Assembly (NCBI GenBank): GCA_963707435.1
Contig: CAVPPF010000005.1
Span: 70,832 to 134,831, forward strand
Direction of reading: 5' to 3'
From: an uncultured Actinomycetota bacterium
Lineage (GTDB): Bacteria > Actinomycetota > Acidimicrobiia > Spongiisociales > UBA4744
Length of the DNA: 64,000 nt
Shown here: piece by piece, positions 1 through 64,000 of the stretch
How positions within the stretch are numbered: the stretch's first letter is position 1
How the letters are laid out: every line of letters begins with the position of its first letter
The notes under the pieces: generated by a model
The model's input: only the letters and a program-made list of their open reading frames with translations
Told to the model about the DNA's origin: nothing
The model's database searches: none
Made by a program: the position numbers and the translations under genes

Positions 1-499
1 TGGCATCGGAGATCGCCGCCCGGATGTTGCGAGGCGGAAACCGCTTGGGATCCATATCGAGATCGCGCACGCACATCGTGACCAGACGCAAGGAGTCGGC
101 ATCGTCGTAGATCGTGAACGAGGACCGGTACCCGAGCCGGGGGGCTTCCCGCCGCAGAATTCGGGCACAGGCACTGTGGAAGGTCGACACCCACATGGCC
201 CGCACCGCACCGCCGACCAGTCGCTCGACACGCTCCTTCATCTCGTTGGCAGCCTTGTTCGTGAAGGTGATCGCCAGGATCGCGTGGGGCGGAACCCCGA
301 GGTCCCGGATCAGGTGCGCAATCCGGTAGGTCAGGACCCGGGTCTTGCCGGACCCTGCCCCGGCAACAACCAGCACGGGCCCCTCGGTAGCGGCCACCGC
401 CTCCCGCTGGACGGGGTTCAGCGAGTCGAACAGCGGGGACTCGGCCGGATCGACCTCAGCCGCGAACAACGCGTCGTCGGAGGAAGCGAAGGATTGCAT
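1..499 (-). CDS. pcrA: ATP-dependent DNA helicase (UvrD/PcrA family), N-terminal part; the gene continues past the window start
   Basis: Reverse-strand translation from the ATG at 499 gives MQSFASSDDALFAAEVDPAESPLFDSLNPVQREAVAATEGPVLVVAGAGSGKTRVLTYRIAHLI...AITFTNKAANEMKERV, with the UvrD Walker A (GAGSGKT) and motif Ia. It runs off position 1. Confidence 0.75.
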   Translation of the reverse strand, partial: MQSFASSDDALFAAEVDPAESPLFDSLNPVQREAVAATEGPVLVVAGAGSGKTRVLTYRIAHLIRDLGVPPHAILAITFTNKAANEMKERVERLVGGAVRAMWVSTFHSACARILRREAPRLGYRSSFTIYDDADSLRLVTMCVRDLDMDPKRFPPRNIRAAISDA

Positions 500-562
500 G
501 GGTCGATGGTACCCGCCCGCACCGACCTAATCACACGTGTGTAACCGCCGGGCCGGGGCCGC

Positions 563-1441
563 TCAGCGAATGGTGACTTCGACCGACCCGTCCGGCCGCA
601 CAACCCGGCCATCTGCGTCCTCTTCGCCCTCTTCGGGAGCCGAGGTTCTGATCGTGAAGCAGAAGCGGCTGCCCGTCGGAAACCGATGCTCGTACCAGAG
701 ATCGCCACCCATCGCTCGAGCCAGCCGCAGTGCAATGGGGAGACCCAGGCCGATCCCCTTGTCGGATCGCGCGTCGCCCTTGGAAAGCTGCTCGAAGTGC
801 GTGAATACCCGGTCGACATCGGCCTCGGGTATTCCGGGTCCGTTGTCGGACACCACGACGAGGTAGAACTCACCGTACGGACTGCCCTCGACGAGAACCT
901 GGTCACCGCCGTACTTGTGGGCGTTCTCCACCAGGTTGCGCAGAACCTGCTGGACCCTTCGCTGGTCGGCATACACAGAGACCCCACCGGGTATCGCCAC
1001 CGAAGCTTCCCGAGCGGATCCGGGTGGGAGAATCGCATTCGTGACGTCGTGGGCGACGTCGGACAGGTCGAACACTTCCAGATCGAGACGAAGCCGGCCC
1101 GCCTCCAGCCGGGGAATCACGAGAACGTCCTCAACCAGCTCGGAGAGATGCACGGCCTGCTTGTTGATGATCGTCAGAAACTCGTCGACTTCCTCGCTTG
1201 GCAGGTTCTTCCACGACTCGAGGAGCGTGTCCGTGAAACCGGCAATGGAGGTCAGCGGCGTGCGGAGCTCGTGGCTGACCATCGAGACGAACTCGTTCTT
1301 CATCCGCCTGGCCCGATCGGCCGATTGGGTGGCGAACTTCTCTCGCCCCCGGGCCGCCCGCACAGCACGGAGCGCAGCCACGACGGCCGCGACGGCGACC
1401 ACTACGGCGCTTCCACCTATCAGTTCAGGCAGGTGCTCCAT
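563..1441 (-). CDS. Membrane-anchored sensor histidine kinase (single N-terminal TM, HisKA + HATPase_c, no sensor domain)
   Basis: 292 aa. H-box SHELRTPLTSI; N/G boxes NLVENAHKYG, DNGPGIP, GIGLGL. One hydrophobic N-terminal segment. Confidence 0.85.
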   Translation of the reverse strand: MEHLPELIGGSAVVVAVAAVVAALRAVRAARGREKFATQSADRARRMKNEFVSMVSHELRTPLTSIAGFTDTLLESWKNLPSEEVDEFLTIINKQAVHLSELVEDVLVIPRLEAGRLRLDLEVFDLSDVAHDVTNAILPPGSAREASVAIPGGVSVYADQRRVQQVLRNLVENAHKYGGDQVLVEGSPYGEFYLVVVSDNGPGIPEADVDRVFTHFEQLSKGDARSDKGIGLGLPIALRLARAMGGDLWYEHRFPTGSRFCFTIRTSAPEEGEEDADGRVVRPDGSVEVTIR

Positions 1442-1566
1442 TGTGTTTCAGCCTCCAGCTGAGCGGCATGTTTGCCGCACACTGAGCTATCGACACGAAT
1501 CCCGGCGAGGTTGAGGCCTTCCGGATCGGTCTGAGGCCTTGCCGGTCGCGATGGCGGCCGGCTCGA

Positions 1567-2565
1567 TTAGGAATCTGGATCGCCGTAGAGCGAAGACAGG
1601 CTGAGCCGGGCTTCCTGCTCCAGGAGTTTCTGGTGGTGGTAGGCAGAATCGACCACTGCCGCCAGTGGGAACTCCACCATCCGCAACGTGCGGGCTACCT
1701 GGGGAGAGAAGACCCCGGGCCGTCGCGAACCGATGGCCAGGATCCCCAGCACCTGCCCCCGGGAACGCAAGCCCATCGCGAAGAACGAAGGCCATCCTCC
1801 GGCCGAGTCGGTCTCGGAAAACTCCTCGGTTCCCGACCGCCATACGCCCAGTTCCTCGGGGCTCACCGAAATCGATGCGAGCTGCTCGAGATGGCCGGCT
1901 GCCAGGGCACGGAAATGGTCGAATTCGGCCCGGGAAAGGGCCGTATCCATGCGAATCGCCAGGCGCCGTTCGGCGGCCAGTGCTATCCCGGCCAGGTCGT
2001 AGTCCACGAACCGGCGAAGGATCAACAGCGACTCCTGCACGGTCGTCGGCAGGTCCATGGCACGTGTCGCCATCGTGACGATGTCGTTCACGATGGTCGC
2101 GTCGAACAGTTTGCGGTCGAGCAGTTCTGTCACCCGGGCGAGGACGTCGACCTGATCGAGCTGCTGTGGGTCGACCTCGCCCGTCGTCAACTCGGAAAGG
2201 GCCCGGGTGGCCCGGGCACTTCGAATCGCCGCCAGCAGTTCCTCACCAAGCGATTCCTTGGTCAGATACCCGTCCGCTCCCGACTTCTCGGACCAATACC
2301 GGTCTTCGGCAGAGTCGAGCGCCGTCAAGATCAGGATGGGAATGTGGGCAACCGAGAAGTCTTCTTTGATCAGCCGGCATGCGACGTACCCGCTCATGCG
2401 CGGCATCTTGATGTCCAGGAGCACCATGTCCGGCGGCTCTGAGTAGAACTTCTGGATGGCCTCGATCCCGTCTTCGGCGATGACTACCTCGTAGCCCGCA
2501 TTCCGGAGAAGCGAACTCACCGCAGCCCTGACGACCGGGCTGTCGTCGGCGATCAGGATCCTCAC
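1567..2565 (-). CDS. Response regulator with REC domain plus C-terminal GAF-like domain and no DNA-binding output
   Basis: 332 aa. N-terminal MRILIADDSPVVR...VLLDIKMP (CheY-like receiver). C-terminal roughly 200 aa resembles GAF. The 4-bp ATGA overlap with the upstream CheA-like gene implies an operon. Confidence 0.8.
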   Translation of the reverse strand: MRILIADDSPVVRAAVSSLLRNAGYEVVIAEDGIEAIQKFYSEPPDMVLLDIKMPRMSGYVACRLIKEDFSVAHIPILILTALDSAEDRYWSEKSGADGYLTKESLGEELLAAIRSARATRALSELTTGEVDPQQLDQVDVLARVTELLDRKLFDATIVNDIVTMATRAMDLPTTVQESLLILRRFVDYDLAGIALAAERRLAIRMDTALSRAEFDHFRALAAGHLEQLASISVSPEELGVWRSGTEEFSETDSAGGWPSFFAMGLRSRGQVLGILAIGSRRPGVFSPQVARTLRMVEFPLAAVVDSAYHHQKLLEQEARLSLSSLYGDPDS

Positions 2566-4748
2566 CGGTTCACCTCCGTGCGGTCGGCGGGATCAAACCC
2601 GGTGCGCATCTCGAGCAGCGAGTTGAGCGTGGTAGCCAGCAAGCCCTGCCGCAGGTCGGCCTTGTCGAGATAGGCGTTCACGCCGGCCGCCCATGCCCTG
2701 GCCTGGTCCTCTTCGTCGGCAACGGCCGACACCATCACGACCGGGAGCGCCGGGAGGATGTTCCGAACCGACCGAACGAGGTCGACACCGTCAGAACCCG
2801 GCATGGCGTAGTCGACGACCAGAGCATCGAACTGCTCCGACTGGAGCTTGGCCAGACCTTCATCGGCGTCGCCTGCTACCAGGGTCTCAAATCCCAGGCC
2901 GGTGAGCACCGACCCGACCAGCTGGCGCGCCCCCGCCGAATCGTCCACGACGAGAACCCGCGGCCTCGAAACAACCGAATCCGGAACGGAACGCACCCGG
3001 TCACCCAACCGGTTGGGTTCGACGACCACGACGACCTCTCCCCCGCCGAGCACAGCCGCACCGGTCAGATGGGGGGTTCCCGCCAGCACCGGACCGAGGC
3101 CCTTGACGGCGACTTGCCGCCGGCCGACGATCCTGGGCACCGTCACGGCGATCAAACCCGATCGGGTGGCCAGCACGAGAACCTCGTTGACGGGCTCCGT
3201 CTCGGGAAGCCCGACTGCGGTGGCGAAGGATGAGATCGGCAACCGTTGTCCCTGGTGGATCAACTCCATCCGTTCCTTGCCCGGCCGCACCTCAGCACCC
3301 GACAAGGCGAACGCAGCGACGACGGCAGCACCCGGAATGCCCCACTGGCGGTCCTCGGCCGAAAGGAGCAGCATGTCCTGCAGAGCCCACGACGCCGGGA
3401 GCGTCAGCATGACCGACGTGCCGTGCCCCGGACGGGAATCCACGGTGATTCCACCGTTCAGCATTTCCGCGGTCTCGGCGACCAGCGCCAGGCCGGCCCC
3501 ATCGCCGCTCAGATCGGTCGCTTCGATCGACGTCGAGAATCCGCCCCCGTACAGCAAGCGGGTCAGCTCGCCTTCCCCGGGCGTCTCGTCGCCGGTCAGC
3601 AATCCCCGTTCCCAGGCAGAATCGCGAACGGCATCCCAATCGATGCCGCAACCGTCGTCCTCGACGGTGATCACCAGATTGCTCTTGGACACCTGAGCGC
3701 GCACGGCCAGCAACGCCGTGGCCGATTTGCCTGCTGCTTCCCGCACTTCGGGTGTCTCAATACCGTGATCGATGGCGTTCACGAGCAGGTGCCGCAGCGG
3801 TTCGCGGAGATGCTCGATGATCTGACGATCGACCTCGACTTCGTCACCGGCGAGCTCAAAGCGGATCTGTTTTCCGGTTCGACGGCACAGGTAGCGAACG
3901 AATTGATGGAACGTATCGGTGATCTCGGAGAGCGGCGCGGCTACCAGCTGGAGTGCACGCATCTGGAGATCTTCGACGGCCAGATCGAGGGTTTCCACAG
4001 CGGATTCCCAGCTGGTGGCCAGCGAAGCTACCTCACGGGGATTGCTCGAAACGGCGAAGCGCAGCGCGTGGACCGCCCCCGCCAGGGCGGCGGCGTCGAG
4101 TCGAACCTCCGCAGCCCGGTTGATCAACCGGTACAGCCTCGTTGTTTCAACCCGGGTGGCCGGCCCAACCAGACCGGACTCAACCGAAGACAGCAACCCA
4201 CCGAGATCGAGCAGCTCGGGGCCCGCCATTTCGGGAACGGGTCGAGCGGGTGCCGGAGAAGGCGGGGCCGGGGGTGGCACAGGGTTCGCTTCTGCCGGTG
4301 CGGGAGCCGGCGTCGAGCGGACCGGCGGCGCCGGTTCCGGTTCGTCCGCAACTCCCAGGAAGCTCTCCAGCGCCGTCACCGCTGATTGCAGTCCGGCCGG
4401 CCGGCCGTTGGTGCCTTCGTCCATCGCCCCGAGGAACTCGGCCGCGACGGCCTTCAACACCTCGCCGAGTTCCGGGCTCGGCGCCAGGACACCCTCCGAG
4501 ATATCTCGCCATGCTGCCTCCAGCACCCGGGCCGCTTCGCCCATCTCAACGAACCCCATCACACGTGAGGAGCCCTTGATGGTGTGGGCGTCCCGGAACA
4601 AGGTTGAGAACCGGTCGGTATCCAATCGCCCGGCCATCATGGCAGCGGATCCTTCAATCAGATTTGCGGAGCGTTGCGCGACCTCATCGCGGAAAATCGC
4701 CAGGAGCTCTGCATCGTTGCCCAACTCCACGTTGAACCTCTTCTCCAT
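2562..4748 (-). CDS. CheA-like hybrid histidine kinase: Hpt(P1), Pro-rich linker, dimerization, HATPase(P4), CheW-like(P5), C-terminal REC
   Basis: 728 aa. Hpt motif DAHTIKGSSRVMGF. N-box HLLVNAIDHGIE, G1 DDGCGID, G2 GDGAGLA. A CheW-like segment. C-terminal receiver VLVVDDSAGAR...VVDYAMPG. Confidence 0.85.
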   Translation of the reverse strand: MEKRFNVELGNDAELLAIFRDEVAQRSANLIEGSAAMMAGRLDTDRFSTLFRDAHTIKGSSRVMGFVEMGEAARVLEAAWRDISEGVLAPSPELGEVLKAVAAEFLGAMDEGTNGRPAGLQSAVTALESFLGVADEPEPAPPVRSTPAPAPAEANPVPPPAPPSPAPARPVPEMAGPELLDLGGLLSSVESGLVGPATRVETTRLYRLINRAAEVRLDAAALAGAVHALRFAVSSNPREVASLATSWESAVETLDLAVEDLQMRALQLVAAPLSEITDTFHQFVRYLCRRTGKQIRFELAGDEVEVDRQIIEHLREPLRHLLVNAIDHGIETPEVREAAGKSATALLAVRAQVSKSNLVITVEDDGCGIDWDAVRDSAWERGLLTGDETPGEGELTRLLYGGGFSTSIEATDLSGDGAGLALVAETAEMLNGGITVDSRPGHGTSVMLTLPASWALQDMLLLSAEDRQWGIPGAAVVAAFALSGAEVRPGKERMELIHQGQRLPISSFATAVGLPETEPVNEVLVLATRSGLIAVTVPRIVGRRQVAVKGLGPVLAGTPHLTGAAVLGGGEVVVVVEPNRLGDRVRSVPDSVVSRPRVLVVDDSAGARQLVGSVLTGLGFETLVAGDADEGLAKLQSEQFDALVVDYAMPGSDGVDLVRSVRNILPALPVVMVSAVADEEDQARAWAAGVNAYLDKADLRQGLLATTLNSLLEMRTGFDPADRTEVNR

Positions 4749-4806
4749 TGAGCACTCGTCGTTTCAGGAATATCGGACGACCAGCACGGCGACTTGAGAG
4801 AAAGGA

Positions 4807-6378
4807 CTATTCCCACTCAATGGTGGCGGGAGGCTTCGAGGAGACGTCGTAGGCGACGCGGTTGATACCCGTGACCTCGTTGATCACCCGGCTCGAGATG
4901 CGTTCGAGCACCTCATGCGGCAACCGCGCCCAGTCGGCCGTCATCGCGTCCTCGCTCGTCACGGCCCGAACGATCAGCGGATAGGCGTACGTGCGCCCGT
5001 CGCCTTGCACGCCGACCGTCTTGACCGCCGGAAGGACCGCGAACGACTGCCAGAGTTCCCGATAGAGGCCTGCCCGGCGGACCTCCTCGAGAACGATGGT
5101 GTCGGCCGCCGCCAGAATCTCGAGACGTTCCCGGGTGACCTCTCCGATGATGCGCACGGCCAGACCCGGTCCGGGAAACGGCTGCCGCCAGACGATCTCC
5201 TCCGGCAGACCCAACTCGGTTCCGATCGCTCGCACCTCGTCTTTGAAGAGGTCCCGGAGCGGTTCAACCAGCTCGAACGTCATGTCCTCAGGCAGGCCGC
5301 CCACGTTGTGATGGCTCTTGATCCTGGCCGCATCCTTGGTGCCCGACTCGATGATGTCCGGATAGAGGGTCCCCTGCACCAGGAAGTTGGTATCGGTCAG
5401 ATCGACCGCCACCTCTTCGAACACGCGAATGAATGTCTCCCCGATGATCTTCCGTTTCGATTCCGGATCGGTGACACCGGACAATGCATCCAGGAAGCGG
5501 TCTTGAGCCTTGACGTGGATCAGATTGATGCGGAACGTTCGCCGGAACGTCTCCTCGACTTGTTCGGCTTCACCGGCGCGCAGGAGCCCATGATCGATGA
5601 ACACGCACGTCAACTGGTCGCCGACTGCATGGTGAACCAGGGCGGCCGCTACCGACGAGTCGACTCCTCCCGACAGTCCACACATCACTTTTTCGGACCC
5701 GACCTGGCTCCTGATGGCATCAACCGACTGCTCGATGATCGAATGGTGGGTCCAGTTGGGCCGCAGCTGGCACACATCGAAGAGAAAACGCTTGATGATC
5801 TCGGTCCCGCGCGGCGTATGACCAACTTCGGGGTGGAACTGAACCCCGTAACGGCGCCCCTCGCGATGCTCCATCGCAGCTACCGGCGATCCGGACGTGG
5901 ACGCAACGACCCGGAACCCAGGAGGTGCCTCCACCACGGCGTCCCCGTGGCTCATCCACACGTCCTGGGTTTCGGGGAGTTCGGCAAACAGGCCGGAACC
6001 GTCCGCGACGGTGAGCTCCGTCTTGCCGTATTCGGCACTTCCCGTCCGGGCAACCCGGCCACCAAGCCCGTGGGCGAGCAACTGGTGGCCGTAGCAGATC
6101 CCCAGGATCGGCACGTCGAGATCGAAGATGTCCGGATCAATCTCGTAGGCGTCGTCGGCGTAGACCGAGGCAGGCCCTCCCGAGAGAATCAGACCGGACG
6201 GATTGAGGGCCATCACCTCTGCAGCCGTGATGTCCCGGGGAACGATCTCCGAGAGGACATGCGCTTCGCGGACCCGCCGGGCGATCAACTGGGCGTACTG
6301 GGCACCGAGATCGACGACCAGGACGCGATCGAAATCCCCCGTCGACGCCTGACCGAAGGAACCTTCCCGGGTGGTCAC
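4807..6378 (-). CDS. guaA: GMP synthase (glutamine-hydrolyzing)
   Basis: 523 aa. GATase-1 motif GICYGHQ, PP-loop SGGVDSSV, and a conserved C-terminal dimerization domain ending IEWE. Confidence 0.97.
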
Positions 6379-6384
6379 GCCCGC

Positions 6385-7542
6385 CTACCCCATGCCGACG
6401 CGCTGGGAACGCTGCAACGACTTGCCCTCGGTCTGCAGCGACGGGGCAATCATCACTTCGGCCTTCTGAAACTCTTTGACGTCTGCGTAGCCGGTGGTTG
6501 CCATCGACATCCGCAAGCCGCCGAAGAGGTTCCGCCGGCCGTCGTTCTCGTGCGCCGGACCGACCAGGATCTCCTCGAGCGTGCCGAGATCACCCACCTC
6601 GACGCGAGTTCCCCGCGGCAGGGTCGGGTGGAAAGTTGCCATGCCCCAATGAACTCCGCGGCCGGGAGCCTCGGTCGCCGCCGCCAGCGGTGATCCGACC
6701 ATGACGGCATCGGCACCGCAGGCAATAGCTTTGGCAACGTCACCGCCCGTGCGCATGCCACCGTCGGCGATGACGTGCACGTACCGGCCGGTCTCGTCGA
6801 GATACCGGATCCGCGCTCCGGCGGCGTCGGCAATGGCCGTTGCCTGAGGAACCCCCACCCCGAGCACGGCGCGAGTCGTGCAGGCGGCGCCCGGACCCAC
6901 ACCGACGAGGACGCCAACGGCCCCGGTCCGCATCAGGTGGAGGGCGGTCGAGTAGGAGGCACAACCTCCCACGATCACGGGCAGTTCAAACCCGGAAATG
7001 AACTCCTTGAGGTTGAGCGGCTCCGCCCGGGTCGATACGTGCTCGGCCGAGACAACCGTGCCCTGCACGACCAGGATGTCGAGGCCGGCCTTCACCGTGA
7101 GCGGGGCAAGGGACGCAGTTCGCTGCGGCGTCAGACTGCCTGCAACAACAACACCGCTCTCCTTGATCTCTCCGATTCGCCGTTCGATCAATCCTTCTTT
7201 GACGGGCTCCAGGTAGATCTCCTGCATGCGCAGGGTGGCCTTGTCCGCAGGGAGTTCCGCTATCTCCTCGAAGTAGGGCTCCGGGTTCTCGTACCGGGTC
7301 CAGAGCCCTTCCAGGTTGAGCACACCCAGACCACCCAGCTTCCCGATCGCAATCGCCGTTGCCGGGCTGATGGCCGAGTCCATGGCGGAACCCAGCATGG
7401 GCAGGCGAAACCGGAAGGCGTCCATCTGCCATGCAATGTCAACATCGTCGGGATCGCGCGTCCGCCGGCTGGGAACGATGGCGATATCGTCGAAGCCGAA
7501 TGCCTGGCGACCCGACTTGCCGATGCCGATGTCAATTTCCAT
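6385..7542 (-). CDS. guaB3: IMP dehydrogenase-family protein (GuaB3-like, no CBS pair)
   Basis: 385 aa TIM-barrel IMPDH/GMPR-family sequence (GGCASYSTALHL, IADGGMRTGGDVAKA). It lies immediately upstream of guaA, as in mycobacteria. Confidence 0.8.
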   Translation of the reverse strand: MEIDIGIGKSGRQAFGFDDIAIVPSRRTRDPDDVDIAWQMDAFRFRLPMLGSAMDSAISPATAIAIGKLGGLGVLNLEGLWTRYENPEPYFEEIAELPADKATLRMQEIYLEPVKEGLIERRIGEIKESGVVVAGSLTPQRTASLAPLTVKAGLDILVVQGTVVSAEHVSTRAEPLNLKEFISGFELPVIVGGCASYSTALHLMRTGAVGVLVGVGPGAACTTRAVLGVGVPQATAIADAAGARIRYLDETGRYVHVIADGGMRTGGDVAKAIACGADAVMVGSPLAAATEAPGRGVHWGMATFHPTLPRGTRVEVGDLGTLEEILVGPAHENDGRRNLFGGLRMSMATTGYADVKEFQKAEVMIAPSLQTEGKSLQRSQRVGMG

Positions 7543-7600
7543 CAGAATCCTCCGCCAATCAGGAAACCCTCACGGTAGCTCGCCCAGCTCGCAGTGCTAA

Positions 7601-7645
7601 GTCGTCAGACATCAGTTTTCGGTTGTCAGCTATCAATCATCAGAG
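7601..7645. repeat. Heptamer-periodic array (NTCAGNN)x6 in the guaB3 upstream spacer
   Basis: gtcagac atcagtt ttcggtt gtcagct atcaatc atcagag shows 7-nt periodicity. Confidence 0.5.
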
Positions 7646-7720
7646 TCGAACGCCGATTTGCGGGCTGCACAAGCCACACCGACACCTGCGAACGAAGCGC
7701 GAAGCTACGGAAGACTGAAA

Positions 7721-7775
7721 ACTCGAGTACCGAGTACCGAGTACCGAATACTGAGTACTGAATACTGAGTACTCT
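7721..7775. repeat. Tandem heptamer repeat (GAGTACY)x7; contains repeated AGTACT/GGTACC palindromes
   Basis: actcgagtac cgagtac cgagtac cgaatac tgagtac tgaatac tgagtac tc. It ends 8 nt before the CPBP start codon. Confidence 0.9.
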
Positions 7776-7783
7776 TCTCTCCC

Positions 7784-8545
7784 GTGAACCTGCCACCGCT
7801 CTCCGCCCCGCCATCGCATCGCTGGCGTTTCAGCGACTTCCTGTTCGTCTGGTTGGCCGGGTTCGTCGCATCCCTGATAGGCACCGCCGTCGGGATCGCC
7901 CTCGGTATGGGAGGGTCGCTCGAGGACCTGGCAGTCAGCGTTCCGCCCGAGTTGTTGTTCTGGGTAGCCCTCCCTGCCCAGTTCTTCGGGATGTTGCTGG
8001 CCCTGGCCTGGGTGAGTCAGCGGCGCGGATCGGGCAGTTTCGCAACGGATTTCGGATTCTCGATCCGGGTGCAGGACATCGGGTTCCTGTTCCTCGGCAT
8101 GCTGCTGCTTCTGGTCCTGGCGTTCGCGTTGACGCCGCTGGCAGAGCTGTTCGGAGTCGACGAAACCCCTCAAGTAACGACCGAGGCCATCGCCCAGGTC
8201 GTGGATCTCCCGACCCAACTCATGATCGTGCTGGCGGTGGCGATTGTCACGCCGATCGTTGAAGAGTTGACGTTTCGCGGTTTGCTCCTCCGCTTTCTGG
8301 AGGAACGGATGAACCCCCGGCGGGCCCTCGTGATCTCAGCAGTGCTCTTCGGGGCGTTCCACGTGCTGGGGACGAGCGGAACGGCCGGAGCCATCATCGC
8401 CATGGTGCAGACGTTTCTGGCCGGGCTGGTTCTGGCGTACGTGACCCAGAAGTCGGGCAAGCTGAGCCGCGCCATCTTCGTCCACGCCGGCTTCAATCTG
8501 ATCACGATTCTCGTGCTCTTCTTCGTCCCGGATCTGGGGATCTGA
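7784..8545 (+). CDS. CPBP-family intramembrane metalloprotease (CAAX protease / Abi)
   Basis: 253 aa, multi-TM. Conserved EELTFRG and FGAFHV motifs. Confidence 0.8.
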   Translation: MNLPPLSAPPSHRWRFSDFLFVWLAGFVASLIGTAVGIALGMGGSLEDLAVSVPPELLFWVALPAQFFGMLLALAWVSQRRGSGSFATDFGFSIRVQDIGFLFLGMLLLLVLAFALTPLAELFGVDETPQVTTEAIAQVVDLPTQLMIVLAVAIVTPIVEELTFRGLLLRFLEERMNPRRALVISAVLFGAFHVLGTSGTAGAIIAMVQTFLAGLVLAYVTQKSGKLSRAIFVHAGFNLITILVLFFVPDLGI

Positions 8546-8586
8546 GATCGGGCCCTCCCGGCCCTTTGACCTCGAAAGCTGCGCTG

Positions 8587-9594
8587 CTAGGCCCCGCCGG
8601 CAGGGCGGGCATCGAAGCCGAGTTTCTTCCGCACGGAGGCCATCTCGCCCTCCGCCCGCATGCGAGCGTCGAGGGCTCCCTTGACCATGATGTGAGTGAC
8701 TTCTTCATCGTCCAGCGCTTTGAAACCCGTCCGGATCGAACTGAGACCCTCGACCACGGCTTCAGCGACGGTCACCTTGAAGTGTCCATACTGCGTTTCG
8801 TGGTATTCCTCGACCAGGTTGTCGACGGACCGGCCCGTGAAGAGGGAGAGAATATCCAGGAGGTTCGAGATCCCGGGCTTCTTGTCCCGGTCGTAGACGA
8901 TCTCATTACCCGAGTCCGTGACGGCCGATTTGAACCGCTTGCGGATCGTGTCCGGCTCGTCGAGCAAGAGAACCCGGCTGCTCGGGTCTTCGTCGGATTT
9001 CGACATCTTGGACGTCGGATCCTTCAACGACATGATGCGGGCGCCGACCTCCGGCGTGATCTGCTCGGGAAGGGGAAACTCTGCTCCAAATCGGGAATTG
9101 AATCGTTCGGCCAGGTCACGCGCCAGTTCGAGGTGCTGGGTCTGGTCGTCACCGACCGGAACGGCGTGGGCCTTGTGGACCAGGATGTCGGCGGCCATCA
9201 GCACCGGGTAGGCGTACAGACCGAGGTTCCTTCCGGCCTTGTCGGCCTTCTCCTTGAACTGGGTCATTCGATTCAGTGCCCCCAGGGATGTGATCGTGCT
9301 CAGCATCCACGACAGCTCAGCATGCTGAGGGACCTGGCTCTGGAAATACAGCAGCGAACGCCCGGGATCAACCCCGACGGCCAGCAGCAACTTGGCCGTG
9401 TTCAACCGACTCCGGTGAAGTGCCACCGGGTCGTAGGGCACCGTTATCGCGTGCAGGTCAACGACGCAGTAGATCGCGTCGTAGCTCTCCTGGAGCTTCA
9501 CCCAGTTGCGCAGTGCTCCGAGATAGTTGCCGATGTGGATGTCACCGGTCGGCTGAATACCGGAGAACACCGTCTTCTTGTCACTCACCTTCAT
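8587..9594 (-). CDS. trpS: Tryptophan--tRNA ligase
   Basis: MKVSDKKTVFSGIQPTGDIHIGNYLGA (HIGH motif) and KMSKS. Start taken at the ATG at 9594, preceded by GGAGGAG; the longer ORF to 9717 is an upstream extension. Confidence 0.93.
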   Translation of the reverse strand: MKVSDKKTVFSGIQPTGDIHIGNYLGALRNWVKLQESYDAIYCVVDLHAITVPYDPVALHRSRLNTAKLLLAVGVDPGRSLLYFQSQVPQHAELSWMLSTITSLGALNRMTQFKEKADKAGRNLGLYAYPVLMAADILVHKAHAVPVGDDQTQHLELARDLAERFNSRFGAEFPLPEQITPEVGARIMSLKDPTSKMSKSDEDPSSRVLLLDEPDTIRKRFKSAVTDSGNEIVYDRDKKPGISNLLDILSLFTGRSVDNLVEEYHETQYGHFKVTVAEAVVEGLSSIRTGFKALDDEEVTHIMVKGALDARMRAEGEMASVRKKLGFDARPAGGA

Positions 9595-9728
9595 CTCCTC
9601 CGATAGCCCCGGGATGGTACCGCACCGAACGGTGATCGCTTCGAAGACGGATCTTGTGCCGGCGCTCACGTACGGCCGAACGCCCCCATGGTTGACGCCC
9701 GTGCTTCGATCGGTCATACTGCGCCGCC

Positions 9729-9764
9729 ATGTTCATGCCCGTTGCCATCATCATTATCGTGTAG
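9729..9764 (+). CDS. Candidate Ile/Val-rich leader peptide MFMPVAIIIIV
   Basis: atg ttc atg ccc gtt gcc atc atc att atc gtg tag. Four consecutive Ile codons plus Val in an AT-richer 12-codon ORF, 70 nt upstream of citramalate synthase. Confidence 0.5.
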   Translation: MFMPVAIIIIV

Positions 9765-9816
9765 CGCATACGGACAGCCGTGTGCGCCCAACCCTTCGCC
9801 TCGCGAGGGGTTTTTT
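9765..9816 (+). promoter_or_regulatory. Candidate transcription attenuator: 9-bp hairpin (9765-9786) followed by a terminator-like hairpin CCCUUC[GCCUCGC]GAGGGG + U6 (9792-9816)
   Basis: cgcatacgg-acag-ccgtgtgcg stem-loop directly after the leader stop. Then cccttcgcctcgcgagggg tttttt, 17 nt before the cimA SD AGGAGAC. Confidence 0.45.
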
Positions 9817-9833
9817 GTTACCCAGGAGACACC

Positions 9834-11411
9834 ATGAAGACCGAGATCTACGACACAACGCTGCGAGACGGTTCTCAGCAGGAAGGGATTTCGCTGACGG
9901 TCGGCGACAAGCTTCGGATCGCTTCGCTGCTAGATGAACTCGGGGTCGATTACGTAGAGGGAGGATGGCCGGGCGCCAACCCCAAGGACGACGAGTTCTT
10001 CAGCCGGGCTAAGAAGGAACTTGATTTTGGCACTGCGACGCTGGTGGCCTTCGGTTCAACCCGACGGCCGCGCGGGACGGTTGCGACTGATCCTCAGCTG
10101 CAGGCCTTGCTCGCCGCGGAGACCGAAATCATCTGCATCGTCGGCAAGTCATGGGACTACCACGTCCTCGAGGCCCTCCGGACGGATCTCGATGAGGGAG
10201 TCCGCATGGTCGAAGAATCGATCCGCTACCTCCGTGACAAGGACCGGCGCGTCTTCTTCGATGCCGAACACTTCTTCGATGGCTTTCGAACCAACCCCGA
10301 CTACGCGCTCCGGGTACTTCAGGCTGCCACCGATGCGGGTGCGGAACGATTGGTGCTCTGTGACACCAACGGGGGCACCCTGCCGTCCGAAATCCTCACG
10401 ACCATCGGAAAGGTCCAGAACGCCTTCCCGAGCGGTCAGCTCGGGGTCCACTTCCACGACGATGTCGGCTGTGCAGTTGCCAGTTCTCTCGCCGCCGTCG
10501 ATGCGGGAGTCCGCCAGGTGCAGGGATGTATCAACGGGTACGGGGAGCGGACCGGCAACGCCGACCTGTCCACGCTCATCCCGGACCTGGCCCTCAAGAT
10601 GAAGCTTCCGGTCCTCCCCGAAGGACGGCTCGAGTTGCTCAGCCCGGTTGCCCACCACGTAGCCGAAGTGATCAACATCGCCCTCGACCCCCATCATCCG
10701 TACGTCGGAACATCGGCGTTCACGCACAAAGCCGGGCTGCACACATCGGCCTTGGCCCGCCGGTCGGATGCATACGAACACGAAGATCCCGCACAGGTCG
10801 GAAACTCCACCCGGATGGTTGTTTCCGAGTTGGCCGGCCGGGCCAGCGTCCTTTCCGAAGCCAGGAACCTGGGGCTCGAGGTCGACGCGGACACCGCGGT
10901 TCGCATTCTCGAAGAGGTGAAGGATCTCGAACACAAGGGTTACCACTTTGAGGCCGCCGACGGGTCGTTCGAACTGCTGATGCGGAGAGCCCTCGGATGG
11001 ACACCGGACTTCTTCGAGTTGGAGTCCTTCCGGGTCTTCACGGACCGGCGCGCCGACGAAGAGATCGTTGCCGAAGCGACCGTGAAGGTAGTCGTCGCCG
11101 GCGAACGGGTCGTCACGACGGGCGAAGGAGTCGGGCCCGTGCACGCCCTGGACCAGGCTCTTCGTGCCGCCTTGCGCAACGCCTATCCCAACATCGATCG
11201 TCTCCGACTCACCGACTACCGCGTCCGGGTGCTGGATTCTTCGCACGGGACCGGGGCGGTCGTCAGGGTGCTCCTCGAGACATCCGACGGAGACGACACG
11301 TGGGGCACCATCGGGGTGCATGAGAACGTCATCGAGGCATCGTGGGATGCTCTGACGGAAGGCCTCATCGTCGGGCTGCTCCGCCGGCAAGCCGCAGAAC
11401 GTCCCGTATAG
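9834..11411 (+). CDS. cimA: Citramalate synthase (LeuA/HCS family, CimA-type)
   Basis: 525 aa. MKTEIYDTTLRDGSQQEGISLTV...DYVEGGWPGANPKD with a LeuA-dimer-like C-terminal regulatory domain. Start ATG 9834, with SD AGGAGAC. Confidence 0.85.
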   Translation: MKTEIYDTTLRDGSQQEGISLTVGDKLRIASLLDELGVDYVEGGWPGANPKDDEFFSRAKKELDFGTATLVAFGSTRRPRGTVATDPQLQALLAAETEIICIVGKSWDYHVLEALRTDLDEGVRMVEESIRYLRDKDRRVFFDAEHFFDGFRTNPDYALRVLQAATDAGAERLVLCDTNGGTLPSEILTTIGKVQNAFPSGQLGVHFHDDVGCAVASSLAAVDAGVRQVQGCINGYGERTGNADLSTLIPDLALKMKLPVLPEGRLELLSPVAHHVAEVINIALDPHHPYVGTSAFTHKAGLHTSALARRSDAYEHEDPAQVGNSTRMVVSELAGRASVLSEARNLGLEVDADTAVRILEEVKDLEHKGYHFEAADGSFELLMRRALGWTPDFFELESFRVFTDRRADEEIVAEATVKVVVAGERVVTTGEGVGPVHALDQALRAALRNAYPNIDRLRLTDYRVRVLDSSHGTGAVVRVLLETSDGDDTWGTIGVHENVIEASWDALTEGLIVGLLRRQAAERPV

Positions 11412-11455
11412 TCGCCCTGAAGAAGCGAAGGGATCTCTGCGTGGCTGCTCGACAC

Positions 11456-12859
11456 ATGACGCCGGATGAGTTTCGACAGCGCGGCCGGGAGATCATCGAC
11501 TGGATCGCCGGCTACATGGAGCGAGTCGAAGACTATCCCGTGCTTGCGCAGGTCAAACCCGGCGACATCCGCGCCGGTTTGCCCGAACATCCGCCCGCTT
11601 CCGGCGAGGACTTCGAACGTGTGGTTGCCGACCTCGACCGGATCGTCATGCCGGGCATCACCCATTGGCAGTCCCCCAGCTTCTTCGCCTACTTCAATGC
11701 CAATGCTTCTGGACCTGCGATCCTCGGGGACCTCGTCTCGTCCGGGCTGGGGGTTCAGGGCATGCTGTGGGCAACCAGTCCGGCCTGTACGGAACTCGAA
11801 ACCCACGTCATGGATTGGCTGGTGGAGATGCTGGAGTTGCCTCCGGCCTTTCTCTCGTCGGGGTCCGGGGGCGGGGTCATCCAGGATTCCGCCTCCAGTG
11901 CGACCCTCACGGCCATCATCGCCGCTCGAGAGGCCGCCACAGCAGGCGCGAGCAACCGTACGGGGGCTCGCGGCGACCTGGTCGCCTACACCTCAAACCA
12001 GGCACACTCGTCGATCGAGAAGGGCATCCGGATAGCCGGGATCGGCGGCGACAACCTCCGTTCGATCGAGGTCGATACGGCGTTCGCCATGGTGCCGGAG
12101 GCGCTGGAGAGGGCCATTGAGGACGACCTGGCTGCCGGCCTTCGACCCTTCTTTGTGTGTGCCACCGTGGGTACCACCTCGTCGACGGCCATTGATCCGG
12201 TCCGTCGAATCGGTGAGATCTGCCGCCAGTATGGGATCTGGTTGCACGTTGATGCGGCGCTGGCCGGGACGGCAGCCCTGCTCCCGGAAATGCGCTGGAT
12301 CCACGACGGCCTCGAACTGGCAGATAGCTACGTATTCAATCCGCACAAGTGGATGCTGACCAACTTCGATTGCACGGCCTTCTATGTAGCCGACCGAATG
12401 CGCCTCATCGGGGCCCTCTCGGTGCTGCCCGAATACCTGCGAAATGAAGCGTCGGCATCCGGGGCGGTGATCGACTACCGGGATTGGCAGATCCCGCTCG
12501 GCCGCCGTTTCCGGGCTCTGAAGCTCTGGTTCGTGATTCGTCACTACGGGGTCGAGGGTCTGCGTGCCTTCGTTGCCGAGCACCTGCGCCTTGCGGAACT
12601 CTTCGCCTCGTGGGTGGAGGCCGATTCCGATTTCGAGTTGGCTGCTCCAGCGCCCATCAATCTCGTCTGTTTCCGCCACACCGGCGGGGACGCGATCAAC
12701 CAGCGCATCATGGACGGCGTCAACGACTCGGGAAGGATCTTCATCACCCACACCCGGCTCGACGGGAAACTCACCCTGCGCATGGCGATCGGTCAGACCC
12801 ACACTTCCGAGCGACACGTCCGGCAAGCCTGGGAACTCATCCAGGAGGCGGCCGGATAG
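11456..12859 (+). CDS. PLP-dependent group II decarboxylase (aromatic-L-amino-acid / tyrosine decarboxylase-like)
   Basis: 467 aa. PLP lysine context SYVFNPHKWMLTNFDC. Matches the DDC/TyrDC family along its whole length. Confidence 0.85.
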   Translation: MTPDEFRQRGREIIDWIAGYMERVEDYPVLAQVKPGDIRAGLPEHPPASGEDFERVVADLDRIVMPGITHWQSPSFFAYFNANASGPAILGDLVSSGLGVQGMLWATSPACTELETHVMDWLVEMLELPPAFLSSGSGGGVIQDSASSATLTAIIAAREAATAGASNRTGARGDLVAYTSNQAHSSIEKGIRIAGIGGDNLRSIEVDTAFAMVPEALERAIEDDLAAGLRPFFVCATVGTTSSTAIDPVRRIGEICRQYGIWLHVDAALAGTAALLPEMRWIHDGLELADSYVFNPHKWMLTNFDCTAFYVADRMRLIGALSVLPEYLRNEASASGAVIDYRDWQIPLGRRFRALKLWFVIRHYGVEGLRAFVAEHLRLAELFASWVEADSDFELAAPAPINLVCFRHTGGDAINQRIMDGVNDSGRIFITHTRLDGKLTLRMAIGQTHTSERHVRQAWELIQEAAG

Positions 12860-13030
12860 GGCCCTACCGGTCCTGGTGAGTTGAGGCGCAGCTGCGGTTG
12901 CGCAAAGCGCGAAATATCACCAAACGGTGCCACAGTTTTCCTCGAACGGCGGAATAGAATCCGCGCGTTCGGCCGACCGGCCGGACACTGTGTACCGGGC
13001 ACCAACCCGGGAATACCGAAGGAAGGCACC

Positions 13031-13114
13031 GTGGCTGCAAAGAAGCCAGCACCCAAGAAGGCCGCTCCCAAGAAGGCGGCCCCCAAACCTGCCGCAAAAC
13101 CCAAGAAGAGGTAA
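13031..13114 (+). CDS. Small basic protein, 27 aa: (M)AAKKPAPKKAAPKKAAPKPAAKPKKR
   Basis: GTG start 5 nt after a strong SD GAAGGAAGG (13017-13025). Stop TAA 13112-13114. Perfect terminator 17 nt downstream. Lys/Ala/Pro repeats resemble actinobacterial HU (HupB) tails. Confidence 0.55.
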   Translation: MAAKKPAPKKAAPKKAAPKPAAKPKKR

Positions 13115-13130
13115 CGCTCTCAATGCCAGC

Positions 13131-13162
13131 GGTGGGGACCCGGATCCGGGTCCCCACCGTTT
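13131..13162 (+). terminator. Rho-independent terminator (perfect palindrome GGTGGGGACCCGGATCCGGGTCCCCACC + GTTTTG)
   Basis: 14-nt arms are exact reverse complements. Followed by a T-run on the plus strand. Confidence 0.65.
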
Positions 13163-13192
13163 TGTCACCGCCGCCGACTCGACCGGCGGCCT

Positions 13193-13774
13193 CTACGGGT
13201 CGATGAGCTCGCCCGGCGGCATGCGGGTCACCGGTGGCTCCAGCCCTACCAGTTGCCTGACCATGTGGGCCGTTGCCCCCCACAAGACCTCTCCCTCGAG
13301 ATCGAAGAACCAGACCTTATGCTGTCGCCACAACTCAAAACGCCAGCCGTCTGCAGCGGCGAAGATATCAACCGGCGGTTCAAGAATCTTGTCGACCTCA
13401 CGCGGGGACGGTTGGAGCTGAGGGACGCTCTTGATCCACCCGACCACGGGAACAACCAGCAGGGAGTACTCGATGGTGTGTATCGCCGGGAGGAACCCGA
13501 CGACGTCGACCAGCGCCGGGACGAGCCCCACTTCCTCTTCAGCCTCCCGCAGCGCCGTCCCCACGGGACCACCGTCACCATCGTCCGGGCGCCCGCCGGG
13601 AAAGGCCAGGTGCCCGGCGTGGGTGGGCATGGTCATAGGTCGCTTCGTGAGAATGATCCGCGTCACACCTCGCTCGTCGTCGTAGAGCGGAACGAGAACG
13701 GCGGCTTGTGGCAATGGACCGGGCGGCGGGGGTTCGGGTTGGATCCCGGGAAAGCGTCTGGAGAATTCGTTCAC
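13193..13774 (-). CDS. NUDIX hydrolase (CoA pyrophosphatase NudL-like)
   Basis: 193 aa. Nudix box GGRPDDGDGGPVGTALREAEEEVGL. Confidence 0.8.
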   Translation of the reverse strand: MNEFSRRFPGIQPEPPPPGPLPQAAVLVPLYDDERGVTRIILTKRPMTMPTHAGHLAFPGGRPDDGDGGPVGTALREAEEEVGLVPALVDVVGFLPAIHTIEYSLLVVPVVGWIKSVPQLQPSPREVDKILEPPVDIFAAADGWRFELWRQHKVWFFDLEGEVLWGATAHMVRQLVGLEPPVTRMPPGELIDP

Positions 13775-13809
13775 CCGAACATGGTACGACGCCGATAGTC
13801 TGAGCGGAC

Positions 13810-14427
13810 ATGGATGACCTGTCGACCGCTCCCCGATTCTCGCGCCGGTTCATGCTGCGCCCGTTCAAGCGCCGTGACGCCGACGAGATGGCAGAAGCCG
13901 TGGCGGCATCGCAGATGGAGCTCAACGAGTGGCTGCCCTGGGCTCATCTCGGCTATTCGAAAAGCGATGCGATCGGCTACATCCGCGACAGCCTCAAATC
14001 GTGGCGGGAGGAACGAGCCTACGACCTGGCGATTCGCAGGCTCGACGACCCGGACCGCCATATCGGCAACATCTCGGTCTGGTTCGTTTCACGATCGTTC
14101 AAGACGGGAGAAATCGGCTACTGGGTTCGCACCGACGAGACCGCCCAGGGAGTCGCGACCGAGGTTGCGGCCCGGGCGCTCCAGATCGCCTTCGAGGAAC
14201 TCAAGATGCATCGGGTGATCCTCCGGATCGCGGTCGGCAACCGGCCCAGCGAACGCGTTGCGGAGAAGCTCGGGTTCTTCCGCGAGGGAATCCTCAGGGA
14301 GGAGATCAAAGTCCGCGGGACCTGGCTCGATCACTCCGTATGGGGACTGCTCGAACACGAGTACCGCAAGAACCTCGGGTTGTACCGGGGTCTCATCGGA
14401 GCGGGCGAGGAAGTAGTCGAGAAGTAG
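13810..14427 (+). CDS. GNAT family N-acetyltransferase (RimJ/RimL-like)
   Basis: 205 aa. Acetyl-CoA-binding region RVILRIAVGNRPSERVAEKLGF. Confidence 0.8.
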   Translation: MDDLSTAPRFSRRFMLRPFKRRDADEMAEAVAASQMELNEWLPWAHLGYSKSDAIGYIRDSLKSWREERAYDLAIRRLDDPDRHIGNISVWFVSRSFKTGEIGYWVRTDETAQGVATEVAARALQIAFEELKMHRVILRIAVGNRPSERVAEKLGFFREGILREEIKVRGTWLDHSVWGLLEHEYRKNLGLYRGLIGAGEEVVEK

Positions 14428-14460
14428 AGGTCCCGCCACCAGACGAAACGGTAGCCAACG

Positions 14461-14490
14461 AGAAGGGGCCCCCGCAGGGGCCCTTCTCAC
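14461..14490. terminator. GC-rich hairpin between the convergent GNAT and groEL genes (possible bidirectional terminator)
   Basis: agaaggggcc-cccgca-ggggcccttct. A weakly T-rich tract follows on the minus strand. Confidence 0.4.
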
Positions 14491-14507
14491 GTTCAGATGG
14501 TCGGGAC

Positions 14508-16154
<1,647 letters not shown>

Positions 16155-16445
16155 TTAGGCGATGATCGCGAGCAGGTCGCGAGAAGAGAGGATCAGATAC
16201 TCCTGGCCCTCGAACTTGATTTCGGTTCCCCCGTACTTGGAGTAGACGACCGTGTCGCCTTCCTTGACGTCCATAGGGGTGCGTTCTCCTTGGTCGTTGA
16301 CCTCTCCCGGTCCAACGGCCAGCACCTCACCCAACTGCGGCTTTTCCTTGGCCGTATCAGGTATTACCAGACCAGACGGGGTGCGGGCATCTTGATCGTC
16401 CTTGGCCTTGACGACCACACGATCACCCAATGGCTTCAATTTCAT
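16155..16445 (-). CDS. groS: Co-chaperonin GroES
   Basis: 96 aa. [13 protein letters not shown]... Confidence 0.97.
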
Positions 16446-16469
16446 AGCGGAGTCCCTCCTTCACTCGGG

Positions 16470-16526
16470 TTAGCACTCCATGGCTCTGAGTGCCAGATTC
16501 TAGCACTCTCTTTTGCCGAGTGCTAA
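16470..16526. promoter_or_regulatory. Two tandem CIRCE operators (HrcA binding sites) upstream of groES
   Basis: TTAGCACTC-N9-GAGTGCCAG (16470-16496) and CTAGCACTC-N9-GAGTGCTAA (16500-16526). Matches the CIRCE consensus TTAGCACTC-N9-GAGTGCTAA. Confidence 0.8.
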
Positions 16527-16598
16527 CCGCTCTTTCGCGAGCTCGGAAACCAGCGATCAGCGACACTATGGCGGCTGTTCGGAACTGCGAACCGGCAG

Positions 16599-17684
16599 CT
16601 ACGCCTTCGGTCGGTCCGGATCCTCGATCAGCCAATGCATAATCCCTCGCACGGGCGTCGTGGTCACCTGGAAGAGTCCGGCCAGGCCGCGACCAACGAC
16701 CCGATCGACCCTGGGCAACCGTGGCCCGCCGATGAAACCTCGCCGTGAGAAGTACAACCAGAGGCCAATCGCAAAGCAGGCCATGACCCCGAGCAAAGCG
16801 AAGTACGCCCATGGCTTTTTGAGTTCCGGCATGTTCGTGAAGTTCATGCCGTAGATTCCGGCCAGGAGGGAAAGCGGGAGGATGATCGCCGAGAAGACGG
16901 TCAGTACCTTCATGACCTCGTTCATACGTTCGGCCACCGTGCTTCGATACGTTTCTAGTACTGAGGCCAGGAGCGCTCGCGCCATGTCGAGCGACTCGAC
17001 CACCCGGAAACAATCGTCGTACACGCTATCGAGCCGGCGCCTGGCCCGATCGTCGATCCCCGGCATGCCCTCGTGCATGAGACTGCGCACCATGTCGCGC
17101 TCGGGCGCCAGCGCCCGCCGCAACACGATCGCGTCTCGCCGGAAAGCCTGCACCAACCCGACGACGTTTGGATCTCCGGCAACCGAGCGAGACTCGAGAT
17201 CCGATATCTGGGCTTCCAGACCGTCGACGAGTTGGAGCGATCTGCGGGCCGCCGCCTCCAGGATTCCCGCCAGAAGCACATCCGGCCGCAAAGACGAAAG
17301 ATCCTCTGCCTGGAGCACCCGCTCGCGCGTCCACTCCACTCCCGGGATCTGGGCGCGATGAAAGGTGATCAAATACCGGTCCGATAGGAAGCCGTCGAGC
17401 TCGGCAGTTGTCACTCGATCTTCGATGAGCGCCGGGCTATGTGAAGAGAAGAACAGGTGATCGTCGTAGTCGTCGGCCTTGGGGAACTCGGTGATGGCGT
17501 GTACGTCATCGAGGCCCACCCGGTTCAATCTGAACAGACGTCCGATCTCATCCACGACCTCGCTGTCGACCTCGTCAACGTCGAGCCAGAACCAAGCTGC
17601 CCCGCTCACCAGATCTTCAAGCTCGTGCGGCTCGGGTGATGTGAACGAGTGTCCTTCACTGTCAACGGTGATGAGTTGCATCAT
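16599..17684 (-). CDS. corA: Magnesium/cobalt transporter CorA
   Basis: 361 aa. Two C-terminal TM helices with the GMNF signature. Confidence 0.9.
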   Translation of the reverse strand: MMQLITVDSEGHSFTSPEPHELEDLVSGAAWFWLDVDEVDSEVVDEIGRLFRLNRVGLDDVHAITEFPKADDYDDHLFFSSHSPALIEDRVTTAELDGFLSDRYLITFHRAQIPGVEWTRERVLQAEDLSSLRPDVLLAGILEAAARRSLQLVDGLEAQISDLESRSVAGDPNVVGLVQAFRRDAIVLRRALAPERDMVRSLMHEGMPGIDDRARRRLDSVYDDCFRVVESLDMARALLASVLETYRSTVAERMNEVMKVLTVFSAIILPLSLLAGIYGMNFTNMPELKKPWAYFALLGVMACFAIGLWLYFSRRGFIGGPRLPRVDRVVGRGLAGLFQVTTTPVRGIMHWLIEDPDRPKA

Positions 17685-17825
17685 GCACGTCCGATTATCG
17701 GGCCAAAGACCGTTGGAGAAGGGTATTTGGCAGTGACGAGCGAGCGGACGGCAGTCGGCGACGGCGAACTACGGGCTCCGAATCGCCGGCTCCCGTCCTC
17801 AGGATCCAGCCATCGGGTCGAAGAG

Positions 17826-18947
17826 TCAGGAGAGAGATCGCCGCTGCATCCACCGGGCAATATCGCTCGCGGTGACGACGCCGACCAACGTGCCGTCCTC
17901 GACAACCACAACACGCTCGCTGGTGCCGCCCAGCTTGCTCAGAATCTCCTCGGCAGGGGTGTCCGCTCCGACGGCGTCCTCAGGTTCAAGCACCTGCATG
18001 CTGTCGGCAACCTGCACGTCGTTCCACCTCGTACGCGGGACGTCGCCGAGTTGTTTGAGCGAGATGAAACCGCGCACCCTCCCGTCCTGGACGACCGGAA
18101 ACGCAGACACGTTGTTCACCATGAAGTGGTCTTCGAACACCTCCTGCAAGGTGAGGTCGCCGTCGACCGCCAGTGGCGTACGCGTCATCACCTGGGCAGC
18201 CACCACGCCGTGGAGGCCCTCCTGGACGCTGAGCTGGCTGAGCGCCGCTCCGGCTGCCTGGAACAGGAACCAACCGAGCACGATCCACCACAACCCCCCG
18301 AAATCCCCCCGGAAGAACACGCTCAACACGCCGACGGCGATCATTCCACCCGCCACGATCCGGCCGCCGTTGCCGGCTATCTGCGTGGCCCGCCGATAGT
18401 CGCCGGTGGTTCGCCACACGATCGATCGCACCACCCGGCCGCCGTCGAGCGGAAACCCGGGGAGCAGGTTGAAAGCTCCCAGCAGAACATTGATCCATCC
18501 GAGCCTGCCGAACAACTGATCGAAGACCGTTCGATCGCCGGCGAGGGCCGCCAGACCCAGGAACAACGCTCCGAGAACAAACGATGATGCAGGACCGGCA
18601 ATCGTGATCACAAACTCGTCCTGCGGGGTAGCCGCTTCGGATTCGATCTCCGAAACTCCACCGAAGACAAACAGCCGGATCCTCCGCACCTTCGTGCCTC
18701 GTCTGACCGCAACCACCGAGTGGCTCAGCTCGTGCACCAGCACGCTCGAGAAGAAGAGGAGAGCTCCGAAGAGGGAAGCGACCCACAGCGACGTTTCGCC
18801 GAGAGGGTCCATCAACCCTCGACCCTGAGCATCGACCAGATCGGCCCAAAAGAAAAAGACGATCAGGAAGAAGATCACCAGCCAGGAGGTATCGACGACG
18901 ATCGGGATGCCGAACACGCGGCCAACCCGGAGGCCGCCTCCGGTCAT
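17826..18947 (-). CDS. Site-2 protease family (M50) zinc metalloprotease with C-terminal CBS pair
   Basis: 373 aa. HELSH zinc motif, multi-TM core, tandem CBS-like C-terminus. Confidence 0.85.
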
Positions 18948-19960
18948 TGGATGTCGAGCGACAGCGACGGATCAACCTGCCCGTCCCAGGCGGTATACAC
19001 ACCCTCGGACAGCCAATGCGATCCGGCTGCGCCGATCATGGCGGCGTTGTCGGTGCAGAGCAGCGGAGAGGGAAGCAGCAGCCGCACACCCCGACGATCG
19101 GCTTCCTCCTGCATGCGTACCCGCAACCGGCGATTGGCGAGGACTCCCCCACCGCCGCCCACCAACTTGACTCCCGTGTCGTCCACCGCATTGAAGGTCT
19201 TGGTGACGAGCGCATCAACGATGGCTTCCTGGACCGAGGCGGCCACGTCGGCCAGAGGCGGCAGGGTGTTGCCGGCCGCCGACTTCTTGATGAAGGTGAC
19301 GACCGATGTCTTCAGGCCCGAGAACGACAGGTTGTAGCGGTCGTCCGCGAGCGCCCGGGGGAAACGAACAGTTTCGGGATTACCGTTGGTTGAAGCCCGG
19401 TCGATCGCCGGCCCACCCGGATAGCCGAGACCCATGAACCTGGCCAGCTTGTCGAACGCCTCGCCCGAAGCATCATCGATGGTGCGCCCGAGAACCTCGT
19501 AGTCGCCCCAATCCCGCACGTGGACGATCTGGCTGTGCCCTCCCGAGGCCAGGACCACAACCGCCGGGGGCACGAACTCGTCGTCTTCGAGGCGGGGAGC
19601 AAACAAATGGCCTTCCATGTGGTCGACTCCGATGAAGGGGAGTTGCCTGGCCCACGCCGTTGCCTTGCCGAACGAGAAGCCGACCAGCAGAGCTCCAACC
19701 AGCCCCGGCCCCTGCGTGGCGGCTATTCCGTCGAGATCGTCGGGGTGCACACCGGCTTCGCTGATTGCCCGATGGGTGAGGGCGCGGATCGACTCAACAT
19801 GAGCACGGGCCGCGACTTCGGGAACCACGCCCCCGAACCGGGAGTGCATATCGACCTGAGAGGACAGCACATTGGAGAGCGCACGGGTGCCCCGTACAAC
19901 TGCCACAGCGGTTTCGTCGCAGCTGGTTTCAAACGCCAGAACCGTTGGTTCGAGACTCAT
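18944..19960 (-). CDS. tsaD: tRNA N6-adenosine threonylcarbamoyltransferase
   Basis: [22 protein letters not shown]... Start ATG 19960, with a 4-bp ATGA overlap with rimI. Confidence 0.93.
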
Positions 19961-20466
19961 GGCAGGCTGCTCCTGATCGCTTCGATCCGGTCGGCAAAGA
20001 GTGGCTGGTCGATGTCGTGGACCCACATGATGAGGGCATCCTCATCCCCGTAGTAGCTCTTGCGCACTCCCACCGGGGCCATCCCGAAATTGCGATAAAG
20101 CTCCTGAGCGGAATGGTTGGACGAGCGGACTTCGAGCGTGAGATGTTTCGCTCCCCGGTCAAGCGCGGCATCGATGAGGCCGAGCATCAGCCGCGTACCG
20201 AGCTTGCGACCCCGGGCCTCCGGGGTCACGGCAATGGTCGTCACGTGAGCTTCTTCGGCTACGTGGAGCAGACCGGCATATCCGACCACCTCGCCCGACT
20301 CATCCACCGCAACGACGTAGTGACGACCGTTCTGTTCCAGCTCTTCTCGAAACAACGCCTCCGACCATGGTTGCGGGAAGGTTGAGCACTCGAGCCGGTG
20401 AACACCGGGCAGGTCGAGCAACCGCATCGGTCGAATATCGATCACGCCGGCGAGGATTCCGCCCAT
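19957..20466 (-). CDS. rimI: Ribosomal-protein-alanine N-acetyltransferase
   Basis: GNAT fold; its position between tsaB and tsaD is conserved. Alternative start ATG 20427 (MRLLDLPG). Confidence 0.85.
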
Positions 20467-21161
20467 GGCCCCTCCTCCCGGTAGGTCTTCCAGCTGATAT
20501 TGACGTCGGGCTCCCGCAGGTACAGCGGGCGAACCTCGTCCGCGTGAGGGAACTCTTCCTTTTCCACACGGCCGACGGCCAGCTCGAGCATCGCCTCTGC
20601 CGCCGGAAACTGTGGCCTGCCGCTCTTCACCCGATGGAGCCCCTGAAAGAACCCCTCTGGCAGGGAAGCCCAGTCGCCCACAACGAGTGCGTCTTCCGGA
20701 TCAGACTGCAAGATGGCCCGGAATCGCTCGACGGTGACCAATTGGGGAGGACCGTCCTTGACCACGCCACCCGGTAACGGCCGGTAGGACGCTACCGCCA
20801 GTTCGCCGCGGCGCACATCAACGATCGACCAGATGTGCCTGCGGTGCGTGGAGGCCCGCAAGGCGATCACATCCAGCGAACTCAGAGGAACGAGCGGAAC
20901 CCCGAGCGCCGCGGCCAGCCCCTGAGCAGTGGACAGGCCGACCCGGATACCGGTATAGAGGCCGGGACCCACGTCGACCACGATCGCGTCGAGCTCGTGG
21001 GGACGCCAGCCCACCTGGTCAAAGCAGAAGTCGAGCGCCGACACGATGAAGGCCCCATGGCCCCGCCGGTCGACTCGATCGGCTGCCGCGACCACATTGC
21101 GTCCGTTCCCGAGCGCAATAGAACTGGCCGGGGTTGCGGTCTCGATAGCCAGCAGCCTCAT
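20442..21161 (-). CDS. tsaB: tRNA threonylcarbamoyladenosine biosynthesis protein TsaB (YeaZ)
   Basis: MRLLAIETATPASSIALG... Start ATG 21161, overlapping the tsaE stop (ATGA). Confidence 0.85.
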   Translation of the reverse strand: MRLLAIETATPASSIALGNGRNVVAAADRVDRRGHGAFIVSALDFCFDQVGWRPHELDAIVVDVGPGLYTGIRVGLSTAQGLAAALGVPLVPLSSLDVIALRASTHRRHIWSIVDVRRGELAVASYRPLPGGVVKDGPPQLVTVERFRAILQSDPEDALVVGDWASLPEGFFQGLHRVKSGRPQFPAAEAMLELAVGRVEKEEFPHADEVRPLYLREPDVNISWKTYREEGPWAESSPA

Positions 21162-21616
21162 TCGACCATCTCCTTCAGGGACCGCGTCAGCCAGGCGCCG
21201 TGCGGCACGAGCCGCAGGACCCGTTCGTTGGTGCCGGTCACTTCGATTTCCACCGTCAGGTGGTCGTCCGGCATGGCTGAGGCCACGGAATTGCCCCACT
21301 CGACGATGAGCACCCCGTCGCGAGATGCCTCGAAGAGGTCGAGATCATCCAGTTCGTTGAGCGACGCGACCCGGTAGATGTCTGCATGGGTGAGCGGCGT
21401 GAACCCGCCCGCATATCGCCGCACCAGCATGAAGCTGGGACTGATCACCGGCTCTTCGATGCCGAGCCCTTCGGCCAGGCCGCCGGCGAACGCCGTCTTG
21501 CCTGCGCCCAGCTCACCGGCCAGGAGCAGGATGTCGCCCGGCCCCAGGAAGCTGGCGAGACGGCGGCCGATCGCCCGGGTCTCGACCTCGCCGGCGGAGT
21601 GAAGCTCGATCGTCAT
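21158..21616 (-). CDS. tsaE: tRNA threonylcarbamoyladenosine biosynthesis ATPase TsaE (YjeE)
   Basis: 152 aa. P-loop GELGAGKT. Confidence 0.9.
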   Translation of the reverse strand: MTIELHSAGEVETRAIGRRLASFLGPGDILLLAGELGAGKTAFAGGLAEGLGIEEPVISPSFMLVRRYAGGFTPLTHADIYRVASLNELDDLDLFEASRDGVLIVEWGNSVASAMPDDHLTVEIEVTGTNERVLRLVPHGAWLTRSLKEMVE

Positions 21617-22257
21617 CTGAAGAGCCCCAGCTGTTCAAATGCATCATCCGCTAGCGGCCCGGACAGAGGTTCCGGCGATGAACCGGCGCGACCTTCGAGG
21701 GTGGCTTTCACCAGCGCAAAGTCCTCCTGCATTGCGGCGAGGACGGATGGTGAACCCCGCAACGCGGCCGCCGGGTGAAAGGTAGGTATCACCGTCCGGT
21801 TCCACCACGGATAGGCCGTACCCCGCAGCCGGGTGATTCCACGCTCTTCCTTGAGGAGCAGCTTGGTTGCGAAGTTGCCGAGGGTCATCACGACTGCCGG
21901 GTCTATGAGTCGAATCTGACTTGCGAGGAAGTCCTTACACGCGGCGATTTCATCCGGCCGGGGATCCCGGTTGCCGGGAGGCCGACACTTGACAACGTTG
22001 GCGATGTAGACGTCGGACCGCTCCATGCCGATCTCGGCCAGGAGCCGGTTGAGGAGTTGGCCGGCGGCGCCGACGAAGGGGATGCCCTGCAGGTCCTCGT
22101 TGCGGCCGGGCCCTTCGCCGATGAACATCACGTCGGCGGTACTGCTCCCGTCACCAAACACCACGTTGGTGCGTGCTTCGGCCAGCCGACAGGCCGTGCA
22201 GGTCGCAGCCTGCTCGGCCAGGATGTTGAGTTCTCGTGCCGCTGTGGTGTCTGACAT
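21613..22257 (-). CDS. Uracil-DNA glycosylase, family 4
   Basis: MSDTTAARELN... with GEGPGRNED and the 4Fe-4S cysteines (CTACRL...C). Start ATG 22257. Confidence 0.85.
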   Translation of the reverse strand: MSDTTAARELNILAEQAATCTACRLAEARTNVVFGDGSSTADVMFIGEGPGRNEDLQGIPFVGAAGQLLNRLLAEIGMERSDVYIANVVKCRPPGNRDPRPDEIAACKDFLASQIRLIDPAVVMTLGNFATKLLLKEERGITRLRGTAYPWWNRTVIPTFHPAAALRGSPSVLAAMQEDFALVKATLEGRAGSSPEPLSGPLADDAFEQLGLFR

Positions 22258-22261
22258 ACTC

Positions 22262-23158
22262 TTACCCGGGGTCCCGACCTGCCGCCTCCTGCAACGCTGC
22301 CTCGATGGCACGACCCGTTGCGACGAATGCAGCTTCGCCGATGAGATCGACCGAAGCTTGCACGTCGCCGCAGGAGACTGCAAAAGCGGCATCGCCATCA
22401 TATCGAGTGTGACCGGGACGGAGGCATACGGCCAGCGCATCCTGAGTTCGCACCGCGATCCGCAGCAGGTCGTCGCGGGCAAGCCGGGCGTTGGTGGCGA
22501 CCACCACCAGCGTGGTGTTGGTGGCCGGATCCGGGAGGAGAGCCGGGGGTCCGGGTACGAGGGAACCTCCCGTCAAGGCGCGTCCTTCGAGGGTGAAAAC
22601 GTCTCCTACGGCATTGACGACGGCCAGAGCACCAACAACGGCCCCCTCCACTTCGACGGCGGCCGAACCCAGTCCTCCCGGGCTGATTCCAGCAGGACCC
22701 CGCCATCCACCGACGGTGGCGCCTGCGCCGGCGCCGACCCTGCCCATCTCAACCGGGTTGCTCGATGCAGCCCGCACCGCGGCGGATCCCGCGGCCGGCC
22801 CCGGTCGGACGGACGGGTCTCCGACGAACAGATCGAAGATCACCGCGGCCGGAACGATGGGGACCGGCCCGGCGGGTGTCGGGTGACCCCGACCGGCAGC
22901 TTCCAGTTCGGCGACCACCCCGTCGGCGGCGGCCAAACCGAAAGCGCTCCCTCCGGTCAAGAGGATCGCCTGGACCGTTTGTACGCGCATGCCGGGTGCC
23001 AGCAATGCCGTCTCTCGACTGCCCGGAGCAGCACCGCGAATCTCGACCGCCGCAACGTTCGGCTCCGGGAACATGACGACCGTGCAACCGGTCATGGCGA
23101 CCGGATCGGTCCAGTGGCCAACCTCGATTCCAGGGATCGACGTAATGGTCATGGTCAT
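22262..23158 (-). CDS. P1/S58 family peptidase (DmpA-like L-aminopeptidase/D-esterase)
   Basis: MTMTITSIPGIEVGHWTD... matches the DmpA/OAT family. Start overlaps the alr stop (ATGA). Confidence 0.8.
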   Translation of the reverse strand: MTMTITSIPGIEVGHWTDPVAMTGCTVVMFPEPNVAAVEIRGAAPGSRETALLAPGMRVQTVQAILLTGGSAFGLAAADGVVAELEAAGRGHPTPAGPVPIVPAAVIFDLFVGDPSVRPGPAAGSAAVRAASSNPVEMGRVGAGAGATVGGWRGPAGISPGGLGSAAVEVEGAVVGALAVVNAVGDVFTLEGRALTGGSLVPGPPALLPDPATNTTLVVVATNARLARDDLLRIAVRTQDALAVCLRPGHTRYDGDAAFAVSCGDVQASVDLIGEAAFVATGRAIEAALQEAAGRDPG

Positions 23159-24255
23159 GGCACATACCGGCGCGGGAGCCGGGGTCCGATCTGGCAGACA
23201 ATCTCGTAGGAGATGGTGTCGAGATGCTCGGCCCACTGGTCGGCCGTCACCGCTTCGGCTCCCTGGGCACCAAGCAGCACCACTTCATCGCCGACCTCCA
23301 CCGGGTCGTCGCCGACATCGACCATGACCTGGTCCATGGTGACCGTCCCGGCCAGCGGGTGGCGCTTCCCCCTGATGAGAACATCGCCGCCGTGTGCTCC
23401 GAGCGCCCGCGGCAGCCCATCGGCGTACCCGACCGGAACGGTTGCAACGTGAGCATCCGCCGGGAGAGCCTTGCGACGCCCGTACGACGGCCGGGTGCCT
23501 GCGGTGAGGCGCCGCACCATCGAAACGTGGGAGATAACCCGCATCGCCGGCCGGAGATCGAGTTCGGGGACCATGCCGGGAGCAGGACGCTGTCCGTAGA
23601 TACCAATTCCCACGCGAACGAGATCGAGGCGCGCTTCGGGGTAGAGCAGTGTCGCCGCGGTATTGGCTGCATGGCGGATCGGAACGTCGACGCCGACGTT
23701 GTGGAGCTGTTCAATGAAACCAAGGAACGTCTCCAACTGCCTCCTGGTGAACACCACGTCTTCCTCGGCTACGGCGAAGTGGGTCCATACCCCCTCGAGC
23801 TGCAGGTGCGGGTCGGCCACGATCGCGGCCACGAGGTCCTTGGCGTCGGCAACGGTCGCTCCAACCCGATGCATCCCGGTGTCGACCTTCAAGTGAGCCG
23901 GCAGCGGCCGGCGGGCTACCTCACTCAGCGCCTTGATGAATCCGGAGGTGTACACGGTGGGGATGAGATCCCAGGTGATCACTTCCTCGGCCGACCGATC
24001 GGGTGGCTCGGACAGGAGCAGAATCGGTGCGTCGATTCCTGCCTCCCGTAGCCGGACGGCCTCCTCGACCAACGCCACGGCGAGCATGGGCGCCCCCGCT
24101 TCCAGGGCAGCTTCCGCAACGGGGACATCTCCATGCCCGTACGCATCCGCCTTGACCACGGCACAGAGCTGTGCAGGAGCGGCGATACCGGCCAACAACC
24201 GTACGTTGTGTGCGATCGCGTCGAGGTCGATCTCGACCCAGGATGGTCTCACCAT
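23155..24255 (-). CDS. alr: Alanine racemase
   Basis: 366 aa. PLP site VVKADAYGHG. Confidence 0.93.
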   Translation of the reverse strand: MVRPSWVEIDLDAIAHNVRLLAGIAAPAQLCAVVKADAYGHGDVPVAEAALEAGAPMLAVALVEEAVRLREAGIDAPILLLSEPPDRSAEEVITWDLIPTVYTSGFIKALSEVARRPLPAHLKVDTGMHRVGATVADAKDLVAAIVADPHLQLEGVWTHFAVAEEDVVFTRRQLETFLGFIEQLHNVGVDVPIRHAANTAATLLYPEARLDLVRVGIGIYGQRPAPGMVPELDLRPAMRVISHVSMVRRLTAGTRPSYGRRKALPADAHVATVPVGYADGLPRALGAHGGDVLIRGKRHPLAGTVTMDQVMVDVGDDPVEVGDEVVLLGAQGAEAVTADQWAEHLDTISYEIVCQIGPRLPRRYVP

Positions 24256-25658
24256 GCGAATCTCCGGATCTCGGTAGCCAGCGTATCGGCCGTGACCGTG
24301 GCGTTGCGCGCAGAGGCCGAACCTGCCCTCCCGTGCCAGTAGGCGGCCGATCGGCCCGCCTGTTCGGGATCGAGGCCTCGGGCCCAGAGGGCGGCAGCGA
24401 GTCCGGTGAGCACGTCGCCGGTGCCGATGGTGGCGAGTTCAGGTCCTCCGGTGGTAACCGCCCAGAGCTGTTCACCGGCTATGAAGGTCGGCGATCCCTT
24501 CAGGAGCACAACTGCGCCGGTCTCGGAGGCAAGGTTGGCGGCACTTCGATAGGAGGCTTCGGTCCCGGTCAGTCGGCGGAACTCGCCTGCATGCGGTGTG
24601 ATCAGCGTCGGCCCGCTTCTGGCGGCCAGGTCGTCCGGTCGCTCGATGGCATTGAGCCCGTCGGCGTCGATGAGCAGCGGACCGTCCCAGGCCTCCATCA
24701 GCCCGGCTACCAGGCCGCCCTGCCCGGTTCCCAACCCCGGCCCGAGGGCCACGACGTCGTAGCGGGTGGCGGCTTCGATGACCGGGCGCACATCGTCAGC
24801 CGAGAACCGGGTCCCGCTTCCGATCCCGACGGTCATGATTTCTGCGGCCATACCGGCCAGGATTCCCTGGAGTCCACCGGGACAGGCGATGGTGACCGCA
24901 CCGGCCCCGCCGTTGAGGGCGCTGCGAGCGGCCAGGTGAGCAGCCCCGGTGAGGCCGGCAGACCCGCCGACAACCAGGACCGATCCGCTCGACCATTTGT
25001 GGGCGTGGAGATCCCGGGCGGGCCGGACGGCGTCGGCCTCCTCACACAGAAGAAACTCGCCATGTCCTCCGGTGAGTCCGATATCGGATATCTCGATCCT
25101 CCCGCAGAGTCCGGGTCCGCTACCTATGAGATGCCCGACCTTCAGGGCATGAAAGGTGACCGTGCGATCGGCAGCGAAGACGGGTCCGGCCGCCTGTCCG
25201 GTGGCCGCATCCAATCCGCTTGGCACGTCGACCGCAAGCACCGGGGTCTCGTGCCCCGTCCACGGGACCAGGGAATCAGGCAGGACTCCGCGGAATCCGG
25301 CACCGAATACCGCATCGATGATGAGGTCGGTCTCGACCGGGTTGGCAAGATCCTTCACCCGTACTCCGGTCTCGACTGCGAGCCCGTGGGCCCAGGTCGC
25401 CCCTGCCGATCTCGGCGGTGCCACGGCGTGCACCGTGGCTGCCACGCCCCTCCGGGCCAGGTGACGGGCCGCCACGTAGCCGTCCCCTCCGTTGTTGCCG
25501 GGGCCGGCGAGGACGGAGATCCGAGAACCGTAGGTGGCCCCCATGGAAACGGCCGCGAGAGCAACTGCGAGACCGGCGCGCTCCATGAGAACTTCTGGTG
25601 GATCAACGGCAGCGGAGTCCAAGCGCGCCGACTCCTCCGGCGTAATGACAGGTTTCAT
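24249..25658 (-). CDS. nnr: Bifunctional NAD(P)H-hydrate repair enzyme Nnr (epimerase + ADP-dependent dehydratase)
   Basis: YjeF_N (GPGNNGGDGYV) and YjeF_C carbohydrate-kinase domains. Start ATG 25658 (MKPVITPEES). Confidence 0.88.
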   Translation of the reverse strand: MKPVITPEESARLDSAAVDPPEVLMERAGLAVALAAVSMGATYGSRISVLAGPGNNGGDGYVAARHLARRGVAATVHAVAPPRSAGATWAHGLAVETGVRVKDLANPVETDLIIDAVFGAGFRGVLPDSLVPWTGHETPVLAVDVPSGLDAATGQAAGPVFAADRTVTFHALKVGHLIGSGPGLCGRIEISDIGLTGGHGEFLLCEEADAVRPARDLHAHKWSSGSVLVVGGSAGLTGAAHLAARSALNGGAGAVTIACPGGLQGILAGMAAEIMTVGIGSGTRFSADDVRPVIEAATRYDVVALGPGLGTGQGGLVAGLMEAWDGPLLIDADGLNAIERPDDLAARSGPTLITPHAGEFRRLTGTEASYRSAANLASETGAVVLLKGSPTFIAGEQLWAVTTGGPELATIGTGDVLTGLAAALWARGLDPEQAGRSAAYWHGRAGSASARNATVTADTLATEIRRFAW

Positions 25659-25719
25659 GAGAACGAATGCTACCGCCGGAGCCCGCACTTCGAACGGCCA
25701 CACCTACTAGTTTCACCTC

Positions 25720-26451
25720 ATGGACTGGTGGGAACAGTTCTTCGTGGGCGATTGGGTTCAGATCCATGCCAACTTCTGGAGCGAAGAGGAGAGTGCCGCC
25801 CAGGCCGACACCATTGAACGCCATCTGGGCCTCGAACCCGGCGATCGGGTTCTGGACGTGCCGTGCGGCGAAGGACGGATCGCTCGCCAACTGGCCGGGC
25901 GGGGATACCGGGTTACGGGGGTCGATCAATCCGCCCCCCTGCTCGATCTCGCCCGTCGGACTGCAGCCGCAGCAGACCTCGACATCACCTGGGAACAGCG
26001 GGACATGCGCGACCTGCCCTGGGATGGCACGTTCGATGCAGTGGTGTGCTGGTGGGGCAGCTTCGGCTACTTCGACGAGGCGGGCAATGCCTCATTCCTG
26101 GAGGCAACGGCCCGAGTTCTGAAACCGGGTGGACGTTTGATCCTCGACAACCACGTGGTGGAGACGGTGCTGCCGGTTTTCCAAGCTCGCGGATGGGAGA
26201 AGGCCGGCAACGGTTTCACGCTCACGGAGAACCGGTGGGATCACACCACCGGCCGCATCGAGGGAATCTGGACCCTCATCGTCGATGGCAACCAGACCGA
26301 CAAGCAGGCTTCCGTCCGGCTGTACACCTATGCGGAACTGGCCGGACTCGTCAAGAAAGCTGGGTTCTCCAGCGTGCGGGCCGTCGACCCGGCCACCGAT
26401 GCCGAGTTTCAACTGGGTTCACGCCGGCTGGTGCTGATCGCCGAGAAGTAG
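25720..26451 (+). CDS. Class I SAM-dependent methyltransferase
   Basis: 243 aa. Motif I VLDVPCGEGRIA. Confidence 0.8.
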   Translation: MDWWEQFFVGDWVQIHANFWSEEESAAQADTIERHLGLEPGDRVLDVPCGEGRIARQLAGRGYRVTGVDQSAPLLDLARRTAAAADLDITWEQRDMRDLPWDGTFDAVVCWWGSFGYFDEAGNASFLEATARVLKPGGRLILDNHVVETVLPVFQARGWEKAGNGFTLTENRWDHTTGRIEGIWTLIVDGNQTDKQASVRLYTYAELAGLVKKAGFSSVRAVDPATDAEFQLGSRRLVLIAEK

Positions 26452-26492
26452 AAAACGGAACGCAGCTGCCGCAGTCTCGGGCTGCACCCTCG

Positions 26493-26873
26493 CTACGCGT
26501 CGTGCTCGCCGACGGCAACGGCGAACACCATCGCCGTCACATCCGTGTGCGTGATGGTGACGAGCACTTCGGTCACGCCAAGCTGATCGGCCCTCGCCCG
26601 TGCCGTCCCGAAGAGATTGACCCGCGGAGCGCCGCCACCGGTTATCTCGATGTCCTGCCAGCGGATCTGCCGCCACCCTGTTCCCATGCTCTTCATGACC
26701 GCCTCCTTGCCGGCAAACCGGGCGGCGTATCGGCGCGCCGGGTGGGCAAACCGGGAGGCGTAGGCTCGTTCGTGATCGGTGAACACCCGTTCGGGGAAGC
26801 GTTCGTATTTTTCGAGCAGAGCCTGAACCCGATCGATCTCGGCCAGGTCGACGCCCAATCCAATGATCCGCAT
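26493..26873 (-). CDS. acpS: Holo-[acyl-carrier-protein] synthase
   Basis: 126 aa. MRIIGLGVDLAEIDRV...FAGKEAVMKS. Confidence 0.9.
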   Translation of the reverse strand: MRIIGLGVDLAEIDRVQALLEKYERFPERVFTDHERAYASRFAHPARRYAARFAGKEAVMKSMGTGWRQIRWQDIEITGGGAPRVNLFGTARARADQLGVTEVLVTITHTDVTAMVFAVAVGEHDA

Positions 26874-27003
26874 GGCGCCACGCTACCTGCCCGAACCCCG
26901 CTGCGGGGTTGATCTGTGCGGTTGTAGGTGCAATGTCCGGGGCCTTACCGGGCCGGGGACGCTAGCGTCCACACATTGACCGAAGGCTGAGGAGGCAAAC
27001 CTT

Positions 27004-28254
27004 TTGAACCATCTCGATGTTGTGGTCATCGGCGGCGGACAGGCCGGTCTGGGTATCGGTTACTACCTTCGAGCAGCCGAGAAGAAATTCGTCATCTTGG
27101 AGCGCGGCCGGATTGGCGAAACCTGGCGCGGTCAGCGCTGGGACTCGTTTGCAGTCAACACGCCGAACTGGGCCAACAGGCTTCCCGGCGACCCGTACGA
27201 AGGTGAAGAACCCGACGGCTTCTATCAGCGCGACGAACTCATCGACTACTTCGAGAACTACGCCGCCAAATTTGCGCTTCCGGTAATTGAGGGAGTCACG
27301 GTTACCGGCGTGGACGCCGTCGGTGCCGACTTTCGGGTGACCTACGAAGACACAGCCGGCACTATCGACACCGCGACGGCTACGAACATTGTCGTCGCAT
27401 CCGGGATGATGCAGGCACCCAAGATTCCGGGGATTCGCCGGCAGTTCCCCCAGTCGCTACTCCAGCTTCACGCCTCCGACTATCGCTCGGCAGAGAACTT
27501 GCCGCCGGGGGCGGTCGTCGTCATCGGCGCAGGACAGTCGGGATGCCAGATCTCCATGGACCTTATCCACGCCGGAAGAGACGTCTTCCTCTGCACCAGC
27601 AAGGTGGGACGGGTCCGCCGGAGGTATCGACAACGTGATGTTGTGGACTGGTGGGAGGACATGGGGTTCTGGGATGTCCCCGTCGAAGAGCTTCCGGATC
27701 CGGCGATGCAGTTCGCCGCCCAGCCGCAAGTGTCGGGGGTGGGACGGTATGGGAGCACCCTCAGCCTGCAGTCAATGGCCCGGAACGGAGTACGTCTGAT
27801 GGGCCGCCTCAGCGGCGTGGAACACGGTGTGTTGAAGACGGACGACTCCCTGGCGGAGCACATCGCCTTCGCCGACGAGCGCTCAGCGGATTTCACCAGA
27901 ATGATCGAGGATTGGATCTCCTCCAACGGCGTCAACGTTGAGCCGGTCGAGGAGGATCCCAACGATGAACCCGCCGGCCCGGAAGTCGCCCGGTCGGGGA
28001 TCACAGAACTGGACCTCAGGGCAGCCGGTGTCGGATCGGTCATCTGGTGCACCGGATTCACGGCCAACTTCGACTGGATCCATGCCCGCGTCACCGACGA
28101 CAACGGACGGCCGCTCCACCACAGAGGGGTCTCCCCCATTCCCGGGATCTATTTCGTCGGTTTTCCGTGGCTGCACTCGCGCAAATCGGGGATCCTTCAC
28201 GGCATCGACGAAGATTCCCGTTTCGTAGCAGAAGCCATCGCCGCCAGGGCCTGA
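27004..28254 (+). CDS. FAD/NAD(P)-binding oxidoreductase (flavin-containing monooxygenase / CzcO-like)
   Basis: 416 aa. Two dinucleotide-binding motifs (VVVIGGGQAG and VVVIGAGQSG). TTG start after SD GAGGAGG. Confidence 0.8.
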   Translation: MNHLDVVVIGGGQAGLGIGYYLRAAEKKFVILERGRIGETWRGQRWDSFAVNTPNWANRLPGDPYEGEEPDGFYQRDELIDYFENYAAKFALPVIEGVTVTGVDAVGADFRVTYEDTAGTIDTATATNIVVASGMMQAPKIPGIRRQFPQSLLQLHASDYRSAENLPPGAVVVIGAGQSGCQISMDLIHAGRDVFLCTSKVGRVRRRYRQRDVVDWWEDMGFWDVPVEELPDPAMQFAAQPQVSGVGRYGSTLSLQSMARNGVRLMGRLSGVEHGVLKTDDSLAEHIAFADERSADFTRMIEDWISSNGVNVEPVEEDPNDEPAGPEVARSGITELDLRAAGVGSVIWCTGFTANFDWIHARVTDDNGRPLHHRGVSPIPGIYFVGFPWLHSRKSGILHGIDEDSRFVAEAIAARA

Positions 28255-28363
28255 CGGAGACACCGCGGTGCGGGCCCCTGCCAATGCACTGAATCGGGGG
28301 CGGCTATCGGGGTGGGCAGACGTCCGCCCGGTACCTCACGCTTCGATCTCTCCGGCCCAACCG

Positions 28364-30190
28364 CTACTCGACCGTCACGCTCTTGGCCAGGTTGCGGGGC
28401 ATGTCGATGTCGTGGCCGAGTTCCTTGGCCACGTGGTAGGCAAGGAGTTGCAGCGGGATAATCGACAGGACCGGGCTGAGGAAATCGACGGTGCGCGGAA
28501 TGCGCAGCACATGGTCGGCGTACTTGGCAACCGCAATGTCGTCCTCGTAGGCAACGGCCACCACGCTGGCACCGCGGGCCTTCACCTCCTGCAAACCGGA
28601 GATCGTTTTGTCGTAGAGATGCGACTGCGTCAGCACGACGACGACCGGCGTACCTTCCGTGATCAAGGCCAGGGTCCCATGCTTCAGCTCCCCGGCGGGC
28701 ATCGCCTCCGAGTGCATGTAGGAGATCTCCTTCAGCTTCAAGGAACCCTCGGTCGCCACGGCATAGTCCAGGCCCCGCCCGATGAAGTAGATATCGTCGA
28801 TTCCGGCTATCCGGCGGGCGATATCGGCTATATCGGCATCCATATCCAGTACCCGCTTTGCTTTCCCGGGCAGACTCCGGAGCTCAGCGGAGAGTTCGGC
28901 CGCCTGCTCAGCAGCAATCGTTCCCCGATCGACGCCCAGACGGAGCGCGAGAAGGTAGGTGCCGATCAACATCGCCGTGTACGCCTTGGTGGAGGCGACC
29001 GCTATCTCCGGACCGGCGCGGGTGTAGAGGATGTCTGCGGCATCACGGCTGAGCGTGCTACCCACCACGTTGGTGATGGCCAGCATGCGGGACCCGAGCT
29101 CTGTTGCGAGACGGGCGGCGGCCAGCGTATCGGCCGTCTCGCCGGACTGACTGATCGCGATCGTCATGGTGCCGGGGAGAATCAACGGATCCCGGTAGCG
29201 CAACTCGTGTGCGTAGTCGATCTCGATCGGGATCCGCAATGCCTTCTCGAGCACATCACGACCGACCAGGCCGGCGTGGTAGGCCGTCCCGCACGCCGTT
29301 ATCCAGATCTTCTCGAGATTCGCCACAAATCCGTCCGGGAAATCGACTCCCTCGAGCACAACGGAGCCGTCCGGCTGCAAACGTCCTCGCAGTGTCTCTT
29401 CGATCACGTCTGGCTGCTCGTAGATCTCTTTCAGCATGAAGTGCGGGTACCCGCCCTTTTCCGCCTGACCGGCGTCCCAGGTCACCTCCATGGGGGCGCG
29501 CTCAACCGGCGTTCCATCGATGGTCTGTACCGTCGCTCCGTCCACGGTGATATCGACCATCTCACCGTCCTCGATCACAAGGACGGAGCGGGTGTAGGGA
29601 AGGATCGCCGGGATGTCGGAAGCCAGGAAGGTCTCCCCCTCACCGAACCCGACGACCAGAGGGCTGATCATCCGGGCGGCGACAATCCGCCCCGGCTCGC
29701 GAGAACTCATGACCACGACCGCATATGCCCCCGTCGCCCGGCCGATAGCCCGGCGGACCGCCTCGAGAAGGTCCCCGTCGTACTCATCGGCCACGAGGTG
29801 CACCAGCACTTCCGTATCGGTATCGGAAAGGAAGCGGTGACCGGCTTCGATCAGAGCTTCTTTGAGCGGGAGGAAGTTCTCGATGATCCCGTTGTGAACG
29901 AGCACGAAATCCCCGGACGGGTCGGTATGCGGGTGAGCGTTCACATCGTTGGGTACCCCGTGGGTAGCCCACCGGGTGTGTCCGATACCGGCCGTTCCGC
30001 CGATCGGTCGGTGCTCGAGCAGTTCGTCGAGACGCTGCATCTTCCCGGCCGCTTTGCGCACCTCAATGCGACCGTTGTCGGCGATCGCGATTCCTGCTGA
30101 GTCGTATCCCCGGTACTCGAGTCGCCGCAGGGACGAAACGAGCAGGTCCTGGGCGTCGCGCGAACCGACGTAACCCACTATGCCGCACAT
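28364..30190 (-). CDS. glmS: Glutamine--fructose-6-phosphate aminotransferase (isomerizing)
   Basis: MCGIVGYVG... with tandem SIS domains, ending VTVE. Start ATG 30190. Confidence 0.96.
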   Translation of the reverse strand: MCGIVGYVGSRDAQDLLVSSLRRLEYRGYDSAGIAIADNGRIEVRKAAGKMQRLDELLEHRPIGGTAGIGHTRWATHGVPNDVNAHPHTDPSGDFVLVHNGIIENFLPLKEALIEAGHRFLSDTDTEVLVHLVADEYDGDLLEAVRRAIGRATGAYAVVVMSSREPGRIVAARMISPLVVGFGEGETFLASDIPAILPYTRSVLVIEDGEMVDITVDGATVQTIDGTPVERAPMEVTWDAGQAEKGGYPHFMLKEIYEQPDVIEETLRGRLQPDGSVVLEGVDFPDGFVANLEKIWITACGTAYHAGLVGRDVLEKALRIPIEIDYAHELRYRDPLILPGTMTIAISQSGETADTLAAARLATELGSRMLAITNVVGSTLSRDAADILYTRAGPEIAVASTKAYTAMLIGTYLLALRLGVDRGTIAAEQAAELSAELRSLPGKAKRVLDMDADIADIARRIAGIDDIYFIGRGLDYAVATEGSLKLKEISYMHSEAMPAGELKHGTLALITEGTPVVVVLTQSHLYDKTISGLQEVKARGASVVAVAYEDDIAVAKYADHVLRIPRTVDFLSPVLSIIPLQLLAYHVAKELGHDIDMPRNLAKSVTVE

Positions 30191-30231
30191 GGCAGTCTCC
30201 TTTGCCTGGTGATGGAGACCGGAAGGAACTA

Positions 30232-30406
30232 CGGGTCCGCGTACGGTCCCGTCCACTCCGATGTGGCCTCTGTCACCGGGGTCACCCCCGGGCTTTGCTC
30301 CACACCGTCACGACCGTGGTCGCCGAGAGGGCATCCGCCGAAACTCGATACTCCCTCTTCCTCGTCACCCGCACCGCCTGTAAAGGGGCGCGGGCCGGGC
30401 GCTGCT
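30232..30406 (-). ncRNA. glmS ribozyme: glmS ribozyme (GlcN6P-activated self-cleaving riboswitch) in the glmS 5' UTR
   Basis: The minus-strand transcript reads ...AGCGCCCGG...GGGUGACGAGGAAGAGGGAGUAUCGAGUUUCGGCGGAUGCCCUCUCGGC...AAGCCCGGGGGUGACCCCGG. This matches the conserved core GACGAGGA-GGAG-UAUCGA-UUUCGGCGGAUGCC-UC-CGGC and the P4 stem of the glmS ribozyme family. Confidence 0.85.
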
Positions 30407-30509
30407 TGATGTGTCCGTTCCCGGTCACTTTGTCCAGCGAAGACTAGCGCTGCACGTGACGTTCACAACCGTGAATGCTCTGCGGCGGCCGGCGGGTCGA
30501 CTTCCCCGG

Positions 30510-31859
30510 TCACTCGTCGCCGACGGCTCCAAGCTCACCACGACTGATCTCGACCAATTCGTCGGCGATCGCGGCGGCTTCCGTGCCGGAAGAAGCTTCA
30601 ACCATGACCCGCACCAGCGACTCGGTTCCCGACGCCCGAACCAGAATGCGTCCCTCGTTCTGGAGGCGGGCCTCGGCATCGCGTACGGCCGCCCAGAGAA
30701 GCTCCGCCCCGTCGAGCTTGTGCTTGTCGGCAACATGAACATTGCGCAACACCTGGGGGTACTCGGTAATGGTTTCCTTGCGCAGCTCGCGAAGCTCTCT
30801 GCCACTCGACGCCATGACTTCGAGCAACCGCACCGCCGTGAGCAACCCGTCCCCGGTGCTGGCTCGATCGGCGAGAATGACGTGTCCGGACTGCTCTCCT
30901 CCGAGAACGGCCTTGTGCTCACGCATTGCTTCGAGCACGTACCGGTCACCTACCTGGGTCTCGACAACATCGATCTCGAGGCGCTCCATGGCCCTTCGGA
31001 AACCCAGGTTGGCCATCACCGTCGAGACGACGATGTTGTTCTTCAGTCGGCCCGCTTCTTTCATGTGCCGGGCGATGATGGCCATGATGACATCCCCGTT
31101 GGCAACCGCTCCGTCCTCATCTACCGCGATCAAGCGATCGGCGTCTCCATCGAATGAAAACCCGAGCCGGCCTTTGGCCCGGTCGGACAGATAGCGCGGG
31201 TGGGTGGCGCCGCATCCGGCGTTGATGTTCGTCCCATCGGGTTCCGCCGCAAACACCTCGACTTCGGCCTTGAGCCTGCGGAAGAGTTCGGGTGCGGTGC
31301 GATAGGCCGCCCCATTTGCGCAGTCCAGAGCGATGGAGATCCCCCGCAGGGTGTACGGCATCGACTCGCGGAGATGAGCCAGATAGCGGTCGTCGGCTTC
31401 TGCCATCCGGAAGGTGGTGCCGATTCCGTCGTCGATGGCGACTTTCCAGGGCGGCCCGCGCCGGATGCGCTGGTCGATACGGTCTTCCTCGTCATCGGAG
31501 AGCTTCGATCCATTCCGCCCGAGCAGCTTGATGCCGTTGTCCGCGGCCGGGTTGTGCGAGGCGGAAACCACCACGCCCAATGCCGAACGGGTATCGGAAG
31601 TGAGGAAGGCGATGCCGCCGGCGGGCAGTACGCCCACGTCGATCGTATCGATGCCGACCGATTGAAAACCGGCCTGGAGCGCGCTCGAGAGCATCTCACC
31701 GGATCGTCGGGTATCCCGGCCGACGAGAACCTGCCCGCCCGGTATGAATTCGCCTGCGGCGCGGCCAACGGCCATTGCGAGGTCCGCCGTCAATTCGACG
31801 TTGGCGCGGCCGCGGATCCCATCGGTTCCAAAGAGCCTGCGGCCTTCTGCCGGGAGCAT
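30510..31859 (-). CDS. glmM: Phosphoglucosamine mutase
   Basis: 449 aa. GTDGIRG start; phosphoserine loop SASHNP. Confidence 0.95.
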   Translation of the reverse strand: MLPAEGRRLFGTDGIRGRANVELTADLAMAVGRAAGEFIPGGQVLVGRDTRRSGEMLSSALQAGFQSVGIDTIDVGVLPAGGIAFLTSDTRSALGVVVSASHNPAADNGIKLLGRNGSKLSDDEEDRIDQRIRRGPPWKVAIDDGIGTTFRMAEADDRYLAHLRESMPYTLRGISIALDCANGAAYRTAPELFRRLKAEVEVFAAEPDGTNINAGCGATHPRYLSDRAKGRLGFSFDGDADRLIAVDEDGAVANGDVIMAIIARHMKEAGRLKNNIVVSTVMANLGFRRAMERLEIDVVETQVGDRYVLEAMREHKAVLGGEQSGHVILADRASTGDGLLTAVRLLEVMASSGRELRELRKETITEYPQVLRNVHVADKHKLDGAELLWAAVRDAEARLQNEGRILVRASGTESLVRVMVEASSGTEAAAIADELVEISRGELGAVGDE

Positions 31860-31861
31860 CC

Positions 31862-32254
31862 CTAGCGCTTGGTGTACTGCGGCGCCCGGCGAGCCTTGCG
31901 GAGCCCGTACTTCTTGCGTTCCACCCGCCGAGCATCGCGCCGCAGGAAGCCGGAGCGTTTCAGCAGGGGACGAAGGTCGGGGTCGATCGTGATCAGCGCC
32001 CGGGCAATGCCAAGCCGAAGAGCATCCGACTGGCCCGTCGTGCCGCCCCCGTGGAGGGTGGCGTGGATGTCGTAGCGGCCCTCGAGGGAGGCGACCCGGA
32101 CCGGCTCGAGTACACGGAGTCGCTGCGCCATTGCGGGGAAATAGTCCTCGAGTGTTTTGCCGTTGAGAACGACACTGCCGGTTCCGTCGTACAAGCGGAC
32201 ACGAGCGACCGACTCCTTGCGGCGACCGGTTGCCTGAACGAGCGGAGCTGTCAT
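31862..32254 (-). CDS. rpsI: 30S ribosomal protein S9
   Basis: 130 aa, ending RRAPQYTKR. Confidence 0.97.
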
Positions 32255-32712
32255 TGCGTTTCCACCTTTCGAATCTTCAAATCGAGGGGTTGGGGCGATT
32301 GGGCTCTATGAGGATGCTCGGGCCCGGCGTTGACCTTGAGCTTGCGCAGCATCTGCCTTCCCAAACGGTTCTTGGGGAGCATTCCGCGCACCGCCCGTTC
32401 GATGATCGTCTCCGGCCGGCGTTCCCGCAACGACTCGAAGCTCTCGGCTCGGAGGCCGCCCGGGTATCCGGAGTGCCGGTAGTAGATCTTGCCCTGGCTC
32501 TTGTCGGAGGTGACCGCCACCTTCTCGGCGTTGATCACAACGACGAAGTCTCCCGTATCCACATGAGGCGCCACGATCGGCTTGTGCTTGCCCCTGAGGA
32601 TCTGGGCGACTTCGGAGGCCAGGCGGCCGAGGGGTAGGTCGGTGGCATCGACCACGAACCAGGCGCGCTCGATGTCATCCGTTTTGGGCGAAAAAGTCTT
32701 TTGCAGCCGCAT
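32251..32712 (-). CDS. rplM: 50S ribosomal protein L13
   Basis: [23 protein letters not shown]... Start ATG 32712. Confidence 0.95.
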
Positions 32713-32868
32713 CTGAACCTCGCGAAGAAAGGAGCCCCGGGATGCCGGAGCGGCCATATGGTAGGCGCGGAACCGTCCTTGTGGCAATTCGGTCCTGCGC
32801 CTCGTGTTAGGCGAAGAGCCGATTTCGCCCGGAAGCGCGGGCCAACCCCGGAAGCCGGACGCAGCTTG

Positions 32869-33552
32869 CTACGGGAGCAGTCCGGTCAGCTCCGCGATGT
32901 TCTTGATCGACAGCTGCCCCGGTGGTGCCAATTCCAGCGGGTCGATCAGGACGGCTGCAGCCAATCCGGCGGCTTGAGCGCCACCGACGTCGTGGTAATA
33001 GGAGTCGCCCACATACCAGGCGCGATCTGGTGACACCGCCAGTTCCCCAAGTGCCAGATCGAAGATCCCCGGGTCGGGTTTCGATATTCCAACGGTTGTC
33101 GAGTCGATCACGAGCTCGAACAGGTCCCCAAAACCGGCCCGTTCGAGGGCCGCGGCGACGGTCCCGTCGGAGTTGGAGACCACTGCAACCCGATACCCGC
33201 CGGCGATGAGGCTGCGAACGGTCTCCTGCGCTCCCGGAATGGGGTGATGCCACATGTTCGTACCGCCTCCGAACGCATCTGCCATCTCGTTGGTGAGAGA
33301 AACTTCGGCCAGCTCAAAGAAGCGGTTCACCCACCAGCGAAACTCCGATGCCGCTCCGCTCCGGAGCCGGTCGGCATAGTCCGACATCGCCCGGAAGTGA
33401 GCTCCGACGAGACGGTCCGGTTGCACGGCCGGTCGATCCCAATCGGCCAGGAAACGATTGAACCGGTCGGGATGGATCAAGACCAGGGTTCCGCCTGCAT
33501 CGAAGAGCACCAGTTCGGGCCGGAACCCGGGTATCGAGGGCTCAGGTTTCAT
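32869..33552 (-). CDS. HAD-superfamily hydrolase
   Basis: Motif I LVLFDAGGTL; motif IV YVGDSYYHDVGGA. Confidence 0.75.
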   Translation of the reverse strand: MKPEPSIPGFRPELVLFDAGGTLVLIHPDRFNRFLADWDRPAVQPDRLVGAHFRAMSDYADRLRSGAASEFRWWVNRFFELAEVSLTNEMADAFGGGTNMWHHPIPGAQETVRSLIAGGYRVAVVSNSDGTVAAALERAGFGDLFELVIDSTTVGISKPDPGIFDLALGELAVSPDRAWYVGDSYYHDVGGAQAAGLAAAVLIDPLELAPPGQLSIKNIAELTGLLP

Positions 33553-34282
33553 ACTCCACCTCCCAGAGGGTCAAGCCCTGAGGTGGTGCAGCGCCGCACG
33601 ATTGATTCCGATCCCGGGCCGACAGGATGTCCGGAACTGTTTCGGGATGAAGCCTCCTCCGCCCGGCCTCGACGCACAGAGCTACCAGCGATCGCACCAT
33701 ATGGCGACAGAACGAAGACGCCGTGATCTCGAATACCAGGTGGCCGTCTGCGAGATCTCTCGCCCAGTCGACACTCAGAACGGTGCGCTCCGTCGAGCGC
33801 CCGTCGGCTCTGCGGCAGAACGATGCAAAATCGTGCAGACCTAAGAAGTAGGCGGCGGCCGCGTTCATCAGGGAGAGGTCGAGCTGGTAGCCGACGTGCC
33901 AGACCATGTGGCGGATGAGGGGATCGAGCAACGGGACGTTCGCCAACCGGTACCGGTAGGTGCGCGAGATCGCCGAGAACCGGGCGTTGAAGTTGTCGGG
34001 AACCTGGCGGCATCCCCAGATGACGATTTCGTCTCGGACCATCTTGTTCAACGACCGGGCGGTGCGGCCCGCATCGAGGTCCCCGGAGGTCGCAAAGCTG
34101 ACGACCTGGCCGCGGGCGTGAACGCCGGCATCGGTCCTCCCGGCGACGGTGGTTTCGAGCGGACCGGTGATCCGGAACAGGGCCTCTTCCAGAACCTCTT
34201 GAACGGTACGAACACCCTTCTGCTTTGCGTAGCCGGAGAACCCGGAGCCGTCGTAGCCGAGGTCCAGGCGATAGGTCGGCAC
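33542..34282 (-). CDS. truA: tRNA pseudouridine(38-40) synthase
   Basis: YRLDLGYDGSGFSGYAKQ...GRTDAGVHARGQV. Start GTG 34282, just after the upstream gene's stop. Confidence 0.88.
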   Translation of the reverse strand: MPTYRLDLGYDGSGFSGYAKQKGVRTVQEVLEEALFRITGPLETTVAGRTDAGVHARGQVVSFATSGDLDAGRTARSLNKMVRDEIVIWGCRQVPDNFNARFSAISRTYRYRLANVPLLDPLIRHMVWHVGYQLDLSLMNAAAAYFLGLHDFASFCRRADGRSTERTVLSVDWARDLADGHLVFEITASSFCRHMVRSLVALCVEAGRRRLHPETVPDILSARDRNQSCGAAPPQGLTLWEVEYET

Positions 34283-34286
34283 GGGT

Positions 34287-34823
34287 CTAGAAGAACCGGA
34301 AGATCTGGGCGAGATCCCCGCCGATGCCGATGAGCTGAAGTACCCACCAGAGGGCGATGGCCAGCAAAGCCGAGAGCGACGCCTGCCGGAGGTCGAGATC
34401 GAACAGGGCCCGCGCGGCGACCGCCAGCGTGGCTCCAAACCACACCAGGGCAACGAGGATGATCACTTGCACAAAGGCCGAAGGGACGAAGAAAGCAACC
34501 GTGAGCAAGAGCAGCGGCGTGTGCGAGAAGCCGGTCAAACGGACTGCGGTAGCGCCGGTGCCGTGGCCGTTGAACACCTTGGTGCCTGCCAGCCACAACC
34601 CTCCGCCGACAACCAGCCAGCCGACCACGCCGCCGAGCATGAACCAGAGCGCGCCGATCAGGTCGAACTTCACACTCGTGCCGGTGATGAGCCCGACGAA
34701 GATGACGCCGTACACGAGCACCACCGCGAGTACCGAGTTGCCGGCTGCATAGCTGTCGAAGAACAGCTCCGTATAGAGCTTCTTGTCGAGCCGGGCGGCG
34801 CGGAGCATCTGGTTGATGAGCAT
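34287..34823 (-). CDS. Yip1-family integral membrane protein
   Basis: Five predicted TM helices. MLINQMLRAARLDKKLYTELFFDSY... Alternative GTG start at 34880. Confidence 0.7.
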   Translation of the reverse strand: MLINQMLRAARLDKKLYTELFFDSYAAGNSVLAVVLVYGVIFVGLITGTSVKFDLIGALWFMLGGVVGWLVVGGGLWLAGTKVFNGHGTGATAVRLTGFSHTPLLLLTVAFFVPSAFVQVIILVALVWFGATLAVAARALFDLDLRQASLSALLAIALWWVLQLIGIGGDLAQIFRFF

Positions 34824-34935
34824 CGGGCTCCTTTCGCCAATCGAGGGTAGTCGGAAACCAGCGGCCGGTAGCCGGCACACGATCCTCGCGACCCGGCACC
34901 CGGCACCCGGTACCTGGAAACTGGGAAACGGCGAC

Positions 34936-35487
34936 TCAGTTGCGAGGAACGAGCAGCTTGCCGGCCGGCCGGCTCAGACTCGGGCGGTCCTTCCATGCGG
35001 CCACTTCTTCCAGGGCGAACCACCGGACCCCGGTCGTTCCATCACCGGCCGTTGCGTTCGGCGAGCCGGCGATGAACCCGAAACGGACGTCGAGGTGGTC
35101 GTGGGCAGGACCGTCCTCTCGTGACGGGAACCGGTGCACGTCGAGATCGAGAAGGCCGAATGCTTGCAGTTCCTCGAGTCCGGTTTCCTCGACCACCTCG
35201 CGGCGGGCCGCTGTCTCGAGATCCGTATCGCCCGGCTCGACATGCCCGCCCGGTTGCAGCCATTCTTTGAGCTTCGTGTGGTGTACCAGGAGCAGAGAAC
35301 GCCGGTCCGGCGAGACCACGAACCCGCTGGCGGTGAAGTGGCCGGGATTGAAGTGGAACCGCGAGAGAGCAGCACCGGACGTGTCCAGGAGAGCCAGCAT
35401 CGCATCGAGATAGCCGGACTCGAGATCGTCCAAGGGTTGGTGAGCAGCGAGCAGCGATCGAAGCGAAGCCAGACGTGGATCAGTCAT
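34936..35487 (-). CDS. NUDIX hydrolase
   Basis: Nudix box GGHVEPGDTDLETAARREVVEETG. Confidence 0.8.
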   Translation of the reverse strand: MTDPRLASLRSLLAAHQPLDDLESGYLDAMLALLDTSGAALSRFHFNPGHFTASGFVVSPDRRSLLLVHHTKLKEWLQPGGHVEPGDTDLETAARREVVEETGLEELQAFGLLDLDVHRFPSREDGPAHDHLDVRFGFIAGSPNATAGDGTTGVRWFALEEVAAWKDRPSLSRPAGKLLVPRN

Positions 35488-35526
35488 CAGTCATCAGCCG
35501 TGGTTCTCCTACCTCAGCCCGAATAC

Positions 35527-35596
35527 CGAAGAGGAAGGGCCGGCCGCAGGCCGGCGAGTGAGACCGAAGAACGAAAGGGCGGCCCGCAGGCCGCCC
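35527..35596 (-). terminator. Two tandem GC hairpins downstream of rplQ (end of the alpha operon). The first is followed by a T-rich tract
   Basis: GGGCGGCC-ugcg-GGCCGCCC then UUUCGUUCUU. Second GCCGGCC-ugc-GGCCGGC. Confidence 0.6.
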
Positions 35597-35622
35597 GACC
35601 GACAACTGCTTGCGCAACGAGC

Positions 35623-35973
35623 TCAGACGAGTTCGATCATTGCCATTTCGGCGCTGTCGCCCCGGCGCGGACCGATCCGAACGATCCGGGTGTAGCCCCC
35701 CTGGCGATCGGTGTAGCGGGGTGCGATGTCGTCGAAGAGCTTCGTGACGATCTCGGCGTCCTCGATCACTTTCAGGATCTCGCGACGAGCGTGCAGATCG
35801 CCCTTGCGTGCCTTGGTGATCAGCTTCTCGGCCAGCGGCCGCACCGACTTGGCGCGGGTGACCGTGGTCGTGATCTGCTCTTCCCAGAAAAGCGAACCGG
35901 CGAGGTTCGCCATCATGGCCTTCTCCTGAGAGGGGCCTCCTCCCAGGCGAGTGCCTTTGCGAGGGCGGGGCAT
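35623..35973 (-). CDS. rplQ: 50S ribosomal protein L17
   Basis: 116 aa. [12 protein letters not shown]... Confidence 0.96.
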
Positions 35974-36920
35974 TACTCGGTCTCCTCGTCCTGAACTGAA
36001 TGGAGGCTGAGGCCGAGCTCGTCGAGCTTGGCGGTTACCTCTTCCAGGCTCTTCTGGCCGAAGTTGGTGATGTTGAGGAGATCGTCGGGGCTCTTGACGA
36101 CCAGCTCGCCCACCGTCTTGATCTGGGCGCGTCGCAGGCAGTTGCGGGGACGCTCGGAAAGGTCGAGTGCCTCGATGGGGAGATCAAGGTCGGGGGACGA
36201 CGACTCGGTCACGGCCACGTCACCCAGCTCCAGCCCGACGCCCTCGCCCATATCAGCAAAGAGACCGAGGAGCTCGCGCAGGGTCTTGCCTGCGGACGAG
36301 ACCGCCTCAGCCGGTTCAACGGAACCGTTCGTGTCGACATCGAGCACCAGGCGGTCGAAGTTGGTCATCTGGCCGACCTGGGTGCTCTCGACCCGGTAGG
36401 CGACCTTGCGGACCGGGGAGAAGATCGAATCGATCGGGAGTACCCCGATCACGTCGCCGGCCTTGTTCTTCTCAGCGGTGCGATATCCGACCCCGCGCTC
36501 GACGGTCATCTCGACTTCGAGCTGGCCACCCGCCGACAGTGTGGCAAGGTGCAGACCGGGGTTGACGATCTCAACCCCCGCAGGCGTCTTGATGTCACCG
36601 GCCTTCACTTCTCCCGATCCTTTGGCGGACAGGTACAGGGTCTGGGGTTCTAGTTCCTCGGTTCTGACCACGACCTGCTTCATATTGAGAATGATGTCGA
36701 CCACATCCTCAACCACGCCTTCGATGGTGGTGAACTCGTGCTGCACGCCCTCGATCTGGAGGGAGGTGATGGCGGCGCCGGGAATCCGGGCCAGCAACGT
36801 GCGGCGGAGCGTATTGCCGAGCGTATAGCCGAAGCCCGGCTCGAGTGGTTCGACGACGAACCTCGAACGATGCTCGGCTACCGGCTGTTCTTCTATCTGT
36901 GGGCGTTGGACGATCAACAC
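35973..36920 (-). CDS. rpoA: DNA-directed RNA polymerase subunit alpha
   Basis: 315 aa. [11 protein letters not shown]... with alpha-CTD. Confidence 0.97.
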
Positions 36921-36950
36921 TCTGGGTTTCCCCTTCTTCTTTTGTGAGAG

Positions 36951-37556
36951 CTACTTCGAGTAGAGCTCGACGATGAGCTGTTCTTGAATCGGGGTGTCGA
37001 TCTGTGCTCGGTTCGGCAACGCGAGGACCGCAATCCTGCGATCGTCGGCGTTGACGTCGAGCCATTCCGGGAGGGCGTGATCGAGCGTGTCTACGGAATG
37101 CTGCACGATGATCAGATCACGGCTGCGCTCTTTGAGCGTGACCACATCACCTTCCCGTACCTGAAACGACGGAATATCGACTTTCTTGCCGTTGACCTGG
37201 AAGTGGCCATGGTTGACCAGTTGGCGGGCCTGCGGCCGGGTCGCGGCGAGACCCGAGCGGTAGACAACGTTGTCGAGACGGCTTTCGAGAATCCGCAAGA
37301 GATTGTCGCCGGTGATCCCGACCTGCTGGGCAGCCTGCTTGTAGTAGCGGCGGAACTGGCGCTCGAGGACTCCGTACATCGCACGGAGCTTCTGCTTTTC
37401 CCGAAGCTGGATGAGGTAGTCGCTCTCCCGCACACGGCCGCGGCCGTGTTCGCCCGGCGGATAGGGACGCTTATCGGCTGCGCACTTCTTCGACTGGCAG
37501 AGCGGTTGCCGTGCCCGACGACACTGCTTGTGAGTTGGTCCGGTATAGCGTGCCAT
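36951..37556 (-). CDS. rpsD: 30S ribosomal protein S4
   Basis: 201 aa. MARYTGP... Confidence 0.97.
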   Translation of the reverse strand: MARYTGPTHKQCRRARQPLCQSKKCAADKRPYPPGEHGRGRVRESDYLIQLREKQKLRAMYGVLERQFRRYYKQAAQQVGITGDNLLRILESRLDNVVYRSGLAATRPQARQLVNHGHFQVNGKKVDIPSFQVREGDVVTLKERSRDLIIVQHSVDTLDHALPEWLDVNADDRRIAVLALPNRAQIDTPIQEQLIVELYSK

Positions 37557-37557
37557 C

Positions 37558-37956
37558 TCAACCCCTCCGGCGTTTCTTGAGGCGAACGCCGTTGTGCGGT
37601 ATCGGCGTGATATCTCGAATCCCGGAAATCTCCATACCCATGTTCTGGAGGGTCCGGACCGCGGTCTCTCGACCGCCCCCGTTGCCGGAGACGATCACGT
37701 CGAGCTTGCGAACGCCGTGCTCACCGGCCCGGCGGGCAGCCTCTTCCGCGGCCACCTGGGCGGCGTACGGCGTCGACTTGCGGGAACCCTTGAAACCGAC
37801 CGATCCACCGGAGGTCCACACGATCGTGTTTCCTCCGACATCGGTGATATTGATGATGGTGTTATTGAAGCTGGCCGTGATGTGCGCCTGCCCGTGGCTG
37901 ATGTTCTTTCGCTCGCGGCGGCGGACCCGCTTCTGTTGTTGTTCTGCCAACTTCAA
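37558..37956 (-). CDS. rpsK: 30S ribosomal protein S11
   Basis: [18 protein letters not shown] start. Confidence 0.95.
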
Positions 37957-37959
37957 CCC

Positions 37960-38337
37960 CTACTTCGTGACCTTTTTCTTGCCGGCAATCGCCATCCGGC
38001 GACCCTTGCGAGTCCGGGCGTTGGTGTGGGTGCGCTGCCCGCGCACGGGAAGCCCGCGACGGTGGCGCACACCCTGATAGGAACCAATCTCCACTTTCCG
38101 CTTGATGTTCTGGGCGACTTCGCGACGAAGGTCACCCTCGATCTGAAAGTTCTGCTCGAGGAACCGCCGGATGCGAACGACCTCATCGTCGGTGAGGTCT
38201 CGCACTTTGGTCCCGCGGTCGATGTCGATGTTGTCGCAAATCTGGTGTGCCCGGGTCTGGCCGATTCCATAGATGTACGTGAGGGCGATTTCCAGTCTCT
38301 TCTCCCGGGGAAGATCAACACCTGCAATACGAGCCAT
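37960..38337 (-). CDS. rpsM: 30S ribosomal protein S13
   Basis: 125 aa. [10 protein letters not shown]... Confidence 0.96.
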
Positions 38338-38341
38338 CCAA

Positions 38342-38455
38342 CTACCCCTGACGCTGCTTGTGACGCGGATTCGAGCAGATCACCCAAACGCGACCATGTC
38401 GCCGGATGATTCGGCACTTCTCACACATCTTCTTTGTCGAAGGACGAACCTTCAT
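38342..38455 (-). CDS. rpmJ: 50S ribosomal protein L36
   Basis: [37 protein letters not shown] (37 aa, Zn-ribbon). ATG at 38455. Confidence 0.9.
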
Positions 38456-38644
38456 GACGTTCTCCAACTCGTGCTCGACCGACCAGGCCGAACGCCCTCT
38501 TTTCAGGGGGTTCCGGTCCGCCATCCAACCCGCCCAGAACCATTTCCGGGACGCAGTGAGATGATGGATTCCGCATCGCGATCGCGCAAGCGCTCTTCGA
38601 CACGGGCACCCTGAGATCGGCCCAAGCGGACCGAGTACACAAGA

Positions 38645-39433
38645 CTAGCCATGTGGGGGCGCTACGGCCAAATCGTCCTCTGCGCCGCTCAGCAGCGTCA
38701 TGATCCGGGGTCCATCGCCGGTGATAGCGATGGTGTGCTCGAAGTGCACCGAGACGCTCCCATCCGCGGTGACAACGGTCCAGCCGTCCGGTTCAACGGC
38801 GGTTTCGTGACCGCCGAGGTTGAACATCGGCTCGATACAGATGGCCATCCCTTTCTTGAGCTTGGCCCCGGTTCCGGGTTTTCCATAGTTGGGTACCTGG
38901 GGGTCTTCATGCATCTGCCTGCCAATGCCGTGCCCCACGTACTCCCGGACGACACCAAAGCCGTGCCGGGCTGCTTCGCTTTCCACGGCATGGCCGATAT
39001 CGCCCAGCCGGGCGCCGGCTTTCACCTGGGCTATTCCGGCGGCAAGGGCTCGCTCGGTTGTGTCGATGAGGAGTTGAATCTCCGGCGATACTTCTCCGAT
39101 CGGAAAGGTGATCGCCGCGTCGCCGTGGAACCCTTCGAAAATGGCGCCCGCGTCGATGGACAGGACGTCACCCGATTTCAACCGATAGTCGGAAGGAATC
39201 CCGTGCACAATCACGTTGTTGGGCGAGGTGCAAATGTTCGCCGGGTAGCCGTGGTAGCCGAGGAAGGAGGGAGTGCAGCCACGAGACCGAATCACCTCGG
39301 CAGCTATGGCATCCAGTTCGAGCAGCGAAACACCCGGTGCCGCCGCCTGCTTCACCGTCGTGAGTACTGCGGCCACGGTCCGACCGGCCACCGCCATTTT
39401 CTCGAACTCTTTGCGGCTCTTGATGGTGATCAC
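38645..39433 (-). CDS. map: Methionine aminopeptidase, type I
   Basis: 262 aa. Metal ligands in DAGAIFEGFHGD...HGIG...EPM. Confidence 0.95.
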   Translation of the reverse strand: MITIKSRKEFEKMAVAGRTVAAVLTTVKQAAAPGVSLLELDAIAAEVIRSRGCTPSFLGYHGYPANICTSPNNVIVHGIPSDYRLKSGDVLSIDAGAIFEGFHGDAAITFPIGEVSPEIQLLIDTTERALAAGIAQVKAGARLGDIGHAVESEAARHGFGVVREYVGHGIGRQMHEDPQVPNYGKPGTGAKLKKGMAICIEPMFNLGGHETAVEPDGWTVVTADGSVSVHFEHTIAITGDGPRIMTLLSGAEDDLAVAPPHG

Positions 39434-40062
39434 GCGCGGACGGCTTCCAGAATCTGCTCGGTGATCTCCGGGATCGATCCCAGGGCCTTGATCTCAACAA
39501 TGAGATCCCGCTCCTCGTAGAAGGCGATCAACGGTTCGGTCTCGAGCCGGTAAACCGCCAGCCGGTTCCTGATGACTGCTTCAGCGTCGTCCGCCCGCTG
39601 CTCGAGAGGCTCGCCGTCCACATCACACACCCCGGGCCGGGCAGGCGGACGATCATCAACGTGGTACGTGTGACCGTAGGCGCAACCCCGGCGGCCGCCG
39701 ATGCGCCTGACGACCTCATCCTCGTCAACGACGAACACCGCAACCCGGTCGATCCTTCCGGCCGGCGATGACTCCAGGGCGTGAGCCTGCGTCAGGTTCC
39801 GGGGGAATCCGTCCAGGATGAAACCGGCGGCAGCATCTTCGGCGGCGATCCGCTCGGTGAGCATCGCGACGACGAGCTCATCGGGGACGAGATTGCCGGC
39901 ATCCATGCGCCTCGAGGCCTTTTCCCCGAGTTCCGTGCCCGCCGCAATCTGCACGCGCAACATGTCCCCGGTGGAGATATGGGGCACATGGAGAGCCTCG
40001 GCGACCCGTTTGGCCTGCGTACCCTTGCCCGCTCCTGGTGGTCCGAGAAAGATGAGTCTCAC
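39430..40062 (-). CDS. adk: Adenylate kinase
   Basis: MRLIFLGPPGAGKGTQA... Confidence 0.96.
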   Translation of the reverse strand: MRLIFLGPPGAGKGTQAKRVAEALHVPHISTGDMLRVQIAAGTELGEKASRRMDAGNLVPDELVVAMLTERIAAEDAAAGFILDGFPRNLTQAHALESSPAGRIDRVAVFVVDEDEVVRRIGGRRGCAYGHTYHVDDRPPARPGVCDVDGEPLEQRADDAEAVIRNRLAVYRLETEPLIAFYEERDLIVEIKALGSIPEITEQILEAVRA

Positions 40063-40084
40063 AGAAGGTGTCCCGCTTCACTCG

Positions 40085-40150
40085 ACACGTACTACGTACC
40101 TCGTACCTCGTACCTGGTACCCACGACGAAGCACGGAATACGAAGTACGT
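40085..40150. repeat. Heptamer-periodic array (NNNGTAC)x about 9 in the adk-secY spacer
   Basis: cacgtac tacgtac ctcgtac ctcgtac ctggtac ccacgac gaagcac ggaatac gaagtac. Confidence 0.85.
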
Positions 40151-40159
40151 GGAGTGGGC

Positions 40160-41488
40160 TCACGTCAGGAAGCCTTCGTAGTTGCGCATCGTCAGCTGGC
40201 TCTCGATCTGTTTCATCGTCTCGAGGGCGACCCCGACCACGATGAGGATCGAGACGCCACCGAACCCAACACTGACGTCCCAAATGGCGCCGCCGATGGA
40301 GGGCAGGATGGACACAAGACCGAGGAACAGGGCCCCCGGCAGGGTGATCCGGTTGAGGATGTGCTCCAGGTGGCGGGCCGTCTGGCTGCCGGGACGCACG
40401 CCGGGAACGAACCCTCCTTGACGCTGGATCATCTCCGCCTGCCGGACCGGGTCGAACTGGATTGCCGTATAGAAATACGTGAAGAAGATGATCAAGGTGA
40501 ACAACAAGAAGATATAGAACGTGCTGACACCCTGACTGTTGCCGATGTTGATGTCGATCCAGTTGCGAACACTGGTCATGAAGCCGCCGCCATCGGATGG
40601 GATGGCCGTCGCCACTAGGACCGGGAAATACATCATGCTGGTGGCGAAGATGACCGGAATCACCCCGGCCGTGTTGACCTTCAGCGGGATATACGTGCTC
40701 TGACCGCCCATGACCCGACGACCGCGAACCCGTTTGGCGAACTGGATTGGGATTCTTCGTTGCCCCTGTTCGACGTAGATGATGCCGACGATCATCGTCA
40801 GGAACATTACGACGAAGACCAGGAAGATGGCCACCGCTCCCGGCCGGCCGGCGGTGATCGTCCCGGCATAGATCAGGGCAAAGCTGGACGGCAGCTGGCT
40901 CACGATCGAAACGAAGATCACGAGGGACATTCCGTTCCCGACACCTCGCTGCGTAATCAGCTCACCGATCCACATGATGAACGCCGTACCCGCCGTCATG
41001 GTGAGCACAATGAGCGCTACGCGTGGAGTCGTGTAGTCCTCCGGGGAAATGAGGAGAATGCCACCCGTGAGCGAGCCCCGGCTGAACAGATAGGTGATGC
41101 CGGTCGATTGCAGCAGAGCCAGAACCACCGTGAGGTAGCGAGTCCATTGGGTAATGACCTTCCGGCCCGATTCACCCTCGTCCTGGAGACGCTGCAGACG
41201 GGGGATGACGACCGCCAGCAGCTGCATGATGATGCTCGAAGTGATGTAGGGCATGATGCCGAGGCTGAAAACCGAGAATCTCTCGAGTGCTCCACCGGAG
41301 AACAGGTTGAGGAGGCCGACAATCCCGGCAGACTCCTGCTGTGCCGCCAGTTCCTGCACCTGGTTGAGGTCGACGCCCGGGACCGGGATGGCGGTCCCGA
41401 GCCGGTAGACGGCGAACATGGCAAGGGTGAACAGGATCTTCCGGCGTAGGTCCGGAATCTTGAACATGTAGCGGTAGATGGAAAGCAT
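40160..41488 (-). CDS. secY: Preprotein translocase subunit SecY
   Basis: 442 aa, 10 TM helices, conserved SecY signature. Confidence 0.97.
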   Translation of the reverse strand: MLSIYRYMFKIPDLRRKILFTLAMFAVYRLGTAIPVPGVDLNQVQELAAQQESAGIVGLLNLFSGGALERFSVFSLGIMPYITSSIIMQLLAVVIPRLQRLQDEGESGRKVITQWTRYLTVVLALLQSTGITYLFSRGSLTGGILLISPEDYTTPRVALIVLTMTAGTAFIMWIGELITQRGVGNGMSLVIFVSIVSQLPSSFALIYAGTITAGRPGAVAIFLVFVVMFLTMIVGIIYVEQGQRRIPIQFAKRVRGRRVMGGQSTYIPLKVNTAGVIPVIFATSMMYFPVLVATAIPSDGGGFMTSVRNWIDINIGNSQGVSTFYIFLLFTLIIFFTYFYTAIQFDPVRQAEMIQRQGGFVPGVRPGSQTARHLEHILNRITLPGALFLGLVSILPSIGGAIWDVSVGFGGVSILIVVGVALETMKQIESQLTMRNYEGFLT

Positions 41489-41491
41489 TGA

Positions 41492-41596
41492 CTCTCAGTT
41501 CTCAGTTGTACGTTCTTCGTTCTCGTTCTTCAATCTCGGTTTCAGCTACCGGTAGCAGGCTACTGAGTACTGAGTACTGGATACTAAGTACACCTA
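41492..41596. repeat. Heptamer-periodic array in the secY-rplO spacer: (TCTCAGT-like)x8 then (TACTGAG)x4
   Basis: ctctcagt tctcagt tgtacgt tcttcgt tctcgtt cttcaat ctcggtt ... ctactgag tactgag tactgga tactaag tacacc tactcg. Confidence 0.85.
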
Positions 41597-42061
41597 CTCG
41601 ATGACCTCCGCCGTCCCGCCGGCTTCTTCGATCTTGGCAACGGCCTCTTTGCTGAAGGCGTGCGCCTGCACGGTCAGCGCTTTGGTCAGGCTGCCTTCGG
41701 CCAGGACCTTGACCCGGCCGCGCTTTTTGACCAGGCCACGTTCCCGCAGAACATCGGGCGTGATCGTGGACTTCGCGATGAACTCGTTCAACCGGTCGAC
41801 GTTGACCACCGCGAAATACTCCTTGTTCGGATTGGTGAATCCCCGCAGTTTCGGCAAGCGGCGCGCCAGCGGCGTTTGCCCGCCCTCAAATCCGGGCCGC
41901 AGTTTGCTGCGGGCGTTCAATCCTTTGGTGCCACGCCCCGCCGTCTTTCCGCGCCGACCGCCTTCACCACGCCCGACCCGGATCCTGGCCTTCTTCGAAC
42001 CGGGGGCCGGTTTGAGATGGTGAAGCTGCAGCTTGTTGGTCTTGGTCTGTTCGTCTGCCAT
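41594..42061 (-). CDS. rplO: 50S ribosomal protein L15
   Basis: 155 aa. Confidence 0.96.
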
Positions 42062-42070
42062 ATCGTCCCT

Positions 42071-42109
42071 TACTCGTACTGAATACTGAGTACTGAGTAC
42101 TGAGTACTA
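42071..42109. repeat. Tandem heptamer repeat (TACTGAR)x5 in the rplO-rpmD spacer, running into the rpmD stop codon
   Basis: tactcg tactgaa tactgag tactgag tactgag tactac. The last unit supplies the rpmD stop (CTA on plus = TAG). Confidence 0.9.
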
Positions 42110-42298
42110 CTTCGTCTTCTCTTCCACCTTGACCAGGTGGGCAACTTTGTGGAGCATGCCTCGAACATCGGGAGTGTCCTGATGTTCGACCGTCTGCTGC
42201 ATCCGGCGCAAGCCGAGGCTGCGCACGGTAGCCCGCGTCTTGGGCTTTTGACCGATGATGCTCTTGACGAGCGTTACGGTGAGGGTCTTGTCGGCCAT
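42107..42298 (-). CDS. rpmD: 50S ribosomal protein L30
   Basis: 63 aa. [20 protein letters not shown]... Confidence 0.93.
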
Positions 42299-42300
42299 GG

Positions 42301-42852
42301 TTATCTCTCTTCGCCAACCTGGGTGCGCAACAACTCGGTCGAGCGGTACGCAGCCAGCAAACCGGGTGGGGTGACCTCTTCGGGTCGCTTCCCCCGCAAC
42401 CTGGCAACGTCTTCCGGGCGACGCTGAGCCATCAATCCCTGCATGGTGGCCCGCGCCACGTTGAGGTGGGTTGGTGACCCGAGAGATTTTGCAAGAGCAT
42501 CACGGACCCCTGCCGCTTCGAGGATCTGGCGAACAGCCCCACCGGCAATGACGCCGGTACCGGGAGCTGCGGGCTTCAGGAGCACGCGGGAGGCCCCGTG
42601 GACTCCCACTACCTCGTGGATCAGCGTGGTCCCGGCCATGGGGACGGGCGCCATCGCCTTGCGGCCGGCTTCCATGCCCTTCTGAATCGCTGCCGGAACT
42701 TCCTTGGCCTTGCCGTATCCGATCCCGACGTTGCCGCGACCGTCGCCGACGACCACCAACGCGGTGAACGAGAACCTCCGGCCGCCCTTGACGACCTTGG
42801 CGACCCGGTTGATTTGGACGACTCGCTCATCCAGTTGTTGCATCTCGGCCAT
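42301..42852 (-). CDS. rpsE: 30S ribosomal protein S5
   Basis: 183 aa. Confidence 0.97.
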
Positions 42853-42861
42853 CGATAACTC

Positions 42862-43215
42862 CTAAAACTTCAGACCGGATTCACGCGCGGACTCCGCCAG
42901 CGCCTTCACCCGGCCATGGAACGGGTATCCGCCCCGGTCGAATACCACTTCTGTGATCCCGGCGGCTGCGGCGCGTTCGCCGAGCAGCTTCCCAACCTCC
43001 GTTGCCGTGGCAACGGTGAGGGTCTTGGCACGCATGGCCGCTTCTTGCGAGGACGCTGCCGCCAGGGTGCGGCCTGCGTCGTCGTCGATGATCTGCGCGG
43101 AGATGTATCGATTGCTGCGAAACACCGCCAGACGGGGACGGGTCGCCGTTCCGTAGAGCTTCTTGCGGACCCGAACGTGCCGACGCCGCCGGGCTTGTGT
43201 GCGTGACCCCTTCAT
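42862..43215 (-). CDS. rplR: 50S ribosomal protein L18
   Basis: 117 aa. Confidence 0.96.
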
Positions 43216-43754
43216 CTGGCCACCCCTGCCTTTCCTGCCTTGCGCCGTACATACTCGTTCACGTAGCGAATGCCCTTGCCCTTGTAGGGCTCGGGCGGAC
43301 GTACCTGTCTGATGTCCGCGGCTACCTGGCCGACCAATTCCTTGTCGATCCCGCTCACAATGATGCGGGTTTGGTCGGGTACTTCAAAGGTGATGCCGTC
43401 GGGTGCCTTGATTTCCACCGGGTGGCTGTATCCAACCAGCAACTCGATGTCCTTGCCTTTCAGCGATGCCCGGTAGCCGACGCCGACGATGCTCAGTTCT
43501 TTCGTGAATCCCTGGGAGACACCCTCGACCATGTTGGCGAGCAGAGCCCTGGACAGGCCGTGCAGAGCACGGGTCTGCCGGTCTTCGTCGTTGCGGGTGA
43601 CGCGCGCTTCGCCCTCGTCAACCACGACGGTGATGCGCTCGTGGAAGGTTCGTTCGAGGGTTCCCTTCGGTCCTTTCACGGTGACCCCTTGCCCGGCGAC
43701 CTTGATGTCGACGCCCGGGGCGATCGGAACCGGGCTTTTTCCAATTCGGCTCAT
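43212..43754 (-). CDS. rplF: 50S ribosomal protein L6
   Basis: [19 protein letters not shown]... Start ATG 43754. Confidence 0.95.
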
Positions 43755-43755
43755 G

Positions 43756-44151
43756 TCACCACACCTCGCAGATGATCTCGCCGCCGAGACGCCGCCGGCG
43801 GGCTTCCCGGTCGGGAAGCAGACCCTGGGACGTGGAGACGACGATGACGCCGAGTCCGCCCTGGGACCGGGGAAGATCGGAAGCTCCCCGATAGACACGG
43901 TGCCCGGGTGAAGAAACACGGCGGATCCCCTGGATGACTCTCGTCCGTCCGGGCGCGTACTTCATCTTGACGGTCAACTCGTGGGCAGGGCCTTTCGGCT
44001 TGACTTCAAAGCCTTCGATGAAGCCTTCCGCAGCAAGGATCTTGGCGACTTCTGCCTTGACTTTTGACGAGGGCATCGCCACGGTCCTTTTCACGGCCTG
44101 ATTGCCGTTCCGGATTCTCGTCAACATGTCCGCAATGGGATCAGTGTTCAT
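43756..44151 (-). CDS. rpsH: 30S ribosomal protein S8
   Basis: 131 aa. [15 protein letters not shown]... Confidence 0.97.
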   Translation of the reverse strand: MNTDPIADMLTRIRNGNQAVKRTVAMPSSKVKAEVAKILAAEGFIEGFEVKPKGPAHELTVKMKYAPGRTRVIQGIRRVSSPGHRVYRGASDLPRSQGGLGVIVVSTSQGLLPDREARRRRLGGEIICEVW

Positions 44152-44336
44152 TACCAGGACGCCTTTCTGATCCCGGGAAGCTCACCACGTGAAGCCAGCT
44201 CTCTCACGCAAATGCGGCACATGCCGAACTTGCGCAGGTAGGCGCGCGACCGACCGCACCGCTTGCAGCGGTTGTAGGCGCGCACCTGGAACTTTGGTTT
44301 CCGTTGTGACTTCGCAATCAAACTCTTCTTTGCCAT
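44151..44336 (-). CDS. rpsZ: 30S ribosomal protein S14 type Z (zinc-binding, 61 aa)
   Basis: [46 protein letters not shown]... ATG 44336. Confidence 0.93.
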
Positions 44337-44349
44337 ACCAACCCTCGTT

Positions 44350-44907
44350 TCACGCCCTGGCTTCAGTTCTGCGGAACGGAAAGCCGAACGCTTCGAGCAG
44401 CGCTTTGGCATGCCCGTCAGAGCCGGCAGTCGTGCAGATGGTGATATCCATCCCCCGCACCGCGGTGACTTTGTCGTAGTCGATCTCCGGAAATATCAGT
44501 TGCTCGGTGACTCCGAAGCTGTAGTTGCCCCGTCCGTCGAACGACTTGGGATTGAGGCCACGAAAGTCCCGAACGCGGGGTATGGCAACCGCAACCAGGC
44601 GATCGAAGAACTCCCACATCCGGTCGCCCCGCATCGTCACGGAAACGCCAACGGCATTCCCCTGCCGGAGCTTGAAGTTGGCGATCGATTTCCTGGCCCG
44701 GTTGAGACGGGGCTTCTGACCGGTGATGATGGCGAGCTCTTCCATCGCCGCTTCGATCTGCTTCGGCTCGGAGACGCCCTCGCCGATTCCCATGTTCACC
44801 ACGATCTTCTCCATACGGGGAATCTGCATCGCGTTGTCGAGAGCGAGCTGCTCCTTCAGGGCCGGAGCCACCTCGGTCCGGTACTTCTCCTTGAGGCGAG
44901 GGATCAC
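44350..44907 (-). CDS. rplE: 50S ribosomal protein L5
   Basis: 185 aa. Confidence 0.97.
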
Positions 44908-45209
44908 AGGTCACCTCCGCACTTCACGCAAGTCCGGTGCTTGACACCGTCGGCGTCGATCCGGTGTCCGACCCTGGTCGGTCCGCAGTCGGGGCAGACA
45001 ATCATCACGTTGGAGGAATGAATCGGCATGTCTTTGTCGATGATGCCTCCCTGCATCGTTTGGCCGCGGGGAGCCTGATGCTTCTTGGCCGTGTTGACGC
45101 CTTCCACGATCAGCTTGTTCGTCTTCGGCATCACTCGGACCACGCGCGACTCTTTGCCGGCGTCCTTGCCGGAAATGACCTTGACCTTGTCTCCTTCGCG
45201 CAAACGCAT
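44904..45209 (-). CDS. rplX: 50S ribosomal protein L24 with a C-terminal C4 zinc-ribbon extension
   Basis: 101 aa. KOW motif; C-terminal CPDC...CVKC. Confidence 0.95.
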
Positions 45210-45577
45210 CAGATGACCTCCGGGGCAAGCGAGACGATCCGCATGAACTTCTTGTCTCGCAGTTCTCGAGCCACGGGACCGAAGATGCGGGTGCCACGCG
45301 GCTGCTGGTTCTGGTCGATGATCACGCAGGCGTTGTCATCGAATCGGATGTACGTGCCGTCGGGACGCCGGTACTCCTTGGCGGTCCGCACCACGACTGC
45401 CTTGACGACTTCGCCGCGTTTGACGGTGCCACCGGGAATGGCGTCCTTGACGGTGCCGACGATGATATCGCCCAGCCCGGCGTAGCGTCGGCGAGATCCA
45501 CCCAACACCCGAATGCAGAGCAGTTCACGGGCGCCGCTGTTGTCGGCGACCTTGAGCCGCGATTCCTGCTGGATCAT
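45209..45577 (-). CDS. rplN: 50S ribosomal protein L14
   Basis: 122 aa. Confidence 0.97.
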
Positions 45578-45837
45578 CGGGCACGCTCCACAACTTCAAT
45601 GACCCGCCAGCGCTTGGTCTTGGACAAAGGCCGCGTTTCGACGATCCGGACGGTATCGCCCAGCTTGGCGTCGTTGGCTTCGTCGTGGACGTGGAATTGC
45701 TTCCTGGATCTCACAACCTTGTCGTAACGCGGGTGACGCATCGACTGCGTGATCTCGACGGTGATCGTCTTGTCACGGGCGTCGGAAACCACCACGCCGA
45801 CTCTCGTCTTGCGTGTGGCACGCTCCTCGACCATCAC
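45574..45837 (-). CDS. rpsQ: 30S ribosomal protein S17
   Basis: 87 aa. Confidence 0.96.
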
Positions 45838-46067
45838 GTACCTTCCTTTTCCAGGGCCTGCTGCTGCGCAGCCCAGGCCTCGAGTTCCTGCTCCCGGATC
45901 AGCGTTGCGAGCCGGGCAATGTCCTTGCGCAACTCACCGAGGCGGGCTGTGTTGTCCAGTTGATTGGTTGCGAGCTGGAAACGAAGATTGAAGAGTTCTT
46001 CTTTCGACTCTTCCAATCGCTCCTGCAGTTCTTGCGCAGTGAGTTCGCGCAGATCTTCGGCTTTCAC
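45834..46067 (-). CDS. rpmC: 50S ribosomal protein L29
   Basis: (V)[38 protein letters not shown]... GTG start at 46067, directly after the rplP stop. Confidence 0.9.
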
Positions 46068-46477
46068 GTTTCCTCCCGCGTCACAAACTTGGTCTTGATG
46101 GGAAGCTTGTGTCCGGCGCGGCGCATCGCTTCGCGAGCCATGTCCTCCGGTACTCCGGACAGCTCGAACATGACCCGTCCCGGCTTCACCACTGCAACCC
46201 AGAACTCCGGGTTGCCCTTGCCGGAACCCATGCGCGTCTCGGCGGGTTTCTGAGTGACCGGTTTGTCGGGGAAGATGGTTATCCAAACCTTCCCGCCACG
46301 CTTGACGGTTCTCGTGATCGCCACGCGAGCGGATTCGATCTGTCGAGCCGTGATCCAGCCCTCTTCCAGAGCCTTGATCCCGTACTCGCCGAAGGAGACC
46401 CTGGTTCCGCCTTTGGCATTGCCACGCCGGCGACCCCGGTGCATCTTCCGGTACTTGGTTCGTTTTGGCATGAGCAT
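46064..46477 (-). CDS. rplP: 50S ribosomal protein L16
   Basis: 137 aa. [11 protein letters not shown]... Confidence 0.97.
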
Positions 46478-47637
46478 TAGGCATCACCGCCCTTGCCGTT
46501 CGACGGGTCGGCCGCGCCATCCTCAACCGCAGCTTCTTCAGCGGCATCGGCGGCAACCGGTTCCTCGGTCGCTTCGGTTACGGCCGGCTCGGCGATGGTC
46601 CCGGCAGCCACGACCTCTTTGGTCTCTACGTCGGCGGTGGGCTCCTCGACGAGTTCGTCGGGAGCGCCGGCAACCGGGCCGTCGACCTCTACGATCTCTT
46701 CGAAATCCTCGGCCGCAATGTCCGGTGCGCCTACTTCATCGACCGCTACCGTCTCGACCTCATCCTCGTACTCGCTCTTCGCCAGTTCGGGAGCAATCCG
46801 CTTGCCGCCCCCCGCCTCGATGAGGCGCTTGCCGTCTCGCTTGCCGCCACCGGCTTCGATGAGGCGCTTGCCGCCGCCGGCTTCGATCACCTTGGAACCC
46901 CGCTCGCCTCCCACGGCGTGCTCGGCTCGTGCCTTGGCAGGCGCCACGCGGCCCGGTGCACCGGAGGCGAGGGCAGCCTCAGCGGCAACTTTCTCGCGGG
47001 TGACCTTCAACGAGGTGACGACGTCGCCCTTGTAGACCCAAACCTTGATCCCGATGGCACCGACGGTGGTGCGAGCGGTGGCAGTCCCGAAATCGATGTC
47101 GGCCCGCAACGTATGCAACGGTACGCGACCTTCGCGGTACCACTCACGACGGCCCATGTCGGAACCGCCCAGGCGGCCGTTGGACTCGACGCGAACTCCT
47201 TCCGCTCCCGCTTTCATGGCAGTGGCAACTGCTCGTTTCATGGCGCGACGGAACGAGACGCGGTTCTCGAGTTGATCTGCGATGCCGCGAGCCAGCAGCT
47301 GCGCATCGGTCTCCGGATCCCGAACCTCGATGATGTTGAGCTTCACCCGGCGGCCGCTGAGTTTCTCCAGCCCGGCGCGGAGCCGATCGGCCTCCGACCC
47401 TTTCCGTCCGATGACGACACCCGGGCGGGCGGTGTGGATCTCGACGACGACTTTGTCGCGGGTTCGCTCGATCTCGATACGGGACACGGCGCCGCGGGTC
47501 AGCTCCTTCTGGAGATAGTCGCGGATCTGCCAGTCTTCATTGACGAGCTCTGTGTATTCCTTGTCGCTGTACCAGCGGGACTTCCAGTCCGTCACTATCC
47601 CGAGACGGAATACGTACGGGTGTACTTTCTGGCCCAT
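46477..47637 (-). CDS. rpsC: 30S ribosomal protein S3 with a long acidic C-terminal extension of about 150 aa carrying three LIEAGGGKR repeats
   Basis: 386 aa. Canonical S3 through about residue 230, then [32 protein letters not shown] and a Glu/Ala/Val/Asp-rich tail. Confidence 0.95.
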
Positions 47638-47978
47638 TACGCCTCATCCTCCTCGGAAACCACAATCGTGATGTGGCTGGTTCGTTTGCGGATTCTCGTT
47701 GCCCGGCCGCGCGCCCTGGGCCGCCAGCGCTTGAGGGTGGGACCCTCGTCGGCGAAGGCCTCGACGACGACCAGTTCCCCGGCGTCGAGAGCGAAGTTGT
47801 GCTCGGCGTTGGCCACGGCCGAATTCAGCACCTTGACCACCGGGTCGGCTGCGCGGCGGTCGGTGAAGGCCAGCACGTGGCGGGCCTCCTCGACCGGGAG
47901 TCCCCGGACCAGGTCGAGCACCCGCCGTACCTTGTACGGCGACTGTCGAATGTGTTTTGCGTGGGCGCGCACCTTCAT
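47637..47978 (-). CDS. rplV: 50S ribosomal protein L22
   Basis: 113 aa. Confidence 0.96.
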
Positions 47979-48259
47979 CCTCGCCTCGCTGCCTTATCTC
48001 GTGCTCCCGCATGGCCGCGGAAGGTTCTCGTCGGAGCAAACTCACCGAGCTTGTGACCGACCATCGATTCTGTGATGTACACGGGGACGTGCTTGCGCCC
48101 GTCGTGCACAGCAATGGTATGCCCGACCATCTCGGGGATGATCGTGGACCGCCGACTCCAGGTCTTGATGACCCGCTTCTCACCCTTGCGGTTGAGTTCG
48201 TCGACCTTCTTGACGAGATGATCGTCGATGAAGGGTCCCTTTTTCAAACTGCGAGCCAT
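47975..48259 (-). CDS. rpsS: 30S ribosomal protein S19
   Basis: 94 aa. [10 protein letters not shown]... Confidence 0.97.
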
Positions 48260-48307
48260 CGACTTACCTCCGACCCTTCATGAAGCCTGCAACGGGAGTC
48301 CGCATCT

Positions 48308-49141
48308 TCAGCGCCTCCCCTTCTTCGAGCGCCGACGCACAATGTCCTTGTCGCTGGCTTTGTTCTTCTTCCTGGTCCGGCCTTCCGGCTTGCCCCACGG
48401 GCTCACCGGGTGGCGGCCGCCGGACGACTTGCCCTCTCCTCCACCGAGCGGATGGTCCACCGGGTTCATTGCCACGCCCCGGGTCTGCGGACGGACGCCC
48501 TTCCACCGGGACCGTCCTGCCTTGCCGGTCTTCACCAGTTCCGACTCCGGATTCCCGACCTCGCCAACCGTTGCCCTGCAGTCGAGCTCAACGTTGCGCA
48601 TCTCGCCGGAGGGCAGGCGAAGTAAAGCCTTGTTTCCTTCTTTGCTCATCAGCTGGACCGCGGCGCCTGCGGAACGAGCGATTTTGGCACCGCCACCGGG
48701 ACGCATCTCGATGGCGTGCACGGTCGTCCCGGCCGGGATGTTTCGCAGAGGAAGAGCGTTGCCGGGTCGAATCTCGGCACCCGAGCCGGACTCGAGGACG
48801 GCTCCCGGCTTGATGCCGAGCGGAGCAAGGATGTAGGTCTTTTCGCCATCGGCATAGTGCAGAAGCGCCAGGCGGGCATTCCGGTTCGGGTCGTACTCAA
48901 TGGCAGCGACCTTGGCAGGAATCCCATCCTTGGTGCGGCGGAAATCGACGATGCGGTAGCGCTGCTTGTGACCACCGCCTCGATGCCGGGAGGTGATACG
49001 ACCGTGCACGTTGCGACCGCCGGTTGAGCTCTTCTTGTCGATCAGGCCCTTCTCCGGCTTCTTCTTGGTGATCTCCGAGAAGTCCGAGATCGTCTGGAAG
49101 CGCCGGCCCGGCGATGTTGGTTTCAGTTTCCTTACAGCCAT
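48308..49141 (-). CDS. rplB: 50S ribosomal protein L2
   Basis: 277 aa. Confidence 0.97.
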
Positions 49142-49149
49142 AACAAGTC

Positions 49150-49226
49150 CTCAGTTATCAGTTCACAGTTCTCAGTACCAGCCAAGCCGTCTGCCGACGA
49201 CCGATAACTGACAACTGATAACTCGC
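49150..49226. repeat. Inverted repeat built from CAGTTAT-type heptamers in the rplB-rplW spacer; predicted long RNA hairpin
   Basis: tcagttatcagttcacagttctcagta...N25...cgataactgacaactgataactcg. The 11-bp core AGTTATCAGTT is mirrored by AACTGATAACT. Confidence 0.75.
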
Positions 49227-49240
49227 GATACGTCTTCATC

Positions 49241-49528
49241 TCACACACCAAATATGTCGATCGAGTCGCCGGGGGCCAGGGTCACGAGGGCACGCTTGGT
49301 GTCTCCGCGTTTGCCGACGACCCATCCCGTCCTTTTCAGCTTGCCCTTGCGGTTCATCGTGTTCACCTTCAGGACCTCCACGTCGAACACGCGTGAAACG
49401 GCCTGGCGGATCTCGGTCTTGTTCGCCCGCCGATCGACCACGAAGGTGTACGTATTCAGATCCTCGATCAGGTCGTACGATTTCTCCGAGACGACCGGGG
49501 CGAGGATGACGTCACGAGGGTCTTTCAT
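49241..49528 (-). CDS. rplW: 50S ribosomal protein L23
   Basis: 95 aa. Confidence 0.96.
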
Positions 49529-50331
49529 GACTTCTCCCCTTCCTTCTCGAAGTCTTCTTCTGAATCAGCCCCAGCTGACGAAGCGGTGCCCTTGGGCGCC
49601 GGTTCGTCCAACGGCTCCGGCGCAGCCGGAGACGCAGCTTCGTCCAACGCCTTCGACTCCGTCGAAGGCGCCTCCATAACGAAGTCCTTCTCCGACACGT
49701 CGTAGGAGCCGGCCGCAGCCGAACCGAGCGTATCGGTCGTGAACAGCACCGTGTCCGCCCACAGCACGTCGTATGCGGACAGCTGCCCGGAACGTGTGAG
49801 CATCACGTGGGGAAGATTACGGAACGAGCGTTCCGCGACCCGATCCGCCGGCCCGAGCACGATCAAAGCCTTGCGGGTGGCACCGACGGCTGCGAGGAGG
49901 GCGCTCGCCTTCTTCGTCTTGGGCTCGGCCCAATCGAGTGTTTCCACGACTTTGATGCTCCCCTCGGATGCTCTCGCCGAAAGTGCACTCCGGAGTGCCA
50001 GCTTCTTCATCTTCTTCGGGGTTCGCTGGCTGTAGTCACGCGGATGAGGACCGAACACGACGCCACCGCCGACCCACTGGGGGGATCGGATGGAACCGTG
50101 GCGGGCTCGCCCGAGTCCCTTCTGGCGCCATGGTTTCCGGCCGCCACCCCGAACTTCACTGCGGGTCTTGGTGCTGGCCGTGCCGGACCGGGCCGCGGCG
50201 CGCTGAGCGTTCACGACCTGGTGCATGACCGGTATGTTGGGTTCGATCCCGAATACGGCAGGGTCAAGGGGAACGTCGCCCTTCGGCGTGCCGTCACTCG
50301 CGAACAGCGGAGCTTGGACTACCTCAGGCAT
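49525..50331 (-). CDS. rplD: 50S ribosomal protein L4 with an acidic C-terminal extension of about 55 aa
   Basis: 268 aa. Core L4, then ...[49 protein letters not shown]. Confidence 0.95.
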
Positions 50332-50962
50332 TGGCCTTCACCGCCTCCCGAACGAGCACGACCGAACCGGAAGGTCCGGGAACGGATCCTCCCAGCATCA
50401 GGATCCCGCGCTGGGCATCGACATCGACAATCTCCACATTGAGGGTGGTCACCCGTTCGCCACCCATCCGGCCCGGCATCTTCTTGCCCTTGAAGACGCG
50501 GGCAGGCGTTGCACAAGCGCCGATCGAACCAGGCGCCCGGTGCACCTTGTGCACGCCATGACTGGCTCCCTGGCCGGAGAAGTTGTGGCGTTTCATGACG
50601 CCCTGGAATCCTTTTCCCTTTGAGATGCCGGCGACGTCGGCCTTCCCACCCTTGACCAGCACATCGGCGACCGTGATCTCCTGCCCTACCTTGTAGTCCT
50701 CCGGGTTGTCGACCCGGATTTCAACCAGGTGGCGGCTCGGCGCTACCCCGGCAGCGGCATAGTGGCCGGCCATGGGTTTGTTCACCTTGCGAGCGGGCAA
50801 CTCCCGGAACGAGATTTGAATGGCCGAATAGCCGTCGGCCTTTTCCGTCTTGATCTGCGTGACGAAGCACGGACCGGCCTTGATGACCGTGACGGGGATG
50901 GCCCTGGCCTCATCGTCGAACACCTGGGTCATTCCGAGCTTCTCGCCGAGAATCGCCTTCAC
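50324..50962 (-). CDS. rplC: 50S ribosomal protein L3
   Basis: 212 aa. Confidence 0.97.
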
Positions 50963-51273
50963 AGCTTGATCTCCACTTCTACACCGGCGGGAAGGTCGAG
51001 ACGCATGAGCGAGTCAACCGTCTTGGGAGTCGGCTCGAGTATGTCGATGAGCCGCTTGTGGATGCGCATCTCGAAGTGCTCCCGCGAGTCCTTGTCGACA
51101 TGGGGCGATCGGATGACGCAGTAGCGGTGAATCTCCGTTGGGAGCGGCACCGGGCCCTTGATCTTCGCCTGGGTGCGCACCACCGTCTCGGCGATTTTCC
51201 GCGCGGACTCGTCGACCACTTCGTGGTCGTAAGCCTTCAGTCTGATGCGGATCTTCTGTCCTTGGTCTGCCAT
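50959..51273 (-). CDS. rpsJ: 30S ribosomal protein S10
   Basis: 104 aa. Confidence 0.97.
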
Positions 51274-51281
51274 GTTCGCTC

Positions 51282-51336
51282 AACTCTGTTTCGTTCACGT
51301 ACTCAGTACTGAGTACTAGGTACTGGGTACTCGGTA

Positions 51337-51339
<3 letters not shown>
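51282..51339. repeat. Heptamer-periodic array (CTNNGTA)x about 8 in the tuf-rpsJ spacer, overlapping the tuf stop codon
   Basis: caactct gtttcgt tcacgta ctcagta ctgagta ctaggta ctgggta ctcggta ctag. The final GGTACTAG supplies the tuf stop TAG. Confidence 0.9.
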
Positions 51340-52527
<1,188 letters not shown>

Positions 52528-52542
52528 GGGATAGCCTCCTGG

Positions 52543-54660
52543 TTACTCGCCGCGCACCCGGGCGACGATCTCCTGGGAGATCGAATCGGGCACGTCCTGG
52601 TAGGAATGGAATTGCATTGTGTGGGTCGCACGGCCCTGAGTACGTGACCTCAGGTCGGTGGCATACCCGAACATCTCGGCCAGCGGCACCTGGGCGGTGA
52701 CCACCCGGGCGTTGCCCCGCTGCCCCATCTCGTCGATTTTTCCGCGCCGGGAAGACAAATCCCCGATCACGTCGCCCATGTACTCTTCCGGAACCACGAC
52801 TTCGACAGCCATAACCGGCTCGAGCAGCTTCACGCCGGCCCGCTTGGCAGCATCCTGCAAAGCTATGGACCCGGCAATCCGGAAAGCCATCTCCGAGGAG
52901 TCGACATCGTGGTACGACCCGTCGGTGAGGATTGCCCGGACATCCACCAGCGGATATCCGGCCAGGATGCCCTGATCGAGGGCCTCCTCGATACCGGCGT
53001 CTACCGATGGGATGTACTCGCGAGGGACGTTGCCGCCCTTGATCTGATCAACGAACTCATAACCGCCGCCGGGACCCGTCGGCTCGAGGTCGATGACCAC
53101 GTGCCCGTATTGTCCGCGCCCACCCGACTGGCGGACGTACTTGGCGACGACTTTGCTCACCGGACCCTTGATGGTCTCCCGGTAGGCAACCTGGGGCCGG
53201 CCAACATTGGCGCCGACCTTGAATTCACGGATCAGCCGGTCGACGAGCACGTCGAGGTGCAGTTCGCCCATGCCGGCGATGATGGTCTGGCCGGTCTCTT
53301 CGTCGGTACGCACCAGGAACGTCGGGTCTTCTTCCGAGAGACGGTGCAGGGCATCGCCCAGCTTGTCCTGGTCCGACTTGGTCTTCGGTTCGATCGCAAC
53401 CGAGATGACCGGGGCGGGAAAGGTCATCGACTCCAGCTGGATCGGATGGGCGGCATCGCAGAGGGTGTCGCCGGTGGTCGTCATCTTCAACCCGATCGTG
53501 GCGACGATGTCGCCGGTATGGATCGTTTCGAGATCCTCACGGTGGTTGGCGTGCATCCGTAGCAAACGGCCGATGCGCTCTTTCTTGGCCGAGGTCGCGT
53601 TGTAGATCTGGTCGCCCTTGGTGGCCTGACCCGAATACACGCGGAAGTAGGTGAGCTTGCCGACATGCGGGTCGCTCATGATCTTGAAAGCCAGAGCAGT
53701 GAAGGGCTCGGTGTCGTCGGCGGCCCGCTCGAGGACGATGTCTTCCTCGCCCGGTTTGAAGCCCTGCACCGGGGGCAGGTCGGCCGGGCTGGGCAGGTAG
53801 TGGATGACCGCATCGAGCAGAGGCTGCACACCCTTGTTCTTGAAGGCCGAGCCGCAGAAGACGGGTGTGAAGTGACGCTTCAGCGTGGCGGTCCGCACCG
53901 CGGCATGCACCTCGGACGGCGAGATCTCGACTTCTTCCAGGAACTTCTCGAGCAGCTTCTCATCTACGTCGGCGCAGGCCTCGAGCAGCTTGCCCTCCCA
54001 CATACGGGCTTGTTCCTGGTACTCGGCGGGGATCTCGATGGTCTCCCAGTGCTTGCCGTCGTCGCCGCTCCAGATGTGGGCCTTCATCTCGACGAGGTCG
54101 ATGACGCCCTGAAACTCGGCTTCGGCGCCGATGGGCAACTGGACGGGAACCGGGTTGCCCTCCAGCCGATCACGAATGCTGTCGACGGCCGCAAAGTAAT
54201 CGGCCCCGATCCGGTCCATCTTGTTGATGAAGCAGATGCGGGGAACCTTGTAGCGGTCGGCCTGACGCCATACGGTCTCGGATTGAGGCTCAACGCCGGC
54301 AACCGCGTCGAAGACGGCAACAGCGCCGTCGAGTACCCGGAGGCTGCGCTCGACCTCCACCGTGAAGTCGACGTGCCCGGGGGTGTCGATGATGTTGATC
54401 CAGTGATCGCGCCATCCGGCGGTGGTAGCGGCTGAGGTGATGGTGATGCCGCGCTCCTGCTCTTGCGCCATCCAGTCCATCACGGCGGCGCCTTCATGGA
54501 CTTCACCGAGCTTGTAGGTCTTGCCGGTGTAGTACAGGATACGTTCGGTGAGCGTCGTTTTGCCCGCGTCGATATGCGCCATGATCCCGATATTCCGGGT
54601 CCGGCTGAGCGGGTACTGACGCAGGTGCGTCAGTGCATCGTTGCTCTTTCCGTTGCTCAT
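52543..54660 (-). CDS. fusA: Elongation factor G
   Basis: 705 aa. AHIDAGKTT... Confidence 0.98.
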
Positions 54661-54698
54661 CTCTTCCTCAGTCGCTATGCGGTTGTCAGGCGGTCGTA

Positions 54699-55166
54699 CT
54701 ACCAGCGGTAGTGGGCAAAAGCCTTGTTTGATTCGGCCATCTTGTGGATGTCTTCGCGGCGCTTCACGGCGGAGCCGGTATTGTTGCTCGCATCGAGAAT
54801 CTCGTTGGCCAATCGCTCGGCCATGGCGTTTTCCTTGCGCTTGCGAGCGAAGTTGACCAACCAGCGGATCGCCAGCGAGTTGGCACGGCGGGGTCGAACA
54901 TCCACCGGCACCTGGTAGGACGAACCGCCGACCCGGCGAGAACGAACCTCAACTTGCGGCCGGATGTTGTCCACGGCTCGCTTCAGCACCGTGAGAGGAT
55001 CCTGGCCGACGCGTCGTTCCACGATCTCGAGAGCGCCGTACACGATCGACCGGGCGGTCTCTTTCTTGCCGTCGAGCAGGACCTTGTTGATGATCTGGCT
55101 GACCAGAAGGCTCCGGTAGACGGGATCCGGGTCGATGTGCCTTTTTGGCGCAGGTCCACGTCGCAT
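54699..55166 (-). CDS. rpsG: 30S ribosomal protein S7
   Basis: 155 aa. Confidence 0.97.
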
Positions 55167-55537
55167 TACGACTCCCTCTTCGTTCCGTAGCGGGAACGTG
55201 CTTGCCGGCGGCCCGATACCGCCGCAGCATCGAGCGTGCCGCGAATGACCTTGTAGCGAACTCCCGGCAGATCCTTCACCCGGCCACCACGGACCAGAAC
55301 GATGGAGTGCTCCTGGAGGTTGTGCCCTTCACCGGGGATGTAGGCGGTGACCTCAACCCCGGAGGAGAGACGAATACGCGCTACCTTGCGCAAGGCCGAG
55401 TTGGGCTTCTTGGGCGTCACGGTATAGACACGGGTACAAACCCCGCGTCGCTGCGGCGCCCCGGCCAGACCGGGCGTCTTTTCCTTCTTGGGCTTCGGCT
55501 TCCGACCCTGACGGATCAGCTGCTGAACGGTCGGCAC
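55166..55537 (-). CDS. rpsL: 30S ribosomal protein S12
   Basis: 123 aa. [12 protein letters not shown]... Confidence 0.97.
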
Positions 55538-55753
55538 AGACCCTTCTCTCTTCTCTTCGGCACACCCCGACCCAAATGTGGGAACGGGTATTTACAGACG
55601 GAACAGCGCGTTCGCCGGGGCGAAAGCACCGATCCAGCCACTTCATCGCCCACAGGCCGCCGTGGCGACCTCAGGACACGCGGAAACGTGGCGGGAAAAC
55701 CGAGACGGAAGTATATGCGCGACCGGGAGATGTTGCAAAAGGCGCACTTGGGG

Positions 55754-55820
55754 CGTACTCGGTACTCAGTACTAGGTACTAGGTACTAGGTACTAGGTAC
55801 TCGGTACTCGGTACTTACTA
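55754..55820. repeat. Tandem heptamer repeat (GTACTNG)x about 10: GGTACTA x4 flanked by GGTACTC units
   Basis: cgtactc ggtactc agtacta ggtacta ggtacta ggtacta ggtactc ggtactc ggtactt actacc. It ends 12 nt before the start codon of the plus-strand gene at 55833 and lies about 220 nt upstream of rpsL. Confidence 0.9.
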
Positions 55821-55832
55821 CCCTCGCGTCCG

Positions 55833-56453
55833 ATGTTCATCACCGTTCCCCGCCCCGAGCTGCGCAGGCGGCTCCCTCAACTGATGATCGGTCTCGTCGT
55901 CGTTGGTGTTGGGTTTGCCTTGATGGTCGAATCCGACCTGGGCCTCGGCCCGTGGGAGGTCCTCCACCAGGGGATTTCGAATCGAGTCGGCATCCCCATC
56001 GGGACGGTCGGCATCTTCGTCGGGTTGCTCGTGCTGGGCGCCTGGATTCCCTTGCGCCAGCGACTGGGGGTCGGCACGGTGCTCAACGTCATCACCATCG
56101 GCATCGTGATCGATCTCACGATGCTGGCCATTCCTGATCTGAGCTCTCTCCTGATCCGCGGGCCGGCGCTGCTCGGTGGCTTGCTCCTGGTCGGAATCGG
56201 AGGAGGCCTCTATATCGGGGCGGGCCTGGGACCCGGCCCCCGGGACGGACTGATGACCGGCATGGCCGCTCGGGGCTGGTTCTCGATTCGGACCGCCCGC
56301 ACGCTCCTCGAGGTCACCGCGTTGACCGCCGGGTGGTTGCTGGGTGGAACCGTCGGCGTCGGCACCCTTCTCTTCGCCGGAGGGATCGGTCCGCTCGTGC
56401 AGATGTTCCTGGGCAGGCTGGCGATCGGCGAAAACATCTCTGTTCCGCCCTGA
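55833..56453 (+). CDS. YczE/YitT-family (DUF161-like) integral membrane protein
   Basis: 206 aa. Gly-rich TM helices with the GLGPWEVL motif. Confidence 0.6.
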   Translation: MFITVPRPELRRRLPQLMIGLVVVGVGFALMVESDLGLGPWEVLHQGISNRVGIPIGTVGIFVGLLVLGAWIPLRQRLGVGTVLNVITIGIVIDLTMLAIPDLSSLLIRGPALLGGLLLVGIGGGLYIGAGLGPGPRDGLMTGMAARGWFSIRTARTLLEVTALTAGWLLGGTVGVGTLLFAGGIGPLVQMFLGRLAIGENISVPP

Positions 56454-56524
56454 ACCATCAGGGAAGCCCTCCAAGCAGTCGCCGGCTACGTCCCACCAAC
56501 GTCGCGGATCCTGGATTCGAAGAT

Positions 56525-57532
56525 CTATCCTGAATATGCGTCGACCTTGGTAATGAACTCGGCCTTCTCTGCATCCGAGAGCCACGTGGCGAGGAATGAG
56601 TTCCTGGCCAACTGAGTTATCTGGCTCTTTGTGAATCCTCCGGTCTCGACCAATTCGAAGAGATTCTCGTTTAGGTAGGCCTGCATGTAAGACGGGTCAT
56701 CGGAATTGATCATCACCCGCATGCCCCTATCGAGCATGGTCTTGATTTCATCGACAGTCAGGCTCCCGGTGACGTATCGATTCGAGACAGGACATACCGT
56801 CAAGGCAAGCCCGCGCGCGTTGATCTCCTCGATGAGTGCCTCGTCCTCAAGGGAGTTCACACCATGGTCGATCCGTTCAACGCCGATCTCATCAAGGGCT
56901 TGCCAGATGTGTTGAATTGAATCGTCTTGGTTCACGTCGCAGTGCATCGTGAGCCGGTATCCCTCTTGACGAGCACGAGCAAAGACCTCCTTGAATTTCG
57001 TAGGGGGATTGCCTCGTTCGTCGGAATCAAGCCCTACCCCAATAATCCACTCCTTGAATGGCAGGGAGGCTTCGAGAGTCTCCATCGCCGACTCGGCCGA
57101 CATATCGCGGAAGAAGCACATGATGAGCTGGGTCCTGACGCCAAGCTTGCTCTCGGCATCTACCTGTGCACGATGGATTCCGGTGACGATAGCTTCGAAA
57201 GGAACGCCCCTCGAGGTGTGCGCCTGGGGATCGAAGAACGGCTCGGCGTAGAGGATGTTCTGTTCGTGAGCCTTGCGGAAGTAGGCCATGGCCAGATCGT
57301 AGAAATCCTGTTCCTTCAGCAAGACCTTCATGCCGTCGTAGTACCCAACGAGAAACGACGTCAGATCGTGGAAGACGTAGCTCGCCTTGACATCTTCAAC
57401 GGTCTCGAAAGGGATCTCCACACCATTGCGCTCGGCCAACTCGAACCTGAGTTCAGGCTCGAGGGTACCCTCCAAATGAAGATGGAGCTCAGCTTTTGGC
57501 AGTCCTTCAACGAACGATCTCATGTCGGTCAC
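56525..57532 (-). CDS. add: Adenosine deaminase
   Basis: 335 aa. LPKAELHLHLEGTL... with HxH and ...MHCDVN...SDDP metal ligands. Lower GC than the neighbouring genes. Confidence 0.92.
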   Translation of the reverse strand: MTDMRSFVEGLPKAELHLHLEGTLEPELRFELAERNGVEIPFETVEDVKASYVFHDLTSFLVGYYDGMKVLLKEQDFYDLAMAYFRKAHEQNILYAEPFFDPQAHTSRGVPFEAIVTGIHRAQVDAESKLGVRTQLIMCFFRDMSAESAMETLEASLPFKEWIIGVGLDSDERGNPPTKFKEVFARARQEGYRLTMHCDVNQDDSIQHIWQALDEIGVERIDHGVNSLEDEALIEEINARGLALTVCPVSNRYVTGSLTVDEIKTMLDRGMRVMINSDDPSYMQAYLNENLFELVETGGFTKSQITQLARNSFLATWLSDAEKAEFITKVDAYSG

Positions 57533-57708
57533 CGACAGTCTCCCTTCCTGGTTACCGTGCCTTCGAGGTTACCACCGCACGAAACCCGAAGGCTCGGGAC
57601 ATTCGTCCGCTCCTTCGGGCTTAACGGCCCTTCAGAACGGCCTAGAGTGCTGACATCATCGAAGCGTAAATGCAGAATTGCTTCGACGCACCGAAGGAGG
57701 GATCAACC

Positions 57709-58995
57709 GTGCGAAAGCGCATAAGTACATCTCGATTCTTGCTCGTAATAATGGTGTTGGCGCTCATCGCCGCAGCGTGTGCTGGGGACGAGACCACAGA
57801 AACGACCACCACCACGGCTGCCGGTTCCGAGACCACAGCTACTACTACGGGTGGCGACGAAACAACTACGACGGCCGCGACGCCTGACGAGCCGTTTGTG
57901 TTTGGTCTGATCTTGGTAGGTCCGTACAACGACAGCGGGTGGAGTCAGGCTCACTACGAAGCAGGACAGTACGTCGAAGACAAAACCGGCGCCAAGATGA
58001 TCTACCTGGACAAAGTCAACGTTGCCGACCTTCCGGACAAGGGCGTCGATCAGGTAGCCCAGGACATGATCGACCAGGGCGCTCAAATGGTCTTCGCCAC
58101 GTCCGATGACATGAAAGACGGAATCCTGCTGGCCGCTGCGGCCAACCCCGATACCCCAATGATATGGGTTTCGGGTGACAGCGCCTGGCAAGAAGGCAAA
58201 GACTTTGCAGGACTCGACAACCTCGGCAACGTCATGACGAAGTTGGAATACGGGAAGATGATTGCGGGTTGCGCCGCCGCACTCACCACCCAGACCGGGT
58301 CCATCGGGTACCTCGGTCCTCTGATCAACGACGAGACGCGCCGCTTCGTGAACTCGGCCTATCTGGGCGCCAAGTATTGCTGGGAGGAATACCGGGGTGA
58401 GACAGACCCGCTCGAATTTGAAGTCACTTGGATCGGGTTCTGGTTCAACATTCCGGGCGTCACCCTCGATCCAACCCAAGTAGCAAACGGCTTCTTTGAT
58501 GCAGGCGCCGATGTTGTGATTTCCGGAACCGACACAACGGAGGGATTGATCGTTGCGGGACAACGGCACGACGCCGGCGAAGAGGTGTGGAACGTCGCCT
58601 ATGACTATTACGGGGCTTGCGACGAGAAGCCGGAGGTGTGCCTGGGGGTGCCCTATTTCAATTGGGGTCCGTCTTACCTCGATCTCGTTACCGCCGCCAT
58701 CAACGGCTCATTCGAAGCCACGTTTGACTGGGTTGAACCCAACTGGAATGACCTGACCGACCGAGAAGATGGAGGGGTCGGATGGGTCAACGGCCCGGCT
58801 CTGTCGTCTGAGAATGCCGACACTCTGGCCGACTTCATCGCAGGCCTGGCAGGCGGTGACATCGATTTGTTTGTCGGTCCGCTCAGCTTCCAGGACGGTT
58901 CTCCATATCTCGGGGACGGCGAGAAAGCGACCGATCTTCAGATTTGGTACACACCGCAACTTCTGGACGGTATCAAAGGAGCAAGCAACCCGTAG
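57709..58995 (+). CDS. BMP-family (PnrA-like) ABC transporter substrate-binding lipoprotein, probable nucleoside binder
   Basis: GTG start after SD GAAGGAGGG. Signal peptide ending LIAAACAG (lipobox), then a Thr/Glu-rich linker, then the Bmp domain. Confidence 0.88.
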   Translation: MRKRISTSRFLLVIMVLALIAAACAGDETTETTTTTAAGSETTATTTGGDETTTTAATPDEPFVFGLILVGPYNDSGWSQAHYEAGQYVEDKTGAKMIYLDKVNVADLPDKGVDQVAQDMIDQGAQMVFATSDDMKDGILLAAAANPDTPMIWVSGDSAWQEGKDFAGLDNLGNVMTKLEYGKMIAGCAAALTTQTGSIGYLGPLINDETRRFVNSAYLGAKYCWEEYRGETDPLEFEVTWIGFWFNIPGVTLDPTQVANGFFDAGADVVISGTDTTEGLIVAGQRHDAGEEVWNVAYDYYGACDEKPEVCLGVPYFNWGPSYLDLVTAAINGSFEATFDWVEPNWNDLTDREDGGVGWVNGPALSSENADTLADFIAGLAGGDIDLFVGPLSFQDGSPYLGDGEKATDLQIWYTPQLLDGIKGASNP

Positions 58996-59010
58996 AGGTA
59001 GCTGCTGTCA

Positions 59011-59043
59011 GATGGGGAGGGAATCGCGAGATCCCTCCCCATC
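59011..59043 (+). promoter_or_regulatory. Intercistronic stem-loop (12-bp perfect stem) between the binding-protein and ATPase genes
   Basis: GATGGGGAGGGA-aucgcgaga-UCCCUCCCCAUC. Confidence 0.45.
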
Positions 59044-59077
59044 TCGCACCCCGACAATCATCTAACCTGCTTCAACG

Positions 59078-60550
59078 ATGAGCCTCGAACTCCGGGACAT
59101 CCACAAACACTTCGGCCCTGTACGCGCTAATGACGGGATATCGTTGACCGTCGAAGCAGGTGCTCTTCACGGCCTTCTGGGTGAGAACGGGGCCGGGAAG
59201 TCGACCCTGATGAAGATCCTGTCTGGATTCTATGCCCCGGATGCAGGAGAGATTGTTCTCGACGGCGAGCACATCCAACCCTCTTCTCCCAGAGATGCGA
59301 TAGCGCACGGAATCGGTATGCTCCACCAGGATCCCCTAGTTTTTCTGCCCCTATCCGTAGTTGACAACCTGCTGCTCGCCAGTCCAGGAAGTTTCAGAAT
59401 TGATCGGCGATCCGCGTACCGCGAACTGACACAGATGTGTGAGCGGTTTGGGTTCGACCTCGATCCAGACTCGCTGGTCCGAACTCTCACCGTTGGTGAA
59501 CGCCAGCAGCTTGAGATAGTGCGATTGCTATGGCTCGGTGCTCGGGTTCTCGTCCTCGACGAACCAACCACAGGTATCTCTGCGCCGCAACGCGTGAAGC
59601 TGTTCGAGACACTCCGAGTCCTGGCTGCCGATGGTATGAGTGTGATCTTTGTCTCCCACAAGTTGGAAGAAGTCGAGGACTTGTGCCAGCGCGTAACTGT
59701 GATGCGTAGCGGTCGAGTAGTCGGACATCTCGAAATGCCGAGCCCAGCTGAGCAAATGGTTGAAATGATGTTCGGCGAACCTGTCGCTATCGAAGGCCGA
59801 TCATCGATCGACCTCGGAGAGACGCTGCTATCGATTCAACATCTCACGGCCCATGAGCGGCTGCTTTCCATCGAAGATCTGAGCTTGGAGGTCAACGCGG
59901 CAGAGGTCATCGGTCTGGCCGGATTGGAGGGCAGCGGCCAGCGCACACTGCTGAGGGCGTGCGCAGGGCTTCAGCCAGCTTCCCGCGGGTTGATCTTGCT
60001 TGACGGTCGAGACATAACCGGTTCGTCCTATGCGCATCGGCTCGAGAGTGGCCTGCAATACCTTCCGGCGGGTCGGCTCGAAGAGGGGCTCGTTACCGGA
60101 CTGACCCTGACCGAACACCTCATCTTGAGCCAGCCGGACACTCAGTTTTTCGTCAACTGGGACGAAGAAGAGAGCAAGGCATCTACGACCATTGCGCAGA
60201 ACTCCATCAAGGGTCGACCATCATCGACGGCCGATGAACTCTCCGGCGGGAATCAGCAACGCTTGCTGCTGGCAATGTTGCGCCCGAATCTTCGACTTCT
60301 GCTCATGGAACATCCCACCCGCGGATTGGATATCGAGTCAGCAAACTGGGTGTGGAGCCAACTTCTCGCCCGTCGTGAGCACGGGACGGCAATCATGTTC
60401 GCATCGGCCGACCTAGATGAACTACTACGTTATTGCAACCGGATATCAGTGTTCTTCGGAGGAAGGGTTATCGCGGAATTGAAAGCCGAGGAAACTGACG
60501 TTGAAGACCTGGGCTTCCTGATCGGTGGCAAATTCAAGGACCCGGTATGA
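59078..60550 (+). CDS. ABC transporter ATP-binding protein with duplicated ABC domains (BMP / sugar-nucleoside type)
   Basis: 490 aa. Two Walker A (GENGAGKST; GLEGSGQRT) and LSGG signatures. Confidence 0.92.
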   Translation: MSLELRDIHKHFGPVRANDGISLTVEAGALHGLLGENGAGKSTLMKILSGFYAPDAGEIVLDGEHIQPSSPRDAIAHGIGMLHQDPLVFLPLSVVDNLLLASPGSFRIDRRSAYRELTQMCERFGFDLDPDSLVRTLTVGERQQLEIVRLLWLGARVLVLDEPTTGISAPQRVKLFETLRVLAADGMSVIFVSHKLEEVEDLCQRVTVMRSGRVVGHLEMPSPAEQMVEMMFGEPVAIEGRSSIDLGETLLSIQHLTAHERLLSIEDLSLEVNAAEVIGLAGLEGSGQRTLLRACAGLQPASRGLILLDGRDITGSSYAHRLESGLQYLPAGRLEEGLVTGLTLTEHLILSQPDTQFFVNWDEEESKASTTIAQNSIKGRPSSTADELSGGNQQRLLLAMLRPNLRLLLMEHPTRGLDIESANWVWSQLLARREHGTAIMFASADLDELLRYCNRISVFFGGRVIAELKAEETDVEDLGFLIGGKFKDPV

Positions 60551-61599
60551 AGTTCTTCCGGCCGGTCATCCGTTTGGTTGTGCCCATTTTCGGGGCATTC
60601 GTATTTGCAGTTCTCCTCTTGGTGCTGGTCGGCGAATCGCCTGGAGAAGCCCTCAAAGCACTGGTGGGAGGAGCGCTGGGAAGTCCGGCCCGCATCGGCG
60701 ACACCATTACCGCCTGGACGACGTTGTCGCTGGCAGCAGCCGGCCTTGCCGTCACCTTCACAGCCGGTCTATGGAACATCGGCGTCGAAGGCCAGATGAT
60801 CGCCGGAGCTATCGCCGCATCATTCGTAGCCCGGGAAGTCGACGCCCCCCGTGCGATCATGATCCTGCTCATACTCCTAGCCGGATTCGCTGGAGGCGCA
60901 ATATGGGCAGCGCTGGCCGGTTTGTTGAAGGTCAGAGGCAAAGTCAACGAGATATTCGGGGGTCTCGGCCTGACTTTCGTGGCGATCAGCCTTTCCACCT
61001 ACCTGATCATTGGGCCGTGGCAAAGAGCGGGGGCTGCTTCCACCGGGGGAACCGACCCATTTCCCGATAACGCATGGCTCCCGACCCTGGGAGATCTCAG
61101 AGTGTCGCTAGTTTCGATCATTGTGACGGTGCTGGCGCTCGTCATCGTCTACGTCCTACTTCGCGGAACCCGTTTTGGGCTTCGACTGAAGGCAGTTGGA
61201 CAGAACCTCCAGAGTTCTGCCCTATTCGGCATAGCAAATACCCGGTATCTCCTTACGGCATTCGCGCTCGGTGGAGGCCTTGCGGGTATCGCCGGTGCGT
61301 TCCGTGTGACAGGCTTCTATCACAAGCTCGTACCGGGGCCAGGCGGAGGTCACGGGTACCTCGGCATCCTCATCGTCCTCTTGGCAGCCTACAAAGCCAA
61401 ATGGATCGCACCCCTGGCGTTCTTCTTCGCCATAGTGGCCGTCGGCGCATCCCAGCTGCCTCTTCAGCTGGGACTTGACGCTTCGGTGGGCGGCATTCTG
61501 CGGAGCGTTCTGGTCCTGTTCGTGCTCCTCGCCGGTGGATGGCAGGCCCGTAGAAGCACAAAAGCGGGAGCAACAACGAGCAAGGAGGCATCAGCGTGA
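60547..61599 (+). CDS. ABC transporter permease (BMP-type)
   Basis: 350 aa, multi-TM. 4-bp overlap with the ATPase gene. Confidence 0.88.
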   Translation: MKFFRPVIRLVVPIFGAFVFAVLLLVLVGESPGEALKALVGGALGSPARIGDTITAWTTLSLAAAGLAVTFTAGLWNIGVEGQMIAGAIAASFVAREVDAPRAIMILLILLAGFAGGAIWAALAGLLKVRGKVNEIFGGLGLTFVAISLSTYLIIGPWQRAGAASTGGTDPFPDNAWLPTLGDLRVSLVSIIVTVLALVIVYVLLRGTRFGLRLKAVGQNLQSSALFGIANTRYLLTAFALGGGLAGIAGAFRVTGFYHKLVPGPGGGHGYLGILIVLLAAYKAKWIAPLAFFFAIVAVGASQLPLQLGLDASVGGILRSVLVLFVLLAGGWQARRSTKAGATTSKEASA

Positions 61600-62534
61600 A
61601 CGAGCTGGGTTCACTCATTGCTGCGGCAGCTCCTCTCGTGTTCGCAGTTGTCGGCGAGACCATCACCGAAAAAGCCGGCATCATCAACCTGTCCTTGGAA
61701 GGCAGCCTGATGCTGGCTGCGATGACCGGCTTCGCTGTATCGTTCGAAACCAACAGCCTCCTCCTGGGATTCCTCGCCGCTGCCATTGTTGGGATGCTGG
61801 TTGCGTTGCTCGTCGCTTTCTCCAGCATTTCCCTCAAGCTCAACCAGGTCGCCGTTGGATTTGTGCTGTTCCAGTTGTGCACTGACCTGAGCACGTTCCT
61901 TGGTCAGGCTTACGTTCGAATCCCGGGACCTTCGGTGCAAGCCCTCCCCATTCCACTGCTCGAAGATATCCCAATATTGGGCCCGCTGGTATTCGATCAA
62001 AACCTGGTTGTGTATGCCAGTTTCGTCGTAGTTATCGCGGCCTACTACTTCATGTTCCGCACACGGCCGGGCCTCGAGCTACAGGGCGTAGGTGAGCGGC
62101 CCGAAGCCGCACACGCCCGAGGCATTCCCGTCAATCGTCTCCGCTATCTGTATACGGCAATCGGAGGATCCCTGATTGGTGTGGCCGGAGCTTCTTACTC
62201 ACTAGCCGTCAAGCTCGGTTGGTCTTTTCAACACACGAGAAACCTCGGCTGGATTGCACTTGCCATCGTTATTTTCGGAGGGTGGCAACCCATCCGAGCG
62301 GCGGCCGGGGCCTATCTCTTTGCAGGACTGCTAACCCTGGCTCAACTGCTCCAGGAGTCCTTGCCGGGGATCGCCCAAATCCTTCCCACCATTCCGTTCC
62401 CGCTCATGATCTTCACTCTCGTCATTGTGTACAGCGATTGGCTGCGGAATTTGACCGACAGGTTCCCAGCCCTACGAACAGTATTTGCAAGCGAACCCCC
62501 CACCGCCATCGGCACAGTGTTCGAGGCGGACTGA
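61596..62534 (+). CDS. ABC transporter permease (BMP-type)
   Basis: 312 aa, multi-TM. 4-bp overlap with the previous permease. Confidence 0.88.
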   Translation: MNELGSLIAAAAPLVFAVVGETITEKAGIINLSLEGSLMLAAMTGFAVSFETNSLLLGFLAAAIVGMLVALLVAFSSISLKLNQVAVGFVLFQLCTDLSTFLGQAYVRIPGPSVQALPIPLLEDIPILGPLVFDQNLVVYASFVVVIAAYYFMFRTRPGLELQGVGERPEAAHARGIPVNRLRYLYTAIGGSLIGVAGASYSLAVKLGWSFQHTRNLGWIALAIVIFGGWQPIRAAAGAYLFAGLLTLAQLLQESLPGIAQILPTIPFPLMIFTLVIVYSDWLRNLTDRFPALRTVFASEPPTAIGTVFEAD

Positions 62535-62549
62535 GTACTCAGTACTCAG
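62531..62549. repeat. Short heptamer repeat (ACTGAGT/ACTCAGT) overlapping the permease stop codon
   Basis: ctgagtactcagtactcagg. The TGA stop lies inside the first unit. Confidence 0.7.
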
Positions 62550-62563
62550 GACCTGGCACTTCG

Positions 62564-63505
62564 CTATCTGCTTTCCCGGTCGTAGGGAATCGCCAGTGCC
62601 GCGGGGGCCCCGAAGAGCCGGGCACGCTTGCCGCTGGTCGTGGCGATCAGAATGACGATGGTGGCGACGAAGGGGATCATCGACAGGAACTGGGCGGGTA
62701 TCTCGAGTCCCAGCACCTGCAGCGTGAAACCCAGTTTGACCATGCCGCCGAACAGGTAACCGGCCAGCAAGGCCCGCCACGGGCGCCACGCAGCGATGAT
62801 CACCAGCGCAATTGCGATCCAGCCCAGATTGGTTGCGTCGTCCGCCCAGGACGGGTTCAGAGCTAGGGGGATGTACGCGCCGGCCACCCCGGACAGTCCC
62901 CCACCGATCAGCACGTGGACGTAGCGGATCCGGTTGACGTTGAGCCCGGCCGAGTCGGCCGCCGCCGGGTTCTCGCCGACACTCCGCAACGACAGCCCTG
63001 CCCGGGTGTGGAAGAGGTAGTAGCTGGCTGCCGCCACGACGACCCAGGAAACGTACACCATGGCGTCGTGCCCGAAGATCAGGGGTCCGACGATGGGCAG
63101 ATCGGCGAGATTGTCTCCGAACAGCTGCTTGAACTGTGCCTTGGAAGGCTCGCCGACGAGAGGAGGCGAGGTGGTCCGCCCGATGAAGTTGGCCAGGCCT
63201 CGCCCGAAGATGGCCAGCGCCAGGCCGGAGACAATCTGATTGACCCGCAGCGTCACCGACGTGAACGCATGGATGGTGGAGAACACGGCACCGGCGACCA
63301 GACCCGCCAGCACCCCGAGCGTGAGGCTGCTCGTGGCGAACGTGGCCCAGAATCCGGAAATCGCCCCAACCAGCATCATCCCGTTCACGCCGAGGTTGAG
63401 CACCCCCGATCTCTCGGTGAGCAGCTCACCAACGGACGCGAACACGAGCGGGGTGCCGGCCAGAATCGCCGCCTGAATGATCTGGATGATCTGAGCGTCG
63501 TTCAT
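62564..63505 (-). CDS. ABC transporter permease (BMP-type, second system, native GC)
   Basis: MNDAQIIQIIQAAILAGTPLVFASVGELLTERSG... ATG 63505, 4-bp overlap with the upstream permease. Confidence 0.85.
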   Translation of the reverse strand: MNDAQIIQIIQAAILAGTPLVFASVGELLTERSGVLNLGVNGMMLVGAISGFWATFATSSLTLGVLAGLVAGAVFSTIHAFTSVTLRVNQIVSGLALAIFGRGLANFIGRTTSPPLVGEPSKAQFKQLFGDNLADLPIVGPLIFGHDAMVYVSWVVVAAASYYLFHTRAGLSLRSVGENPAAADSAGLNVNRIRYVHVLIGGGLSGVAGAYIPLALNPSWADDATNLGWIAIALVIIAAWRPWRALLAGYLFGGMVKLGFTLQVLGLEIPAQFLSMIPFVATIVILIATTSGKRARLFGAPAALAIPYDRESR

Positions 63506-64000
63506 GCCGGCTGGCCTTCCGTTGTTGTTTCGTCCACTCGCCCCATCGTGAACTGGTTGCGGAGCAGCCACTCACCGGATACCGCAAAGATGAAGATGGC
63601 GCCCTGCAGGATGATCACCGTCGAGTCCGGTACTCCGGCGATCTGCAATGCCGACCGGGAGTTGGTGAGCGCCCCGATGAACAGCGCCACCGGTATCACG
63701 GCCGCCGCATTCAGACGGGCCAAAGCTGCAACGATGATGCCGGTGAATCCGAGGCCCAGCTGCAGCGAGCGCGGTTCCATGGCTCCGACGACCCCGTCGA
63801 CCAGAACCGCGCCGGCCAGACCTGCCATCGCTCCCGAGAGCAGGAAGACCGACAGGATCTTCCTCTTCACCCTGATGCCGCCGTACTCTGCAACCCGTGC
63901 CGAGTCGCCGGCAACCCTCACTTCGTACCCCCACCGGGTCGACTTCACCAGCCACCACACCACCAGGGCCACGATGACGGCGATGATCAGACCGATATCC
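63502..64000 (-). CDS. ABC transporter permease, partial; the gene continues past the window end
   Basis: Multi-TM open frame. ...LAGAVLVDGVVGAMEPRSLQLGLGFTGIIVAALARLNAAAVIP... runs to the edge. Confidence 0.8.
   Translation of the reverse strand, partial: DIGLIIAVIVALVVWWLVKSTRWGYEVRVAGDSARVAEYGGIRVKRKILSVFLLSGAMAGLAGAVLVDGVVGAMEPRSLQLGLGFTGIIVAALARLNAAAVIPVALFIGALTNSRSALQIAGVPDSTVIILQGAIFIFAVSGEWLLRNQFTMGRVDETTTEGQPA

Follow-up and report, generated by a model that had tools for sequence, protein, structure and literature searches.

The Che3 system of Rhodospirillum centenum is the precedent for a CheA-REC hybrid that acts with a second histidine kinase and does not drive a motor CheY (PMC3868531, PMC4436063). 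The hybrid, CheA3, is encoded with the non-CheA histidine kinase CheS3, modulates another two-component step and controls a non-motility process (PMC3868531, PMC4436063). Che3 has MCP3, two CheW proteins, CheB3, CheR3 and a single-domain CheY3, and CheS3 has REC and PAS domains of its own. Kinases of the Wsp type, or ACF class (WspE-like), have a build of Hpt-(P3)-HATPase_c-CheW-REC, about 730 aa in length and without P2; they sit in che clusters, and their output reaches a receiver protein whose other domain does not bind DNA.

The locus considered here lies in a 64,000-nucleotide stretch (the window) of DNA from an uncultured Actinomycetota bacterium of the class Acidimicrobiia, and comprises three co-oriented minus-strand ORFs, A, B and C, that span positions 563-4748. 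Protein A shares the WspE-like build, and the combination of A and C resembles that of CheA3 and CheS3. Unlike Che3, the locus has no receptor or adaptation genes nearby; C lacks both the REC and the sensor domains of CheS3, and a separate REC-GAF protein, B, is added. Relative to the Wsp type, the partner receiver has a GAF domain in place of GGDEF, there is an extra membrane HisKA kinase, and che genes are absent from the neighbourhood. What is new is that A, in a fixed guaA/pcrA slot, is the unvarying core of a family that is monophyletic, with partners that differ by clade.

Genomic context

The slot is bordered by guaB3-guaA on one side and by pcrA on the other (all coordinates given here and below are on the minus strand). 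Upstream of A, the conserved syntenic flank consists of guaA, encoding GMP synthase (4807..6378; Pfam GATase and GMP_synt_C, with synteny in ~95 loci), and a guaB3-family IMPDH-related gene (6385..7542; NCBIfam TIGR01304, 554.8 bits, above cutoff). Downstream of C is the conserved 5' part of the pcrA/uvrD helicase gene (1..499), which runs off the window start after its first 166 codons; this fragment is 97% identical by tblastn to PcrA of the related locus L003, itself identified by Pfam. The flanks are thus those named in the original prediction. Beyond pcrA, close relatives carry MFS_3, transaldolase, fmt and sucCD.

The predicted overlapping or short junctions are also borne out. The GTG start of B lies on the stop codon of A, giving a 4-bp overlap (GTGA), and gaps of 125 bp, 58 bp and 63 bp separate B from C, guaA from A, and C from pcrA, respectively. 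GC3 of the three genes (0.77-0.79) is typical of coding sequence in the window. Every catalytic and phospho-acceptor residue of their products is intact.

The hybrid kinase A

Gene A (2562..4748) encodes a 728-aa CheA-type hybrid of P1/Hpt, linker, P3, P4, P5/CheW-like and REC domains, as defined by Pfam, PDB sequence matches and AF2/Foldseek; this is the P2-less CheA(Hpt-P3-P4-CheW)-REC hybrid first proposed, with P3 recognized by alignment and structure, not by Pfam. P1 is a helical bundle (residues 14-131; 4356..4709; residues 13-131 helical in AF2) with a Pfam Hpt match at 14-100 (5.9e-11) and the phospho-acceptor His55 in a DAHTIKG motif, in which H55, T56, K58 and G59 do not vary across 20 diverse orthologs. 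Pfam and AF2 reveal no P2 domain; in its place is a Pro-rich disordered linker (residues 132-199; 4152..4355), with AF2 pLDDT below 50 at 135-199. No region of A is less conserved than this linker (28% identity for distant orthologs), and in some MAGs (L003, P0037, P0038) A is split within it.

The P3 dimerization hairpin (residues about 200-270; 3939..4151) escapes the Pfam H-kinase_dim model, but is modelled by AF2 as helices 202-232 and 237-269; the CheA P3P4 structure 4XIV is matched by Foldseek (TMt 0.70), as are CheA P3P4P5 structures, and the phmmer alignment begins within the second P3 helix of Thermotoga maritima CheA. The P4 kinase domain (residues 271-455; 3384..3938; HATPase_c 313-452, 5.7e-16) resembles CheA P4 structures with Foldseek TMt of about 0.82-0.92, and its N, G1 and G2 boxes contain residues invariant in the same 20 orthologs (H320/N324/H328/G329, D364-D365-G366-G368 and S414-G415-G417-G419). 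P5 (residues 456-586; 2991..3383) matches Pfam CheW at 459-582 (6.3e-09) and aligns to T. maritima CheA P5. The C-terminal receiver (residues 597-716; 2601..2960; Response_reg 598-697, 6.3e-20) has invariant D602, D603, D646, S674 and K696 in those orthologs. Across 78 distant orthologs, P5 is 56% identical and P4 55%, with REC equally conserved. Since P5 is as conserved as P4, it presumably still binds something.

The P3-P4-P5 core is homologous to that of canonical CheA (T. maritima 1B3Q, E. coli 6S1K), matched at 171 bits in PDB sequences and at Foldseek TMt of 0.62-0.68, and the HxxKG phosphorylation site of P1 is common to both. A differs from canonical CheA in lacking P2, in its added C-terminal REC, and in having no cheW, cheY, mcp, cheR or cheB gene in its neighbourhood. 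No NCBIfam model reaches its cutoff, the CheA equivalog models scoring far below theirs (270 versus 950, 167 versus 793). The best relatives outside the family, which represent the Wsp-type/ACF class in this comparison, are P0298, a cluster that includes Acidovorax sp. YS12 UJB65821.1, and P0296 (35% and 34% identity; 280-285 bits). P0298 is neighboured by MCP, CheB, CheR, CheY, Hpt-REC-GGDEF and CheW, and P0296 by CheY, REC-CheW, CheR, CheW and CheB, with no MCP listed on its short 11.4-kb contig. That the nearest relatives are CheA-REC hybrids in MCP/CheW/CheR/CheB clusters fits the proposal of a repurposed pathway of chemosensory origin.

Conservation across Acidimicrobiia

Gene A occupies the same guaA|pcrA slot in about 95 related loci. 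The order guaB3-guaA-A-(B)-(C)-pcrA is found in every locus with enough flank (8 genome/assembly and 80 metagenome loci) and holds down to 37-43% identity of A. In the tree, the A family is monophyletic relative to three outgroups from che clusters, and the partner sets, ABC, AC, AB or A alone, are clade-specific: B is missing from a large clade with A and C, and C is missing from a basal clade with A and B. The three-gene operon that was predicted is therefore present here, but as one clade-specific version only, A being the sole constant across clades. The family is confined to uncultured Acidimicrobiia as far as named matches show, all of which are MAGs and none a cultured, flagellated species.

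These data bear on whether the locus might have no present function and be the decaying leftover of a chemotaxis cluster since lost. Such a remnant would account for the absence of receptor and adaptor genes nearby and for the linker splits of A in L003, P0037 and P0038. However, all catalytic and acceptor residues are invariant in orthologs down to about 45% identity, all domains are under purifying selection, the locus persists in hundreds of metagenomic contigs, and coding GC3 is normal. The conservation data effectively refute decay, which we regard as extremely improbable.

Receptor and adaptor genes

Neither the MCP tip motif nor the MCPsignal HMM gives a match in the whole window or across the related loci (~95, with flanks up to 10 kb; 1.2 Mb in all); as a control, the same tests recover the MCPs that adjoin CheA genes in L007, L008 and L009. 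No che or flagellar genes occur among the window genes scanned, which lie outside the 35-55 kb stretch, taken from ORF sizes and order to be the ribosomal-protein/EF operon region. CheW, CheR, CheB and MCP are absent from the four loci tabled by Pfam (L013, L014, L096, L097) and from the scanned ORFs of L003 and L005 beyond pcrA. Outside the Pfam-scanned loci the lack of CheW matches is a weak negative, as the 3-seed HMM used there barely detects A's own P5. The original claim that receptor, coupling, methylation and flagellar genes are missing nearby thus holds for the window genes scanned and, for MCP, window-wide; nor does a complete che cluster appear just outside the window, to judge from the close relatives and ~95 loci without MCP. 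Because A never lies beside the receptor and adaptor genes that kinases of this type ordinarily require, it has the look of a chemotaxis kinase turned to a different use.

The suggestion that the organism is non-motile, on the other hand, finds no support: many Acidimicrobiia species have flagellar genes and F5 che systems, and cultured members, for which no ACF CheA is listed, have a receptor of the 40H type, the class that pairs with ACF kinases (PMC10746217). As Acidimicrobiia often carry such systems, other parts of the genome may contain MCP and CheW genes. A could then be an auxiliary kinase that docks via P5 into arrays of MCP and CheW encoded elsewhere, in an F5 cluster or as orphan 40H receptors, and channels the signal of an ordinary chemosensory system to B and C, the operon being a distant side branch of that system. 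The strong conservation of P5, equal to that of P4, is exactly as expected if P5 docks to CheW and receptors, and is a point against a receptor-free relay. Also consistent with docking are the match of the canonical P3-P4-P5 core to array-bound CheA structures (6S1K, 8C5V and 3JA6, by Foldseek), the closest relatives of A being ACF/Wsp-like and ChpA-like hybrids, and the che and receptor repertoire of the class. Yet A never adjoins an MCP in about 95 deeply diverged loci, and the Pfam-scanned loci have no CheW; every outgroup kinase lies in a che cluster. The stable housekeeping neighbourhood suggests independence from gain and loss of che and flagellar genes, and the named matches include no cultured flagellated species. 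On balance, we judge array docking to be a possible but less probable reading than an independent relay.

The partner proteins B and C

Gene B (1567..2565) encodes 332 aa arranged as REC, coiled coil, GAF and C-terminal helix, on the evidence of Pfam, AF2, Foldseek and ortholog alignment. Its receiver (residues 1-124; 2194..2565; Pfam 8.6e-25) has invariant D7, D8, D51, T81 and K103 and a conserved AEDRYW..KSGADGY motif in a 31-ortholog alignment. The GAF domain (residues about 171-297; 1675..2055) is sub-threshold in Pfam (E=0.005, 17.8 bits against a cutoff of 22.4, over profile positions 1-124 of 133), but GAF, GAF_2 or GAF_3 is annotated on many orthologs, and the AF2 model (pLDDT 86.6) best matches the REC-GAF crystal structures 6OAQ, 6OAP and 6OB8, so that the REC-GAF assignment stands. 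Of all parts of B, the GAF pocket is the most variable, and the control by a second messenger or GAF ligand that was first suggested is speculative. A long C-terminal helix follows (residues 298-332; 1570..1674; helix 298-327 in AF2), with a near-invariant EQEARxSLSSL motif, and ends the protein with no output domain after it.

Gene C (563..1441) encodes a 292-aa HisKA histidine kinase anchored by a single helix, with no sensor domain. The predicted anchor (residues about 9-27, GGSAVVVAVAAVVAALRAV; 1361..1417), read from sequence with a hydropathy window, is a single hydrophobic helix and all that precedes the H-box. It is followed by the HisKA/DHp domain (residues 47-115; 1097..1303; Pfam 2.7e-18), with His57 in SHELRTPL, and the HATPase_c catalytic domain (residues 159-265; 647..967; Pfam 6.2e-24). 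The same layout recurs in 71/71 orthologs with a complete 5' end, in agreement with the predicted sensor-less membrane kinase. His57 is followed by an E58-x-x-T61 motif; ExxT in HisKA kinases is a phosphatase-type motif.

The REC-GAF crystal structures come from a "dual sensor histidine kinase" with the same REC-helix-GAF-helix build as B; they are its top full-length Foldseek matches (E about 1e-12; 16-18% identity), with TM of only 0.32-0.38 because domain orientation differs. In that protein GAF binds a bilin and its final helix runs on into the kinase, whereas B stops after the helix. B and C (DHp-CA) might accordingly be halves of a split REC-GAF-histidine kinase like 6OAQ or CheS3, in which A would phosphorylate the B receiver, the B helix would switch C by contact, and C would signal to a distant response regulator. 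The post-GAF helix of the matched fragments enters DHp, the equivalent helix of B is long, highly conserved and devoid of an output domain, C itself is sensor-less, and CheA3 phosphorylates the REC domain of CheS3 (PMC3868531). Against such a split, B and C are separately dispensable, as the A+C and basal A+B clades demonstrate, and the EQEARxSLSSL motif is loosely kept in clades without C. Moreover, the best 120 B homologs listed include no B-C fusion, are nearly all about 320-340 aa and show no kinase domain in their Pfam column, and the membrane anchor of C sits where a fused sensor would attach. The split is thus an unlikely arrangement.

A proposed phosphorelay

We give about an even chance to the reading that A-B-C is a CheA-derived phosphorelay, without chemoreceptor genes at its locus, that is vertically inherited at a housekeeping locus in uncultured Acidimicrobiia. 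A would dimerize via P3, and P4 would phosphorylate His55 of A's own Hpt. From P1 the phosphate would pass to Asp51 of B, a CheY-like acceptor whose gene is probably translationally coupled to A, and also to Asp646 in A's own receiver, whose role, like that of the receiver in other CheA-REC hybrids, may be that of a sink or autoregulator. C, membrane-tethered and with its phosphatase-type motif, would most likely act as kinase or phosphatase to feed or drain the receiver of A, the only receiver present in the large A+C clade. We infer the direction of every transfer from gene order and co-occurrence. Output would be neither transcriptional nor enzymatic, proceeding by protein contact or ligand binding through the GAF domain and conserved C-terminal helix of B to a target presumably unrelated to motility. 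P5 would bind either a novel partner or receptors and CheW whose genes lie at other sites of the genome.

When the alpha-1 residues of the A receiver were compared for clades that have C and clades that lack it, no signal could be separated from phylogeny. The 4-bp overlap of A and B recurs in L096 and, by called ORF coordinates, in L001, and in L013 B begins at the last base of A.

Gene A encodes a CheA-type kinase

The span 563-4748 consists of three minus-strand open reading frames (ORFs) whose third-position GC is high, as in the real genes of the window. Gene A (2562-4748, minus strand; 728 aa) encodes a hybrid kinase, gene B (1567-2565, minus strand; 332 aa) a receiver (REC)-GAF protein, and gene C (563-1441, minus strand; 292 aa) a HisKA kinase. 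The original prediction had described a CheA-REC hybrid, a REC-GAF protein and a sensor-less histidine kinase between guaA and pcrA, and this description proved accurate by Pfam, AlphaFold2 (AF2) and Foldseek analysis.

Pfam assigns Hpt, HATPase_c, CheW and Response_reg domains to A above threshold. The protein has the P1, P3, P4 and P5 features of CheA-type kinases, with P2 absent and REC added. P1 (Pfam Hpt, 5.9e-11) carries a phosphorylatable histidine of the HxxKG type, and the H55-T-I-K-G stretch is invariant in orthologs. P4 (Pfam, 5.7e-16) has a TMt of ~0.82-0.92 against CheA P4 structures, its N, G1 and G2 box residues being invariant, and P5 (Pfam CheW, 6.3e-09) is alignable to that of Thermotoga maritima CheA. 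The AF2 model, built on 20 orthologs with a mean pLDDT of 79.6, comprises an Hpt bundle (residues 13-131), a linker (135-199), a hairpin (202-269), the kinase domain, a mostly-beta CheW-like domain and the receiver. Its top Foldseek matches (TMt 0.62-0.68) are the array-bound CheA P3P4P5 chains 6S1K_A, 8C5V_A and 3JA6_C, together with 1B3Q; residues 254-577 align at ~170 bits to the T. maritima P3-P4-P5 fragment and to Escherichia coli CheA, for which structures are solved. Across 20 diverse orthologs the invariant residues include His55 (DAHTIKG), those of the N, G1 and G2 boxes, D602, D603, D646, S674 and K696. By these features A qualifies as a genuine CheA-type kinase.

Two domains need comment. 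The predicted P3 hairpin (pLDDT 63-81) matches CheA P3P4 4XIV with a TMt of 0.70, and a phmmer alignment enters P3 helix 2 of T. maritima CheA. Because the Pfam H-kinase_dim model finds no match in A, P3 is regarded as present but divergent, and it is modeled as an antiparallel helical dimerization domain. The CheY/CheB-docking domain P2 occurs in many CheA classes, not all. It was not found in A: AF2 and ortholog comparison indicate that the linker at 135-199 is disordered, Pro-rich and poorly conserved.

The region between P1 and P3 varies elsewhere in the family. In some metagenome-assembled genomes (MAGs) gene A is read as two ORFs, with the break inside the Pro-rich linker (L003, 10001-12188; P0037, P0038), leaving a 555-aa product devoid of Hpt; an assembly indel error and a true truncation are both possible. 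Basal-clade A proteins (L042, L075, L079; P0255-P0279) reach a greater length, 745-1061 aa, and align in two separate stretches, which points to a much longer or an extra segment separating P1 from P3. In these lineages B is present and C is missing.

Constraint is not confined to the catalytic core. Among 78 orthologs of less than 62% identity, mean identity to the A protein of the window is 0.42 for P1, 0.28 for the linker, 0.49 for P3, 0.55 for P4, 0.56 for P5 and 0.60 for REC. The conservation data exclude the reading of the operon as a decaying remnant. P5 in particular is not decaying, from which we infer that it has a binding partner.

Receptors, adaptors and origin of the family

CheA kinases are regarded as the output enzymes of chemoreceptor arrays, and their activity is thought to need receptors and CheW docking to P5. 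Methyl-accepting chemotaxis proteins (MCPs) were sought with a regular expression for the hairpin-tip motif and a small MCPsignal hidden Markov model (HMM). This search detected the Pfam-verified MCPs beside CheA at three control loci (L007-L009, from a gammaproteobacterium, Hymenobacter and a myxobacterium), and gave no match in the window and ~95 related Acidimicrobiia loci, 1.2 Mb in all. CheW, CheR and CheB are absent from the loci with Pfam tables (L013, L014, L096 and L097) and from the scanned ORFs beyond pcrA in L003 and L005, and neither CheR nor CheB occurs among the scanned genes of the window. The negative for CheW covers the Pfam-scanned loci only; a home-made, three-seed CheW HMM was weak, scoring A's own P5 at only E ~0.1. 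At the level of the locus, the A module is missing what defines a chemosensory system (MCP, CheW, CheR, CheB). According to the original prediction, a complete che cluster with MCPs directly adjoining the window would refute a repurposed pathway. None was found in the 10 kb beyond pcrA in close relatives; the genes there encode MFS_3, transaldolase, fmt and sucCD or, alternatively, sucCD preceded by a B12-binding-domain protein.

The wider family was delimited by a search run exhaustively over 1.84 billion representatives. Scores fall from 732 to ~300 bits across some 55 clusters; lower down lies a plateau at 250-290 bits made up of ChpA-like giants and CheA-REC hybrids of 700-900 aa. Members just above the score break still adjoin pcrA (P0285), and those just below it sit in che clusters (P0298, P0296). 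The neighborhood of P0298, whose cluster has an Acidovorax protein, encodes MCP, CheB, CheR, CheA-REC, CheY, Hpt-REC-GGDEF and CheW; that of P0296, on an 11.4-kb contig, encodes CheY, REC-CheW, CheR, CheW, CheA-REC and CheB, with no MCP listed. The nearest neighbors of A are Wsp-like/ACF and ChpA-like hybrids. Given che-cluster relatives just below the break and pcrA-adjacent members just above it, the A family appears to descend from Wsp/ACF-like hybrid kinases, with loss of the neighboring receptor and adaptation genes.

The che-cluster setting of the outgroups and the lack of MCPs at ~95 loci fit that part of the original prediction which saw a chemosensory-derived pathway put to another use. 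Its companion claim of a non-motile organism is unsupported: many Acidimicrobiia are flagellated and possess F5 che systems (PMC10746217). Furthermore, Acidimicrobium, Ferrimicrobium, Ferrithrix and Acidithrix each have at least one 40H-class chemoreceptor (PMC10746217, Table S4), a class that the authors pair with ACF kinases, and only F5 CheA is listed for those four Acidimicrobiales (PMC10746217). Flagellation with F5 che systems, 40H receptors in cultured members with no listed ACF kinase, and the conserved P5 all fit the main rival to the mechanism proposed below, in which A would dock into receptor arrays encoded elsewhere. We consider such docking possible, if rather unlikely.

Locus, synteny and partner sets

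Upstream of A lie guaA (4807-6378, minus strand) and then a guaB3-family gene (6385-7542, minus strand), and downstream of C are the first 166 codons of pcrA, truncated by the start of the window. The ~95 loci that encode an A relative, gathered by a genome scan, a metagenome scan and exact look-ups, show the order guaB3 - guaA - A - (B) - (C) - pcrA wherever there is enough flank. What varies is the set of partners. Among 61 loci reaching pcrA, A is accompanied by C in 40, by B and C in 16 and by B in four, and stands alone in one; the P0285 locus, outside the 61, is a second A-alone case. In a neighbor-joining tree of A the family is monophyletic with respect to three outgroup kinases, and the partner sets follow its clades: a basal clade with A and B or A alone, a grade with all three genes, to which the window belongs, and a large clade with A and C, within which C has been lost once secondarily. 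Thus A is invariant, and there are lineages that do without B and lineages that do without C.

Between guaA and A there are usually 60-150 bp, though L014 has two genes inserted there, and it is possible that A is co-transcribed with guaA. Scans of 1-8600 for promoters and terminators yielded nothing above shuffled expectation. In almost every locus the two guanine-nucleotide genes, guaB3 and guaA, directly precede this signaling-kinase gene. In a complete Acidimicrobiia chromosome (L006, OZ244166.1) a repeat-rich insert, which includes a DUF559-like ORF, occupies the slot of B; the insert (12000-13770) holds ~1.8 kb of short repeats with recurrent 'IRLRLWRE'-type translations in several frames, and the ORF is small (12954-13304, minus strand). 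Named homologs place the window in the Acidimicrobiia. The family members seen all derive from MAGs or metagenomes, and the cluster members looked up bore MAG names alone (Acidimicrobiia, Actinomycetes bacterium), with no cultured organism among them.

Proteins B and C

The GTG start of B overlaps the stop codon of A (GTGA). Its receiver (Pfam, 8.6e-25) retains D7, D8, D51, T81 and K103, invariant in 31 orthologs. The GAF match in B itself is sub-threshold (Pfam, E=0.005), and GAF, GAF_2 or GAF_3 is annotated in many orthologs. In the AF2 model (pLDDT 86.6) the receiver is followed by a long helix, a GAF domain and a long C-terminal helix, so that the C-terminal half is predicted to adopt a GAF fold. 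Control by a GAF ligand or second messenger, as first suggested, is speculative. Conservation is highest in the receiver and in a terminal EQEARxSLSSL motif, and the GAF core varies most.

The best full-length Foldseek matches of B are 6OAQ, 6OAP and 6OB8, structures of the REC-GAF portion of a dual sensor histidine kinase. That B and C are themselves a REC-GAF protein and a kinase split from one another is nevertheless improbable, since each occurs without the other and the terminal motif of B persists where C is absent.

C has HisKA (2.7e-18) and HATPase_c (6.2e-24) domains by Pfam and an SHELRTPL H-box in all 71 orthologs. The H-box is preceded by no more than ~10 residues, a single hydrophobic helix and ~30 residues of charged linker, as in 71/71 orthologs with a complete 5' end. 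Pfam finds no PAS, HAMP or GAF domain in C, which has neither an extracytoplasmic nor a cytoplasmic input domain, and no REC. The H-box displays the ExxT arrangement, which is associated with bifunctional kinase/phosphatase HisKA enzymes. Apparent A-C fusion ORFs in L030 and L036, which would be Rosetta-stone evidence, are artefacts of ORF extension, a stop codon separating the genes. The alpha-1 specificity residues of A-REC differ between clades with and without C, and these differences are confounded by phylogeny.

Proposed mechanism

We propose that A would dimerize via P3 and autophosphorylate His55. The phosphate would then pass to Asp51 of B, given that B is coupled to A in translation and is the sole free-standing receiver, and also to A's own Asp646. 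C would most plausibly act as a kinase/phosphatase on the receiver of A, since C cannot sense alone and A-REC is the only receiver in the clade with A and C. B, in turn, would relay the signal via its GAF domain and conserved terminal helix. As a whole, this scheme, from A to B and A-REC, with C acting on A-REC and output through B, seems to us about as probable as its negation.

There is a precedent in Che3 of Rhodospirillum centenum, where a CheA-REC hybrid modulates a second histidine kinase rather than signaling to a motor CheY (PMC3868531, PMC4436063). The second kinase of Che3 carries a REC domain that is phosphorylated by the CheA hybrid, whereas C has none; the separate receiver of B might supply REC in trans for C. 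The A module would work like a Wsp/ACF or Che3-type alternative-function pathway, but is not a member of these as they are defined.

A further reading, which we hold only tentatively, is that these Acidimicrobiia have no chemoreceptor or CheW at all, with A independent of receptors and P5 repurposed for another partner. Candidates for that partner would be the membrane-tethered, sensor-less C, the most attractive, and the REC-GAF protein B. If this were true, a CheA would be switched by C in place of a receptor array, and by a GAF protein, not by methyl-accepting receptors; expressed from the guaB3-guaA neighborhood, it might report guanine-nucleotide or energy state.

Searches of the literature on Acidimicrobiia CheA, orphan CheA, actinobacterial ACF hybrids and the absence of CheA/CheW in non-motile Actinobacteria found no description of the A family. 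The family combines an intact, constrained P5 with long residence at a housekeeping locus devoid of a nearby receptor or adaptor gene, its partners being swapped by clade. It thus offers a natural test case for what P5 binds besides CheW and receptors, and for how chemosensory kinases are recruited elsewhere, in a class-wide signaling module of abundant uncultured soil and sediment Acidimicrobiia. For A, B and C alike, every NCBIfam equivalog or subfamily model stays below its cutoff, and database labels of family members ('CheA', 'gliding motility regulatory protein', 'PleD', 'PilH') were given by similarity only. Automatic labels such as 'chemotaxis protein CheA' and 'gliding motility regulatory protein' could mislead the inference of motility from metagenomes.

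Surroundings in the window

No che or flagellar gene was found by Pfam or NCBIfam among the scanned genes of the window, which lie outside a 541-aa ORF (14508-16133) and the stretch at 35-55 kb. From ORF sizes and order, the groEL-sized ORF is taken to be groEL and the stretch to hold ribosomal-protein/EF operons. Pfam or NCBIfam identified, among others, trpS, citramalate synthase, tsaD, alr, glmS, glmM, truA and an ABC transporter. The 64 kb contain no tRNA genes, and the sole Rfam match is a full-length glmS ribozyme (30250-30414, minus strand; RF00234, 90.4 bits, gathering score 37), which immediately precedes glmS (28364-30256, minus strand). The last 7.5 kb (56525-63571) have a GC content of 0.58 vs ~0.63 and encode adenosine deaminase together with a nucleoside ABC transporter of the Bmp/PnrA type. 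The transporter consists of a binding protein, an ATPase and three BPD_transp_2 permeases, and one of the permease genes is read from the opposite strand.

Follow-up and report, generated by a model that had tools for sequence, protein, structure and literature searches.

The two heptamer arrays that lie just upstream of a CPBP-type protease gene and a YczE-like gene are likely members of a lineage-specific family of dispersed, hairpin-forming heptanucleotide repeats of the LSSR/STRR type in an Acidimicrobiia-like actinobacterium, and on comparative sequence evidence a dedicated expression switch for the two genes is not specifically indicated. The window, meaning the whole stretch of 64,000 nucleotides (64 kb) analysed here, is rich in ribosomal-protein genes and sets the scope of the family census. 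A first-pass annotation of this DNA had treated the arrays as a pair tied to membrane-protein genes; this association did not hold, as the same family occupies ribosomal-protein operons and a convergent spacer. The two loci comprise the following features:

7604-7645, no strand assigned: possible degenerate left arm of six decayed heptamers, from direct reading against orthologues
7725-7773: heptamer array, period 7, 7.0 copies, 88% matches (TRF and direct reading), originally flagged as 7721-7775
7770-7775, plus strand: TACTCT, a -10-like TAnnnT box and putative promoter element, 8 nt before GTG 7784, without a Shine-Dalgarno (SD) sequence
7784-8545, plus strand: CPBP / Rce1-like intramembrane protease gene, 253 aa
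55710-55738, minus strand: rpsL promoter-like site, TTGCAA-N17-TATACT
55753-55822, no strand assigned: heptamer array (GTACTNG) of about nine units, between the rpsL promoter-like site and the yczE-like start
55819-55824, plus strand: TACCCT, a -10-like TAnnnT box and putative promoter element, 8 nt before ATG 55833, without an SD sequence
55833-56453, plus strand: YczE-like / DUF6198 membrane protein gene, 206 aa

The array at the CPBP locus had been described as (GAGTACY)x7 ending 8 nt before the gene. Array and count stand, the units of 7725-7773 running GAGTACC three times and then GAATACT, GAGTACT, GAATACT and GAGTACT, but the distance of 8 nt applies to position 7775, and the gap to the GTG at 7784 is 10 nt when taken from the end of the last unit at 7773, which merges into the -10-like hexamer. 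The possible left arm (GTCAGAC, ATCAGTT, TTCGGTT, GTCAGCT, ATCAATC, ATCAGAG) escaped detection by TRF and is similar to the sequence (GCCAGTC ATCAGTT ...) that makes up the left arm in the two-armed CPBP-site hairpins of L093 and L098. At the yczE-like locus the reported (GGTACTN)x10 is real but slightly generous in count: TRF gives 8.7 copies of period 7 with 92% matches at 55755-55815, followed by a degenerate tail to about 55822, and the reported 12 nt to the ATG at 55833 holds from this tail only (11–12 nt, against 17 nt from the last full unit). The protease assignment was confirmed by Pfam (PF02517, E 8e-22), while the YczE-like assignment draws on orthologues carrying PF19700 (DUF6198), the window protein itself having no Pfam match at E<=0.001. 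An rpsL promoter in the divergent region had also been proposed, and the minus-strand block at 55738-55710 is indeed nearly invariant in relatives. Both open reading frames begin at the first possible start codon past the upstream stop, and alignments with their orthologues start at residue 1.

Among periods 4 to 12, strong self-similarity in the window is confined to period 7: six regions emerged at this period from an autocorrelation scan over 28 nt compared with none at periods 4–6 or 8–12, and no period-7 regions in 20 shuffles. All six are intergenic, and spacers of at least 40 nt make up only 5.9% of the window (p about 4e-8). TRF counts about 10 period-7 arrays, and heptamer elements are found in about 9 of the 28 intergenic spacers, five of them inside ribosomal-protein operons (adk/secY, secY/rplO, rplO/rpmD, rplW/rplB and tuf/rpsJ) and one convergent. 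Beyond the two flagged loci, the elements located by TRF, autocorrelation and spacer folds are:

34885-34930, minus strand: heptamer hairpin element with (CCGGGTG)n-type units in a co-directional spacer
40063-40159, minus strand: two-armed heptamer hairpin in the secY-adk spacer, arms (CGTACTT)n / (GGTACGA)n, predicted RNA dG -49, z -4.15, DNA z -3.5
41489-41593, minus strand: composite heptamer element in the rplO-secY spacer, AGTACTC and AACTGAG units, weak fold (z -0.5)
42062-42113, minus strand: (AGTACTC)x4-5 array with hairpin in the rpmD-rplO spacer, RNA dG -23, z -2.55
49142-49240, minus strand: two-armed heptamer hairpin in the rplW-rplB spacer, arms (CAGTTRT)n / (AACTGAN)n, RNA dG -42, z -4.75, 8 G.U pairs in the sense strand
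51274-51342, minus strand: (NAGTACY)x6 array in the tuf-rpsJ spacer, its first unit including the tuf TAG stop codon
62530-62549, no strand assigned: short palindromic AGTACTC x2.9 element in the convergent spacer between two permease genes, weak fold (z -1.1)

These elements comprise at least seven unit families without common ends, and the heptamer regions average about 51% GC. An Rfam scan of the window at gathering thresholds returned nothing at the arrays, the only match being a glmS ribozyme at 30250-30414. Several familiar classes of element were considered and set aside. Intrinsic terminators do not fit, as there is no U-tract, the stems are not GC-rich and a terminator scan was empty at the arrays. 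A LexA-box reading (RGTACNNNDGTWCB) of the AGTACT arrays is at odds with their 7-nt register when checked by hand, and the heptamer binding sites of SARP-type regulators are spaced at 11 bp, whereas the arrays are contiguous. A role of the repeats as stop codons in all frames applies only to some units and orientations. In L001, L006 and L010 a separate GC-rich hairpin stands ahead of the heptamer hairpin.

When every spacer was folded, most elements were predicted to form hairpins with a 7-nt rhythm in which helices of 5–6 bp alternate with 1x1 or 2x2 mismatches. The RNA folds reach z-scores of -2.5 to -6.4 with a regular pattern of 6 bp plus mismatch, and their internal loops comprise 42 of the 1x1 and 21 of the 2x2 type against 20 of all other types. 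The core shared by both flagged arrays (AGTACT/GGTACY; AGTACY at the CPBP locus) is self-complementary over 6 nt, and the direct arrays are therefore inverted repeats as well. A generic inverted-repeat finder detected none of the elements because their 6-bp helical segments are shorter than its 8-nt seed. The CPBP array is predicted to fold both as RNA (dG -25.5, z -3.8) and as DNA (z -4.6); the yczE array, whose GGTACT core is self-complementary via G.U pairs, is predicted to fold as plus-strand RNA (dG -40.5, z -2.9, 6 G.U pairs), but as DNA is no better than shuffles (z +0.33). Sequestration of the start codon by pairing with the flanks is present in the window folds and inconsistent in orthologues, and was set aside.

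Comparison with uncultured Acidimicrobiia-like MAGs, whose loci were retrieved via their S10, S12, S7 and L23 proteins, placed the family in a defined lineage. All 13 close relatives contain strong arrays, as do five other contigs of about 60–62% GC, and none of 66 other loci does (Chloroflexota, Mycobacterium, Solirubrobacterales and high-GC Acidimicrobiia). Exact-protein look-ups with the CPBP, yczE, rplO and rpmD proteins gave no match. Across species that are 85–90% identical the elements are kept at the same spacers while unit sequence and copy number turn over, with at least six unit families upstream of yczE, three at the rplW-rplB spacer and units other than those of the window at tuf-rpsJ and upstream of the CPBP gene. 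This persistence could reflect function, or merely the small number of permissive sites. More distant lineages carry mostly one-armed arrays, not hairpins.

Turnover is also evident between close relatives. The CPBP array has five units in the conspecific contigs L091 and L106, which are 97.1–98.7% identical to the window with its seven, and four states are found upstream of yczE among conspecific contigs 96.5–98.6% identical, namely about nine units, about five to six units, a 6+7 hairpin with two arms, and nine copies of GCAGTCA in an array. Slippage-type instability had been anticipated by the first-pass annotation, which named invariant copy number across strains as grounds for refutation; both loci are in fact polymorphic, and instability is supported. 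Exchange of larger segments is apparent at the rplW-rplB spacer, where the hairpin is swapped in a cassette-like manner for a CCAGCCG/CTGGTYG hairpin in contigs 94–99% identical and BLAST alignments break exactly at the spacer, and at yczE, where the flank identity of L118 drops from 98.6% to 90.8% across the array. One array contains the transitional units GTACTCA, GTAATCA and GCAGTCA in succession, which argues for mutation in place followed by homogenisation.

The window elements are tandem, of period 7, dispersed in noncoding DNA and patchy and lineage-specific in distribution, and are thus similar in kind to heptamer repeats of other bacteria. STRR units include CCCCAGT, TTGGTCA and CAACAGT, and those of the present lineage are AGTACTN, CGTACTT/GGTACGA, CAGTTRT/AACTGAN, CCAGCCG/CTGGTCG and others. 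As related in PMC2670836, the cyanobacterial STRRs (Mazel 1990) resemble the window elements in consisting of tandem 7-bp units, in forming several dispersed intergenic families per genome and in their ability to form hairpins even between cistrons of one operon, as between hupS and hupL, for which roles in transcript stability or translational coupling were proposed. Their hosts belong to another phylum than the Acidimicrobiia-like Actinomycetota host of the window, of about 62% GC, and as both host and units differ the window elements are STRR-like in kind but not STRRs in the strict sense. Beyond the STRR precedent, mismatches with a regular heptad spacing are documented here, as is the replacement of units at spacers that stay the same.

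The LSSR survey of Mrazek, Guo and Shah (2007), as represented in PMC4679880 and PMC4692102, likewise ranked heptamers first in abundance among long SSRs in many bacteria, with an intergenic and phylogenetically patchy distribution; polymerase slippage was proposed as their origin, and some Actinobacteria were among the richest genomes. In the same accounts the survey treats direct repeats and not paired inverted hairpin arrays, and the present lineage was unavailable at the time. A closer likeness is to the TAACTGA repeats of marine Beggiatoaceae, cyanobacteria and Bacteroidetes (MacGregor 2015, PMC4679880), which also lie next to start codons lacking a ribosome-binding site and inside ribosomal-protein operons, are over-represented in translation genes and are nearly the same string as the window unit AACTGAN. 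However, BOGUAY has essentially one unit, in 169 direct sets versus one indirect, compared with many units and usually hairpins in the window, and the elements here showed no rule linking their orientation to the gene downstream. The GGGAATC repeats of Xanthomonas and GGGGAYT repeats of Nostoc (Rehm 2015, PMC4692102) share with the window arrays their position between the same genes in related species, their extensive length and sequence variation and occasional inverted pairs, but are G-rich and form quadruplexes, whereas the window units are not G-tracts and are predicted to form duplex hairpins.

We posit that tracts of this repeat family would grow and shrink by replication slippage, that units would be homogenised within each arm, and that whole-spacer cassettes may be exchanged by homologous recombination between related strains. 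The transcribed operon elements would yield stable intercistronic RNA stem-loops, for which a part in stabilising or partitioning the polycistronic mRNA would be plausible, in line with proposals made for STRR and REP elements. The CPBP and yczE arrays would sit in the gap between back-to-back promoters, just upstream of a leaderless -10 box, where a change in copy number may alter upstream spacing with graded, incidental effects on expression rather than acting as a dedicated ON/OFF switch.

A less likely alternative is that the heptad hairpins are cis-elements under selection that act with a dedicated partner, such as an RNA-binding protein, an RNase or a DNA-binding factor, controlling processing, stability or translation in highly expressed operons. 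The hairpins outlast complete unit turnover at orthologous spacers, which amounts to compensation of whole arms, and have symmetric mismatches every 7 nt; they are also enriched in the ribosomal-protein cluster, as are the TAACTGA repeats in translation genes. Furthermore, in the large operon hairpins the sense strand is predicted to be 14–21 kcal/mol more stable than the antisense strand (14 kcal/mol for secY-adk), and over independent families sense strands contain more G.U pairs (35 versus 15, p 0.007). This strand difference suggests selection at the RNA level but is confounded by the G/T-rich minus strand of intergenic DNA, and the G.U asymmetry was therefore downgraded as proof; the two divergent loci have no consistent G.U strand bias. 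A dedicated partner also sits poorly with the presence of elements in divergent spacers that are probably untranscribed, and with their absence from some close relatives: the tuf-rpsJ array is missing in L130 (95.9% identical), L017 has a remnant at this spacer, and L094-96 also lack an element. No candidate partner emerged, and the arrays have no Rfam match.

An extended version of the same proposal, which we consider unlikely, is that the hairpins are a lineage-specific class of selected cis-elements, retained at certain spacers of operons and promoters, continually rewritten by slippage and cassette exchange and recognised by a dedicated reader, the one-armed AGTACTN arrays representing a young "proto-hairpin" state from which two-armed hairpins would arise as each half homogenises separately. 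Were this so, the promoter-proximal copies could be evolvable rheostats for the adjacent leaderless genes.

The position of the flagged arrays relative to transcription bears on whether they regulate the adjacent genes. TA-n-n-CT occurs at the same distance from the CPBP start in 9 of 9 orthologues, TAC[GC]CT is kept 7–8 nt before the yczE start in all orthologues, and within the window TAnnnT stands at the 8-nt distance in 7 of 31 SD-less genes versus none of 43 SD-bearing genes. Since both starts are SD-less and the box is conserved while the adjacent array is replaced, the CPBP and yczE genes are probably leaderless with the arrays upstream of the -10 box, and the arrays are probably not a 5′ UTR. 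The first-pass annotation had suggested a place between promoter elements and start codons or in a 5′ UTR, which fits less well with the conserved box on their start side. Against a leaderless interpretation, plus-strand RNA is the only form in which the yczE array folds well, and this would be a better fit to a transcribed 5′ UTR. No gene-strand promoter is conserved upstream of the arrays, the only conserved element in the vicinity being a palindromic TTGCAA with no conserved -10 after it; a plus-strand yczE promoter using this as -35 was rejected, as the putative -10 position is unconserved among orthologues. With an array upstream of the -10 box, a 7-bp change would spare the -10-to-start geometry and displace only DNA further upstream, and the earlier claim that every unit change shifts upstream elements would hold in this restricted form. 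Relatives differ in how far the rpsL -35 element lies from the yczE start (about 80 to about 200 bp), so there is no evident spacing constraint.

In this context we consider it quite unlikely that the arrays are contingency repeats, whose changes in unit number would tune or switch the expression of the CPBP and YczE-like genes through promoter geometry or through an hmw-like 5′-UTR hairpin arm cut by RNase III. The arrays adjoin the starts, differ in copy number and unit make-up at both loci among contigs 96–99% identical, and appear more variable than the operon-internal hairpin at rplW-rplB, for which six samples are identical; for the yczE array the sense RNA gives the best fold, with a predicted stem reaching the bases before the ATG. 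The best mechanistic precedent for this idea is the 5′-UTR (ATCTTTC)n hairpin of H. influenzae hmw, which is processed by RNase III and tunes expression through copy number (PMC12721329), and which shares with the window arrays, on predicted folds for the latter, a heptamer arm of a long hairpin beside a gene start and a polymorphic copy number. At hmw, however, a single conserved unit is dedicated to two adhesin loci of a pathogen (hmw1/hmw2), and the tract is present in 11–63 copies, transcribed and cleaved by RNase III (PMC12721329), whereas the window elements are dispersed, their units are interchangeable and transcription of the flagged arrays is doubtful. The repeat family is not restricted to contingency genes of the surface, host-interaction or restriction-modification kind, being common to housekeeping operon spacers and a convergent spacer with most arrays in the ribosomal-protein/secY/adk cluster, and the TAnnnT boxes 7–8 nt before SD-less starts point to transcription beginning downstream of the arrays. 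Within yczE allele groups, moreover, several samples share one copy number (L118-120, over the extent of the shorter L120, and L121-123), and orthologues replace the units wholesale, so that no specific unit sequence is required.

The REP/BIME elements of enterobacteria and pseudomonads are dispersed imperfect intergenic palindromes forming species-specific families whose RNA stem-loops can stabilise upstream mRNA; REPs follow a consensus fixed at about 35 nt, end in a conserved GTAG and are linked to RAYT transposases. The window elements are likewise dispersed intergenic or intercistronic palindromes, but lack a fixed-length consensus with shared ends. Small mobile or copy-and-paste repeats of the REP/BIME or MITE kind inserting into intergenic DNA are a very unlikely explanation: the same unit families do occur at different loci in different genomes (CAGTTRT/AACTGAN lies at rplW-rplB in the window and at tuf-rpsJ in L001/L002, with a common identical 18-nt start, GAGTTATCAGTTGTCAGT) and whole spacers are replaced between close relatives, but the copies showed neither conserved termini nor target-site duplications nor a constant length and vary mostly by complete 7-nt units, and the transitional units of one array point to mutation and homogenisation in place.

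The origin and function of heptanucleotide repeats have been unexplained since the cyanobacterial STRRs were described, and the present clade offers a clean comparative system in which many related genomes have elements at the same spacers. As units, copy numbers and even complete cassettes change at 96–99% identity between flanks that stay conserved, selection on the hairpin or on its 7-nt rhythm is testable, and rates of slippage and recombination are measurable from existing long-read metagenomes. The family also counsels caution in calling membrane-protein genes phase-variable, since a repeat near a start codon means little when its family is everywhere. In short-read assemblies the arrays are likely to be points of breakage or collapse. 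The arrays also mislead gene callers, the DUF6198 protein having been called as 240 aa rather than 206 aa in two public assemblies.

Two heptamer arrays lie directly upstream of membrane-protein genes in the window, as the first-pass annotation had proposed, and both are borne out by reading of the sequence and by TRF. The CPBP-site array (7725-7773) reads directly as three GAGTACC units followed by GAATACT GAGTACT GAATACT GAGTACT (TRF: period 7, 7.0 copies, 88% matches) and precedes a gene for an Rce1-like/CPBP protease (Pfam E 8e-22); the seven copies noted earlier stand, but the start codon, GTG 7784, lies 10 nt past the end of the final full unit rather than 8 nt. The yczE-site array (55755-55815) comprises 8.7 GTACTNG units by TRF (92% matches) rather than the 10 first noted, with a decayed tail reaching ~55822, close to ATG 55833 of a gene for a DUF6198/YczE-like membrane protein, a family assigned via orthologues as the window protein has no Pfam match at E<=0.001. 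This array does adjoin the rpsL promoter region, where a promoter-like site, TTGCAA-N17-TATACT, was found at 55738-55710 on the minus strand and is nearly invariant among relatives. Between that site and the rpsL GTG start lies a predicted leader of ~165 nt (55538-55709, minus strand) which is well conserved in relatives, matches no Rfam family and may be an undescribed ribosomal-protein leader. In the related loci L109 and L112/L114 the rpsL promoter block is otherwise identical, the divergent neighbour is not yczE-like and no heptamer array is present upstream. Public DUF6198 ORF calls in two further related loci (L107 357-1079 and L110 428-1150) give 240 aa compared to 206 aa in the window, an annotation artefact because the ORF was read through the heptamer array.

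The flagged arrays are far beyond chance. A 28-nt autocorrelation scan of the window returned six period-7 regions, zero regions for periods 4-6 and 8-12, and zero in 20 shuffles; all six fall inside intergenic spacer, which makes up 5.9% of the window. TRF and the autocorrelation scan together located related period-7 arrays elsewhere in the window:

34885-34930, heptamer array in a co-directional spacer
40063-40159, heptamer array in the secY-adk spacer
41489-41593, heptamer array in the rplO-secY spacer
42062-42113, heptamer array in the rpmD-rplO spacer
49142-49240, heptamer array in the rplW-rplB spacer
51274-51342, heptamer array in the tuf-rpsJ spacer
62530-62549, heptamer array in a convergent spacer

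Of the 28 intergenic regions that reach 40 nt, ~9 carry a heptamer element, the others holding ordinary GC-rich hairpins or nothing. Five elements sit inside the minus-strand ribosomal-protein/secY/adk gene cluster and must be transcribed. A 15-nt tandem repeat, AAGAAGGCAGCACCC (3.1 copies, 13040-13086), is unrelated to the heptamer family.

The genomes closest to the window are uncultured Actinomycetota/Acidimicrobiia MAGs, one related contig being labelled Acidimicrobiia UBA4744. All 13 close relatives, and five further contigs of ~60-62% GC, carry strong period-7 arrays (TRF score of at least 40 and at least 3.8 copies); none of 66 other loci (~1 Mb) from Chloroflexota, Mycobacterium, Solirubrobacterales and high-GC Acidimicrobiia has one. 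The more distant of the positive lineages mostly have arrays that are one-armed direct repeats.

Elements are predicted to fold into hairpins whose 5-6 bp helices are interrupted, in a heptad rhythm, by symmetric mismatches; the internal loops of 17 elements folded (window and relatives) comprised 42 of the 1x1 and 21 of the 2x2 kind versus 20 of all other kinds. Predicted stabilities were dG -49 kcal/mol for secY-adk (z -4.15), -42 for rplW-rplB (z -4.75), -40.5 for the yczE-site array (z -2.9) and -25.5 for the CPBP-site array (z -3.8). Typically the left arm consists of tandem heptamers and the right arm of complementary ones (e.g., CAGTTRT/AACTGAN, CGTACTT/GGTACGA). The flagged arrays are a special case with a 6-nt core (AGTACT, GGTACY) that is its own reverse complement, so that a direct tandem array is also an inverted repeat; at the yczE site, the conspecific contig L117 carries the explicit two-armed form, (YCAGTAC)x6, a short loop and (GTACTNG)x7. 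Folded as DNA, the yczE array gains no stability over shuffles (z +0.33), and its RNA stability rests on G.U pairs. In the large operon-internal hairpins, sense RNA exceeds antisense in stability by 14-21 kcal/mol and contains 6-8 G.U pairs, in three unrelated unit families (35 sense vs 15 antisense G.U pairs pooled over independent families, p 0.007). This predicted excess suggests selection at the RNA level, a reading confounded by strand composition because the intergenic minus strand is G- and T-rich; folding gave no consistent sense/antisense bias for AGTAC-type arrays and the two divergent loci. A separate perfect GC-rich hairpin between the tuf stop codon and the heptamer hairpin in several related contigs (L001 5875-5896, L006 1-23, L010 131-152), which the window lacks, probably serves as the actual terminator of tuf or as a stabiliser.

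The arrays turn over at fixed positions. Species with 85-90% flanking-gene identity retain an element at the same spacers with different units: AGTACY, CAGTTRT/AACTGAG, AGTCACG/CGAGACT, GTACTTC/GAAGTAC or GTCCGCT/AGCGGAC at tuf-rpsJ, three unit families at rplW-rplB, at least six upstream of yczE including (CGGTCAG)x17, and AGTACT-type arrays or CCAGTNN/ACTGGAA hairpins upstream of CPBP, with identical unit families reappearing at different loci in different genomes. Contigs at the level of conspecific identity differ too. The CPBP site has five units in L091 (98.7% identical) and L106 (97.1%) versus seven in the window, a 22-24-nt indel. Contigs 96.5-98.6% identical to the window carry several yczE-site alleles, namely ~5-6 units in L121-123, the 6+7 two-armed hairpin in L117, and GTACTCA GTAATCA (GCAGTCA)x9 followed by a GCTGRAA arm in L118-120, with L118 flank identity falling from 98.6% on one side of the array to 90.8% on the other. 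L118 and L119 are 97.6-98.6% identical to the window on the rpsL side and ~90.5-90.8% on the yczE side (window 55769 and 55819), a drop at the repeat that implies either a recombination breakpoint or a chimeric assembly. The window and L127 have the same rplW-rplB allele, matching in copy number and differing by a single SNP; a completely different 124-nt CCAGCCG/CTGGTYG hairpin is common to six other contigs with flanks 94-99% identical, and their alignments to the window break exactly at the spacer. L130 (95.9% identical) lacks the tuf-rpsJ array. Copy number is constant across samples within each allele group. Contig L003, overall only ~85-88% identical to the window, differs at just two positions in ~140 nt across the tuf 3' end and tuf-rpsJ spacer (L003 1550-1760, window 51270-51480), with an identical array, and has an rplW-rplB hairpin of a different family, a case of either mosaicism or a chimeric metagenome contig.

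Among long SSRs, heptanucleotides predominate in many bacteria and are attributed to polymerase slippage (Mrazek 2007, as summarised in PMC4679880 and PMC4692102). Cyanobacterial STRRs are hairpin-forming 7-bp repeats found, for example, between hupS and hupL (PMC2670836); Beggiatoaceae TAACTGA repeats adjoin SD-less start codons and also occur inside ribosomal-protein operons (PMC4679880); and Xanthomonas GGGAATC arrays occupy the same gene pairs in related species with wide variation in length and sequence (PMC4692102). The Haemophilus influenzae hmw heptamer tract, whose copy number tunes expression, makes up one arm of a hairpin that lies in the 5' UTR and is cut by RNase III (PMC12721329). 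Our literature search found no paper on Acidimicrobiia repeats of the heptamer-hairpin type, and no Rfam family matches the window elements. By their defining features these belong to the heptanucleotide LSSR/STRR-like kind; assignments as REPs or terminators, or as STRRs in the strict sense, were rejected on the definitions of those classes. Their heptad-mismatch architecture and cassette-like turnover at fixed spacers are noteworthy, not categorically new.

Neither flagged gene has a Shine-Dalgarno sequence, and each has a TAnnnT hexamer 8 nt before its start (TACTCT, 7770-7775, for CPBP; TACCCT, 55819-55824, for the yczE-like gene). TAnnnT close before SD-less starts is a signature of leaderless promoters in Actinobacteria. 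Every orthologue retains TA-n-n-CT 7-8 nt before the start, with the adjacent array rewritten, and window-wide TAnnnT occurs at -12 to -16 in 7 of 31 SD-less genes versus 0 of 43 SD-bearing genes (Poisson probability ~9e-5 against composition). Sequence context thus suggests that leaderless mRNAs are frequent in this lineage, and we infer that the boxes of both flagged genes are putative leaderless -10 boxes. TAnnnT recurs 6-9 nt ahead of the start in SD-less genes that head transcription units (e.g., 13193-13774(-), 13810-14427(+), 25720-26451(+), 26493-26873(-) and 59078-60550(+)). Under leaderless initiation the arrays would lie at roughly -15 to -65 and -20 to -80, within the gap between back-to-back promoters, and gain or loss of units would leave the -10-to-start geometry unchanged. 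That gap ranges from ~80 to ~200 bp among relatives; on one side the CPBP array is flanked by a candidate TTAGCA-N17-TACCGT for an IMPDH-like gene (direct reading) and the yczE array by the rpsL promoter-like site. Another promoter candidate, on the plus strand ahead of the yczE array, was rejected as its putative -10 position is not conserved in orthologues.

The first-pass interpretation is thus supported in part: both tracts are unstable and polymorphic. The proposal of a gene-specific, slipped-strand switch at CPBP and yczE is not borne out, the arrays being generic intergenic heptamer hairpins; they are not demonstrated contingency loci. As their most likely position is upstream of leaderless -10 boxes, a regulatory effect is only possible and probably graded at most.

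Two further features of the window were recorded. Ribosomal protein S3 (46477-47637, minus strand) is unusually long at 386 aa (377-395 aa in relatives), the extra length being a C-terminal extension with a 39-nt (13-aa) tandem repeat (1.9 copies, 91% identity, 46799-46873). The only Rfam match within the window is a glmS ribozyme/riboswitch (30250-30414, minus strand; RF00234, 90.4 bits, E 1.4e-19), directly upstream of a 630-aa ORF (28364-30256, minus strand) that is presumably glmS.

Follow-up and report, generated by a model that had tools for sequence, protein, structure and literature searches.

The citramalate synthase gene cimA in this DNA is preceded by a short ORF ending in a run of four isoleucine codons, a stable hairpin (H1) that begins at the stop codon of the ORF, and a predicted intrinsic terminator (T). 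It is very likely that this module acts as an Ile-responsive, ribosome-mediated transcription attenuator of cimA. An earlier note had proposed such a leader-peptide attenuator from the same DNA, and that central reading is now favored by the conservation of the Ile-run mini-ORF together with T, by compensatory base changes in both helices and by the different codons found in the leaders of ilvB. The whole explanation that we develop here, in which gating by H1 would tie cimA expression to charged tRNA-Ile, appears probable.

The leader ORF and its genomic setting

The window, by which we mean the entire 64-kb stretch analyzed, carries cimA on the forward strand at 9834–11411 (525 aa plus stop). 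Its product scores 682.7 bits against TIGR00977, for which the cutoff is 450, and the leuA and nifV models remain far below their own cutoffs. By the curated equivalog cutoff the downstream gene is citramalate synthase CimA, which agrees with the earlier assignment. The cimA Shine–Dalgarno (SD) sequence, AGGAGA at 9824–9829 (+), precedes the ATG at 9834, and no conserved pairing that would sequester it was found in the orthologous loci. On the opposite side, the divergent trpS gene (8587–9594, reverse strand; TIGR00233, 336.8 bits) bounds the 240-nt intergenic region and lies outside the attenuator.

The leader ORF occupies 9729–9764 (+) and encodes MFMPVAIIIIV in 11 sense codons followed by TAG (ATG TTC ATG CCC GTT GCC ATC ATC ATT ATC GTG TAG). 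This is the 12-codon ORF with four Ile codons and a Val that had been noticed before, and its stop codon lies 69 nt before the cimA ATG, close to the 70 nt given at that time. The putative regulatory codons, ATC ATC ATT ATC, extend from 9747 to 9758 (+) and are followed by GTG (Val) and the stop. In this window the leader ORF and cimA share a reading frame.

The Ile run is the sole run of at least three Ile codons in the window when all frames of both strands are considered (128 kb counted), and no similar leader was found elsewhere in it. In a set of 77 related loci, Ile runs occur at a density of 2.8 per kb on the sense strand within 200 nt upstream of cimA, versus 0.012–0.037 per kb in the remainder of the same loci, an enrichment of about 100-fold over background. 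The choice of codons also differs between leader and gene: ATT, the rarer Ile codon, makes up 30% of the leader Ile codons versus 6.4% of those in the cimA coding sequence. Orthologous leaders are 8–16 codons long, have a variable N-terminal part, and end with II, III, IIII or IIIII, zero to two further codons and a stop. Among 117 distinct leader peptides, conservation is confined to the Ile run and to how far it lies from the stop codon; the rest varies freely. Thr accounts for 28% of the variable residues, and many of the leaders are Thr-rich as well as Ile-rich; on that basis, the same leaders in many lineages may also sense Thr.

A consensus scan places a promoter-like element at 9692–9720 (+), with a −35 element TTGACG (9692–9697), a 17-nt spacer and a −10 element CATACT (9715–9720). 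The leader ATG follows the −10 box by 8 nt and has no SD sequence. Both features recur elsewhere: TTGAC(N)-17-CATACT is found in most of 36 high-GC orthologous loci, with the exact CATACT in 24 of them, the distance from the −10 box to the first ATG is mostly 8–10 nt, and only 1 of 39 loci has an SD-like sequence before the leader ATG. A conserved promoter at 8–10 nt from an ATG that lacks an SD sequence implies that the leader is a leaderless-type ORF, with a start site predicted from motifs; transcription would begin at the leader ATG or within about 3 nt of it.

Two adjacent hairpins and their conservation

H1 spans 9764–9787 (+), with a 5′ arm at 9764–9773, an ACAG loop at 9774–9777 and a 3′ arm at 9778–9787, and its first base is the G of the TAG stop codon. 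A hairpin had been placed at this site with 9 bp; the hairpin is there, and its pairs number 10 including one G–U pair. The 2-nt spacer CC (9788–9789, +) separates H1 from T (9790–9816, +), which comprises a stem (9790–9799/9803–9812), a CTC loop (9800–9802) and a T6 tract (9811–9816). The terminator with its U6 had likewise been recognized, but as a 6-bp stem with a 7-nt loop, where RNAfold gives 10 bp and a 3-nt loop (9790–9812) with the first two T of the T6 tract paired in the stem. The segment 9762–9818 folds into exactly two hairpins at −33.6 kcal/mol, compared with a shuffle mean of −16.9 (z = −6.19; 0 of 200 shuffles as stable), and the MFE fold that holds both H1 and T has an ensemble frequency of 0.71. 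A terminator scan picks up the T site as well, with 0.6 sites expected.

The module is found upstream of cimA in 41 of 44 Acidimicrobiia genome loci with a visible operon upstream region as well as in about 90 metagenome contigs, 66 of them with a downstream ORF that was verified as cimA. The recurrence of an Ile-rich mini-ORF plus terminator before cimA orthologues, suggested earlier as a check, is thus borne out. Among the genome loci, 39 carry the module before cimA; besides these, one is partial (L019), one is a variant (L045) and one carries the leader before leuB–cimA (L073), and the motif is absent from three loci whose upstream region is visible (L006, L067 and L070). The module is retained over a range from 32% GC, in Ca. 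Actinomarina (MKKIIIII*), to 70% GC. The best 120 matches to the cimA protein are close Acidimicrobiia relatives only, and a metagenome scan for the promoter plus Ile leader returned essentially only cimA as its target.

The layout is strict. In about 83% of the 114 leaders that were parsed, the start of H1 lies within 0–4 nt of the first base of the stop codon, and the H1–T spacer measures 0–7 nt in about 85% of leaders, with a mode of 2–3 nt; the longer spacers mostly belong to bipartite H1 hairpins of which the inner helix alone was parsed. T has a stem of 9–11 bp and, in nearly all leaders, a U-rich tail, and the stability of H1 ranges from −17 to −26 kcal/mol. Compensatory changes are seen in 10 of 10 pairs of H1 (94.8% of cells paired) and 9 of 10 pairs of T (95.9%), or 19 of 20 pairs with 95.3% of cells paired for both helices. 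The alignment was fitted to the model structure and these pair counts are somewhat inflated; 0 of 500 shuffles match them and slid controls are far lower. H1 was also considered as a palindromic DNA operator and rejected because the pairing survives through G–U wobbles and complete replacement of the sequence. Rfam searches of the window region at E values up to 10 returned MicF and istR alone, both sub-threshold chance matches, and no family reached the gathering threshold in six orthologous loci. The uniqueness of the Ile run, the folding z score of −6.2, the recurrence of the module before cimA and the covariation of both helices together led us to dismiss a chance origin.

The same genomes provide a paired control. 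Upstream of ilvB there is the same H1/T layout, but with a leader that carries Val, Leu and Ile codons instead of the Ile run: these leaders end V(T/L)LLI-X-stop (for example, …VLLLIE*), versus III-X-stop for cimA. Both kinds of leader occur together in three genomes (the L054/L201 genome, the L048/L204 genome and the L152 contig). With Val/Leu/Ile codons in the ilvB leaders and the Ile run in the cimA leaders, the regulatory codons track the pathway that the operon serves, which supports codon specificity.

These observations bear on whether the module regulates cimA at all. Promoter, ORF and terminator make up a complete transcription unit of ∼90 nt, as would be expected of an independent small gene or sRNA, for example one encoding a hydrophobic micro-peptide, that has its own terminator and is unlinked to cimA regulation. 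We give this idea almost no credence. A functional peptide is difficult to reconcile with 117 distinct sequences that are free to vary except in the Ile run and its spacing from the stop, and the ilvB version of the leader carries Val/Leu/Ile codons instead. The unit also always lies on the same strand before cimA or leuB–cimA, and T is only 10–25 nt from the cimA ATG in many loci, so there is no space for a second cimA promoter.

Ribosome position, H1 and termination at T

In the attenuator model that we favor, the ribosome would translate the 11-codon ORF as RNA polymerase synthesizes first H1 and then T. With sufficient Ile, the ribosome would pass the four Ile codons and reach TAG, and because H1 begins at TAG, the terminating ribosome would have to unzip the H1 5′ arm. 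The RNA before T would then be a flexible single strand, T would fold in the polymerase exit channel, and transcription would end at the U tract, about 85–90 nt from its start. When Ile is scarce, the ribosome would wait at an Ile codon 3–12 nt before TAG with its leading edge reaching only the foot of H1; H1 would still be folded 0–7 nt upstream of T, T would be ineffective, and the polymerase would read into cimA. H1 probably also pauses the polymerase about 10–12 nt downstream, a point that falls inside T and ahead of its 3′ arm, which would not yet have been made. Such a pause would give a slowly initiating leaderless ribosome time to catch up.

The ribosome position that would melt H1 is one that we infer from geometry, and constrained folds are consistent with it: when a ribosome occupies the Ile codons, H1 is largely intact, and when it occupies the stop codon, H1 is lost. 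The other inferred step is the suppression of T by a folded H1 with which it shares no strand. For the polarity in which folded H1 means readthrough, we regard the chances as even. To explain how folded H1 might suppress T, we prefer, tentatively, a steric idea in which a stable H1 with a stalled ribosome at its foot would be tethered too near the 5′ base of T, and the lower T stem would not be drawn into the polymerase exit channel.

One alternative is a classical attenuator of the trp/ilv type. In that case, a stalled ribosome would free a segment able to pair with one of the two T arms, an antiterminator that would simply have been overlooked. The leader ORF, the regulatory codons and the terminator do fit the classical parts list, and in many loci (C)GCC stands at the 3′ end of H1 as well as at the apical end of the T 5′ arm, which would allow 3–4 bp of cross-pairing. 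However, H1 and T have no nucleotides in common in any of the 114 parsed leaders, and T is kept in all of the folds in which a ribosome masks the first Ile codon, the last Ile codon or the stop codon. Pairing between the H1 3′ arm and the T 5′ arm was not found either, as the stretch that runs from the loop of H1 to that of T has less structure than its shuffles (−3.7 versus −6.0 kcal/mol). Eight further duplexes were all at shuffle level (mean z −0.21 to +0.69): the ORF with each arm of H1 and T, the H1 loop with the T 3′ arm plus U-rich tail, the H1 5′ arm with each T arm, and the H1 3′ arm with the T 3′ arm. In total, none of ten candidate alternative pairings was better than shuffles, and a hidden antiterminator of this kind seems improbable. 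The earlier description of the module as having ilv/leu/trp-type architecture does not hold in the strict sense, since there is no antiterminator that shares a strand with T. Equally, T forms in every constrained fold wherever the ribosome sits, and there is no sequence-encoded competitor of T; both points count against the step in which folded H1 prevents termination.

The tenth pairing was that between the H1 3′ arm and the cimA initiation region, which is relevant to translational attenuation of the mycobacterial polycysteine type, where leader translation would alter a duplex that hides the cimA ribosome-binding site. There is precedent in M. smegmatis (bioRxiv 10.1101/834739), and in some loci (L029, L033) GUGUGC in the H1 3′ arm can pair with GCACAC before the cimA ATG. 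Across loci, however, this complementarity is at control level (mean z −0.25; −8.9 kcal/mol versus −8.4 for shuffled and −8.7 for cross-locus pairs). A long-range helix of this type would be out-competed by H1, and what is conserved is a canonical terminator with its U tract. We therefore hold control at the level of translation to be highly improbable.

Two routes by which translation might pass the leader stop codon were also rejected. Readthrough of TAG into cimA is out because the leader–cimA spacing in the orthologues is not a multiple of three. For hungry-codon frameshifting through the stop into H1 and T, the sequence was inspected: AUC AUC AUU AUC is not slippery, and the other frames are not consistently open across loci.

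A different possibility is that the module is an Ile attenuator in which H1 serves only as a pause or synchronization hairpin and readthrough comes from something other than H1. The source might be a stalled ribosome that contacts the polymerase at the H1 pause, in an expressome-like complex that resists hairpin termination, or a factor, for example NusA or NusG. From pyrBI and the expressome literature it is known that a ribosome close behind the polymerase can suppress intrinsic termination. Because the regulatory codons in the orthologous leaders are never more than one or two codons from the stop, a stalled ribosome would abut H1, and a pause 10–12 nt after H1 would precede synthesis of the T 3′ arm; both points are in keeping with this idea. 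Nevertheless, the stop codon keeps the ribosome from following the polymerase to T, and a ribosome stalled at Thr codons further upstream, or at the first Ile codon, would leave a tether long enough for T to fold. H1, at −17 to −26 kcal/mol, is also far more stable than a pause hairpin needs to be. On balance a pause-only role for H1 is unlikely, although it deserves more weight than the other alternatives.

If H1 itself does gate termination, the Acidimicrobiia may possess a distinct kind of attenuator without alternative pairing, at least at cimA and ilvB, with H1 as a non-overlapping antiterminator that acts sterically. In such a device, folded H1 would shorten and stiffen the tether to T, and only a ribosome that completes the ORF would license termination. 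We offer this generalization as a speculative one, more readily doubted than accepted at present. No precedent is known to us for an antiterminator hairpin that does not overlap its terminator. In addition, a computational study argues that clusters of adjacent hairpins promote termination (PMC8355165), which counts against the H1 model. If the idea is true, this would be a mechanical form of attenuation that is ON by default, with high expression of a start-codon mutant, the opposite of trp.

Relation to known attenuators

No earlier description of an attenuator for cimA was found in the literature or in Rfam, in agreement with the impression of the earlier note that none had been described for citramalate synthase genes of high-GC Gram-positives. 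With this module, ribosome-mediated attenuation would reach the citramalate (threonine-independent) route to isoleucine as well as the Acidimicrobiia, an abundant, largely uncultured class of marine, soil and wastewater Actinobacteria about whose regulation almost nothing is known. The regulatory codons also label gene function within the genome: an Ile-only leader before a TIGR00977 gene, versus a Val/Leu/Ile leader before ilvB in the same genomes, is independent evidence that the enzyme serves isoleucine synthesis in vivo. The roughly 130 natural variants, at 32–70% GC, have no overlapping antiterminator of the kind on which all textbook models depend. Either a ribosome-gated hairpin can be coupled to an adjacent terminator in a way not yet recognized, or current views of the upstream requirements of a terminator are incomplete. 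As a predicted protein-free Ile sensor of only ∼90 nt, the module is potentially usable in high-GC hosts.

The enterobacterial leaders trpL, ilvL/ivbL, leuL, thrL, hisL and pheL share with the cimA module a leader peptide with tandem codons for the end product, an intrinsic terminator ahead of the first structural gene and, in our model, the sensing of ribosome position. The thrL leader of E. coli is rich in Thr and Ile, as are many of the cimA leaders. Unlike the enterobacterial systems, the cimA module has no overlapping 1:2, 2:3 and 3:4 helices, and its regulatory codons lie outside the helix-forming region. Its ORF is much shorter and appears leaderless, whereas theirs are SD-led. A start-codon mutant is also predicted to behave in the opposite way, with constitutively high expression here versus super-attenuation in trp.

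Leaderless leader peptides are common in Actinobacteria (PMC8079986). Those of Streptomyces and Corynebacterium, including ilvL, leuL and trpL, resemble the cimA leaders in being leaderless ORFs, of 12–18 codons, with cognate codons; one or two hairpins, often with a U stretch, follow before genes for amino-acid biosynthesis or tRNA synthetases (PMC8079986, PMC1262725, PMC3890552). The mechanism is unclear or contested for several of these leaders (PMC8079986, PMC1262725, PMC3890552), and mutations in the S. coelicolor ilvB leader were without effect (PMC1262725). The strict order of stop codon, H1, 0–7 nt and T is not part of these descriptions, and neither is cimA as a target (PMC8079986, PMC1262725, PMC3890552). 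The mycobacterial polycysteine sORFs (Canestrari et al., bioRxiv 10.1101/834739) are similar in that a leaderless sensory ORF carries a run of codons for one amino acid near its end and controls the biosynthetic genes that follow by ribosome stalling. They differ in acting translationally through a duplex that hides the ribosome-binding site and in having no terminator, whereas the cimA module has a conserved terminator and an RBS-sequestering duplex is unsupported.

In the M. tuberculosis ilvB1 attenuator, the terminating ribosome masks a hairpin that follows the stop codon, and induction was lost when the LVVI codons of the leader were mutated (PMC13236596); related attenuators of Corynebacterium ilvB have been described as the ilvB-II motif (PMC10272879) and in a three-hairpin model (PMC11857589). 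The cimA module resembles M. tuberculosis ilvB1NC (Nat Microbiol 2026, PMC13236596) in its short uORF with branched-chain codons just before the stop, and the ilvB leaders of Acidimicrobiia (…VLLLIE*) resemble the M. tuberculosis 'LVVI' leader. The predicted two-state logic is also alike: a post-stop hairpin is masked by a terminating ribosome and left free when the ribosome stalls, and next comes a Rho-independent terminator with its U tract. Unlike in M. tuberculosis ilvB1, the target is cimA, the codons are Ile only, and the start looks leaderless, whereas the ilvB1 transcript has a conventional leader. In the M. tuberculosis and Corynebacterium ilvB systems, the hairpin and the terminator are described as mutually exclusive, or an antiterminator pairs with a terminator arm; in the cimA module, H1 and T are separate and stand side by side.

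A leader ORF and two hairpins upstream of cimA

Seven elements lie in order on the + strand between the divergently transcribed trpS gene (8587–9594, − strand; TIGR00233, 336.8 bits) and the next gene. A consensus scan identifies a sigma-70-like promoter (TTGACG, 9692–9697; 17 nt; CATACT, 9715–9720), and an 8-nt gap without a Shine–Dalgarno (SD) sequence separates its −10 box from the ATG of a leader ORF (ATG TTC ATG CCC GTT GCC ATC ATC ATT ATC GTG TAG, 9729–9764) encoding the peptide MFMPVAIIIIV. The G of the TAG stop codon is the first base of hairpin H1 (9764–9787; 10 bp, ACAG loop), and a 2-nt spacer, CC, leads to hairpin T (9790–9812; 10 bp, CUC loop), which runs into a T6 tract at 9811–9816. 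The cimA SD (AGGAGA, 9824–9829) and ATG (9834) follow. The earlier note described this region accurately, from the ORF through both hairpins and the U tract to the SD and cimA, with two adjustments: H1, which it gave 9 bp, has 10 pairs, and its terminator is redrawn with a 10-bp stem and a 3-nt loop.

The identification of cimA also holds. The 525-residue product scores 682.7 bits against the TIGR00977 citramalate synthase equivalog (cutoff 450) and lies far under the cutoffs of all isopropylmalate and homocitrate synthase models. H1 and T are exactly the fold predicted for 9762–9818, with an energy of −33.6 kcal/mol and an ensemble frequency of 0.71; the mean for dinucleotide shuffles is −16.9 (z = −6.19). 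In this 62.7% GC window, with all frames and both strands considered, three or more Ile codons stand in a row only within the leader. The leader ORF shares the frame of cimA, with the TAG alone between them (9729–11411; an ORF is listed from a GTG at 9780), but this looks coincidental because the spacing in orthologues is not a multiple of three.

A PLP-dependent decarboxylase-like gene (11457–12859, + strand) begins ∼45 nt past cimA; the best match of its product, to L-2,4-diaminobutyrate decarboxylase, is weak (157 bits versus a cutoff of 900). This gene may be co-transcribed with cimA, and hence also under the Ile attenuator. An unannotated 191-aa ORF (7640–8218, − strand) separates trpS from an upstream gene for a GuaB3-family IMP dehydrogenase-related protein (6385–7542, − strand; TIGR01304, 554.8 bits), which appears unrelated to the attenuator.

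Conservation and covariation of the module

The check suggested in the earlier note, for an Ile-rich mini-ORF and terminator before orthologous cimA genes, was applied to 80 cimA loci from a scan with one genome per species, nearly all labelled Acidimicrobiia and with 54–83% protein identity. In 39 of them, a short ORF directly before cimA ends in two to five Ile codons, zero to two further codons and a stop, with a hairpin at the stop codon and then a terminator. Seven of these loci were used to build a covariance model, which recovered all 39 as well as L019, a locus cut by a contig end, and also matched L045, where a variant leader ends in …GLILT, and L073, whose leader VKAFLTAVIIIS stands before leuB-cimA. 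In L073 (Acidimicrobiaceae) the module occupies 293–386, upstream of both genes (449–1438 and 1435–3081) and not of cimA alone, and the terminator has a poor U tract (GTTGCCGTT).

The upstream region of the operon lies beyond the fetched flank in 34 further loci (within L034–L079, mostly Acidimicrobiales or Microthrix types), and two more loci are too short. In those 34, cimA closes a leuB-X-cimA arrangement on one strand, with leuB and X, a ∼300-aa gene, at positions ∼1–1500; the start of cimA coincides with or overlaps the end of X, and cimA is therefore internal to the operon. The motif is absent in only three loci with a visible upstream region (L006, L067 and L070), which are cimA or leuB-cimA loci. 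L006 has, ∼40 nt before cimA, a divergent gene resembling a DEAD-box helicase, and L070 a divergent greA-like gene upstream of leuB. Across the cimA loci as a whole, the density of Ile-codon runs is 2.8 per kb within 200 nt upstream of cimA versus 0.012–0.037 per kb elsewhere.

A metagenome scan, using a pattern of only promoter, ATG and three Ile codons, found at least 120 contigs. Among the matches listed, ∼93 parse as leaders of the cimA type and the downstream ORF is confirmed as cimA in 66 contigs; the remaining matches are contig ends or wrong-frame cimA reads. The module is kept in backgrounds from 32% GC (Ca. Actinomarina, MKKIIIII) to ∼70% GC.

In a model-based alignment of 45 matches, which is itself fitted to the model, 95.3% of cells are standard pairs and compensatory double changes occur in 19 of 20 pairs. 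None of 500 shuffles reaches any of five measures, and pairing falls to 31–64% when partners are slid by 1–3 columns. The H1 sequence is wholly replaced in some lineages while its position is kept, the variants being GCGCAYACG…CGURUGCGC, GGCGUCCACC…GGUGGACGCC, GGGGCC…GCCCC and AGCAGCGUU…AACGUUGUU, the last with G–U pairs included. Because different sequences and G–U pairs keep a helix in place, H1 is an RNA helix. The same replacement at a fixed position and the G–U pairs rule out a DNA operator.

In most high-GC loci TTGAC(N)-17-CATACT is present and the first in-frame ATG is mostly 8–10 nt on, and only one of 39 leaders has an SD-like sequence. From these sequence elements we infer a leaderless-type start and the position of the transcription start site. 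Streptomyces and Corynebacterium have documented leaderless leader peptides, among them ilvL, leuL and trpL (PMC8079986).

In 117 distinct leader peptides from the fetched loci L001–L200 (the window's own leader excluded), 28% of the residues in the variable part are Thr. At −1 and −2 before the Ile run, Thr is more frequent than any other residue (42 and 60 of 116), and the same holds directly after the run. Such Thr-rich leaders recall the Thr and Ile leader thrL of E. coli. Thr shortage may also de-repress the Thr-independent route; alternatively, the abundance of Thr may reflect only a preference for C-rich unstructured codons. Nearly every high-GC leader has exactly one ATT among its Ile codons (9753–9755 in the window; runs of L001–L080), usually as ATC ATT ATC or ATC ATC ATT, and ATT accounts for 30% of leader Ile codons versus 6.4% of those in cimA coding sequences.

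Leaders upstream of ilvB

A generic search of 1.17 Mb of fetched sequence for a short-ORF stop, then a hairpin and an adjacent terminator, gave 74 matches, 70 of which are Ile leaders. One match is a different leader, MNNSQLTTVLLIT (contig L152, 7392–7432, − strand), upstream of ilvB-ilvN-ilvC-leuA-leuB; the same contig also has the cimA leader MFKTTATIIIC. We examined six further Acidimicrobiia IlvB homologues with their surroundings. In every case a promoter-proximal short ORF carries Val/Leu/Ile codons immediately ahead of its final sense codon and stop, and a stop-codon hairpin and an adjacent terminator come next (MTNTPLTTVLLIT, MKQDFAADVTLLIE, MKQLFTAADVLLLIE, MKQPLSAVEVLVLIR, MKHLTIAADVLLLIE and MYNHQYPVTDLLIE). 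Two of these leaders, MTEDTLLTTIIIR and MRGNQPASRIIIP, share genomes with the cimA loci L054 and L048, respectively. In the ilvB loci L201–L209 the leaders lie ∼100–200 nt upstream of ilvB (gene start 601; 277 in L202 and 463 in L207), and those of ilvB-ilvN(-ilvC-leuA-leuB) end in V(T/L)LLI-X-stop, as in MNNSQLTTVLLIT and MKQDFAADVTLLIE.

The ilvB and cimA leaders have a common layout of promoter, stop-codon hairpin and neighbouring terminator, and nearly identical hairpin sequences; they look like duplicates of one module with retuned codons. These codons match the pathway, the Ile-specific enzyme having Ile codons only and the shared branched-chain enzymes having Val, Leu and Ile codons. 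This matching, in one module used twice, is the strongest reason to regard the leader codons as sensors. Conservation, covariation and pathway-matched codons together support the core reading of the earlier note, and the element is very probably an Ile-responsive leader-peptide attenuator of cimA.

Proposed mechanism and relation to known attenuators

For M. tuberculosis ilvB1, a two-state model with 26-nt ribosome occlusion has been proposed and partly tested, in which, as in the classical trp/ilv model, part of the terminator sequence also belongs to the antiterminator (PMC13236596). The earlier note had assigned an ilv/leu/trp-type architecture to the cimA leader; this part of its reading did not survive, as no antiterminator sharing terminator sequence emerged from the tests run. 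None of the 114 parsed leaders has an overlap between H1 and T, and T is kept in every ribosome-masked fold, whether the A site is placed at the first or last Ile codon or at the stop. The segment running from the H1 loop through to the T loop folds less stably than its shuffles (−3.7 versus −6.0 kcal/mol), and the H1 3′ arm pairs with the cimA initiation region no better than controls do. Pairing is likewise at shuffle level for the ORF with each arm of H1 and T, the H1 loop with the T 3′ arm and U-rich tail, the H1 5′ arm with each T arm, and the H1 3′ arm with the T 3′ arm.

The positions of these elements are strongly constrained: in ∼83% of leaders the distance between the first base of the stop codon and the start of H1 is 0–4 nt, the regulatory codons usually end one codon ahead of the stop and, in parsed leaders, the H1–T spacer is 0–7 nt and T ends 50–63 nt past the stop. 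If the ribosome footprint extends ∼13 nt past the first base of the P-site codon, as assumed here, a ribosome held at an Ile codon would reach only the foot of H1, whereas one with TAG in the A site would have to unzip most of the H1 5′ arm; given this footprint and the position of H1, the state of H1 would report passage of the Ile codons. Of 123 leaders, 25 have Thr, 24 Pro, 22 Asp and 8 Glu between the Ile run and the stop, with DP in two; in the window the last sense codon is GTG (9759–9761). C-terminal Pro and Asp-Pro slow peptide release, which would hold the ribosome on the stop and keep H1 open longer.

To make biological sense, folded H1 would have to give read-through and unzipped H1 termination; the logic of M. 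tuberculosis ilvB1 would thus be kept, but not its overlap of helices. H1 could also pause polymerase just before the T 3′ arm is made. We propose that the short tether of 0–7 nt would let folded H1, together with the stalled ribosome at its base, impede the closing of the lower stem of T in the exit channel. Of all the steps in the proposal this steric one is the weakest, and it has no known precedent. In the main alternative, H1 would serve only to synchronise ribosome and polymerase, and read-through would come from a factor or from the stalled ribosome touching the paused polymerase. Functionally, the element falls within ribosome-mediated attenuation, where the actinobacterial ilvB leaders come closest to it.

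The earlier note's impression that such an element had not been described for cimA in high-GC Gram-positives is borne out: no Rfam family matches, full-text searches combining citramalate synthase or cimA with leader peptide or attenuator gave nothing relevant, and cimA is unmentioned in a comparative survey of RNA elements in actinobacteria (PMC1262725) and in a leader-peptide catalogue of S. lividans (PMC8079986). Mutually exclusive helices define both the classical trp/ilv attenuators and those of the M. tuberculosis type, whereas the cimA element has separate ones. At the least, cimA is a new target gene, in a new taxon, for ribosome-mediated attenuation. The element is clean, widely conserved and previously undescribed, and it presents a testable mechanistic oddity inside a well-known paradigm.

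Follow-up and report, generated by a model that had tools for sequence, protein, structure and literature searches.

A putative stand-alone gene for a lysine/alanine/proline-rich micro-protein, conserved and left unannotated in uncultured Acidimicrobiia

Organization of the locus

The stretch of DNA analysed here (64,000 nt; the window), from an uncultured member of the Acidimicrobiia, harbors an 84-nt open reading frame (ORF) between the gene for a group II PLP-dependent decarboxylase and a convergent NUDIX gene, with GTG (13031–13033) as the start and TAA (13112–13114) as the stop codon. A first-pass annotation had called this mini-ORF together with an upstream Shine-Dalgarno (SD) sequence and a downstream hairpin, and all of these features are present in the sequence. 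The locus comprises the following elements:

11456–12859, + strand: group II PLP-dependent decarboxylase gene (Pyridoxal_deC); upstream context, flanking the slot in every relative
12955–12960, + strand: –10-like promoter hexamer TAGAAT; aligned position conserved in 11/11 copies
12967–13030, + strand: conserved 5′ leader, with helix 1 (12967–12986), helix 2 (12990–13016) and an unpaired SD region
13018–13026, + strand: Shine-Dalgarno sequence GAAGGAAGG, 4 nt between its end and the GTG
13031–13114, + strand: coding sequence (CDS) of a lysine/alanine/proline (K/A/P) polycation of 27 aa, (M)AAKKPAPKKAAPKKAAPKPAAKPKKR, read from the sequence; GTG start, stop included
13130–13163, + strand: terminator-like GC-rich hairpin (13130–13159) followed by TTTT (13160–13163)
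13193–13774, – strand: NUDIX (CoA pyrophosphatase-like) gene; convergent context and anchor for collecting relatives

Beyond the NUDIX gene lie a RimJ-like GNAT gene and groEL. In the mechanically compiled list of ORFs, the mini-ORF is present only as a 77-aa, TTG-initiated version (12881–13114), one among many overlapping high-GC ORFs.

Orthologous copies and evidence for translation

As profile and homology searches are blind to the peptide, homologues were collected by synteny. To obtain related loci, genomes were scanned with the decarboxylase and metagenomes with the NUDIX protein, and 12 Acidimicrobiia-labelled NUDIX homologs were added; the mini-ORF was located within them by its composition and with an nhmmer profile built from the cassette. 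This revealed nine distinct intact CDSs of 22–33 aa (including that of the window), all in the same slot between the decarboxylase and the convergent NUDIX gene. Besides the window, these copies are:

L001: 32 aa
L150: 27 aa
L082: 33 aa
L081: 22 aa
L162: 27 aa
L086: 28 aa
L089/L090/L156: 28 aa
L160: 31 aa

Start and stop codons each occupy a single alignment column in 9/9 intact copies, the former being GTG except for ATG in L089/L156, the latter TAA or TAG; all nine copies also carry an SD of the form GAA(G/A)GAAGG 4–5 nt upstream of the start. Frame, SD, start, stop and hairpin, the conservation of which had been proposed beforehand as a check on the gene, thus all proved to be conserved in related genomes. 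Alignment of the orthologs further revealed that indels within the ORF measure 3, 6 or 15 nt, all multiples of three that add or remove whole repeat units, whereas those in the leader upstream of the start comprise 1, 2 and 4 nt. This difference bears out the earlier suspicion that the 77-aa extension is non-coding. The view that the mini-ORF forms the 3′ part of some longer gene, or of the 77-aa ORF itself, was rejected on the same grounds, as the upstream frame is broken by these non-triplet indels in relatives. A 299-codon open frame in L089 was likewise dismissed as a high-GC accident; it overlaps the end of the decarboxylase gene in another frame.

Variation within the ORF is concentrated at third codon positions: 10, 6 and 27 of 32 columns are variable at positions 1, 2 and 3, respectively (chi-square p = 1.7e-4), compared to 5, 6 and 25 when the first six sequences are taken alone. 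Pairwise dN/dS ratios (Nei-Gojobori, NG86) range from 0.04 to 0.21; these ratios and the periodicity come from a short and repetitive gene, whose synonymous sites are near saturation between subgroups and whose sequences are non-independent. Together, the periodicity, the low dN/dS, the triplet indels and the conserved start, SD and stop argue for a translated gene under purifying selection, and the mini-ORF is, as judged from these comparisons, neither a non-coding RNA nor a chance ORF. Indeed, retention of the whole cassette in relatives places the feature far beyond chance, and when ~1 Mb of related loci was scanned by composition in six frames, no free-standing K/A/P mini-ORF unrelated to this one turned up. 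The comparative data hence indicate an independent micro-gene, selected at the protein level and equipped with its own conserved expression signals.

Expression signals and RNA structure

Relatives carry either GAAGGAAGG or GAAAGAAGG as their SD. With an assumed actinobacterial anti-SD, the duplex in the window is predicted at –8.7 kcal/mol (–8.7 to –11.2 kcal/mol across copies), which exceeds in strength the values of all four neighbouring genes examined and approaches that of groEL (–10.3 kcal/mol). However, 12% of random 20-mers from the window match –8.7 kcal/mol or do better, which qualifies the initial description of this SD as near-consensus.

Over the 11 copies, the –10-like hexamer reads TAGAAT, TACAAT (L089) or CAGAAT (L146). 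The sequence in the window matches the TAGRRT consensus of Streptomyces, and we consider it a putative promoter element; a sigma-70 consensus scan identified no full –35/–10 promoter at the locus. The leader begins 7 nt downstream of this hexamer, with helix 1 starting at the predicted 5′ end of the transcript, and its conservation exceeds that of synonymous sites in the ORF. Variation in helix 1 is limited to U-A/U-G and C-G/U-G changes, which preserve pairing only in the RNA of the + strand; helix 2 retains its stem around a loop variable in both sequence and length. Across the three helices (two in the leader plus the terminator), 92.5% of alignment cells are paired, vs. 27–56% when the partners are slid by 1–3 columns; helix 1 alone reaches 96.1% and helix 2 86.9%. 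The minimum free energy fold leaves the SD unpaired and yields a z-score of –4.5 for the whole transcript, and single-sequence folds of seven homologs recovered the helices in most cases, albeit with modest z-scores. Helix 1 might serve as a 5′-terminal stabilising stem-loop, and the CCGGyCGACCGG palindrome may constitute the site of a regulator. A candidate ‘glutamine riboswitch’ on the leader was dropped, as it scored 14 bits vs. a threshold of 35 and did not recur in relatives.

Downstream of the stop codon, positions 13130–13159 form a perfect 30-nt palindrome (CGGTGGGGACCCGGATCCGGGTCCCCACCG) with 13–14 paired positions and a 4-nt loop. In relatives, six of 13 pairs of this helix have changed on both sides with pairing kept (94% of cells paired), suggesting that the hairpin is under selection. 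L081 has lost the 3′ arm, and a decaying copy in L146 lacks the hairpin. The first-pass annotation had spoken of a perfect terminator. Although the hairpin itself is under selection, this wording is too strong in view of the T-run, which is short and not conserved: the window and L160 have four T, L162 has five, and L001, L086 and L089 have none. The consensus terminator scan does not list the site, owing to the short run of four T. Actinobacterial terminators often lack long U-tracts. Given its position between convergent genes, the hairpin may act bidirectionally.

These structures raise the question of whether the RNA itself is the functional entity, that is, a small RNA, an antisense or terminator module, a leader peptide or an attenuator, with the ORF being incidental. 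Conserved structure in leader and hairpin, the higher conservation of the leader compared to synonymous sites and the z-score of the whole transcript would all be in line with this. However, such an RNA would not account for three-base periodicity, a dN/dS of ~0.1, indels of in-frame repeat units, interchange of GTG and ATG, or the conserved SD and position of the stop. An attenuator, moreover, would lack a target, since the gene that follows is the convergent NUDIX gene and not a co-oriented one, and since the hairpin follows the stop. The cassette has no match to an Rfam family either: Rfam 15 returned only sub-threshold chance matches on it, and the search of the whole window at gathering thresholds returned only glmS, located elsewhere in the window. 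We therefore regard a purely RNA-based function as extremely improbable; an RNA with dual function may nonetheless exist.

Distribution of the gene and history of its slot

In a neighbour-joining tree of NUDIX proteins, the peptide gene is restricted to a single clade, with a NUDIX identity of ~78% or more to the window, and its presence within this clade is patchy. Five lineages (L085, L159, L147/148, L151/152/133 and L153–155) display identical synteny with 10–46 nt between the convergent genes and no peptide gene. In L159, the 35-nt spacer retains CCCGGGAAGGCAACG, a remnant of leader and SD, implying that the peptide gene was deleted there and that this spacer is not a target site that was never filled. 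L146, a sister of L159 and of the intact L162, carries the decaying copy mentioned above, in which the stop TAG has become CAG, the hairpin has been lost, and several K-to-R/S/Q and P-to-L changes have accumulated.

Deletion and decay in sister lineages mark the peptide gene as accessory, and its absence or decay in close relatives (L085, L159, L146, L147/148 and L151–155) rules out a core component of chromatin. On this comparative evidence, the mini-gene appears to be young, dispensable and lineage-specific, to reside in a variable slot, and to be strongly constrained where it is kept.

In other relatives, the slot holds different cargo, namely a PemK + RHH toxin–antitoxin pair (L161), AbiEi_4/DUF559 genes (L157/L158), or a 1.2-kb insert with two ORFs of no assigned kind (L149).

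A slot of this kind, along with the patchy presence and absence of the peptide gene, might point to a selfish or accessory element of a variable hotspot, e.g. a toxin-like factor or one related to defence or mobile elements. Against this stands the make-up of the cassette, which contains no partner or second gene and encodes a peptide that, unlike type I toxins, is not hydrophobic. It occurs as a single copy in the 64 kb of the window and ~1 Mb of related loci, with borders devoid of repeats. Long-term purifying selection inside the clade and vertical-looking synteny, in turn, suit a host gene, so that we consider a selfish element very unlikely. Two specific origins were rejected. With regard to a repeated or mobile element, the nhmmer profile of the cassette hit orthologous copies only (1.04 Mb searched, including the whole window). 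As for a phage, 25 viral contigs matched a degenerate start-anchored pattern, yet none of them encoded a free-standing K/A/P peptide; in viral contigs, the K/A/P motif occurred only as the N-terminal tail of a 66-aa protein.

Peptide properties and database searches

The encoded peptides contain 9–12 lysine and arginine residues and no aspartate or glutamate, and K, A and P together account for 85–93% of residues (copies of 22–33 aa). Their repeat units are of the types KKAAP, KKPAP, KPAAK and KTAAK, their predicted pI is 11–11.6, and their predicted charge ranges from +8.5 to +11.5 (+9 to +12 in whole charges). Apart from alanine and proline there are no hydrophobic residues, and neither a signal peptide nor a hydrophobic export segment is apparent. 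The product is thus predicted to be intrinsically disordered and unable to fold, with a mass of ~2.8 kDa and a net charge of ~+10. It is this physical chemistry that is conserved, not the exact sequence.

Neither the peptide nor its extensions, including the 77-aa ORF, matched any NCBIfam or Pfam model at E ≤ 10; among the models without a match were those for the HU fold (Bac_DNA_binding; searched with peptide and 77-aa extension), those for H1, Hc1 and HC2, and the curated NCBIfam models for the small ribosomal proteins bS22 and bL37. A PDB sequence search likewise returned no match to the peptide. The same held for a word-indexed search of 5.8 billion proteins with the 77-aa ORF and for an exhaustive HMMER search of 1.84 billion representatives with a 30-aa stretch. 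These homology negatives carry little weight, as HMMER penalises short low-complexity queries and such searches are nearly blind to them. Lacking any domain or model match, the peptide belongs to none of the HU, H1/Hc1/HC2 and bS22/bL37 families; for the ribosomal proteins, its phylogenetic distribution does not fit either. No HU gene or motif was found within the 64-kb window.

Discussion

To our knowledge, K/A/P low-complexity tails exist only as appendages of folded proteins (HU/Hlp, Ku, TopA, histone H1), and literature searches for a natural free-standing peptide made of K/A/P repeats came up empty. The peptide shares its K/A/P repeats of pentapeptide type, its charge and its disorder with the tails of HU (HupB/MDP1/Hlp, HupS), M. 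smegmatis Ku and mycobacterial TopA. Like the peptide, these tails occur in Actinomycetota and evolve fast through gain and loss of repeat units. They differ in that their repeats always extend a folded domain, either DNA-binding or enzymatic, whereas here the repeat makes up the entire product, with its own SD, terminator and putative promoter. PAKKA tails are documented as DNA-binding and bridging (PMC3553676, and the titles of PMC9760754 and PMC11229371); in the case of Ku and Hlp/HU, they modulate the binding of DNA and promote its bridging and end-joining, and repeated evolution in response to stress has been proposed for them (PMC3553676). The likeness to such tails, put forward in the first-pass annotation, is borne out as far as composition goes. 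In the absence of an HU or H1 domain, it has to be read as analogy instead of homology: common descent cannot be shown, and convergence is likely.

The closest experimental counterpart is a synthetic one. Ku-P4, (PAKKA)4, is a free peptide of 20 aa with essentially the same composition as, and a length similar to, the natural peptide. Derived from the mycobacterial Ku tail, (PAKKA)4 is kept disordered by its prolines and both binds to the minor groove of DNA and condenses it; at least three to four repeats are needed, one or two failing to bind (PMC10739243). With 9–12 basic residues, the natural peptides exceed the binding threshold of (PAKKA)4. Unlike them, the latter is man-made; it was assayed as a transfection reagent under low ionic strength, with dissociation of its complexes setting in at 250 mM NaCl (PMC10739243). 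No role of (PAKKA)4 inside bacterial cells has been shown.

The histone H1 C-terminal domain and bacterial H1-like proteins also resemble the peptide in possessing a K/A/P-rich disordered region that neutralises the charge of a polyanion. Examples of the bacterial proteins are Hc1/Hc2 of Chlamydia, AlgP of Pseudomonas and BpH1 of Bordetella. With 100–350 aa and, in some cases, globular domains, H1-like proteins are larger than the 22–33 aa found here. The nearest stand-alone precedents are ScvA and Hq1, of which ScvA (~30 aa) is itself very small, very basic and associated with a condensed nucleoid. ScvA is rich in arginine and glutamine, not a K/A/P repeat, and belongs to a gammaproteobacterial developmental programme; a sequence relationship to the peptide is not expected. 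Both come from the small-cell variant of Coxiella burnetii and are referred to as ‘small basic DNA binding proteins’ (PMC4766238).

Considering these parallels, we propose that the micro-gene encodes a peptide that acts in trans and binds polyanions non-specifically, most likely DNA, a proposal to which we assign a probability of roughly 55%. In this model, a –10-type promoter (TAGAAT, 12955–12960) would drive a transcript of ~195 nt that starts with a stem-loop (12967–12986), exposes a strong SD, encodes the 27-aa peptide and ends in the GC-rich hairpin. The product would be a disordered polycation of KKAAP/KPAAK-type units, in which the prolines prevent helix formation. It would bind a cellular polyanion through non-specific electrostatic interactions, with chromosomal DNA as the first candidate, and contacts with the minor groove and the backbone would neutralise charge and compact or bridge the DNA. 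The peptide would thereby assume in trans the role that is played in cis by the PAKKA tails of HU/Hlp, Ku and TopA and by the C-terminal domain of histone H1. We infer both the abundance of the peptide and its binding target, the latter from composition, which would suit RNA or ribosomes, polyphosphate and anionic polymers of the envelope just as well.

For instance, the peptide could bind rRNA or another RNA, acting as an accessory ribosomal protein or an RNA-chaperone polycation akin to bS22 (33 aa) and bL37 (24 aa). The genes for these two proteins were historically unannotated and are found Actinobacteria-wide, and bS22 is non-essential (PMC10081302). Similar size and basicity, a compact, strongly expressed-looking gene architecture and the RimJ/RimL-like GNAT gene two genes away would fit such an assignment. 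Yet bS22 and bL37 are non-repetitive and make specific, fixed rRNA contacts, whereas the peptide gene is confined to a narrow clade, has been lost in sister lineages and varies between 22 and 33 aa through indels of repeat units, a pattern better suited to non-specific binding than to a defined rRNA pocket. In addition, the peptide matches no NCBIfam or Pfam model, and the GNAT gene also occurs in relatives that lack the peptide gene. As envisaged in the first-pass annotation, the gene may encode a polycation associated with the nucleoid or the ribosome, but the ribosomal version is the less likely one owing to patchy presence and variable length, and overall we consider it unlikely.

Alternatively, instead of organising DNA, the peptide might target polyphosphate granules, anionic polymers of the envelope or of storage, or some other polyanion, or act as a polyamine-like counter-ion or stress protectant. 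Its chemistry is generic enough for this, and an accessory gene of patchy distribution would suit a niche-specific stress role. There is also a precedent in Pseudomonas AlgP, a protein with H1-like K/P/A repeats that is reported to facilitate even spacing of polyphosphate granules (10.1101/2021.08.24.457604 / PMC9239181). However, the conserved neighbourhood comprises no gene related to polyphosphate, PHA or the envelope, and the peptide has no signal peptide or hydrophobic segment for export. While sequence data alone do not distinguish this possibility from binding to DNA, we judge it distinctly unlikely.

Returning to DNA as the target, a more far-reaching proposal, which we put forward tentatively, is that the peptides form the first natural family of free-standing micro-proteins resembling PAKKA or H1 tails. 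Such a ‘bacterial protamine’ of 22–33 aa would compact or protect the nucleoid in trans and would have originated recently, possibly de novo, in a convergent intergenic slot of uncultured Acidimicrobiia. If true, lysine-rich DNA-binding tails would be selectable as independent genes and might be a source of the tails repeatedly added to HU, Ku, TopA and H1. More generally, a gene that consists of a tail only, comes with its own leader, terminator and putative promoter and is under strong purifying selection would mean that the polycation module works on its own in vivo. As a minimal system provided by nature, it would lend itself to studies of how bacterial DNA or RNA is organised by disordered polycations, and it would suggest gene fusion as a route by which tails are acquired. 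The scope of these considerations is set by a narrow, uncultured clade, a gene that is dispensable in sister lineages and a function deduced from its sequence.

The gene also illustrates what current annotation overlooks. The first-pass annotation had anticipated that automated gene callers would miss it, and indeed no gene is called in the slot of L146, L150, L156 and L160, nor did exact look-up of seven peptide versions retrieve any of them from a collection of 15 billion proteins. With fewer than 30 codons and low complexity, this conserved gene escapes gene callers and all profile libraries alike, which makes a case for composition-aware, synteny-based discovery of short ORFs in high-GC genomes. 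The only ORF called in the slot of L162 is one with an N-terminal extension.

Shortening, decay and loss of the mini-gene in relatives

In two of the related loci compared with the window, the lysine/alanine/proline (K/A/P) peptide gene was found in altered form:
L081 1120–1175 (−), shortened mini-gene ORF of 22 aa
L146 3100–3336 (−), decaying mini-gene copy

L081 is the closest relative, with NUDIX 95% identical. As the ORF is shortened and the terminator hairpin has lost its 3′ arm by deletion, the peptide stop lies ~40 nt from the NUDIX stop; this shortening and deletion may be an assembly artefact. The L146 copy still possesses the promoter, leader and SD. Its stop is mutated from TAG to CAG, extending the reading frame antisense into the NUDIX gene, and the hairpin is gone and several non-conservative substitutions have accumulated. 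In L159, the sister contig of L146, the mini-gene is deleted, leaving behind a leader and SD remnant.

Other cargo and spread of the decarboxylase

The gap between the convergent decarboxylase and NUDIX genes harbors different cargo among close relatives:
L161 2105–2676, PemK toxin and RHH antitoxin
L157 2862–3575 and L158 1527–2435, AbiEi_4/DUF559/MTES_1575 genes
L149 1316–2549, 1.2-kb insert

Pfam searches with both ORFs of the L149 insert returned no match. The slot behaves as a small accessory-gene hotspot.

The window decarboxylase itself (11456–12859, +) has homologs of 62–75% identity in MAGs (loci L002–L080, gathered by genome scan) labelled as Acidobacteriota, Chloroflexota, Planctomycetota, Gemmatimonadota, cyanobacteria and Gammaproteobacteria. 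Such identity across differently labelled MAGs suggests wide spread of the gene by horizontal transfer.

K/A/P stretches in other proteins

K/A/P-rich sequence also occurred in the following proteins:
L163 9161–9190 (−), MPAKKAAPKKK protein of a viral contig; likewise in the viral contigs L164, L167, L169, L170, L172, L174, L176, L185 and L186
L032 5655–6053 (−), protein (≥132 aa) whose C terminus forms a long tail rich in K/A/P (...KPASKAKAAKPKKAKAVKKAKTRKPAKKKSKPAKKAAKKKAGKKKSRRR)

The recurrent viral protein, ~66 aa in length, begins with MPAKKAAPKKK and continues into non-repetitive sequence (...STVNSAGNYTKPAMRKRLFNKIKAGSKGG...GQWSARKAQMLAKEYKAAGGGYRD), its K/A/P motif being a short N-terminal tail only. 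The L032 gene, located in a Terriglobia MAG, adjoins a decarboxylase homolog; this occurrence is probably coincidental.

Neighboring acetyltransferase gene and other features of the window

Two genes away from the lysine-rich peptide gene lies a conserved acetyltransferase gene:
13810–14427 (+), GNAT acetyltransferase of the Acetyltransf_3 or RimJ/RimL-like type

This gene is found as well in relatives devoid of the peptide gene, and a dedicated link between the two is therefore not demonstrated.

A search for tRNA genes across the 64-kb window found none, and a single Rfam family scored above threshold in the whole window:
30250–30414 (−), glmS glucosamine-6-phosphate ribozyme (90 bits vs. 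a gathering threshold of 37)

GC skew, about 0 to −0.1 elsewhere, was strongly negative (−0.24) over 2 kb at 51001–53000, a region near two minus-strand genes for ribosomal proteins, rplB at ~49 kb and rpsL at ~55.5 kb.
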